Below are positions 1 through 50,967 of a DNA stretch of 50,967 nucleotides, piece after piece. Origin of the DNA: Geosiphon pyriformis uo1 (taxonomy: Eukaryota; Fungi; Glomeromycota). A program made the position numbers and the translations under genes. The notes below the pieces were generated by a model, which did not search any database, was not told where the DNA came from, and saw only the letters and a list, made by a program, of their open reading frames with translations. The DNA is taken from positions 1 through 50,967 of the forward strand of contig JAAOMT010000393.1 in NCBI GenBank assembly GCA_016748015.1, given 5' to 3'. Position 1 is the stretch's first letter. Every line of letters starts with the position of its first letter.

Positions 1-25
1 GTTGTTTTGTTTTTAGAACTATTGT

Positions 26-210
26 ATAAAATTCTGATGTTTAATTTGGTTTAATTTGGTTTGGTTTGAGTTCAATTAAATTATTAAATCAAACCAAACT
101 TAAACAGAGATTTTGGCTAAATTTTGAACTTAAACTTAAATTAAACTTAAAATTATTGAACCTGAATTCAACTTAAATCTAAACAACAAGTTTAGTTCAA
201 AATTTGTAAA
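26..210. repeat. Degenerate array of short TTTGG/TTTAA and CCAAA/TTAAA-type motifs in both orientations
   Basis: tttaatttggtttaatttggtttggtttgagttc is followed by aaaccaaacttaaac...gaacttaaacttaaattaaacttaaa. It resembles a CpG-decayed subterminal motif array of a DNA transposon. A similar patch lies at 21015-21108. Confidence 0.35.
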
Positions 211-1086
211 TATATTAAATTTAATTATTAACAAATTTTTCTTTCAATGGTTTTTGTATTTATGATTAAAAATATTGTGCTGCTTTTATAGTTTTAGGCA
301 TTAAGTAAAATCTTATATCTGCAATTATATTTCTATGTTTAGAAGCAATAAATGAATTTTGGATTACCAAATAATTACAAATCATATATACAAAACAAAA
401 AAATTGTATTTAATGTATCTAAATATCAAATTTTTAATAAAAATAATAATTTAAATAGATATTTTTTGTAATATACTTTCTATCATGCTATTATATTTAT
501 TTCTCTATTGGTTATTTTTCTAAAAATATAATGAATAATTTTATCAAATTTTTTATTATTATTATTATCAAAGTCTGTTTCTAATATAAACTATATAATT
601 AATATTATAATATTATTAAAATTGCTATTTAACACAAAACTATTATTTAATATAATTATAATAGCCAATATATACTTTGTTTTAAAGAAAGTACATATTC
701 TAAAAGTTTATTAAAGTCGGAAAATAAAACCATTTAAATAAATTCAATTAAAATTATAATATTTTATCAGATTCATTATTATTATTTATGTTTTTAATAT
801 AATTAAATATAATATTAAAAAAAAATAATTAAAAAGACAGTATTATTTGAATTAAGTAATATTTTGGTTATAATATTCTTAAATAATTTAAATAATTTAA
901 CAATTTTATCAAAGACAATCCAATAATTATATAAAATAACATATTAATAGAAGTTAATATAAGTCTTAGTAAAAGTATTAAGTATTTATAAATTTACAAT
1001 TAAGAATTTTGTATTTAAAATATATAAAATAAAAATAAAAAACTTATTAATTTAAAAGATAATTTATTCTTAATTTATGTTGTTAT

Positions 1087-2040
1087 TGTTATTATTAATG
1101 CTTTTTTTTTGTTAATTCTGCTATTATTAAAAATTAATAAATTTTCAATAAGCTAAGTTATTTTTTAAAGTATCTTATTATACTTTAGATTATATATATT
1201 GTTAGATTTATAATAAAATAACCAATTCTATGCTAATTATTTTAGATAATTACTTTGTAATAAAAGTCAACTTTTTTACAGAAATATTTTATCTGTAAGC
1301 TTTTCAATAATGTATAATTACTTTGCTATAAAAATTAACTTTTTTACAAGAAATTTTAATTGTAAGCTATTTAATAATATAAGAAAATAAATGAAATAAA
1401 TTCTAAAAAAAGTAATAAAAAATGTGTTTAATAAAATTATTTTCGTATTTAAGTCTAAAAGTACTAATAGTTATTGAAATTAATAACTAGTTAATTTCAA
1501 ATATTAATTTTAATTATTGTAATTTTATAATAGAAAATAGTTAAAAATTTGGGTTTTAAAAAAGTTTTATTTAAAAGTAATTTGCAATAGTTTTCTGACT
1601 AAATTGCTTTTAAAAAAAATAATTTTAAATTAAAATATTTGATTAAAAATACATTTTCTTAAAAAAAAAAACTCTTTTTTTATATATTTTACTGTAATAC
1701 TATTTTCTAAATTAATATTTTTTTTTCTGATTTTTTGGCAAATTAAATATATTTTGTTAAATTATAAGTTATTTTTGTGAATTAATAATTATTTTAATAA
1801 ACTATTAATATTTTGTTAATTCTAAATATATTGGTAAATTTTTCAATATTATATAGTTTAATGTATTATATAATTTAATTATTATAATTAGTTATATTTA
1901 TGTTTTTGTACAAATTAAGTTATTAATTAAATAATAATTTAAATAATTTAATAAAAAAATATATGCTAATTAATAATAAAAATTATAAAAATAATTTTTG
2001 CTAATTAATATTTTAAATTTCTGTTGATAATAATATATGT
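1087..2040 (+). repeat. Dispersed AT-rich repeat X, first copy (unclassified)
   Basis: Aligns by eye to the reverse complement of 39497-40793, e.g. tatactttagattatatata, taaaataaccaatt, ttactttgta.taaaagt.aa and aagttattaattaaataataatt. It contains an internal ~68 bp duplication at about 1250-1357. Confidence 0.75.
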
Positions 2041-2927
2041 TTATGTATTTTTTCTTAAAAGTTAATCTGAAATTTACCTACAGTAATAAAATTTTTTTAA
2101 AAACTATTTTTATAATTATCTAATGTATTTTACTAAGCTAAAAACATAAAATTTTAATTTTAACAATAAAGCTTTTTATTAATTAGTAATAATATAAATA
2201 ATTTTAATTAAAAATTATTTTTTTAAGAATTTAGTTGATAAATAAAAGTTTTATTTAATAAATAGCACAAGTAAGTTTTTTAATACTTTTATTTATAATA
2301 ATTTAGCTTTCAATATTATTTTTTATTTTTTTTTATTAATAATTTTTTTAAAAATTTATTTTAAAAGTAAAAATTAAAAAATAATTAAAAATTAAAAGTT
2401 AACAAGATTAAAAGATAGTTTTTCTTAATTTTAAAACTACATATTTATATTTTTGTAAAAAAACATATTGTAATATTTTTTTTTGATATCTTAATCTGAT
2501 GTTTATTGTTATTATAAGCTAGTATTTATTGCTATTATGTCTATTATTACTTTTATAAAATTATTATTATGTTCTATTATAATTAAATAATTTATAACTT
2601 TATTAAAATTCTATATTGGTTTGAATTTTTAACAAATGTATAAGAAATATTATTTTTTATATTATTAAGAATTATTTGTATTATTAAGTTAAATATATAA
2701 TTAAAGTATTAAAATTAAAGATATTTTGAGTTCTATTAAATGTTTTTCTCTTTTAATTTTTTTTTAATTTTTTAATAAAAGTATTATTATTTGCAATATT
2801 ATTTAAAATAATAGCAAAAACCTGTCAAAAAAAATTGGTTTAATAACTAATAAAATTAATAAAAAAATTATATAAAAAAAAGATAAGTATAATTCTTTTT
2901 TAAACTGTTTTTTTAATCTTTTTGATT

Positions 2928-3355
2928 AAAAATTTGGCTTAAAACAATAATAAAAACTATTTAAGTTAATATTAAAAAAATGTGATTTTCAATAATTTAA
3001 ATATTATAGTAATTTTAAGTTTTAAATAATACTAATATTGAAAATTCAAATTTATAGTAATAATAAAAACTAACTTAAGTTAATATTAAAAAAATATTAT
3101 TTTTAATAATATAAACACTATAATAATTTTAAGTTTTAAATAATACTAATATTAAAATTTGGTTTTAAAACAATAATAAAAAAATATAATTTTTAATAAT
3201 ATAAATACTATAATAATTCTAAGTCTTAAATAATATTAACATTAAAAATTTGGCTCTAAAACAATAATAAAAACCAATTTAAATTAATATTAAAAAACAC
3301 AATTTTTAATAATATTAGCATTATAATATTTTTAAGTTTTAAACAATATTAATTT
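2928..3355 (+). repeat. Tandem array of four ~90-113 bp degenerate units
   Basis: Units start near 2928, 3041, 3154 and 3244. Each reads roughly aaaatttgg..ttaaaacaataataaaaac...ttaatattaaaaaaa...taagttttaaataatactaatatt. Unit 3 is shorter. Confidence 0.8.
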
Positions 3356-3518
3356 GCTATATAATATGTCGATTTTATTATTGATTATTGACTAATTCAA
3401 ATTTATACAAAAGATATACATATGTATATTTAATAAAATTTGTTTATAATATTTATTTTATCATATTATTTACTTATTAAAACAAAATCAATTATTGTTA
3501 TTATTATTATTAATAAAA

Positions 3519-3589
3519 AAAAACTTCTTTCTCTCTTTTGTCCAAAATTTCCAAAAAAGAGTCTAAAGTTTTTTCTGAAAGAAGTTTTT
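3519..3589 (+). promoter_or_regulatory. 5' UTR terminal inverted repeat or hairpin of copy 1
   Basis: aaaaacttctttc (3519-3531) pairs with gaaagaagttttt (3577-3589). The same motif is at the 5' ends of copies 2, 5, 6 and 9. Confidence 0.6.
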
Positions 3590-3657
3590 CCACAATTTAG
3601 TATGATAAATCTAAACTCTTTATTCTTAAGGCCACTATTGGCTGTAGTATTGCTGTC

Positions 3658-5453
3658 ATAAAGAAGACTGCTAAAGTTTCTGTTTCTGATGATGGCTTCA
3701 GACCTGTTCTTCCAAAGAAAAAGAAAAGAGAAGATATTTTGGAGAATGGTTCTGGTGGTGAAAATGTTGGTTCTAAGATTCAAAGTAGTCACTTATGGGA
3801 TTCAGAGACTGGTGACACCACTAAGTCTAATAGTGTTAATATAGAAGAGGAATGTCTGGTAGAGGAAACCAGTTTTGATTATGGTGAGAATGGTGCTTTT
3901 GCTGGTGAAGATCCTAATCTAACACCTACTGGTTCAAAAATTAAAACAAAGAAGGTGTTGGGCAAACCATTGGGTAAGATTAATTTTTCAGTAAGTAAAG
4001 AAGAAAATAATGTTCTCCTGGATGTTTCTTTGAAACTCCCTCTATTTCTCATGAATCTGGTCAACATTTCTACTTGCAAATTCTTTGTTTCGGATATTGG
4101 GTTTGACAAAGTGGTTGGAAAGTCTTCTCAGGAAAAGCTTGCAATAATTAAGAAGTTGTTTTCACAAATCAATGGTTTTGGGGGGGCCTCTACCTCTTCA
4201 AAATTTGCTGGGATCATCAAAGCAACATTTACTTCTGAATTGAGTTTGGCACAGGCTTCAAAAAAGGCTGAAAAAGCAAAGATCTTGGTAAACACCAATC
4301 TCAAAAAATCATCTGAACATTCAAATCGGACTGTAGTGTTGAAGGAAATTCTAATTAGGACATCAACGGAGGCTGTACGTGCTGTGCTATCCAAGTTCAA
4401 ATTAATTAAGTCAATCAAAATGCAGTTGGTGGGGCTGTGGCAAAAAGTGGTGGTTGAATTTAAACAGGTTGATTATGCTAATTTGATTGCAGCTAAATGG
4501 TCTATCCTAATTGGGAAAGACACAATGCATGTTACTAGATCTGATGTGGACAAAGAATTATGGGACACATGAGATGTTTACAAAGCTCTTTTATACACTC
4601 TGTCAATGGTAACCAATACACATAATATTTGGGATTATGTTACTTCAGTGAGTGAAAAAACTTGTGTAATTGATTATCACCTGGTTTTTTATGCTTGAGC
4701 CAGATGTACTACTGTTTGTTTTGATTTTGCTGAGTTATTGGATGCTGTTTTGAAGACCATGCCTGTTCTAAAAAAGGCCAATTTGTATTGGTTTCATCTT
4801 GTTTCAGCCAAGTGTGCTGGGTATGGGAAATTGGGCCATACATTATTGGTTTGCCCTATTGGTGAGAAAAAAAATGTTTCTTTTAGTGCTTTATCACAGA
4901 AACCTCTCTCGAACTCAGATAAAAATAGACTGGCTGCCATATATGTCAAATGCTTGGCCCAGTTGCTTGTCCTGTTTCTTTTGGTGATGTCTTATAGGCT
5001 CAAATTGCTGGTAAGTCTTCTTTCCCTCCTCTTTCTGCTCAGAATGTTTTGTTGAAAGCTGGCTTTTCTTCAGAGGTAAAGCCTACCCCACTGGTATCTT
5101 TGGAATTAAATGATAGGTTTATTGTTCTTAAGCACAGTCTTACTAGCCTTACAGAACATGTTAACATACTGGCTAAAAGATTGGATGCACTTGAGCCAAC
5201 AGTTTCTCAGCTTAGCCTTAGATGTCAGCTGTTGGTGATCTCTTCATCACAGAATTAAGGGGCAAATATAGTGATAAGTAAAAGTTCAGGTGTGGCCATT
5301 GGTAGTGAGACTGTTGCAGAAGTGGTGGTTTTTGATTCTGCAGTTATTTCGAAAATGGAAGAAACATTAAACAATCTTTCAATCACAGTTATGAGCCTTT
5401 CAGCTAAAATGAACAATGCTAATTTGGTTTCTACCCCTTTTTTTTCTTAATAA
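3658..5453 (+). pseudogene. LINE ORF1 (gag-like; RRM-like + CCHC knuckle + coiled coil), disrupted
   Basis: Contains FSQINGFGGASTSSKF, VVLKEI...KSIKMQLVGLWQKVVVEF and the knuckle CAG(Y)GKLGHTLLVC. The start appears decayed to ATA, and there are stops and frameshifts. Confidence 0.85.
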
Positions 5454-8400
5454 GTAATATGATCTGGAAAGTTGCAATTTGTAATGTTAGAGAAATGAAC
5501 AATCCTGCTAAACAGGATGATATCATTTGTTGGCATAAGGAAAAAAACAATTTAGTTTCTATTTTTTTGGAATTAAAGTTGAAAGGAAAAGCTCGCTCCT
5601 AGATTGTCTACAAATTTGATGGCGTGCAGGTGTTTACCTCTGGTTTAGAATCTGGTTATCTGATTGTTAATGTTGTGGTTGTTATGAACTCTTCTTTAGC
5701 AAGATATGTGTGCAAAATTTCAGAAGTGCCTGGTTGGCTCTTGTCTATCAAGTTGTTTTTCAAAAATAGACTTTCAGTGTCAATTTTGGGGCTTTATGCT
5801 GGTGCCTCATTGGTGGCCAGGTTTTCTCATGCTGACAATATCAACTCTCTTATTGCAAAGACTGTTAATGAATCTTTTTTCATCATTCTCAGAGGTGATT
5901 TTAATGAAGATGGTTTTCATAAGTGTGCAAGTTTCAAAAAATGCCTGAATTTTGGTTTAGTTAATGCCTTGAATAGGAGCTCTTATGAGAAATCACCAAC
6001 TTGGTTCAATTTTTGTTGTGTTGCTAAGATAATTAATTATGTGCTCATTTCTTTGAACTTGGTCAATGCAGTAGTGGATTATGGCATGTTTGGTATTGAG
6101 GAGTATTTTGATACTAATCATCAGATCATCTCAATATTAGTGGGTTTGGGTGGTTTGCTTGATGTTCGATTAAATTCTGTTTGTAAACAAGCAAATAAGG
6201 CTCATTGAAAGTACAATTGCAAAGGTATAGATAATATTAAATGGGCCAAGTTTAAGAATAATATGGTGGCAAATACTGCTATATTATATGACAATTTTTT
6301 TGCAACCAGAATGCACTTGAACTTGGATGTGATATGGATTGCTCTCTATGAAGTATTATGTCTGTCTGCTGAGGCAGTTTTTAAGAAAAAATGGTTCAAG
6401 GACTATGATCACATTTTTGTTAAGGAATCATCCAGGTTTCACAAGCTGGAGCTTTTAGTGTCAAAATTAGTTAAGATGTCTTGTTTGGATTTTTTTGAAG
6501 AATTTGCATTCTTGCTTGACAAGTGAGAGAGTTTGGATTTAGTTAATGCCTCTGTGGTGAAGTCTCTTTTTATGTCAGGTTTTTCCTTTGATGCCATTCA
6601 GTCAGTTTTGGCCAAAGTTAGAAAGTTATATCACTTCTCCAAAATGTCAGAAGCAAAACATGTCAAGAAATCTGGAATCAGATCAGCAATAGATAAAAGG
6701 ATAGAAAGTTTTAAATTAAACAAAGGTCATACTATTAGGAGTGTGCTTTTACAGAGTAATTCTGGATCATCTGGTCATGGATGATGAATTGGTTTTGGAG
6801 CCTAATCTGGTTAAAACCAAGATAGATGTGATTATAAAAGAATGGACTAGAAAATGCAATGTGGTTTCTGTTGTCCCTGATGTGTGATGTCACCAATACC
6901 AGCCTTTGGAGTATGTTTTTGATGATGCCTTTTCTGATGTGATGTGCTAAATTGACTTTGATGAGATGTCTGGTGTCATTTCAAATCTGCCTGATGGGAA
7001 AGCGGCTGGTCTTTTTAGTATCTCAAATAAGTTATAGAAACATTGTAACAGGTTAGTTTTAGATATGCTTTTGGTGCTTTTGAACTTTTGCTTGAACTGT
7101 GAATCTGTTTCTGGGCCTTGGAAGAAGGCTTGGGTGTTGATGATCTCCAAACCATATGAGTAGAAGAGTGTTTTCATGAACACCTGTCTTATTGCTTTGA
7201 TTGAAATGGCTTGCAAAATTCTTTCTAAGATTTTTTCGGACAGAATCTCTTTTGTATGCAGTAAGTTTGATGTTTTTAAAGAGGATAATTTTTCTGTTCT
7301 AAAAGGTATGACCACACAGTTTCCTATTTTTGCTATTGAGTTAGTCATTAAAGATGCTTTGGAGAAGAACCATGAGTTTTGGCTGGTATTGCAGGACATG
7401 CAGAAGGCTTATGATTCTGTTGGCTGGGAGCACCTTAGAGAGAGTTTAGTCAGGATAAAGATGTGTGACAATTTTATTTGGTTTTTTGGTGGCATTCACA
7501 ATAGTTGAATCAACAGAGTTATGATGAATTTTGGGCTGACCAATAGATATATGGTGCATAATGGTTTGGATCAAGGAGAGGTGTTTTTTCTTTTTCTTTG
7601 ATACATATTTTATGATCCTCTTTTGTGTGAAGTCAAGAGACAAGAAAGTGTGTATAGATACAAGTTGGATTTTTGTTTCATGACCAAGACTGGTTGTTCT
7701 GAATCTCAGACTGGTTTGACTTCTTTTTTTGCTGCAGGTGCTTTTGTTGATGCCACTATTTGAATTGGTAGCAATCAGACTGCTATGCAACATATTCTCA
7801 ATGTTGCTAGTGAATTTTTTCGGATCAATAACATTTCAATTAATAATAACAAAATGGTAGCCATTTCTATTAATTGTAGAGTTTCTGAGCCTCGTTTGCA
7901 AATCAGTGGTTTGCCTATTTTGATTGCCAAAAAAGAGAAGTCTCATCAGTATTTGGAGATTTTTCTGTCTATTGAAGGTTTATTAAAGTCTAGCTTGGCT
8001 AGGGCTCATCTGGATGTTCAGTTTTTCACCAATTTCATGCTGAAGAAGACTGTCTCTGACAAACAGTTTTCATATTTGGTGTTGGCAGTTCTTTACTCTA
8101 TTGTTGCATACAGGATTCAGTTCAGTTTTGTTTCTATTAACATGTGTGTGAAGTGGGACACTATAATTTACAAGGGTTTAAAATCTAAATCTGGCTTACC
8201 ACATGACTTTCCCAATGATGCTATCCACTATTTCTCTCTGTATGGTTTGAAGTCTTTTGAACAGATTCAGGCTGAAGGCAAGTCAGCTTTTGTTGTTAGT
8301 TTCACCAATTCTGTTAGTATCTTGGGCTGTTTGTTTGCACATATATCATATAACTTGCAGATTCTTAATTGGCAGTCCTTATCATCTTCTGCTTTTCTCT

Positions 8401-10128
8401 TCCTGTATTAATATTAATCCTTCAAATAATTTTTTGGCTGGCATTGTCTGGATTTTTTTGGAGTGTGACCTTTCTCTGGATGGTCTTGTAACCAATGCTT
8501 TTTGTTTTCCAAATAGTACTCCTATGTCTGTCATTCTTGGTGAACTCATCTTTTATAAATGTGTCTTTTCACTTCGGCATTATAGAATTGTCTTTGTTGA
8601 GCAGCTTCGCAGTTATACTGGTTCTATTTTCAATTAGAGGACCTTCAAGTAATGGAAAAGATTGAACCCTCGAAATTTGGTTCCTCATTGGTTTGATGTT
8701 TCTGTTTGCTTTCTGAATAATTCTGGGCTATCTTCTGTCTGTAATCTTCTGTTGCCAAAAGTTGGTTTGTCTAACATTCTTAAGTCTTATAAGTTTGAGG
8801 TCATATGTGGTCATCTGTTGGGAGTTAATTCAGGTCATCTCTCTTTGTTTATGGATGGTTCTCTAAGTGGGCTGGGTACTCTTGGTATGAAAGCTGGTGC
8901 TGCTGTTTTTTTTGAGAACATTGATTTGGGTTTGGGTGTAGAGGTGTTTGGATTGGTTTCTTCTACTATAGTGGAGTTGTAGACTATTGCTTTAGCTTTT
9001 AAGTATGTTTTTTCTTCTTATTCAGTCAACTTGTTTTTGAACAGCCAGGCTGCTTTGGATGTGTGCAAATTGGAATCCATGTTGACTTGTCTGGATTTCA
9101 GAAATCAGTGTTGGATCGAGTGTTGTCACATTGCTAATGTCATTTAATGCAAAAATTTGGATATTAATTGGATTAAGATTAAGGGTCACTTTGGCGTTTT
9201 GGACAATGAGTGCACTGATGCTCTTGCTGGTGCTGCTGTAGTCTCTGGTATGCATTTTCCTTACATGATTAATGAATATTTTCTTAAGGCTGGTGGTACT
9301 GCAGTGTTCAGTAATTCTAGGCATTTTGTTTGTGGTGTTTTCTAATCTGTTCACCATATGCACTAGAAGGTCGGTTCTGGTTTCTGGGTCTTAGTAGATA
9401 GACTGGGTGCTAATGTTGATTAGTCTAAATCTTCTTTGGTATGGCATCTGAACTTTCATTTGGCTGCTGGTTTCACTAGTGTTTGGACTGCTGGTTTTCA
9501 AACATATTTTATAAAGGCATTGCATCATCGTTTTCTGATTGCTGTGTGTAAATGTCTTTATAATAGGAGTTACTCCAGTGTATTATGTCTATTTTGTGAC
9601 AATGTTGAGGTCTCAGACCATGTATTTTCTTGCTCATTTAATGCTGCTGGTCATGCTTAGTTGGTGGAAGTTCACGCATCTGCTTGGGAGGCACAGTCGG
9701 GTTTATCTCATTTTTTTTCATGTGTTTCACAATTGCTTTTTACTTACATCTCTGATGTTGGTGTTAGTACAGCTCTGTGTAAGAGCTTTGTTTTCAAGGA
9801 ATGGTATCATGAATCTGTTGCTGTTTTTAAGGACTCTAAGATAGCGGCTTAAAATATCGTGGCCTCTGTACATGAGTTTTGTTTTGTGTTTCATGAGGAT
9901 ATTTGGCTGGTGTGTGTTAAGCACTGGACTGTAATAGAGAAGGATGGCTTGATACTGTGTAATGGTTCTGTTCCTGTTTCTATTTCTGGTCTTTTTTTGG
10001 TGCTTTTGGCCAGTGTGATTAGATTGTTAAGTATTGTGGATGCATTTGGTATTGGTTTTGGATTTTGTAAGTCTTGTTTATTCTTTTCAGGTTTAGGTAA
10101 TATGGTTTCAGTACATATAAGTGTTTAG
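5450..10128 (+). pseudogene. LINE ORF2 (APE endonuclease - RT - RNase H - CCHC), disrupted
   Basis: APE: WKVAICNVR, GDFNE, DTNH. RT: LQDMQKAYDSV, GLDQGEVF, AFVDAT. RNase H: FMDGSL, SSTIVEL, KIKGHFGVLDNECTD. Zn finger: CLFC..E.SDHVFSC. Confidence 0.92.
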
Positions 10129-10245
10129 TGTTGTCTTGACTGGCCTGAGTGGCTGGTCACATGTAGAAAATACATGATTTACACCTAGTTTAGATCACTT
10201 GTTTGATGTATTGTACTAGATAATGTTTGGACTTCACTCATTAAA
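10129..10245 (+). other. Conserved structured 3' UTR RNA element (copy 1)
   Basis: P1 gactggcc/ggctggtc with loop tgagt, P2 catgta/tacatg, P3 cctagt/actaga with an inner stem. The terminal cactca is complementary to tgagtg. Confidence 0.8.
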
Positions 10246-10810
10246 TAAATAAAAAAATTTATTAATATAATAAGTAATAATAAAAATAAAAATTTTGTTA
10301 TTAAAAAATATTTAAAGATTTAATATAAAAAAATTTTTGGATTTAATAATACTTAAGTATATTTATTATATTATAAGTATAAATAAAATAAAAAAAATAT
10401 TTTAATTAATTCAGAAATTTTTACTATAACAAATAATTATTAACAGTTAATAAACCAGATAACAATTATATTATAAAGTTTTTTATTATTAATATTAATA
10501 ATAATTATTACAAAAAATAAAATAATTTTCTAGTTAGATTAACAATTTAACTTATTAAATTATTTTGTTAATTAACTTGCAATTTTTTTAAATATTTTGT
10601 TTTTTTATGATATTTTTTATTATAATATATGTTATTTAATAGAAAGTTTTTAAATAATATTATAAAAATTTACTAGTACTTATAAATTTATAAAAAATAA
10701 TTTATATACACATTTAAAATTATATATTTATCTATTTTTTTTTGTTTATTTAAACTTATTAAAATAATTTTATAATTTATTCTAAAAACTTGTTTATTTT
10801 TTATTAAGCA

Positions 10811-10928
10811 TTTAATGAGTAAAGCTTAACCACTATCTAGTACACAGAGCCAAACTAAGTGGCCCAAACTAAATGCAATTCATGTATCAACAACATGTGA
10901 CTAGCCACTCAGACCAATCAAGGCATCA
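10811..10928 (-). other. Conserved structured 3' UTR RNA element (copy 2)
   Basis: The sense strand reads gattggtc tgagt ggctagtc, catgt/acatg, tttagt..gggcca/tggctc..actaga, then tactcattaaa. Confidence 0.8.
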
Positions 10929-13900
10929 CTATACACTAATATTAATATGAGGTTTACCATCCAGACCCGAAAAAAAAAGACAAGGCCTAAGATGACCAAA
11001 ACTGACAGCAAAAGACTCGGCAATACCAAGCATTCTTACCACACCATTGAAAAGCACAGAAGACACACAATGAGACAGACCCGACAGTAAACCATTATTA
11101 CCAACCAAGCCAGCCTTCTCCATGTTTGCCCTGAACCTAGATCTAACCAACCAGATCCTAGATTGATGCAACTCAGCCAAAAACTTCATAAAGTCAATCA
11201 CAACACGGGAAGCCTTATTAATATTATCGAAAACACTTGCCGTCTCAGTACACCAAACCTTTATCACAAAACTTTTACACAAAACCAATTATCTGCCAAT
11301 GTTCAAATGACAAGAATCAAGGACCTGAAGAACAGAAGAAGAGGATAGGTCACAGACACCAACCAAAAAAGTCCACTGTGCAGAAGCCTCCAGCAAAATC
11401 TCCCTCCAGATATAGACATCCTGAGAACAAGTGAAAACATGGTTTGGCAGCTCTATCTCACTACACAATAAACACTGAACACCTGGGTAACATCTGTTAT
11501 ACAGTCTCTTTCTGACCACCACTGGCAACCTCTTATGTAATGCCTTTATCAAATATGTACAAAGATCCGCTGACTTGTAACTAGTAAACCCAGCAAGCAT
11601 GTATAAGTCAAGATGCCAGACCTTTACAGAAGCAGCCCAATCAAAATTCCCTAACATGTTAGCTGAAACCACATCCCGACCAAGACCAGTCTCCCAACGA
11701 GCACAACAAATAGACCTGAACACATTCCTGACAAAGTAGTGGGCATTGCCTAAAACTACCATGTCATTAGCCACCAAAAAATGCTTCCGTATCCTCATTG
11801 GCAAAACAAAAGAGGAGCAAATAGTCTCACCAGCAAATCTATTGGCTTCAACATTGCCAAGAACACCAGCATGACCTTTGACTTTGACCCAACTCACCCT
11901 AAGATCCTTATCTCTAATTAAATTGAAAACATGCCTCCTTTTGACCCAGCAGCAACTGTGGAAATTTGGAACCCCAAGCAACAACTCAGAAACGCACGCA
12001 TTGATAGCAGCTTGGCTGTCAAGATACAACACCACAGAACTAGATGAGAAAACACATTCCAAAGCCAGAGCAACAGCCTGCAACTCCACTATAGTAGAGG
12101 ACAAAAAGCCACAAACTTTGACTCCAACACCCAATTTCAGAGCTGGAAAATACGCAGTCACACCACTCGACACATCAGCAGACCCAGCCCCCTTCAAAAA
12201 CCCATCCGTATATGCCTCAAAACAGCCAGACCAAATCCCATGTAAACTATCCTGCACGGAGGAGAAAATATTAGACTCCAAAATATTCAAACTACCAGAT
12301 TGGACGGCAACAGATGGGTGAAAAGAAGAAAGACCCTGATTCAAAAAGTACTTAAAAGCAACTATGAACCAAAGAGGCACAAAGCCTTATGGATCCAAAC
12401 GCTTCCAATGATGAAATGTCTTCCAATCCAACAACAACCCCTTTTTGTCAAAAAGCTAATCACTGAAAGCAACACCAAAATACTTAAGAGAATGAACAGA
12501 ATCAAAGTACAAAGACTTCCCAAGAATTGATAGCATCGGAAAACAACCAAGATAATGGAAAGCATTGGGAAGATTGTTTACCAAAGAAAGATCAATATTC
12601 ATAAAAATCTTTATCACACCTGCTAAAAAATTGTTTACTGGACTAACATGCAACTTGACAGGGTACTGAAACAGATTCAAAAGGGGCCCAACTCAAAACC
12701 TGTAAATCCAAAAACCTATGCTCAAACAAGCAGCCAAGAATACCGGGTGCATTAGCAAATGACACCAAAAAAGCCATCTTCCCCTCAGACTGCACCTGCT
12801 TAAAGGATTTCAAACCATACAGAAAAAGATGATGCAGAGCAGCATCAGAAAAATCATGAGGTAGACGTGCCTTAGATTTGAAGCCCTTCCTAACTAAAAC
12901 ATCCCACTTGCGGCAAACACCAGATGAAAAAAAACTAAACTGCATACAGTAACTAATAATGGGCTGCAAAACAGCCGACACTAAATATGAAAACTGCTTA
13001 TCTGTAATTGTCTTCTTGAGCACCCTGTTGACAAAAAAACAAATATCTGAGTGAGCCTTGGCCAAACTCAGTTTAGACAACCCTTCAGTTGACAAAAAAA
13101 TCCCCAAATATCTGTGAGCTTTGCTCTTTCTGACAACAGAAATCAGCCGACCACTTATATTCAATACTGCAACTTTAACACTCTGATTAATAGGTATTGC
13201 CACTGTTTTCTCATTGTTTATGGAAATATCATTAATATAAAAGAACTCACTAGCAATATTTAAAGCATATTGCATGGAAGCTTGACAATCTCCAACCCAA
13301 ATTGTATCGTCCACAAAAATGCCAGCAGTAAAAAATGAAGACATCCCACCACCATTCTCAATTTTGCCAGTCCTTGCCACAAACTTAGTATCAATATAAT
13401 AACCACACAAATGTTCATGCCTTTTAACTTTACACAAAAGTGGGTTATAAAAGATTCTCCAAAGGAGAGGCGAGAAGACTTCACCCTGATCAAGGCCATC
13501 ATGCACCCTATAACCATTCGAAAGACCAAAATCAGTCATCATCCTATTAACTCTGTTCTCATGAATGCTACCAAAAAAGTCAATAAACCTACCACACATT
13601 TTGATATGCTGCAGACTAGCTCTTAAATGGTGCCAACCAACAGAATCGTATGCTTTGTGCATATCCTGTAAAACTAACCAAAGTTCCTTATTTTTCTTAA
13701 AAGCATCCTCAACCACCGATCCAACAGCAAACACAGGAGATTGTATTGACGTACCCTTTAATACTGAGAAATTGTCACCATGGAGAATGCCAAATCTACT
13801 GCACACAAAAGAAATCCTATCTGAAAGATAGAGAGAATCTTTCTGGCCATCTCTATCAAAGCAATGGAGCAAGTGTTTGTCAGAACTCTATCCCAATCAT

Positions 13901-15616
13901 AAGACTTAGGGATCATTGAGACCCAGGCCCTCTTCCATAAAGCAAGTACAGAACCAACAAACAAACACATATTCAACAAAACCAAGAGACACTCCATTAC
14001 TTCCTCATCACTCTACTTCCAAAGTCCGTTAAAAATGCCAGACAAACCAGCAGCCTTGCCATCAGGCAAACCACCAACAACCAAAAGCAATTCATCCAAA
14101 GTAATAGCATTCATAACATCAGAAAAAGCATCATCTTTAACATGAGCCAAAGGAGCATACTGATGGGCCCAGAGATCAGGCAGTACTGAAAGCACTATCT
14201 GCTTCCTTGTCCAAACCTCCATGATACTGTTAACCTTCAATTTTACCTTCTCAGGCTCCAAAACAAGCTCATCATCAATGACTAAATGATCTAACACAAC
14301 CTTTCAAAAGGGCTGATCCAAGACACTTCTGATTATGCTACCCTTGTCAGAACAAAACTTTCCCATGCACTTTTTAATAGTTTCCTTGATAGAAACCTTC
14401 TGTGCCAAAGTCGATTCATACAATTTGGACTTTCTGTACTTTTTTTTGATGACTGACAAGAACTTAAGAATGGCAACCTTCCCCTAACCCAATTGAACCA
14501 TATTCATCAACATGAGAGCCTTGTCAGCATCCAATGTAGACCATTTCTTTACAAGACGATTAAAACCAAAGACATCAGCCAAGCCAAACTTTTTAACAAT
14601 TTTGACAATTAGCAACTTCAAGCCCAGAAACTTGGAGGATTGTTTATTTTTCAAACACTGAAATTCATTGAACCAACACCAAGAAAAGATTTCATCCACA
14701 GAATCCACTAATATCTTTTCCAGCAGAAACCACATAGCATCCAAATTTTGCTCAGCAGCAGCAGCAAGAAAATCATCTTTTATGCTCAAAACCATGGCAG
14801 AAAAGCAATCCCTGAAACAAGACAATCCAGTAACATCCACATCCTTGATATTAAACTTCCAGTGATCTCTGTTAGCCTGCTTGTGCAAGCTATTCAAATG
14901 GACATCCAAGAGCCTGCCCAAACCAACAGAGACCATAACAGCATTGTGATCAGTGTCGAAAAAGTCTAAAACTGGGCCAATCTTATGGCCAGCCACAGTA
15001 GAAGCCAAATTTTCACTAACAAAAATGAAATCAATAGTCCTTTCAACCCTCCTAGAATTACCCCATGTAGTAGCCCAACCAAAGGATGACCAGAAAACAA
15101 ATTAACCAAACCCAAACTCAAGCAGAACCTAAGGCTTGCACTCCTTCCAGACCCATTTTTGTTGAAGTTTCCACCCAAAACAACAAAGGTGCTGGAGTTA
15201 ACAGCCTTTGCAATAAGAGAATTTACCTCAGAAGCCTGACCAAAACGAACACCAGTGGAAACACCAGCATACAAACCAATAACAGAAACCAAAAGTTTAT
15301 TCTTAAACAGAAGCCATATAGTGACAAAATGGCCAGGAACTTCCTCAACCTTAGAGACATGACGAGCCAAAGACTTGTTTATGATAACAGCAATACCAGC
15401 ACCATGAAAACCAATGTCCAATCCAGAAGTGAAGATACGGACACCTTCATATTTATCCTTAATCTATAGACCAACAGAGGATCTTAATTTTGTTTCAGTT
15501 AAAAAAGAGATTGTAGAGCCAGAATCCACGTGCCAATGGAGAACATCTACTTGCTTAGCAGGAACATTGAGACCCCATACATTACATGTAGCAAAATTCT
15601 AAACCAGGTCACTCAT
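10929..15616 (-). pseudogene. LINE ORF2 (APE-RT-RNase H-CCHC), disrupted
   Basis: Contains LGGNFN, FDTDH, LQDMHKAYDSV, GLDQGEVFSPLLWRIFY, IFVDDTIW, YTDG, LDSQAA, KVKGHAGVLGNVEAN and CLLCSEIELPNHVFTC. Confidence 0.93.
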
Positions 15617-17502
15617 TAGATTAAAGGGGGTAAGAACGAACCCAAACCAGAACACAAAATATCTAATCTTGCCAGGATCAAACCGAATGAAGCTTCCAGA
15701 GCAGACAATTTGGATTCCAAACCACTTACCTTAGAGATAAGCACTTTAGAACCACTCGAACTAAAACCAGCAGCAGGCTCATCACCACCAGAAAGAGGGG
15801 GGACGGATGGAGCCAACACATCATCCAGAGCCATATCTGAATCTGCAACCAGAGCCGAAAGCACTAAACCAGCCACAGAAGGAGCATGAGAAGTGGACAC
15901 CAAAGGCATCAGATCAACAAAACTCAATTTCTTAAGAATAATAGAAACTTGATCTGAAAGAATTTCTAAGGAACACTCCAGAACCGCCAAATGATTATCC
16001 AAACCATTGATTTAAGGACCAGAAGAACCAAAAGAGAGAGGCTTATCACTAGAGAACAAACCAGAACCAGAAGAGAAGTCACCAGAAGGGGAGGCAAGAG
16101 ACACCACTTGAGCCCACAATTTTCCACCAAAGGCAGCAGGGCAAAAGATAGAAACATTTTTTTTCGCATACAACCTGGCCAACTGGAGATGATCAAAACC
16201 AGAAGCAGACTTCTTAAATGTATTTGGGAGGCCAGAAAATAACACAACAGATGCATCACACTCCAGAATAGAATGGCCAAAACACCCACACTTCCCACAC
16301 CAAACCAAATCCAATCTAGCCCATAAGAAACACACCCCACTGAAAATAGGCTCAGTAAGAAAAGCAGATTCCAACTCCTTATTAGATTCAAAGCCAATTA
16401 CAGCACAACGAGATCTATTGCCAGTTTCCAATAAACAATTGATGATGCAAGTTTTTCCACCAGCTTTTTCCAAAAGAGTGCCAAGATCATGTGCAGTTGT
16501 TTCCACCAACAAAGTAAACAACAGTGCTCTAAACTGATCTCTAGAAGCCCATGAATCACGATCTCCCACGGCCATAGCCACACAAACTGAATCTTTCCCA
16601 ATTAGGAACGACCATCTTAAAGCCAATTGCACAGCCTGATCTGATTTGGCAAACTCCACCACTGCTTTTTGCCACATGCCAATCAGTTGAATTTTGATTG
16701 ACCTAATTTCACCAAACTCGGCTACTGTGGCGATGATCATTTTTTTAAGTGTGTCCATGGAAATTTCTTTGATCACCACAGCTTGATCTGAACACACTCC
16801 TTGTTTCTTGAGATCAATGTTTACAATGATGTTGTTATCCCTAGCCAATGAGGTGGCCTTTTCCATGTTTGCTTCAGAGGTAAAGATAGATCTAATGATT
16901 TCTTCAAATTTTGAAGGGGTAATGGCCCCCCCAAAACCATTGATTTTTGAAAAAAGTTTCCTGATCAACTGGGTCTTTAATGTAGCTGATTTTCTTTCCA
17001 CAGCTGAGAGATTAATATCCAGAGCAAAAGACTTCTTAACAGCCACTTCCATAGGAGTTTTAACTATCTTAGAATCAACCCAAATTCTATCCAAAGGAAT
17101 CTTTTTCATGAGTGGGGCCAGGAGGGGCTTTACCTCTTCATCCATTTCAAAGTCGAGAGAACCAATAGGAGAACCAAAATTTGCACCAGTATTAACCCTT
17201 TTAGCTTTGGGGGTGTTAACAGCTGAATCCAAGAGGGAGCCATCAAAACTACCAAACATACTAACATTTTCATCATCACCAGATAGACTATTCGCATCAG
17301 AAAATGAACCAGTACCAGAACCAGACTTCAGAGATATATCTTTCTCATCACCAGAGTGTTTAACATTGCCAAGAATTTTCTTTTTCTTCTGAAAGAAAGA
17401 ACCACCAACAGGACCATGAAAAACACCCTTAGGCATCCTCTTTTTAGACATGTTGCCACCTGAAGCAACCTCCAAATCTACAATGAAAGGGTTATTAGAC
17501 AA
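15613..17502 (-). pseudogene. LINE ORF1, largely open (496 aa stretch plus frameshifted C-terminus)
   Basis: Contains KKSFALDINLSAV, FSKINGFGGAITPSKF, IKIQLIGMWQKAVVEF and the knuckle CGKCGCFGHSILEC. The C-terminus is heptad-like (KVSGLESKLSALE). Confidence 0.88.
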
Positions 17503-17848
17503 AGAAATATTGATAAAGTATTAACAAGAAAAATAAAAAAAACTTCTTTTTCAAAAAAGTACTTGTTGGAGTTTTTTGGATGTAAGAGAGAAAGAAGTTT
17601 TTTTTTTCTTGTTTATTAAAAATATTAATATTTAAATTATTTAAGTTATCAAATTCTATTATTTTAAATTTTAAATTTTTAATAACATTAAATAATACAA
17701 TTAATAAGTTTATTTTAGTAAGTTAAAAAATAAAGTTGTTTATATATATTTAATTTTATATATATTTTTAATTAATTATAAATATTAAGCAAAATAATAA
17801 TTAAAAAATAAATATATTTTTTTTTAAACTCTTTGTCTTTTTAATTTT

Positions 17849-20845
17849 ATGACCATAACCAGAACAAACAGTAAAAAAGCTGTACCTGATATCTTTCTTG
17901 AAATATCTAATAAAATTTCAACCAGAAAAGCTCTCTTTATTATAGAAGCAACTAGACAAAACGTTTTAGAAGTCTTCTTTTTACTCAGTAATCATGAAAA
18001 GCTGTCTTTAGTAGCCACTGAAGCAATTTTTTCTTTTTTGGCTGGTTTTTTATCAGTCAAAGTTTCCTTAAAGAAACACACTTGGGTTAATCCCAGTGTT
18101 GTCTCCACTCTTACTAAGGGCCCAAAAGTATTTAATAATAGACTAGTTAACAAGCTGATATTTCTTTCCATAGTTTTAATGTCTGGTGTTTTTAACACTT
18201 TTTTTTCAAAAAAAATGATCAAAAAAACCAAAAGTTCAGAAAAATAAGGGCAGTTGCTTGTCTTTGCTATTATTACATTGAACCCCTTTGTGGTTTTAAA
18301 TAAGATTTTGAATAAAATTTCTGTTGTATTATTTGGCACATTATCTAAGATAGGCCAAGATTAACTACTGGCTGTATTGCCAAATGTAATGTCTTTTGGT
18401 GGATCATTGCCAGTTTTAAAAGCAAAGCAATCATTTCCTGTGGTGTTACCTGTTCTTGAGAACTGGACTGACTAAATAGAAACTAAAGCATCTCCTCCTC
18501 TGGTTTTTGGTGCTACCATTGGTGGTGCTTGAGAAATTATTACTAATTGTTAAAGGTTTACTAGATGGGTGGCCTCTACTCTGGTGCCTAATGCTACTTT
18601 TAAAATTAAATTGGCTCATGTTAAGACTGTTTTTTAATTAGTACATAGTTTTTTGAATGTAAAGTTGGTATCAAAAGACAATGTAAAGCTGTTTTGTGTG
18701 AAGTTTGCTTCTCAAGTGTCTTTGGAAGCTGCATTTTTGGTTAAGCTTACAAGCTCTATACATTTGGCTATTCTTAAAATTACCAAGTCTTTGGTAGTTT
18801 CTGAATCTGGTTCTCTTTTTGCTACTGTTATGCTGCATGATATGCTCTTGAGTGTGTCTGCTGCTAATATTAAGACAGTTCTTAGTGTATTTGGTAATAT
18901 TACTTATATTGTGCTGAAGTCTGCTAGCATTTAACAGTATGTGGTAGTTTATTTTGAGAAGTTGGATTCTGTTGTATCTGTTTTGAATCATTAGTCAGTT
19001 TTGGTGGACAAAGATAGTGTTAAAATTCTCCTCTTGGTAAATCAAAATAAGACTATTTTGTTTCATAATAAATTTAAGACCAAATTAATCAATCTTCTTT
19101 CTGGATACACAGCTTTTGAAATTAGTGATATGATTTCTCAAGTTGGTGGTTGGTGTTACTCATAAAATATAAAAATTATAGTAGTATATATATTAGTCAA
19201 TTAAAAGTAGATATAGTAAAATATGGAATTCCAAAATTTCTTTCAGTGGAATTACAGAATTCCAGAAATTACAAGATTCTTATACAAGAAATTACAGGAT
19301 TCGAAAATTCCTGGATTCCTCTCAAAAAATTGCAGAATTCTAGAAATTTTAAGATTTTTGACAAGAAAAATGAAAAAATTGAGGAATCTTAAATATATAT
19401 ATATAGCAGTAGTATTAAAAATAGAAAAAACAGATCTCACAATTAGATTTAATCTAAGCAATCTTCTAATTTACAAATATTAATAAATAATTATTTGTTA
19501 TTTCAATTCACTTTTCACTATTAATACTTCATGTTGATAGTAACTGATATTTAACAACACTAGAACAATAGTTCTTGATCACAGCTATTGATAAGATATT
19601 AATATTTATTGCCTTGGCTTATTTTTTATTTTTTTTTATTTTTATTTTTTATTTTTTGTATTTTATTTTTTGTATTTGTTTTATTTAATTACTAATTTGA
19701 TTAAAAGGATTAACATATAAAAGTACTGATGTTAGGATATAAATAACTAGTAAAAGACCCAGGAATAAAGATAAAACACTCGATTGAGGATAGCTTACCA
19801 GAAAGATTACCAGCCATCATACTGAAAAAAAAATTGACAGAATTGTGGTTTCAAGAAGCTATAGATAAAACAATTAGTAAATCTCTATCTATTATACAAA
19901 AAATTCAAACAAAACCTTCAGATTACAAAATCTTCAAATATTACCAACTAGATCAACTATTGAGCACCAAATTACAGATTTGTTATTTAAATTCAACACC
20001 CAAATAATAATCTATAATATTGAACATATTTTATCTCTTATTTATTTGAGTTTGGTCGTCATTTCTAGTTTGCTTTGGTTATATTTGGTTCTCAAACTGA
20101 TTTAGATTCTGTTATTGTCAAAATTAGTACACTGAGGAAATGTTGTATTTGGTAGAAAACTCCTGGTTGTCAGTATTGTTTCAAATGTTAAGAGCTAAGC
20201 CATCTGGCTGTGGACTATAAGGTTTTTCCATCTCTTCCTCTCAAGTTTTTTAAGGTATTTACACCATACTTTGTTGGTCCTAAGTCTTATGCCAAGGCTT
20301 TTGCTTTCTTGAACTCCTCTGGATTTTTACTTCTGTTATTTCTTGCCTCTTTTCCAGTTGTTGTTGGTAATCTTTTGGTGCTGTTCCAATTGTCTTCTTT
20401 GAAATCTGATTTAACTAAGCTTTCTGCTTTGGTTGAGTCTATTGTTAAGTCTATTGATTCTTTGGTTATAATTTTTAAATAGTTTATTAATAGTAATTTA
20501 GTTTTAAGTAGTGCTTTTGGTTTTAGGATCAATGAAGTTTTGGTGCATATGAATTCTTTTAGTAGGACTGTTGATAAGCTGGGAAGAGAGATAATCTTTT
20601 TGAAAAAAGAGTGCTGCATAAAAAATATTGATATGTCTGGTGATTTGGAATATCTAATTGGTGTAAATAATAATACATTTTCTAACTTGATGTTTCTTTG
20701 GACTTATGAACCAATTCATATCAAAACTAATTCCTTGAAAACAGTTGAATGGCTAATTGGATTGATTTCTAATAGTATTACTTTGTTTAGTATTGTTCAG
20801 AAAATGTCTTCTTTGGGTAAGTTTTCTTTTAAGACTTCAACATAG
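17849..20845 (+). pseudogene. Divergent ORF1-like protein (long S/T/K-rich N-terminus, RRM-like segments, CCHC, extended helical C-terminus), disrupted
   Basis: Segments homologous to family ORF1 include SVLVDKDSVKI (compare WSFLIGKDSV), TAFEISDMISQVGG (compare TAHDLGTLLEKAGG) and knuckle remnant CFKC..LSHLAVDY at about 20177-20218. Confidence 0.75.
19154..20019 (+). mobile_element. Internally deleted LTR retrotransposon remnant (5' LTR about 19154-19556, short internal part, 3' LTR tip)
   Basis: TGTTA...TAACA bounds 19154-19556. Inside are repeated gaattc/aattaca motifs, a TATA run near 19394 and AATAAA at 19482. tttgttattt(c/a)aattca occurs at both about 19494 and 19979. The 4-bp flanks are ttgg and ttga, and the host ORF1 rejoins across the insert. 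Confidence 0.65.
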
Positions 20846-20962
20846 TATATTCTTAATTAGTCTGAATGACTAGTTATGTGTAGAAAACACATAATTAGCA
20901 TTTAGTTTAGATCACTTAGTTTGATGTATTGTGCTAGGTAGCTTTTGGGCTGTACTCATTAA
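20846..20962 (+). other. Conserved structured 3' UTR RNA element (copy 3)
   Basis: aattagtc tgaat gactagtt; tatgtgt/acacata; agc-a-tttagt/gctagg-t-a-gct; tactcattaa. Confidence 0.8.
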
Positions 20963-21014
20963 GCAATAAATAAATAAAAATAAAAAAAATAAATAATATA
21001 AAAAATATAATTTT

Positions 21015-21108
21015 ATTAAACTTAAACAAGTTTATAAACTTTAAAAATTTGGTTTAATTTAAATTTAATTTATAATTTAAACTAAACTAAAGTTTAATTT
21101 AGTTTAAA
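21015..21108. repeat. Degenerate short-motif array similar to 26-210
   Basis: ttaaacttaaacaagttt...tttggtttaatttaaattt...aaactaaactaaagtttaatttagtttaaa. Confidence 0.3.
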
Positions 21109-21139
21109 TTTTTTTTTTTATTATGTTTAATGAGTAAGG
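21109..21139 (-). other. Displaced 3' terminus and poly(A) tail of copy 5
   Basis: The reverse complement ccttactcattaaacataataaaaaaaaaaa matches family 3' ends. The copy 7 tail is also ttaaacataataaaaa. Confidence 0.7.
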
Positions 21140-21277
21140 AAAAAGAAAAAACTTTTGGTCTTGTCGATCTCCTAACCATGATGAAAGCATAGATATTTTT
21201 GAAGTATTCGCTTTTCTTCCTTCTTTTTCCCTTAGTCCCTGTTAGCTATTTCTTCTACTACATCTCTGTTTGTCACA

Positions 21278-23221
21278 ATGGAACCAGTAAGCTCTTTTGC
21301 TGGTGGCTTTGGGTTGATTTCGGCTGGTTTGGGGATCCACCAAAGTGTGAAAAGCAAGCATGTAGATACAATATACTTTCAAGGTGCATCCTACAAAAAG
21401 CCAAAGAAGCCTGTTACTGGTGTTGTAGTTGACTTGTCTGCTGGCCCTCTGGGCTTGGAAAATTTTGGTAGTGCTGGCATCAAGCCTGGGTTATCTTAGA
21501 GAAGTGAAGTTGGCAGTGTCACTAGCAGTGTAAGTAATCTCTTAGACATCAAAAATATGGTAAATACAATTGCCGAGAGAACCAATTATGTGGAATCAGG
21601 TAAAGACAAAAACATAGATGAGATGATGCCAAGAAAGACTCGCACTTGGATGTTTGTGCTGGACAATCCTCTGAAGCGGCCTTCATTTGAACGTATAAGT
21701 AATGACAATGTTGTGCTAGATCTTCCTTCTTGTGTGAATATTGAGTCCAATCAGTCGCCGCCACTCAGATCACGTGCCCTGGAAATACAGAACTTTGATA
21801 TGACAAAATCCTTCGCACTTAATATTGAGCTTTCTGCAGTGCCTGGCAAATTAGTTAGTGATAAATTAATTTCATTAAAAAAAATTTTTTATCATGTTAA
21901 TAGTTTTGGAAGAGCCTCTACTCCCTCAAAATTTCCTGATATCATTAGATCATCCTTTACATCAGAATTTAGTTTGAATAAGACTAGGGAAATGGCAATC
22001 TGTGAAAATATTTTGGTTAATGATGATGTCAAAAAAGCAAACAGCCATTCAGATTGGAAGGTGATTGTCAAAGAGATCCCAATAGATCTTCCCAGATCAG
22101 CAGTGGAATTAGTTTTCTCTAAATTTGGCAAGATTGTGTCTATCAAGATGCAGCTAATTGGTCTTTGGCAAAAGGTCCTAGTTGAATTTAAGTTGTCTGA
22201 AGTTGCCAGTCAGGTCGCTTCTATGTGGTCTGTTTTTATGGGAAAAAATTCTGTGCATGTGGCTTTGGCAATCAATAATAAATAAATGTGGGTATCTAGG
22301 GATCAGCATTGGACATTGCTATACACTCTACCAGTGGGCACTACTGCCTATGATCTTTTTGATTTGTTGGTATCCTATGGTGGGAAGTCTTGTTTTATCG
22401 GCCACAATCTTAGTTCATATGTTTATGATAGGTGTGCTGTAATTTGTTTTGGTGATGAAACATCCAAGTTGGCTGCTATTGGCACAGTTCCTATTTTCAA
22501 GGGTGCAAATTTGCATTGGGCTGGTCTCTTTCTGGCCTGTTGTAGTTGGTGCAAACAATTTGGTCATATTTCTGTTAACTGTTTGATGGGTGGGAATTCT
22601 GGTGGTTGTGGAAGGTGGGTGGTTTCTGATTAGGATCGAGTTTGTTTGGCCAGAATATATAAGAAAAAAATGGCTCCTATTGCATGGCCTGTTTTATTTG
22701 GTGGTAAGACATGGGCTCAGATTGCCGGTGGCTCTTCTTCTCATATGGTTCTTTTGGATGCTTTTGGTGTTAGTTCAACCTCAAGCGTGAACTCTCTCTC
22801 AATGTTCTTTGGGTCCCTCGATGTCTCTGATTTAGGCAGTCATTTGGCGTCTTTGGAATGCTCCTTGGAACTCTTAGCTGACCAGGTTTCTGGCATTATG
22901 AAAAGATTGAGTTTTGTTGAGTTGGTGCTCTTGGTGCCTTTCTCTTGTGCTTCCCCTCCAAATGTTTCTGTGCCTGTGATTTCAGTTGTGGAATCAAATA
23001 TGGCTCTGAATGGTGAGTTGACTTTGTCTACACCCTCTGTTTCTGGTGCTGATGTGTCTGATGCTGTTCTTAGTTCGAATGGTTCGAAGGTTCTTACCTC
23101 TAAGATGAGTGGTTTGGAATCTAAGATGTCTGCTCTGGAAGCTTTAATTGGTTCAGTTCTGGTGAGATTGGATTTCTTGTGTTCTAGTTCTGGTTCCCAT
23201 GCTCCTTTTTTGTCCCAATGA
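21278..23221 (+). pseudogene. LINE ORF1, disrupted by a few stops
   Basis: Starts MEPVSSFAGG. Contains KSFALNIELSAVPGK, SIKMQLIGLWQKVLVEF and CSWCKQFGHISVNC, and ends FLSQ-TGA. Confidence 0.88.
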
Positions 23222-26200
23222 GTAATCTGGTTTGGAAATTTGCAATGTGTAATGTTCAGGATATCAATATTCCTGCGAAGCAAGCAGACGTTGTTTGCTG
23301 GCATGTGGGTTCTGGGAATATGGTTTCTTTTGTTACTGAAACAAAGTTGAGGTCCTCTGCTGGGCCATAGATCAAGGATAAATTTGATGGAGTTCGGATT
23401 TTTATTTCTGGTTTGGATGTTGGTTATCTTAGTACTGGTGTTGCTGTGATTATGAACAATTCTTTGGCTTGCCATGTTTCTAAGATTGAAGAGATCTCTG
23501 GTCGAGTTGTTTCTGTGTGACTCTTGTTCAAAGGCAAGCTCTTGGTAACTGTGCTTGGTTTGTACACTGGTGCTTCTTCTGGCACTTGTTTTGGTCAAGC
23601 GTCTAAGATTAATTCTTTCATTGCTAAGGTTGTCAATACTAGCACCTTCATTGTGTTGGGTGGAGATTTTAATGAGAATGGATCTGGAAGGAGCATGAGT
23701 TTTAAGTTTTGCTTGGGTCTGGGTCTGGTCAATTTTTTTGCTGGTCATCATTTGGCTGGGACACCTACATGGTGCAATTCAAGAGGGATTGAGAAGACTA
23801 TTGATTACATTTTTGTTAGTGAAAATCTGTCTTCTGCTGTTGCTAAGCATTGGATTGGACCTGTTTCTGAATTTTTTGATACAAATCACAGTTCTGTCAT
23901 GGTGTCGGTTGGTCTGGGTGGACTTTTGAATGCTCAGTTGAATAGTTTGCACAAACAGGCTAACAAGGATTGTTGAAAGTTCAGAATTAGGGATGCGGAT
24001 ATTGCCAAATGGAGTAAGTTTAAGGATTGTGTTTTGGATAAACTTCTGCTGGTCAAGGACTTTTTTTTTGAGGCTGAAGCTAGTGGTGATCTAGATACTA
24101 TGTGGGCGATTTTGGAGAGGGGGATGGTTGATTTGGCTGATAAGGTGTTCGCGAGGCATTGGTTTAGTGAGTTTCAGTGCCCTAGAAATAAACATTTTTC
24201 AAAATTTTTTGGGCTTGAGCTACTCATTGCTAAGATTGTTAGTAAAATTGGTTCTGGTGACATGCTTGGGGTAGATCATCTTGTGAGAAAATGGTTCACT
24301 TTGGACAAGGCCAAGGCTAGTGCTTTTTCTGACTTGGTCATCTTGGGTGGGGACAGTGTTGTTCTTCTCAAGCATTTGTCATTGGTTCACAAAGAATATA
24401 GAAGGTCGAAAATGTTTGAGTCAAGGTTGGCTGAGGAGACTTCCATTAGGAAAGCTATTGAAAAGCACATAGAGAGCTTTGCTTCTAGTAAGAGTGGCAT
24501 AATCCGAAGCATTTTGGACTGGTCTTTTCATAAGGTGGTCCTTGATTATTTGGTAATTAATAATGACTTGGTTTTGGAACCTGAGGAGATAAAGTCTAAG
24601 GTTGACAAGATCATGATGGGGTGGACGAGAGTTCGCACTATACTTCAATTGTTGTCTGAACGCTGAGTTCGCCAGTATATGCTATTGGATTATGTAAGGG
24701 ATGATGTCTTTTCCAGTGTTATGAGGGAGATAGATATGAAGGAGTTGCTTTTGGTGGTGGGTGGTCTGCCTGATAGTAAGGCTGCTGGCCTGTCTGGTAT
24801 TCCCAATGAACTGTAGAAGCATGGTAATGAGGTGGTTCTGAGCTGTCTGTTGGTTTTGCTGAATGCTTGCTTGTCCGTTGGCAGGGTGCCTGTTTCTTGG
24901 AAAAGGGCCTGGGTGTCAATGATTCCTAAGCCATATGATTGGGATGGTGTTTTCATGAAAACTCATCCCATTGCTCTAATTGAAACTGCCAGGAAGATTT
25001 TCTCTAAGGTTCTGTTTGATCGGATTTCTTTCATATGTAGTAAGTTTAGTGTTCTCCATGGTGACAATTTCTCTGTGTTAAAGAGCATATTTATGCAATC
25101 TCTGATGTTTGCTGTTGGGGCAGTTGTGGAAGATGCTCTTGAAAAGAATAGGGAACTTTGGCTGGTCCTGCAAGACATGCGAAAAGCATATGATTTTGTT
25201 GAGTGGCATTATTTAAGGGCTAGTTTGCAGAAGATTAAGATGTGCAACAAATTTATCAGATTTTTTGGTAGTATACATGAGGGTAGGTTCAACAGGGTGA
25301 TGACTGATTTTGGTCTTTCTGATGAGTATCATGTTTGTGATGGTTTGGATCAGGGTGAAGTTTTCTCACCCCTTTTGTGGAGGATTTTTTATGATCTACT
25401 TTTGTGTAAAGTTAAAAGACATGAACAGATTTTTGGGTATCGGATAAGTTCCAAGTTTGTTTCGAAGTCAGGTTGAATTGAGGGTGGTGGTGGGTTGTCA
25501 TCTTATTTCACAGCTGGTGCTTTTGTTAATGATACAATTTGGGTTGGGAACTGTCAAGCTGCTACTCAGAATATTTTGGACATTGTGAGTGAGTTTTTTG
25601 TTATCAATGACATTTCTATCAACAATGAGAAAACTGTGGCCATTCCGATCAATCAAGGTGTTAGAATTGCTTCTTTGAATATTAATGGTCTGCCTGTTTC
25701 AATAGCTAAAAAGAGTATAGCTCATTGCTATCTGGGTATTTTTTTGTCCACTAAGAGGCTTTCAAAGCTGAATGTGGCCAAGGCACATTCTGATGTTCAT
25801 TTCTTTGCTAATGTGGTTCTCAGGAAGGCTATTACTAATAAACAGTTCTCATATCTGGTATCGGCCATCTTGCAGCCTATTGTTAGCTATCGTACTCAGT
25901 TCAGCTTTGTCTTATCAAATGTATGTAACAAATGGGATGTGATATTGAAGAAGAGCCTTAAGTCTAAAGCTGGTTTGTCTTGTGATTTCTCCAATGAGGC
26001 TCTGTGTTATCCATCTTTATATAGTCTGAAGTTTTTTGAGCAGGTGCAATCTAAGGGAAAGTTGGCTGCCTTGATTTCATTTTCCAACTCTTCTGGTATT
26101 CTTGGCCAGTTGTTTGAGCACAGGCTTCTCAATTTGCAGGTTCTAGGGTGGTCTCCTTTGAATCCTTTGCAGTTTTCTGTTAAGTTGCGTGTTAGCCCCA

Positions 26201-27909
26201 TGAACAATTTTCTGGCAGGTGTGGTTAAAATTTTTCTGTGCAATGAGCTATCTCTGTCAAATAGAATGCCCAATGCTTTTCATAGTCCTAGTAATTTTCC
26301 TGTGTTATCTATTCTGGGGAGTTTTTTGCATTTCAATTCAGTCTGTTCATTGAAGCATTTTGGTGTGGCTTTTGGTGATAGATTGTTTGACAAAAAGGGG
26401 CATATTATGAGTTAGGCGACTTTTCAGCATTGGAAAAGGCTGAGGCCAAGAGGTTCTGTTCTTCACTGGTTTACAGTTGTATCTGATTTTCTTTGCGGTA
26501 TTGGAGCCTCGCTGGCCGGTTCTGTGAAGTCTACTTGTCTTTCTAGGGTGAGTGTTTTGGATTCCGAGGAGTTTTCTGTAGTTGTTAATAAGTTGCATGA
26601 GGTCTGGTCTGACTCATTTGAGGTTTTTACGGATGGCTCGTTAAAAAATTTTGGTAGTGCTGATGTTGCCAGTGGTGTGGCAGCCTTTTTTCCTGCTATT
26701 AATATGAGTATTAGCATTAAAATTGATGGGCTATTGTCTTCTACTATGGCTGAACTACAAGCCATTGCTTTGTCTTTGGAGTGTGTTCCATCTTCTTATA
26801 TGGTGATTGTGAATACTGACAGCCAAGCGGCTATTGATGCATGTGTTTCTGAGATGTCATTGTCTGTGCCTGATTTCCACTCCTCTTGTTGGTTGGAGAG
26901 ATGCCAGATTTTTGATTTGGTTCATAAAAAAGATCTTTCTGTACATTGGGTTAAGGTCAAAGGGCATTCTGGAGTTGTTGGTAATGTTAGGGCTGATGCT
27001 GCTGCTGGGGATGCTGTTTTTTCTCGTTTCTCTTTGCTTGTTGATATCCGGAAGTGCTTTTTGGTTGCTGAGAATACACTGGTCTCTGGCAATACTCGTC
27101 ATTTTGTTCGGAATTTGTATAAAGCTGTTTGCCGTACACAATGGAAAGTGGAATCTGGCCGTGATGTGATTTCTGGTGTGCTGATTGAGGCCGTGGATTG
27201 GGATGCTACTGTTAGGGTGTGGCATCCTGATTCACATATGCTTGCTGGTTTTACTAGTCAGAGGTCTTCTTGTCTTCGCATGTATCTGATAAAGGCTGTG
27301 TACTGACGGCTTCCTGTGGCAGTTAGGAAACGTTTGTATGATAAATTGTACTCTGGTGTGCTGTGCTTATTGTGTCATGAAGTGGAGTTATCAGACCATG
27401 TTTTCACGTGTTCTCATGATGTGAAGGTTTGCAAAGAAGTTTTGGTTACAGCATGTTCAAACTGGCTGTCCGTAATTGGTTCTTGTGGCTCGTCATCCTC
27501 TGCTGTTTTGCGATCTTTTGGTTGGTGTTCTTTGGATGTTAGTTTGTATTCAGTTCTGTGTAAAGAGTTTGTGCTGAGGGAGTGGTGTGAAGAGACAGTG
27601 GTAATTTTGGATGGTAAGAAGGAGGCTGTCAGCACTGTGGTTGGTTTTGTTGGGCATTTGGTTGAGCTGCATCACTCTAAAGCCTGGTTGGCGAGGTTAG
27701 CATTTAGAATAAGAATGAAGAAGACTGGTCTGGTTGGAGATGACGGTTTGTTTTCTGGTTTGTCTTGTTGCTTGGGTTCTTTGTTGCCCAATAAGGTGGT
27801 GAGGATGCTTGGCATTGCTGGCTTTTTTGCTGTTAATTTTGGCCATCACAGGTCTTACCTTTTTTTCTCTGGTCTAAATGGTAGTCTTAGTGTTGATATA
27901 GGTGTGTAG
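23218..27909 (+). pseudogene. LINE ORF2 (APE-RT-RNase H-CCHC), disrupted
   Basis: Starts MSNLVWKFAMCNV. Contains TETK, LGGDFNE, TIDYIFVS, LQDMRKAYD, GLDQGEVFSPLLW, AFVNDTIW, FTDGSL, AELQAI, TDSQAA, KVKGHSGVVGNVRAD and CLLCHEVELSDHVFTC. Confidence 0.94.
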
Positions 27910-28027
27910 TGTTGTCTTGTCTGGCCTAAATGGCTAGCCACATGTAGAAAGTGCATAAACTGCATTTAGTTTGAGCCTCTTAATTTGGTTCTATGTACTA
28001 GATAGTGGTTGGACTCCACTCATTAAA
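27910..28027 (+). other. Conserved structured 3' UTR RNA element (copy 4)
   Basis: ctggcc taaat ggctag; catgta gaaag tgcata; aactgca-tttagt..gagcc/ggttc..actagat-a-gtggtt; ggactccactcattaaa. Confidence 0.75.
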
Positions 28028-28038
28028 CTTATTAATAA

Positions 28039-28153
28039 TTTAATAAGTGAGGTCCAAACATCACCTAGTATAATACATCATAAGAGATCTAAACTAGGCA
28101 TGAATCATGTATTTTTTACACGTGACCAGCCACTCAGGCTGATCAGAACAACA
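28039..28153 (-). other. Conserved structured 3' UTR RNA element (copy 5)
   Basis: The sense strand reads gatcagcc tgagt ggctggtc, cgtgta/tacatg, cctagt/actagg, then ggacctcacttattaaa. Confidence 0.8.
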
Positions 28154-31100
28154 CTAAGCATCTATAATAACTGACACAGAATCCCCAATACCCGAAAAGA
28201 ATAGACAAGGTACACAAAAGCCAAAGCTAATGCCAAAAGCCTTTGCAATACCCAACATCTTTATCACCCCTGCAGAGAATAATGAAGAAAGACTATGCAC
28301 TAGGCCAGGAACTGAGCCATCCTTAGGAATCAGGCCACATTTTTCTATTAAAGCATGGTGACTCACACAAACCAGCCAAACCTCATCCCTAAAAGCAAGA
28401 CAAAAATTTCACACAAATTCCACTATCCTTTGACAAGCAATCTTTGAGTTCCTGAAAACTGAAACTGCTTTCTAAAAACAAAGTTTGAACAAAAAGCCCT
28501 TATAAAACACTGAACACAACAAAGTGTTAGAAACACAAAAGAGCATAAGCTGCATAAGCTGTGATGATGACTGAATTAAATCAGAGAGTGCTCCTCAGAT
28601 AGCCATGTGTATGTCCAATAGCTGGGCACGAATAGCAGTATCAGAACCACAAGAGAAAACATGATCAGAAACTTCGACCTCACCACAATACAAGCATAAA
28701 ACACTGGGATAAGATCTACTATACAGGTGCTTGTGGACAGCAACAGACAGTCAATGATGTAGAGCCTTTATAAAATAAGTACGAGCATCAGCAGAACTTT
28801 TACTAGTGGAACCAGTGGCCATATGCATATCAAGATGCCACACGAGAGAAGATCTACGCCAGTCCACATCGCCATGCAAACTGGCGACCAAGACCCTAGA
28901 ACCAGAACCAATCTCCCATTGAGCATGATGTACACAATGGAAAATATCATGAACAAAATGTCTAGAATTCCCAGAAACAGCCACACCACCCACCAAAATA
29001 TAGCATGCATCCACTCACAAAGGAAGAAAATGTTCAGACATAGCAGCAGCCACAACAAGAGCATTCACATGCTTATTATCCACAACACCAGAATGTCCTT
29101 TGACTTTAAACCAACAAATATTCAGACTTTTATTATGAATCAAGTTGTAAATGTAATGGTGTTCTAACCAGCATCGGTTTCAAAAGTCTGGAGCCACCAG
29201 ACCCAGCTCAGATTTGCACACATCTAAAGCTGCCTGACTGTCAGAAAACAAATGAACAGAACTAGAGGGGGGAACACACTCAAGAGCCAGAGTAATAGCC
29301 TGCAGCTCTACCATAGTAGAAGATACCAAACCAGAGACTTCAACACCCAAATCCAGATCAATACCATCAAAAAAAATGGCAGCACCAGCCTGCATGTCAA
29401 CAGTACCCAAACCAGCCAAAGAACTATCAGTATAAACCGAAATATCATCAGTACCGACACCAAGCAGATGATCGCAAATTGCAACAAATTCAATTGAATT
29501 CAGGACATTTCGAAGGGCAATCCCACCAACAGTAGAAGATGTTACAGAAACAGAAGCCACCATGTTGATAAAAGAAACTGAAAGATCAAACCAGACAGAA
29601 ACCGGCCCATGTGAGTCCAACTACTTCCAATGTTTAAAGGTTGCCCAAGTAAAAGCAATTCTGCTGTGGTTCCAAAGTTGGTCCACAAAAGCAACACCAT
29701 AACACCAAAAAGACAGGAGACACTTGACAAATCTAGACTTACCAAGAACAGATACCATAGGGGTCCCTTTCCAAAGGCAAAAAGCATTGGCTTTGATGCC
29801 ACCCAGAAAAAGATTACAATCATAAAATATACGAACCAAGTCTACTAAAAAATTATTGGAAGCACCAATACTAATATGAGCAGGGGAACTCAAGGGATGG
29901 ATTGAATGCCAACACAAAACTTGCAAGTCATGAGATCTGTGAGCAAACAAACGACCCAAAATACCAACCGAATTTGCAAAACAAACAACAGATACCACTT
30001 TGTGTTCAGTTTGAATTTGTTTAAAAGTACTCAAGCCATACAATGAGGGGTGATGTAATGTATCATTGGGAAAATCCAAAGGCAGACCAGATTTTGATTT
30101 CAAACCCTTGTGAATCATAGTATCCCATTTGTTGTACACACTAGGAGGAACAAAGCTAAACTGAGTTCTGTAATTCACAATAGGCTGGAGGACTGAAGAC
30201 ACCAAATACAAAAATTATTTATCAGAGATGGTCTTTTTTAACACCAGATTAGCAAAAAACTTGACATCCAAGTGAGCTTTGGCAAGACTGGGTTTAGAAA
30301 GACCCTTAGTAGACAAAAAGATACCCAAATACTAATGAAACTCCCCCTTTTTGGCCACAGATATAGATGATCCACTTATCAAAAAAGAGGGATTCGCAAC
30401 CCAGCAGTTGATAGGAATGGCCACAGTCTTATTATTGTTAATTGAAATGTCATTAAGCCTGAAAAATTTGCTAACAACATCTAAAATGTGTTGTGTTACT
30501 GCCTAACTACTACCAACCCAGATTGTATCATCCACAAAAGTGCCAGCAGCAAGAAATAATTGAACCCAGCTTGAGATTCCACTTGACCAGTCCTAGAAAC
30601 AAAATGAGAATTCAACTTATACCCACATATACTCTCCTGTCTCTTAACTTTGCACAGAAGAGGATCATAAAATATCTGCCAAAGGAGAGGTGAGAAAATC
30701 TCCCCTTGGTCCAAGCCATCATGCACATGATAACCACTTGTTAACCCAAAATCGGTCATAACCCGGTTGGTACAACCATCATGAATACCCCCAAAAAATC
30801 GAATAAACTTGCTACACATTTTGATTCTAACCAGACTATTCCTGAGATGTTCTCAACCAACAGAATCATAAGCCTTTTGCATGTCTTGCAAAACCAGCCA
30901 GAGCTCTCAGATCTTTTCTATAGCGTTTTTGATTACTGAACCAACTGTGAAAATGGGGAATCAAGTTGTAGTACTCTTTAAAACTGAAAAATTGTTATCT
31001 TGAAACACATTGTACTTGCTGCACGCCAATGAGATCCTGTCAAAAAGAATTTTGGAGAGAATCTTGTAAGCTATCTCAATTAGAACTATAGAACGAGTAT

Positions 31101-32841
31101 TAGTGAGCACATCTTCCCATTCATAAGGCTTAGGAATCATCAAAACCCAAGCCTTCTTCTAAGCACCAGGAACAAATTCATTAGAAAGACAAGAATTGAT
31201 GAGCACCAAGAGCATATTAAGAGCTGAATCATCACAATGCTTCCAAAGTTCATTGGAGATGCCTGAAAGACCAGCAGCTTTCCCATCAGGCAGATTAGAG
31301 ACCACACCAAATAACTCAACAAAACTAACACAGTCCATGACATTGGAGAAGGCGCCATCAAAAACATGTTCCAAAGGCTAATACTAATGAGACCAATCCT
31401 CAGGCACATCACGAACCACACCTCGCTTCCGCATCCAACTCTCCATTATCTCATCCACTTTATTTTTAACAAGATCGGGCTCCAAGATCAGCTTCTTATC
31501 TACCACCAAATGATCTAAAACAACTTTGCAAAAGGGCTACTCCAGGACACTCCTGATAGTGTGATCTTTGTCTGATTCAAAGCTCTCCATCCTTCTATTG
31601 ATAGCAGACTTGATATAAGAATCCTCAGCATATTTCAACTCTAACAACTTAGAAGCACAATAAAATTTCCTGATCTTTAAAAGAACAGAATGTATATCAT
31701 TCAAAGGGGAACCTGAGAGAAAGAGAGATTTTACCAATGAAGCATTAACAGAATCAAGCAGAATCCAGATTTCCAGCAATAAAGTGAATATATCACAATC
31801 AATCAACCAGGAAGCTTTAACCAATTTAGACACCAGCAGCTCCAATCTATGAAACCTAAACGAGATCTTGGTAAAAACACTATCATATGCCTTGAACCAT
31901 TTTTTCTTAAAAACCACATTTGCCATGTAACACAATGTCTTATGAACAGCATCCCACATAGCACCCAAATCCAAATGCATTTTGGCTTTTAAGAAATTAT
32001 TAGAAAGCATGGCAGCATTAGCCACCATTTCATCCTTAAACTTTGACTATAAAGCATCATCAGCATCTTTAAAATTGTACTTCTAACGATCCTTATTCGC
32101 CTGTTTACGCAATGAGTTTAATTACATATTTAGCAAGCCACCAAAACCCACAGAAACAAAAACAGCTCTATGATCAGTATCAAAAAACTCCCCAACGCCA
32201 GTCACATCATGATCTAAAATTGCATTAACTAGATTTAACAACACAAACACATAGTCAATAGTTTTGACAACTCCCTAAAAATTGTTCTATGTAGTTTTCT
32301 TTTCATATGGGCTCCCACCCAAGGAGTTAACCAAACCTAAATCAAAACACTTTTTGAAACTTGTACTTTTGTGAGAACCATCTTTATTGAAATCACCACC
32401 CAAGATAACGAAAGAGGACTCGTTCACTGCCTTTGTAATAAAAGAATTAACATTATCTGCCTGAGAGAAATGAACTGCCAGAAAAGCTCTAGCATACAGC
32501 CTCAAAACTAATACAGAAAGATTATTCTTAAAAAGAAGCCTGAAAAAAAAAAACTGGCTAGAAATATCCAAAACTTTGCATATATGCTGAGCCAAAAAAT
32601 TGTTCATAATGATTGCAACCCTGGAATTCAGGTGACCAGAATTCAAGCCAGAAGTAAAAACCCAAATGCTATCAAACTTGTTCATGATCCAAGGACGGAT
32701 CCTACCTTTCAACTTAGTTTCAGTAACAATTGAAATCATATTGTTCATTTTTTTATGCCAACAAATAATATCATTCTGTTTCACAAGATTGTTCATTCCC
32801 CTAATATTACACGTTGCAACTTTCCAAACCAAACTGTTCAT
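28154..32841 (-). pseudogene. LINE ORF2 (APE-RT-RNase H-CCHC), disrupted
   Basis: Starts MNSLVWKVATCNIRG. Contains VTETKL, LGGDFN, GLDQGEIFSPLLW, YTDSSL, VELQAI and FSDSQAAL. Confidence 0.92.
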
Positions 32842-34744
32842 TGAGAATTGAAGACAATGACAATTCTAAATCAGCAAACAACTGATCAAACCTCACTAAA
32901 ATGGAATTTATCGAAACTTCCAGAGCCACAAATTTAGATTCAAGACTGTTCAACTTGGAAGTTATGACCTTAGAACTGCTCGAGCCAAGAATCAGACTGT
33001 CAGTAGCAACAGGAAGAGAGATATTAGAAAAACCATCAGGACTATCCAAGACCATATCAGAAAGGGAATCTGAATTTGCAACTACAGACGGAACTGAAGC
33101 AAAAAGTTAAGAGACAAACATGGCAGGAGTTTTATTTGAAACAAACACCAAAGGCATCAACTTGGCACTATTTAGGCATTTTACTATACTCGACACTTGG
33201 TCTAACAGGAGTCCCAAAGATCATTCCAAAGATGACAAATGTTCATTCAAAGTAGAATTAGGCATGAAAGTAGAAGGAGGCAAACCACTAGAACCCAGAC
33301 CACCAGAGGAAAAGAGACTCAAATTAGAATCAACAGAAAGACCAGAAGATGTAGATGCAGAGGAAATAATCTGAGCTCACGATTTACTGCCAAAGGCAGC
33401 TGGATGAGAGATGAGAACACTCTTTTTTGCATACAACTTGGCAAGTTGGAGGTAATTCTCATCCAAAGTGACCTATTTTATAAATAATTTTAGAGGCTTG
33501 GGAATGGAAGCAATCTCAGCATTACACTCCAAAACTGAATGACCAAGCTTCTCATACCTATTATACTGAACAGAACCCAATCTAGTCCAAGAAAGCTTCA
33601 CTCCACCAAGAATTGGAACTGTGCAAAAAGCCGACTCCAATATTTCATCAGACTTGAAGCCAACCACAGCACAACGAGTCCTATTGCGACTCTCTAATGA
33701 CCAATTAATAACACATGTTTTTCCACTAGCCTCTTCCAAAAGATTTCCAAGATCATGTACAGTTGTACCCACAGGCAAAGTAAACAAAAGTGCTCTGAAC
33801 TGATCCCTTGATGCCCATGTCTCACGATCCTCCACAGCTTTGGCCACATGCACTGAATTTTTCCTGATCAAAAATGACCACTTAGCTGCTAATAGATCTG
33901 CTTAACTTGATTTGGCAAACTCCACCACAGTCATCTGTCACAGCCCAATGAGTTGCAATTAGATCAACACCACTTGACCAAACTCAGAAAGAGCTACAAT
34001 GATCATTCTCTTTGATGTATTTATGGAAATTTCCTTTATGACTATGGCCCAATCTAAACAAATTCCCAGTTTCTTAAGATCAGTGTTTATGGTAATTCCC
34101 TCTTCTCTGGCCAATGATGCAGTCTTTTCCATGCTGATCTCTGAGGTGAAGGTAGATCTGATGATCTCTTCAAATTTTGAGGGAGTAGTGGCCCCCCCAA
34201 AACCATTGATTTTTGAAAATAATTTTCTGATGAATTGAGTTTTGGTTGTAGCCGATTTGTCTTCCATAGCTGAGAGATTAATGTCCAGAGCAAAAGATTT
34301 TTTCACAGCAACTTCCACCTGAGTTTTGATTACTTTGGGATCCAACCACTTTCTTTCCAAGGAAATACCAAGAGGGGGAGGAAGTAAATCATCATCATTG
34401 TCACCCATGTCATAATCCGGAGTACCAAGAGGAGAACCACAAGCCAAATCATTTCTAACTCTCTTTGCCTTAGGAGTTGTAGTTACTGAACCAAGAAAAG
34501 ACTTATCACTACTACTGACCAGAATGTCATCAACAATATTACCACCAGAATCACTTTCCATATCAGAGTACATGCCCCCATCAGAATGAGATTTGACCAA
34601 AGAAACACCACCTTTGACACCAGAATGCTTGACATTGCAAAGAAAAACCCTTTTTTTTTATGAAAAAGAGCCACCAGCAGGACCAGAGAAAGCACCCAAG
34701 GGAGTCTTCAAACTTGATGAACCACCACTAGTGGCAGCCTCCAT
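32838..34744 (-). pseudogene. LINE ORF1, disrupted
   Basis: Contains KKSFALDINLSAM, FSKINGFGGATTPSKF, WASRDQFRALLFTLPVG and the knuckle remnant YNRYEKLGHSVLEC. Confidence 0.87.
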
Positions 34745-34902
34745 ATTCACAACAAATGGGTTGTGTATAAAAGAAATAGTGAAATAAAACAGATAGAAAA
34801 AAACAAAAAAAACTTTTTTCAAAAATGTGTTCTTTTTTGGAAATTGGAATGTATGAAAGAAAGAAGTTTTTCCAAATCATTTAATTTAATCAAAATTTTT
34901 TT

Positions 34903-37900
34903 TCTTTATTTATAAATAAAGTCCAACTACTATTTAATATAAAAAACCAGATTAAGAGATTTACATTATATATAATTTACACTTTTACTACATATAATAA
35001 GTTACTTAAGCCAAATAAAACATTACAATATATTTATATAAATTGAAATCTTACTTTCAAAACCAAAAAAAAAAGCACAAATTATGTCTATTAAAACTAA
35101 TTTTTAAAAACTTAATAACTTTTAATATACAAATTATATTATTTAAAAGTTTTTTTTTACTTACATAACAAACCAGAAACCAAATTATTATTTTTAATCA
35201 GATTGGTTTTTTTATATTAACTTTATATTTAAATTTAAAAAGCCAAATTCTTAAATAATATAACTTTACTAAATACTTTACAAATTTTAAAACAATTAAA
35301 ATTACACTTTTTTATTCTTAAATATTAAAATAACTTTCAAAATTCATTTTTTTAATACAAAACTCTTGTAAACTATTGTATATAAATCTATATTAAACAA
35401 ATACATAATTTGATAGTTTTATTTTATTGTATAGCAAATACAAAATATCTGAATATGTTTTATTAAACAATTTTTTTTTAATTATAATCAGCAGTCTTTT
35501 GTATATAGTTTTATTAAGTAAGTATGAAAATTGGCCAATTTTTTATAAGTAAATTTAACAATATATGTAAATTAAAGTATTATATTTATGCAGTTAAAAA
35601 CCAGTTTACATTTTAAATTAGTAAACCAAAAATTACATTTTAATTAAAGCCTGCTTTCTATTAAGCACATAAAATTAATCTGTATAAATTATAAACAAAG
35701 TGATAAATATTGTTAAAAACAGCCATATTTTTAACTATAATAAAATATTTGTATATTTTACATGACAAAAAAAGAGAAATTAAGTAATTTTATCTATTAA
35801 TAAATTAATTCTAGTTTTGTTTAGAATCTTAAAATAATTCTTAATTTTTAATTATCTAACCAAAAAACTTTTATTGTTTATTAAATTAGCAATATATTTT
35901 TTTTCTATTCAGTAAATTTTTTAAAAGTCCAATATAATAATATTAGATTTTAAACCACAATTATTAATAGTTGTATGATTATCTAAGTAAACAATTATTG
36001 TACAAAAAGCTAAAATACATTCTAAAAACAAAGTAATAATCTGTAATTTAATCATTATAGAAAACAAAAACCTGTGTATTCTAATATTAATATTTATATT
36101 TATAACCAGAAAATAAGCAGCAGCTTTATAAACAATTTTAACAAAATTTAAACTTTTAAAAGATCTATTAATAAATACTTTAATTATATTTAACCAAATT
36201 TTATGCAGTTATTTATATATATTACAAAATATTTTGGAATTAAAAACATTTAAGCTTTGCAAATTTTTAATACAGTCAGAACTAATTACTAAATAATTAT
36301 TCTTGCACAAAAACTTTAATATTTAATTAAACCAAGAAAGCATAAGTTCTTTTAAATTCAATTTTTTTTATCTATAAAATATTTTTTAATTCATAATATA
36401 ATCTTTTTTATTTAAAAGTCTGTTATTAAACACAACTCCAAACTGTTTTAAAAAATAAACAGAATTATAATACAAAAACACATTTAAAATGTTTAATATT
36501 AAATATTTACCAAAACTGTAAAATACACTAAACAATCTATTATTCAAAAAATATTTATTACTTTAATCAAAAATTATTCACAAAATTAATACACAACTTA
36601 ACAAAATTTTGAAATAAATTTAATAGAGCCCACTTTATAATTTGTAAATTAAAAAACTAATAATCAAAAAAACATTCAAAAATATATATAATATTAAAAA
36701 ATACAATTATTAATACCAATTTTACTTTAAATTACATTTGCTTAAAAGTTTTTAAATTATACAAAAAAAAATATGTAATATTTTACTAGAAAAGTCTTAT
36801 AGCAAATTAGCTTTTAATATAAGTTTTATTTTAATTATAACATCTTATTTGTAAAACATATTCTTTAAAATAAAACTAAATTATAAATGATAACTAATTA
36901 TATACTACAATATAGCTAATACCAAATAAAAAAAGGTTTATCTGTAATTGTTTTTGTAGTATTAAGTTGGCAAAGAACTAAACATCAAAATAAACTTAGC
37001 CAAATTTGGCGTAAACAGACTTTTAGTTAACAAAAAATATCCAAGTATCTATGTAGTTTATTTTTTAAAAAAGCTGTCTTAATATCTTAATTAATAGAAT
37101 AGCCACTGTTTTTTATTGTTAATTAAAACATTATTAATTTTAAAAAATTTACTAACAATATTCAAAATATACTGAGTAAAAGCTTAACAAATTCTAACTT
37201 AAATTGTGTCATTTATAAAGATATTCATTACAATAAATAACATCTTTTTTTATGGTTTTTTATTTTATTAGTTTTTACAATAAACTTAATATTAATTTAA
37301 TATTTATATAAATGTTTTTGTTTTTTGATCTTATATAAAAAAAAAGATAAATAATTTTTTAAAGAAAAAAAATTTTTACTTAAATTTAACTTATTATAAA
37401 TTCTATAATTACATAAAAGCCCAAAGTTAACTTGTTTTTATATATATTACTAAAAAATTTTATGAACTGATTATATATTTTGATGTATTGTAAGTTAGTT
37501 TTTAAATAATATCAACCAATTAAGTTTTAAGTTTTATACATATTTTATAGAACCAATTAGAGTTTTCTGTTTTTTTTTAAAGTATTTTTAAATACTGACT
37601 TAACAATAATCACAGGAAATTAAGTTGATGTACTTTTAAAAACCAAAATATAATCTTTATACAGAACACTAAATTTGCTATAAGTATTTAAAATTTGATC
37701 AAATAAAATTTTAAATAAAATTTTTTTAACTGTCTTAATTAATACAATAAACTATATATTTGTTAAAATACTATCCTAATTATAAGACTTAAAAATTATT
37801 GAAATCTTTATTTTTTTCTAATAAACTCGAATATTACTTAAAATTAAATAAGAATTCAACAAAACTTCAAAACTAAATTGTTACAATACTTTTAAAGCTT

Positions 37901-39497
37901 ATTAAATATATTAAACAAATTACCAGTAAATAAATACAAAATTTTCCATGTTGATTTTATTATAACACTAGAAAAAAAATTATTATTTATATAATTTAAG
38001 GGTATATATTGGTAAAATTACAGATTTGACAATATTAAAAACAAAACTTGTTTTTTTATCTATTTTTTTATAATTTTATTAATTTTATTCTTTACTTTAT
38101 TAATTACAAAATAATTTAAAATTATTTTATAAAAAAACTACTTTAAAATACTTTTAATTATGTATCTTTTATTAAAGTAAAAAATGTTTATACACTTTTG
38201 GCTGCTTTTAATTTATAATACTTGAATTTTCTATTTTTTTTTAATCAATAATAAATATTTAGTAAGATCTTTTAATTTCATATTATTTTGAACCAACTTG
38301 CTAATTTCAGAAACTTTTTTATCATTAATAGTTGACCAAGTTTTAATAAAATAAATAAATTCGAGTTTGTTACTTAAAACCAAACATTTACAATTTTAAT
38401 TATTAATTATTTTAACTTAAAAAACTTTAAAAATTGTTTGTTTATCAAATAATTAAACTTATTAAACCAATATTAAGAAAAAACTTTATTAATTAAGTCA
38501 ATTATCATTCTTTTTAATACTTTTTATGTTAAATTCAAATTATTAAAACTCTTTGTTTTTATAAATTTATTTAATAATATTAAAAACATAGTAGAAAAAC
38601 AGTTATTAAAATGTGTTTATTTGGTCTTATTTATATTTTTTATATTAAATTTCTAATGATTTTTATTAATCTGCTTGTAAATACTATTTAAACAAATATT
38701 TGAATAATAAATACTTATTAAAGGAATTAATCAATTTTAAACTTAAACAAAACTTAAAATTTACACTTTATTTAATCTATTTTTATTAAAATTTTTTTTA
38801 AAACCCACAAAAAAGCTAGAATTAACCCTTTTAACAATAAAAAAGTTAATTTTTAACATTTAATTAAACCTAATTTTAGCAGAAACACTAATATACAAAC
38901 CTAATGTTATGACTAAAAGCTTATTTTTAAACAAAAAATAAACTAAAATTACCTAATCTAATATATTTTTTACTTTTAAAACAGATTAAACCAAAAAATT
39001 ATTTATAATAACAGCCAAACTAGCATCAAAAAAATTTTTATTCAAATTAAATATAAAAATTTAAATTCTATTAAATTTATTTATAATTTAAAACTTAATA
39101 CTAAATATTAATTTTGTTTTTATAATAATTAAAATTATATTGTTAAAATTTATATGCTATTTAATTATTCTGTTTGACAAGAATATTTAATTTTTTAAAA
39201 TTACAAATAATTATTTTCTAAATAAAACTAATTATTAATATATTAAAAAAAATACATTTTAAACCAAAACCAAATTATTAAATCTTGTTAACAAATTGAT
39301 AATTAAGCTTGACAAATTTTCTAACTGAATTTTTAATTTGATTATATTTAAAAATACTAAAAGATTTAGCTTTGTAGTTATTTTATAATTAGTAAATATA
39401 TCTAAATCTCTTTTATTATTATATTACTTATCTGATTTTATAATAAAAAATTATTAGCAGCTAATATTTAAAATTAAACTGAAAAACTGTTAACACA
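34903..39497 (-). mobile_element. Relic copy 6, 3' part (3' UTR, all of ORF2, ORF1 C-terminus), extreme GC-to-AT decay
   Basis: A 3' UTR remnant lies at about 34910-35025 (aaagtccaactactattt...). Colinear matches to copy 2 include ttatctgtaattgt (~36938), gccactgtttt (~37102) and the ORF1/ORF2 junction near 39170-39240. Confidence 0.8.
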
Positions 39498-40793
39498 AAT
39501 ATATTATTATCAATCAAAATTTAAAATAATAATTAGAATAAAATTATTCTTATAATTCTTATTATTATTTAGTATATATTATTATTTTAATTTATTACTT
39601 ATTATTTTATTACATTATTTGAATTATTATTTAATTAATAACTTGATTTATATAGAACACAAATATAACCAAATTGTAATGATTAGATTATATAATATAT
39701 TAAACTATAATATTTAATAATTCAATAAAATATTCAATAATTTATTAAAATAAATTATAATTGACAAAAATAATATATAATCTGATAAAACATATTTTTA
39801 GTTTGCCAAAATATTAGAAAAAAAGTGCTAAATTATAGAATAGTATTATAATGAATTATATAAAAAAAAGCTTTTTCTTTAAGAAAATATATTTTTATCA
39901 ATATTTTTTTTTTATTATGTTTAATGCGTGAAATTCAAACACTACTTAGTATAATACATCATACAAATAATCTAAATTAGATGTGAATTATGCATTTTCC
40001 ATATGTGACCAGCCACTTAGGCTAATCAGAACAACACTAGACACTTATATAAACAGAGACTATATCTCTTAGACCTAAGAAAAACAAACAAAATTTATAA
40101 AATCTGAAACTCACATCTACTGCTTCAATTATACTCAATAATTTAACCATGCTAGCTAAAAGCATTGATAGAAAACCTAATACCAGAACAGAAATAGAAT
40201 CATCATGTGGAATTAAGCTATTCTTTTCCATAAAAGCATGATACTTAATACGCACCATATTTTTTTAGTATTTTTTATTAGATATTTTAGTAAAAATTAT
40301 TTTTTATATAAATTAATTCTAATAAAACTTACTTTAAAAAAAAACAATAAAAATTTTTAATTTAAAATTAACTATTTTATATTAATATTTTGAAATTGAT
40401 TAGCTATCAATTTTAATAAATTTTAAGTCTAAATTCAAAACAATTTTTTTAACACATTTTTTTATTTTTTTTATAGTTTATTTTTATTTTTTTATTTTTT
40501 TATATTATTGGGTAGTCTATAGTTAAAATTTTTTGTAAAAAAGTTGACTTTTACAGTAAAAAAATTACACAAATTTTTAAAAAACTTAAAAAGAAAATTT
40601 TTTTGTAAAAAAATTAACTTTTACTACAAAGTAACTATATAAGTAATCGACATAAAATTGGTTATTTTATCATAAATTCAACTGTATATATAATCTAAAG
40701 TATAGAAAAATACTTTAAAAAAAAAATTAACTTATTAAAAATTTATTAACTTTTATTAACAGCAGAATAAATAACAAAATAATATTAATAACA
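39497..40793 (-). repeat. Dispersed repeat X, second copy, inserted in copy 6 and itself split by copy 7
   Basis: The reverse complement aligns to 1087-2040 on both sides of the copy 7 insertion. Confidence 0.75.
39911..40256 (-). mobile_element. Copy 7: 5'-truncated LINE insertion (last ~73 codons of ORF2 + 3' UTR + tail)
   Basis: Encodes the C-terminus MVRIKYHAFMEKN...CLFFLGLRDIVSVYISV. The 3' UTR is at 39920-40036. The TSD atattttttt lies at 39901-39910 and 40257-40266. Confidence 0.9.
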
Positions 40794-40794
40794 T

Positions 40795-40956
40795 TAAAAA
40801 AAAATAAAAAATCTTTAATAATAGTATTTAATCTTTTAACTAACTTATTAATCTGTTTTACAAAGCTGGCAAAACTGTTTTTAATTTTGTTAAATTATTT
40901 TTTCATTCAATTTACAATTATCAAAAAAGGTTTGACTTTGTTTAAAAAACCAAATT
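40795..40956 (-). mobile_element. Relic copy 6, middle piece (ORF1 coiled-coil region)
   Basis: aatcttttaactaacttattaatctgttttacaaagctggcaaaactg aligns to the reverse complement of copy 1 about 5130-5190. Confidence 0.6.
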
Positions 40957-41123
40957 AAAAAAAACATTAGAAAATATTTGAAAGAAAATTAAACAATCTT
41001 TTTTTTGTTGATCCCCTGACCATAACAAAAGCAAAAATTTATTGAGAATTTAACAAACCTTTTTTTTCTTTTCTTATTCATCTTTTCATAGTTATTTCTT
41101 CTAATACATTTGTTTTTGTTATT

Positions 41124-43071
41124 ATAGAACTGGTAGACTCTTCTGCTAATAACTCTGTTTTGAGTTTGGCTGGTTTAGAGACTCACCCAAACACTAAGAA
41201 GAAACACATAGACAGCATCTACTCTTGTGCTGCATCATATAAGAAGTCAAAAAAACCCAAAGCTGGTGGTATTTTAGTCGATTCATCTATTAGCCCTTTG
41301 GCACTAGAAGATATTGGCATTTCTGGTGATAAGCCTACAATATTCTGGGGAAGCGAAGTTGAAAGTATTGCTAGCAGTGTAAATGGTTTCTCAGATGTTG
41401 AGAATATGGCAAACACAATTACTAAGGAAACAAACTACGCTAAATCAAGTAAGAACGACAATATGAATAATGTTACACCAAGAAAAACTCACACCCAAAT
41501 GTACATGTTGGACAACTCTCTGAAGGCTCCAACGTTTGACACTATAAGTAATAATAAGAGTGTGCTAGGTCTTCTTTCTCCAAAGTTTGTTGATTTCAAT
41601 TAGCTGCCACCTGTCAGGTCATGTGTTTTGGAGAAATGTAGCTTTAAGCCAGTCAAATTATTCACATTTGATGTTGAGTTGTCTGCTGTGCCTAGAAAAA
41701 CAAATAGTAATAAGTTAATTACAATCAAAAAAATCTTCTATCAAATTGATGGTTTTGGAAGGGTGTTAACTCCCTCAAAATTTCCAGAGATTATTAGAAC
41801 TTTATTTACATCTGAGTTTAGTATAAATAAGGCAAAGAAATTAGCAATCTGTAAGAAAATTATTATTAATGATAATTTAAGAAAAGTAAATAGCCATTTA
41901 AATTAGGAAGTGATAGTCAAAAAGATCCCAGTAGATCTTCTCAAATTGGCAATTGTGTTAGTGTTTTCTAAATTTGGTTAAGTAATTTCGATTAGGATAC
42001 AACTGATTGGGCTTTGGCAAAAAGCTTTAATGAAATTTGAGTTATCAGATGTGGCTAGATCAGTTGCTTCCAAATGGTCAGTTCTTATGGGTAAAGATTC
42101 TGTTTATGTTGCATTGGTAGTGAGTGACAAAAAATCGTGGGTAGTAAGGAATTATCATCAAGCTTTATTGTATACTTTGCCAATAGACACTATGATGCAT
42201 GATCTTTTTGGTTTATTGGAATTATATGGTGAGAAAACTTGTTTCATTGGCCATAATCTCAGTTCATATGTGTGTGACAGATGTCTAGTAGTGTGTTTTG
42301 CTAATAAAGCATTCAAATTGGCTGCTGTTAATTCTGTTCCAGTTTATAAAGATGTAAATTTGTGCTAAACTGGTTTTTTTTTGGCTTGTTACACCAACTA
42401 TAAACAATTTGGTCATATATTTTGATGTGTGTTCAGTTGGTGGGAACTCTGGAGTTTGTTATAAGCAAGTGATGTCTTCTCAAGATCAGGTTCATTTAGC
42501 TAATATTTATAAGAGAAAGCAGGCTCCAGTTGTTTGCCTGGTTTCTTTTGGTGGAAAAACTTGGGCTTAAATTGCAGGTGGTTTTTTCTTTTGTGTGGTC
42601 TTGTCAATTCCTTCTGGTATTGGTTTGCTTTTAGGTGCAAAACCCTTGGTAATGGTTTCCAACCCTCTTGATAATTCTGGTTTGGCTGACCGCATGGTCT
42701 CTTTGAAGTGCTCCATAGAGCTTTTATTGGATCAGATCTCTGAGATTTTGAGAAAATTGAGCTTTGTGGAATTGGTGTCATTGTCATCTTCATCTTGTGT
42801 CCTCCCTTCAATTGTTGCCTCTTCTTTGGACTTGGCTCTGAATTTGGATATGGTTGTGGATAATGTGTTGGTGTCTTTTTTTCTTTCTCTTCTAGTGGTT
42901 GAGAATACTGGTCCTAAACTAAGTTTGAACAATTCGAAGGTTTTTACCACCAAGGTGAGTGGTTTGGAATTGAAGATGATGGCTCTAGAAGTTTCAGTCA
43001 GTTTGGTATTGGCAAAATTGAACTCTTTATGTTCTAGTTTGGATTTGTTAGCTTCTCTTTCTTCTCAATAA
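41124..43071 (+). pseudogene. LINE ORF1, disrupted
   Basis: The decayed start ATA-GAA-CTG-GTA corresponds to MEPV of copy 4. Contains DVELSAVPRK, IDGFGRVLTPSKF and WSVLMGKDSV, and ends SLSSQ-TAA. Confidence 0.86.
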
Positions 43072-46000
43072 GTGATTAGTTTAGAAAGTTGCTACCTGTA
43101 ACATTAGAAGAATGAACAATTCTGTGAAACAGAATGATATTATTTGTTGGCATAGGAATATGAACAGTTTGATCTCTATTGTTACTAAAACTAAGTTAAA
43201 AGACAAAATTTGTTCTTGGATTATGAATAAGTTTAATAGTGTCTGGGTTTTTACTTCTGGTTTGGATTCTGGTCATATGAGCTCTGGTGTTGTAATTATC
43301 ATGAACATTTCTCTAGTGCGACATGTGTGCAAAGTTTCTGAGGTATCTGGTTGGCTTCTGTCTGTTAAACTGCTCTTTAAGAATAAACTTTCAGTGTCAA
43401 TTTTGGGTCTATACACTAGTGCTTCTTTAGTGATTTGGTTTTCTTAGGCTAGTAAAATCAACTCTTTCATTGCAAAGGTCATGAATGAATCTTTTTTTAT
43501 TATTGTTGGTGGAGATTTCAATGAAAACGGTCTGTGTAAATGTGCTAGTTTTAAAAAATGTCTTGATCTGAGGCTGGTCAATTCTCTGCTTAGTAGTTCA
43601 GTAGTGAAAGTTTTTACGTGAGAGAATGCAAAGGGTGTAAAAAAGACAATTAATTACATATTGGTTTCTTCTAATTTGATTAATGCAGTTTTAGAATGCA
43701 ATATTGTAGATGTTAGTGAGTACTTTGACACTAATTACCGAGCCATTTCTGTATTGGTGGGTCTGGGTGGTTTGTTGGATGTACAGTTAAACTTTTTTCA
43801 TAAGCAGACTAATAAAGATCATTGGAAGTTTGATTTTAAGGGTGCTGATAACAATAAGTGGGAAAATTTTAAAAATGTCATGTTGGCCAATGCTGGGATG
43901 TTCTCTGATGAGTTTGCTGCTGCTATCAAGTTCTCAAATCTGGATGCCATATGGGATGTTTTACACAGGATAATGACTCTTTTGGCAAATGAGATATTTA
44001 GAAAGAAATAGTTCAAGGATTTTAATAGTGTTTTCACCAAAGTTTTTTTGAAGTTTTATAAGTTGGAGCTTTTGGTTTCAAAAATTGTTAAGGTCTTTCG
44101 TGAGGGAAATGTTGTTAGTTTTGTCTCTTTTATGAAGTGCTAGAACTCTTTGAATAGTTTTAAGGTCTCAGTTGTTTAGGATCTTATAAACTTGGGTGTG
44201 ACCTCTAATTGTGTTCATTTTGCTCTCTCTGGTATAAGGAAGTCTTATAGTGTGTCTAAGCTTGTTAAATCTCTAGCAGCTAAGAAAACAAACATTAAAG
44301 CTGCTATAGATAAGAGAATAGAAAGCTTTAAAACAAATAAGGGTCATACTATTAGAAGTGTTCTGAAGCATCCTTTCCACAAAGTGGTTTTAGACCATCT
44401 GGTTGTTGATAATGAGCTTATTTTGGAGCCCAATTCAGTTAAATCTAAGGTGGACATTATTATAAAAGGTTGGACCAGGAAGCATGGTGTGGTTACTGAT
44501 GTCTCTGATGTTTGGTGTCATCAATATCAGCCATTAAATTATGTTTTTGATGAGGCTTTTTCTGGTGTAATGCATTCAATTGAGTTTAGTAAGCTGCTTG
44601 ATGTGATTTCTGATCTGCTTAATGGTAAAGCTATTAGTCTCTTGGGTATTACAAACGAGCTTTAGAAACATTGTGACAAGTCAATTCTGAATATGCTTTT
44701 GGTGCTTTTAAACTTTTGTCTATCTTGTGAATTAGTGCCCAGATCTTGGAAGAAAGCTTGGGTCTCGATAATTTTTAAATCATATAAGTGGGAAGGTGTT
44801 TTTACAAATACCTGCCCTATTGCTTTGATCAAGATAATTCATAAGATCCTTTCCAAGATTCTTTCTGATAGGATTTTTTTAGCATGCAGCACTTTCAATG
44901 TTCTTTGTGAGGACAATTTTTTGGTTTTGAAGAGTACAATGACTCAGTCTTCTATTTTTGCAATTAGATCAGTGGTTGAGAATACATTGAAAAAGAATTA
45001 GGAGTTTTGGCTGGTTTTGCAGAATATGCAGAAAGCATATGATTTAGTCGGCTGAGAACATCTCAAAAAAAGTTTGGTTAGGATCAAGATGTGTGGCAAG
45101 TTCATTTAATTTTTTGGTGGTATTCATAAAAATTGTACCAACAGGATGATGACAGACTTTGGATTGATAGATAGTTATTATGTATATAATAATTTGGACT
45201 AAGAGGAGGTGTTTTTTTCTCTCCTGTGGCATATATTTTATGATCCTCTACTATGCAAAGTCAAAAGACAGGAAAGCATATGTGGTTATAGATTAAGTTC
45301 TCATTTTATTTCAAAAAATAATCATGCTGAGTCCTAGGCTAGACTTTCTTCTTTTTTGCTACTGGTGCTTTCATTGATAATACAATTTGGGTTGGTAGTA
45401 GTCAGACAGCTACTCAACATATTTTTAATATTGTTAGTGAATTTTTTTGCATAAATAACATTTCTATTAATAATGACAAAACAGTGATCATTTCTATTAA
45501 TAGCAGAGTCAGCAATCCTTCTCTTTCTATCAGTGACTTACCAATCTTCATTGCCAAAAAGAATGAATCTTATCAATATTTGGGTATTTTTTTATTAACT
45601 GAAGGTCTATTAAAGCCTAGTTTGGTGAAAGCAAATTCAGATGTTCATTTTTTTACCAATCTGGTCTTGAGAAAAACTGTCTCAGATAAGCAGTTCTTGT
45701 ATTTGGTATTAGCAGTTTTTTATCTTATAATTAGTTATAAAATGCAGTTTAGTTTTGTTCCCATTAGTATGTACAACAAGTGAGATGCTTTAATTTATAA
45801 AAGCTTAAAACTTAAATCTGGCTTATCTCTCAATTTTCCTAGTAATACAATTTATCACCCTTCTTTTTATGGTTTGAAGTTTTTCTTTCAAGTTCAATCT
45901 GAGAGCAAGGTGGCCTCTTTTATTAGTTTTCCAAACTCTGGTGGTATTCTGAGTTGTTTGTTTTCTCACAGGTCCTATGACTTGTAAGTTCTGTGCTGAC

Positions 46001-47754
46001 ACTCTGTTTATCTATTGAGTTCTCTTGTTTGTATTTATGTTAATGCTTCCGATAACTTTTTGGCAGGCATGGTTTGCATTCTTTTTGAATGAAATTTGTC
46101 TTTGAGTGGCTTTTTGGCCAATCTCTTTTAGTTTCATGGTGGGGTCCTTATGTCTACTGTTCTGAGTGAATCACAGTTTCTTAAGTTTTTCTTTTTTCTC
46201 CAATAGTATAGTGTTGTCTTTGTGGATCAACTTTGTGATCATTATGGTTCTATCTTTGATTGACACACCTTCAAGCATTAGAAGAGATTAGATCCCTGTG
46301 GCTCTGTTCTTGAGTGGTTCAAGCTTTCTGTTGTATTTTTCAATAGTAGAAGTTTCTCTCTTACTCATCCCTTAGTTTTGAATGGTGTTGGTTCTTTAAA
46401 CATTCTTGAATTTCGTGATTTTGTTTCTGTTTGTGATTGTCTTTCACAAGTTGATACTGACAGTTTGTTGGTATATACAAATGAGTTCCTTAGTGGTTTA
46501 AGCACAGTTGGCTATAGAGTTGATGCTGCTGCTTTTTTTGAGGACATTGATTTGGATTTGGATATTGGTATGTTAGGTTTGATGTTATCTACTTTGGCAG
46601 AGTTGCAGACTATTGTACTGGCTCTGGAGAGTGTTTTTTCACTAAGCTCTGTTAAATTGTTTTCAGATAGTCAATCTGCTTTGAATGCTTATAGGTCTGA
46701 ATTGAGTCTGGTATGTCCCAACTTTTGTAATCAGTATTGGGTTGAATGTCATTATATTGTCAATATTATTTACAGTAAAAATCTAAAGGTCAGCTGACAT
46801 AAGATTAAAGGTTACTCTGGTGTTTTAAGGAATAAGTGCACTAACATGATTGCTGATAATGCTTCTCTCTCTAGTTGGTATTTTCTTTTTTGCTTGGGTG
46901 AATGCTTCATAATAGCTAATGGTGTTGTTGTTTCTGGCAATTCCAGACATTTTGTCCATAATATTTATTATTCGGTTTGTCATGTGCACTGGAAAATTGG
47001 TTCTGGTTTCAAGTTTTTGGCAGACAGTTTGCTTTCTGAGGTTGATTGGCACCATTCATCTTTGGTTTGGCACCCTAACTTGCACATGGCCATCAGTTTC
47101 ACCAGCAGATCTTTGGCTAATACACATACTTATTTCATAAAAGCTTTGCACCACTGGCTGCCAATTGCCATTTAGAAGTGCCTTTATAATAGACTCTATT
47201 CAAGTGTATTGTGTTTATATTGTGGTGATGTGAAGACATCAGATCATGTGTTTTCTTGTAAGATTGATAATTCTGTTTGACATTAGTTATTGGAATCTCA
47301 TGTGGACTCCTGGAAGGCAGTTTCTGGTTTCTTTCATTCTTTTTTAGGCATATTACAACTGTTGTCATTCTGTGTTTCTGACTTTTTTTTGTCCATAACT
47401 CTGTATAAGAATTTTGTTTTTAATAGTTGGTTTTGTGAGACAGTCACTGTTTTTCATGATCCCAAGATTGTTGATTTGAAGATTGTCAATTTTGTGCACT
47501 CTTTTAGTTTTGCTTTTAGAAGTAATGTCTGGTCTGTTCATGCTAGACATTGTGCTTATATGGAGAAGAATGAGTTGATTCTCCTTGATGGCTTGGTTCT
47601 TATCTTAGTTTCTGATTTGGCTTCAGGGTTGTTGGTTGAAGTGGTCAAATTGCTTGGCATTATTGATGCTTTTGGTGTTTGTTTTGGCTTTCACAAATCT
47701 TGTTTGTTTTTTTCAGACATAAATGACTCAGTTTCAGTTCACATAGCTGTATAG
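43068..47754 (+). pseudogene. LINE ORF2 (APE-RT-RNase H-CCHC), disrupted
   Basis: Contains ATCNIR, GGDFNE, QKAYD, AFIDNTIW, AELQTI, FSDSQSAL, CLYCGDVKTSDHVFSC and the conserved CLFFS...VSVHIAV end. Confidence 0.9.
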
Positions 47755-47870
47755 TGTTGTTTTGATTGGCCCGAATGGCTGGTTACATGTAGAAAATGCA
47801 TGATTTATGCCTAGTTTAGATCATTTCTTTGATGTATAACACTAGGTAGTGTTTGGATCTCACTTGTAAA
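47755..47870 (+). other. Conserved structured 3' UTR RNA element (copy 8)
   Basis: gattggcc cgaat ggctggtt; catgta gaaaa tgcatg; gcctagt/actaggt; ggatctcacttgtaaa. Confidence 0.8.
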
Positions 47871-47904
47871 GCAAATAAAAAAAACATTAGAAAATATTTG
47901 AAAA

Positions 47905-49371
47905 AAAAATTTGCTAACTATAAACATTTAAGTTTTGTTATTAAAAATTATTAAATAAACAATAAAAGCAAACTTTCTTTTATAAATTTTAGCCAACTTA
48001 AACTGATCTAAAACCAAAAAAAAAGTTTTTTTATTTTTAAGTATTAGTTTACTATTAGCTAATCTATAATTAAAAAAGATATGATTAAGCATATTACAAA
48101 TTAAATAAAAAGCTAAAGATAAATATAACTAATAAAAAATAATACTTTTTATAACAGAGATTATAGTTATAATTTTAACTAAATTTTTTTTAAAGTTAAA
48201 ACAAACAATAACATACTTAATATAAGTATAATTAATTAGATTTTAATCAATTACATAGGTTTTTCTACCAATTAATCCAATAAAATCTCAAAAATTATAA
48301 GCATTTATTTTTACAAAAAGTATATAAAGCAAAATTTTAAACTTATTTTTAAAATTTTATAATTATTTATTAATATTGGTTTTTGTTATATAAACTATAT
48401 TTTTTCCAATAAAAATAGATTATTTAGATATTAACAGATCAGCTTAAATTTGATCATCTAATTTTTACTTTTTGTTACAGTTTTACCAATTGTATCTTAA
48501 TTAACTTAATATTGCCAAAATTAATAAGTGTAATTTACATAGTTTCTACAGATATTTCTACAGATATTTTTTTTATAATAATTGCTTGATTTATTTAATT
48601 GTTTACTAAATATTTAAGATTAGTATTTATTATAATATTATAATTATTTGCTAAATTAGCCATAGTTAATATTGCTTTTTTAGAAGTAAAAAATATTTAA
48701 ATAATTCTATCAAATTTTAAAGAAATAAAAACTCTTCCAAAATTATTTATATCAGAAAACATATTTTAATTATCTTTAATTTATTCTGAACTGACTTTTT
48801 AATGATAGCTAAAAAATTAATATCTAAAACAAATAATTTGCAAACCAAAATATAAACCAAAAGCTTGAGAAAAAAAAAAAGAAAAAAACAGAAACTTATT
48901 CAAAATATTATTTTTAGTATTACTATAAACATTAAAATTAATCTACTCATAAAGTTTTCCAAAAATACATTTAGTAATAATTTTTTTCAGTCTTTTAGAA
49001 ATTATGTCAACATTTTTTTGCTTTGATTTATTATTACTACCAAGTTAAAAGCTGGTTTTTTCAACAAAAAACTTTTTTTTATATCTATGTTCTTTGTATT
49101 AATTGTGTTGTAAACAGTTAAATTACTTATTTTACCAGTTTTTAATGATTTTTAAGAAGCACCAACATTAATTTCAATAGCAAATTATTTAAATCACTTT
49201 TTTTATGCTTTTTTATACTTAAATTTCTGTCAATATTAATAGTTTTATAGCTAAACAAAAAAAGTTTTGAGATATTTAATTAAATAGTGAAAAATAATTA
49301 AAAACAGAAAAAAAATTTTCAAAAATATCATATTTTTTTGGAATTTAGGATATAAGAAAGAAAGAATTTTT
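47905..49371 (-). mobile_element. Relic copy 6, 5' part (5' UTR and most of ORF1)
   Basis: The 5' end 49281-49371 matches the copy 5 5' end (aaatagtgaaa...ttttcaaaaat...ttttttggaa...aagaaagaa). About 48680-48840 matches the LDIN...INGFGG..PSKF region. Confidence 0.7.
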
Positions 49372-49389
49372 AATAAATTAAATTTAATT

Positions 49390-50450
49390 AATTTTTAAAA
49401 ATTTTTAAAAAGTTATATTTTAGCTTAGCATATTTAAAATATTATAATTTTTATAAAAAATCAAATCTAATTTAATACATAATAAATTAATTTTTTTAAA
49501 CATAAAAATAATATAATAAGTTTTTTTTAGTTTTAAAACAAACAATAATATATTTTATTTTGTTATTAATAGCAAATATGTAATTGATAACACAAATTTT
49601 TTCATTAGTTTTTTCTAAAAAATTCTTGAAATTATATGTAATTGTGTTTATAAATAAAATAAATAATACAGTTTTAAATATATTTTTTGTTTTTAAGTAA
49701 TTTAATTTTTAATGGTTTTTATATATTGAATTTTACTACTTAAAATAAATTACTAAATATTAAAAAATTAATTTAATTCAATAAAACTTTACTATAGCTT
49801 ATTGTTATAGTTTAATTAATTATAATTAAATTAATATTATCTTATTAAATTTGATTAAAATTAAAACAATTGATTTTTTAAAAAAATTTTCATAAATTTT
49901 TTCAATAATTATAATTTAATCTAATTGTACTTTTGGTTTCTTTAAATTATTTTATTTATAGTTAACATTATAATCTAAAATAATTTATTTTATAATATAA
50001 ATATAACTTTGAATTTTCAAAAAATAATAATTCTTTTAGATTATTTATATTTGAAAATAATTTTTTGTTTATTTGTAATATTTTTTCTTTTAAAACCAAA
50101 AAATTAATATTTAAAACATAAAATTTTTTGATAATAACTTTTACTTTTTTTTAATAAATCTAACAACCATCTATTTAAATTTAAAACAAACAAAATTACC
50201 CAAAAATAAATTTGTTTTATTATTAAAATTTTTTATTTTTTATTCTGTTTTTTTTAAAATTTTTAATAACAGGACCAGAAATAGCTTTTTTAGCCAACTT
50301 TTTTTTGTCAAATTATTATTAATAATAATTATCAGTTCTTAAACAAAAGAATTTGTATTTTGTGAAATATTAATAAACAAAATAAAAAAATAAAAAACTT
50401 TTTTTTACAAAAATAATTTCTCTTTGAGAAATAAGAGAAAGAAGTTTTTT
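49390..50450 (-). mobile_element. Relic copy 9 (5' UTR and ORF1 up to about the CCHC knuckle)
   Basis: The 5' hairpin aaaaaactt...aagagaaagaagtttttt is at 50392-50450. acaggacca (~50270) and attaatatttaaaaca (~50103) match copy 2, and 49450-49850 is colinear with copy 2 about 16290-16720. Confidence 0.65.
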
Positions 50451-50535
50451 TATGATATTTTTTCTTTGATTTTTTTAAATTTTTTAATTATTTTTAATAA
50501 AACAAATTTAACAAAACAAAAATAATTAATAAACA

Positions 50536-50809
50536 CAGGGAATTGCTAAATCGACCCACTCGCAACACGTGATATTAATATATATAGAATTTTAATATTT
50601 ATTTATTAGTAATTCTAATAAATGTTAGTTTAATTTATATAAAATTGAATATTGATAATATATCTAATTTTTTATTCTGCCTTAAGTAATTTATAGTGTT
50701 TTATAATTAAAAAAACACTTCGTTAATATGTTCCTATATATAGTTGAATACGAAACTATGACGTAAATGATATCACGTGTTGCGGGTGGGTCGATTTAGC
50801 AATTCCCTA
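50536..50809. mobile_element. MITE / non-autonomous DNA transposon, ~274 bp with ~41 bp TIRs
   Basis: agggaattgctaaatcgacccactcgcaacacgtgatatta (50537-50577) matches the reverse complement of 50768-50808 with 2 mismatches. The imperfect flanks are taataaaca and aactaaaca. Confidence 0.88.
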
Positions 50810-50967
50810 AACTAAACATATTTACAATACAATAATTATTAAATAACAATGATATTATATAGGGATACTGGAAAGGTTAAAAACTCTGATTAATTTAGTA
50901 ATAGTGGGTTTGTAACCTAAATAGTAAATTTATACTGATAAATCAATAGTAAATTTATACTCATAAA

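Follow-up and report, generated by a model that had tools for sequence, protein, structure and literature searches.

A selected, structured 3' UTR in a LINE family of Geosiphon pyriformis and its predicted four-way junction

Stringent-type 3' tails have been described in the LINEs UnaL2, ZfL2-1/2 and SART1, in plant ME1-type L1 elements and, among fungi, in the pairs MGR583/Mg-SINE and Tad1-24_BG/SINE2-1_BG (PMC3747384, PMC4176376). Binding of ORF2 to such 3' tails has been shown for zebrafish L2 (PMC4176376), and recognition of a pseudoknot has been shown for R2 (PMC11601368). In this study, we report an element that constitutes the entire 3' UTR, from the stop codon to the A-rich tail, of a family of APE-RT-RNase H LINEs of Geosiphon pyriformis. 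As in the stringent LINEs, the host is a non-LTR element with APE and RT, its 3' end carries a conserved, compensated structure directly before a simple-repeat or A tail, and a non-autonomous partner shares this structure. The described tails are, however, essentially single stem-loops, whereas a predicted 120-nt four-way junction, stop codon included, fills the Geosiphon UTR, and an ORF1-only element, presumably dependent on ORF2p, takes the place of the SINE partner.

Other described systems share part of this arrangement. The 3' UTR of vertebrate A-clade R2, built of pseudoknot, hinge and stem (PMC11601368), resembles it as a compact, multi-helix 3' RNA of the template with a possible pseudoknot. 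R2 is nevertheless a single-ORF, RLE-encoding and rDNA-specific element, whereas the Geosiphon host is a two-ORF APE element dispersed in AT-rich DNA; binding by the RT protein is established for the R2 3' RNA and is proposed here for that of Geosiphon. The R2 pseudoknot lies 5' of the hinge and terminal stem and has been proven by rescue, while the Geosiphon complementarity shows no decay-independent covariation and has a nested rival. In topology, the flavivirus dumbbell (PMC8266583) comes closest, with a four-way junction, pairing of an arm loop with a downstream strand, and a switch. The dumbbell is viral, however, and the Geosiphon fold has neither sequence similarity nor an Rfam match to it, and its pseudoknot is a candidate. 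The partner element is like HAL1 (half-L1; PMC5753468) in being multi-copy and in carrying an ORF1-like protein only, but it is fungal and keeps a complex structured tail; the likeness to HAL1 is one of content.

The functional class, that of the stringent 3' tail, has long been known; the fold is apparently undescribed. No description of the fold or the family was found in Rfam or in the literature searched, which covers few subscription journals. In Rfam 15 no match reached the gathering score, and those at E=10 were not meaningful, in agreement with the earlier note on this DNA, which could place the element in no known family. Sub-threshold Rfam matches to MIR841 and MIR5070, on a tail-to-tail pair of copies, and to 6A, MIR5291 and PreQ1 were dismissed as products of chance or of inverted copies. 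ARAGORN detected no tRNA in six loci, and the T-loop GTTCRA and 3' CCA expected of a tRNA or tRNA-like structure were absent.

Position of the element and its host LINEs

The DNA analysed is a stretch of 50,967 nt, referred to as the window, and the genome searched was the Geosiphon pyriformis assembly (128 Mb, 792 contigs). Columns are counted from the stop codon (columns 1-3, TAG), and the alignment, A1, holds 40 copies. The aligned loci from beyond the window were picked by UTR similarity, and the window copies serve as the unselected set; all sequences come from one genome, and subfamilies B and C are thinly sampled. The features of the window are as follows.

3520-10128, forward: host LINE of copy 1, decayed ORF1 and then ORF2; 5' end approximate
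10126-10245, forward: copy 1, structured 3' UTR, including the ORF2 stop TAG at 10126-10128
10241-10260, forward: tail of copy 1, TTAAA and A-rich/(TAAA)n
10811-10931, reverse: copy 2, subfamily B; host LINE ~10811-17600 with RRM ORF1, RT and RNase H
20843-20963, forward: copy 3, at the end of an ORF1-only element (~17830-20990) split by a solo LTR (~19155-20022)
27907-28027, forward: copy 4, subfamily B; host LINE ~21140-28040 with APE, RT and RNase H
28039-28156, reverse: copy 5; host LINE ~28039-34870
34908-35028, reverse: copy 6, heavily decayed; host LINE reaches at least 39045
39920-40039, reverse: copy 7, a 5'-truncated insertion of ~216 nt of ORF2 end plus the UTR
47752-47871, forward: copy 8; host LINE ~40985-47875, flanked by a 26-bp target-site duplication

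The ~120-nt element was present at all eight of the sites where the earlier note had placed it. It starts with the stop TAG and ends in CACTC(A/G)T(T)AAA, after which the A-rich tail follows. Covariance-model scores were 108-136 bits in seven window copies and 50 bits in the decayed copy 6. The statement that the element follows a stop codon at every one of these ends fails for copy 6, which reads TTG, and not all eight are ends of ORF2, since copy 3 ends an ORF1-only element and copy 7 is 5'-truncated. Among the 40 aligned copies, TAG is present in 39 and G3 in all. Matches to the 3' pattern put the genome-wide copy number at 1,381 or above (at least 1,381; reversed control, 0), and BLAST of the element against the genome gave 2,090 candidates. 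In all copies the tail begins 0-8 nt past the fixed TTAAA; many carry AATAAA-like repeats, and (TAA)n or (TAAA)n tails are frequent.

The window consists of decayed copies of two-ORF LINEs with A-rich tails at their ends, several of them with target-site duplications. ORF1 contains an RRM and a CX2CX4HX4C knuckle, and ORF2 contains APE, RT and RNase H domains and a CX2CX7HX3C motif; the Pfam matches in the host were Exo_endo_phos, RVT_1, RNase_H and RRM. A first look at the genome with the RT yielded ~6,100 candidates. PDB matches of the RT to human L1 (E 5e-14) and R2 (E 9e-12) were similarly weak and do not discriminate between clades. All close protein matches came from Geosiphon pyriformis itself, and the eight matches from elsewhere, 44-56% identical, were fragments on contigs of <1.4 kb or without a contig. 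Three metagenome loci stop short of the 3' UTR, and the covariance model had no match within them; the viral contigs searched gave no match.

The family of copy 3 (window 17830-20990, forward) has an ORF1-like frame only, of ~710 codons once the solo LTR is set aside, and no ORF2 similarity. It numbers at least 40 copies (588 candidates), nine of which adjoin UTR matches by coordinate. Its ORF1 is weakly similar to that of the autonomous family (E 5e-5 in copy 3; 27% identity in the copy at locus L026), its ORF is also ended by TAG, and its UTR has compensated pairs of its own. The full UTR is likewise kept in 5'-truncated copies with target-site duplications, namely those at L006 (~57 nt upstream), L004 and L025 and copy 7; the 3' end is retained in truncated copies under any TPRT, and these copies are consistent with recognition.

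The target-site duplication of element 8 (approx. 40958-40983 and 47876-47902), at 26 bp, is long for an APE-type LINE. Insertion of element 4, in antisense orientation, interrupted the 3' end of element 5 (21120-21140, 28036-28052) and duplicated ~14 nt of its terminus; the true tail of element 5 is now an orphan at ~21120-21140 of the minus strand. In full-length copies, an inverted repeat at the 5' end (A-run CTTCTTT ... AAAGAAG T-run) forms a long hairpin, at 3515-3600 (forward), 17535-17615 (reverse) and 34810-34885 (reverse). This hairpin, with z-scores of -2.4 and -2.0 and lost in the decayed copy 5, is a possible conserved 5' signal. The solo LTR inside copy 3 (19155-20022, forward) has a TG start and a decayed CA end; related LTR sequence splits LINE copies at L013 and L029, and an LTR-like junction was seen at L019. 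Tail-to-tail copies, 10-600 bp apart, are common (window 27907-28156; L015, L026 and L027). Read-through of such pairs could yield long double-stranded RNA, and the arrangement may merely mirror AT-rich targeting. A 530-bp AT-rich repeat (1052-1583 and 40310-40839), inverted and 76% identical, is unrelated to the LINE.

Selection on the 3' UTR and compensated pairing in its fold

The helices P0, P1, P2 and P3 and a basal helix, Pb, appear in folds of single copies, with z-scores of -1.35 to -4.3 across 12 copies. In copy 1 they are located as follows.

10127-10130, forward: 5' strand of Pb, AGTG, overlapping the stop codon; predicted partner 10235-10238
10133-10136, forward: 5' strand of the closing stem P0; partner 10229-10232; U-A replaced by C-G in copy 2
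10137-10159, forward: P1 hairpin, 10137-10145/10151-10159, with the near-invariant loop (T/C)GAGT(G)
10160-10176, forward: P2 hairpin with an A-rich loop; no decay-independent covariation in the 40-copy alignment
10177-10228, forward: long arm P3; 10177-10182/10223-10228, a bulged A, 10183-10189/10215-10221, and the inner stem 10191-10197/10204-10210
10235-10240, forward: terminal CACTCR, able to pair in Pb or, as a candidate pseudoknot, with the P1 loop 10146-10151

In alignment columns, Pb pairs 2-5/111-114, P0 8-11/105-108, P1 12-20/26-34, P2 35-40/46-51 and the base of P3 52-57/99-104, where A52-U104 is invariant. The helices abut without linker bases between columns 11 and 12, 34 and 35, 51 and 52, and 104 and 105, which corresponds to a perfect four-way junction. 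The GTCY/GGAC closing stem had been expected to produce such a junction, and its pair 9/107 is compensated. Two U-U oppositions in P3 of the A subfamilies become A-U and C-G/U-G in subfamily B. The P1 loop is canonical in 388 of 408 genome matches (reversed-pattern controls, 0). Fixed G-U pairs exceed A-C pairs 9:1 in two well-sampled masters, and the folded strand is therefore the sense RNA and not the cDNA. A divergent variant at L006:1988-2072 (forward) has the same P1, with different and shorter P2 and P3, and its 5' half matches two copies with a G23 loop; its sequence suggests that distant subfamilies with other P2/P3 sequences exist.

Differences between copies are dominated by decay. 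Within subfamilies, C>T and G>A reach 14-25% per site and each transversion ~1% or less, and decay is 31-47% at CpG and 8-24% at non-CpG sites. Across the window, C>T/G>A decay is symmetric in all contexts, which fits methylation-driven decay and not a single RIP dinucleotide. Because post-insertion decay is almost all C>T/G>A, transversions report the evolution of the masters. Among the A subfamilies, transversion distance fell from 0.229 at third codon positions and 0.098 at positions 1+2 to 0.028 in the UTR, so that between subfamilies the UTR is ~8-fold more conserved than third codon positions. The unselected window copies gave a like contrast (UTR, 0.02-0.10; coding, 0.12-0.28). Divergence drops at the stop codon and climbs again only in the P3 loop region. 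Post-insertion decay of the UTR is about equal to or somewhat below the rate elsewhere, and constraint therefore acted mainly on active masters. These results demonstrate purifying selection on the 3' UTR of master elements.

Covariation after discounting C>T and G>A was one of the tests on which the earlier note had let its proposal of a conserved, covarying RNA fold stand or fall, and a selected, structured LINE 3' UTR is supported by it. Counted per lineage, seven double-sided non-decay changes stayed Watson-Crick against 1.5 expected (P=1.4e-4), and pairs were broken 13 times against 23.8 expected (P=3e-4); transversions alone gave two double changes (P=0.03). Six of the seven compensated pairs lie in P3 (55/101 and 63/92, both double transversions, 56/100, 67/85, 69/83 and 70/82), and the seventh, 9/107, lies in P0. 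Related lineages cannot be counted as independent, and the compensations correspond to ~4-5 lineage events, of which the B branch by itself accounts for three or four. Inspection of the alignment partly guided the choice of helices, and single-sequence folds give identical pairs. In P1, the sole covariation is at pair 18/28: of the 46 loop-variant copies, 30 have G18-C28 and 14 have A18-U28, with two discordant (one lineage event; Fisher P=9e-10). Pairing in P3, in P0 and at this P1 pair is demonstrated by these counts.

Single-sequence folds contain all four stems described earlier (P1, P2, P3 and the closing stem), and the two P3 examples, the inner swap ATCA/TGAT versus GCCA/TGGC and the outer AGC/GCT double transversion, proved real. 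The covariation drawn from the other two stems could not be sustained: the P1 differences in the window are all of C>T/G>A type or one-sided, and the P2 comparison of catgta/tacatg with tatgtgt/acacata had mixed two registers, copy 3 differing within a single register only by decay and an opened terminal pair.

Alternative partners of the terminal sequence

A probable pseudoknot between the P1 loop and the tail had also been proposed. The complementarity is present, as the loop (T/C)GAGTG can pair with columns 111-116, but decay-independent covariation of this helix was not found in the 40-copy alignment, and a nested rival had been overlooked, namely AGUG at the stop codon (columns 2-5), which is complementary to the same region and forms Pb. 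The two pairings are mutually exclusive, pair counts cannot separate them, and Pb shows no covariation in the 40-copy alignment either. Pb is present in most minimum-energy folds and adds ~5 kcal/mol in context; the isolated duplex energies are -6.2 for loop and tail and -3.0 for the Pb strands.

Conservation of columns 4-5, which are non-coding, favours Pb. Fixation of TAA in place of TAG is never seen, whereas just 57% of synonymous NAR codons end in G. In the 2x2 loop that separates Pb from P0, there is a tendency for changes to create pairs (P about 0.07), namely A6-U110 in copies 2 and 6 and G7-C109 in family C. The pseudoknot is favoured by the nearly constant P1 loop, by the greater strength of its isolated duplex, by C115, conserved though it has no partner in Pb, and by 21/116, which remains U-G, U-A or C-G. 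The loop change A23>G is carried by 46 copies; no tail with C114 adjoined them, but the general tail pattern, used as positive control, likewise matched 0 of the 4 such copies among the matches listed. In our estimate, Pb probably forms, formation of the loop-tail pseudoknot at some stage is given slightly less than even weight, and it is unlikely that both are functional.

Proposed function and alternative explanations

By analogy with described LINEs, we consider it likely that the UTR acts in cis as the template signal of a stringent-type LINE and is bound by its RT. This reading draws on the position of the UTR, the selection on it, the pairing in P3, P0 and one P1 pair, the sense-strand fold and retention in truncated and ORF1-only elements; for ORF2p binding and the role in TPRT, which we infer, it draws on known LINE biology. 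That an element without RT keeps the tail under selection follows the LINE/SINE tail-sharing logic for stringent recognition (PMC3747384). The 3' UTR of the sense RNA would fold into the perfect four-way junction of P0, P1, P2 and P3, with Pb most likely extending its base and holding the terminal CACU against the region of the stop codon. This fold would be bound by ORF2p (APE-RT-RNase H), probably through the invariant P1 loop and the junction, and the downstream A-rich tail would thereby lie in the RT site as the endonuclease nicks AT-rich DNA and target-primed reverse transcription begins.

The fold could instead serve 3'-end formation or stability, directing cleavage and polyadenylation after TTAAA or shielding the 3' end, with the RT needing the A tail only. 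The constant position of the tail and the AATAAA-like repeats agree with such a role, and ORF1-only RNA would need an element of this kind too. The frequent (TAA)n/(TAAA)n tails are, however, expected from RT slippage, and a near-invariant sequence of 120 nt exceeds the needs of fungal polyadenylation signals; a role confined to 3'-end formation is considered improbable. We are similarly doubtful of a two-state switch, in which the tail CACUCR would alternate between two pairings, Pb and the pseudoknot with the P1 loop: on termination at UAG the ribosome would strip Pb, the pseudoknot would form, and new ORF2p would load in cis. Conservation of both partners (columns 2-5, and loop 22-26 with C115), the identical TAG closing the ORF of the ORF1-only family and the duplex energies given above all speak for a switch, and a junction of four helices is able to keep two arms near each other for a pseudoknot of this kind (PMC8266583). 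Yet neither short helix covaries, and protein contact explains the conservation equally well. If the switch were real, termination of ORF2 would license RT loading on the same RNA, which would be a structural basis of cis preference in a stringent LINE.

Two further explanations carry very little weight. The four-way junction is the natural scaffold of the hairpin ribozyme, and a compact, highly conserved and perfect junction could belong to a new class of self-cleaving ribozyme that cuts the 3' end of read-through transcripts. None of the Rfam models of known self-cleaving ribozymes (hammerhead, hairpin, HDV-like, twister and others) matched, even at E=10, and the core motifs of hammerhead and hairpin are absent, AGAA lying in a terminal loop and not in an internal loop opposite GUC; catalysis, already called unsupported in the earlier note, is still so. 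The copies, moreover, end past the fold and not inside it, and the ribozymes of R2, L1Tc and similar elements are reported at the 5' ends of their elements; a ribozyme is highly improbable. An artefact was also considered, in which copies would be alike through recent exchange of 3' ends or gene conversion and deamination would mimic pairing, since most differences between copies are C>T/G>A and the retrieved loci were chosen by UTR similarity. The contrast is, however, repeated in the unselected window copies, conservation starts at the stop codon, and the double transversions at 55/101 and 63/92, the fold z-scores and the empty reversed-pattern controls all argue against an artefact. This reading, to which we give hardly any probability, is already largely refuted by the decay-discounted counts of pair changes.

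Among structured template signals, those of R2 and the L2-type stem-loops are the main ones solved so far. As a template signal, a four-way junction spanning the whole 3' UTR of a fungal APE-LINE, including the stop codon, would widen the modes by which RTs are known to select templates. It would also offer a compact test system, guided by natural variants, for cis preference and for the trans mobilisation of ORF1-only partners, and the fold is a precise marker of a repeat family of >1,000 copies in Geosiphon.
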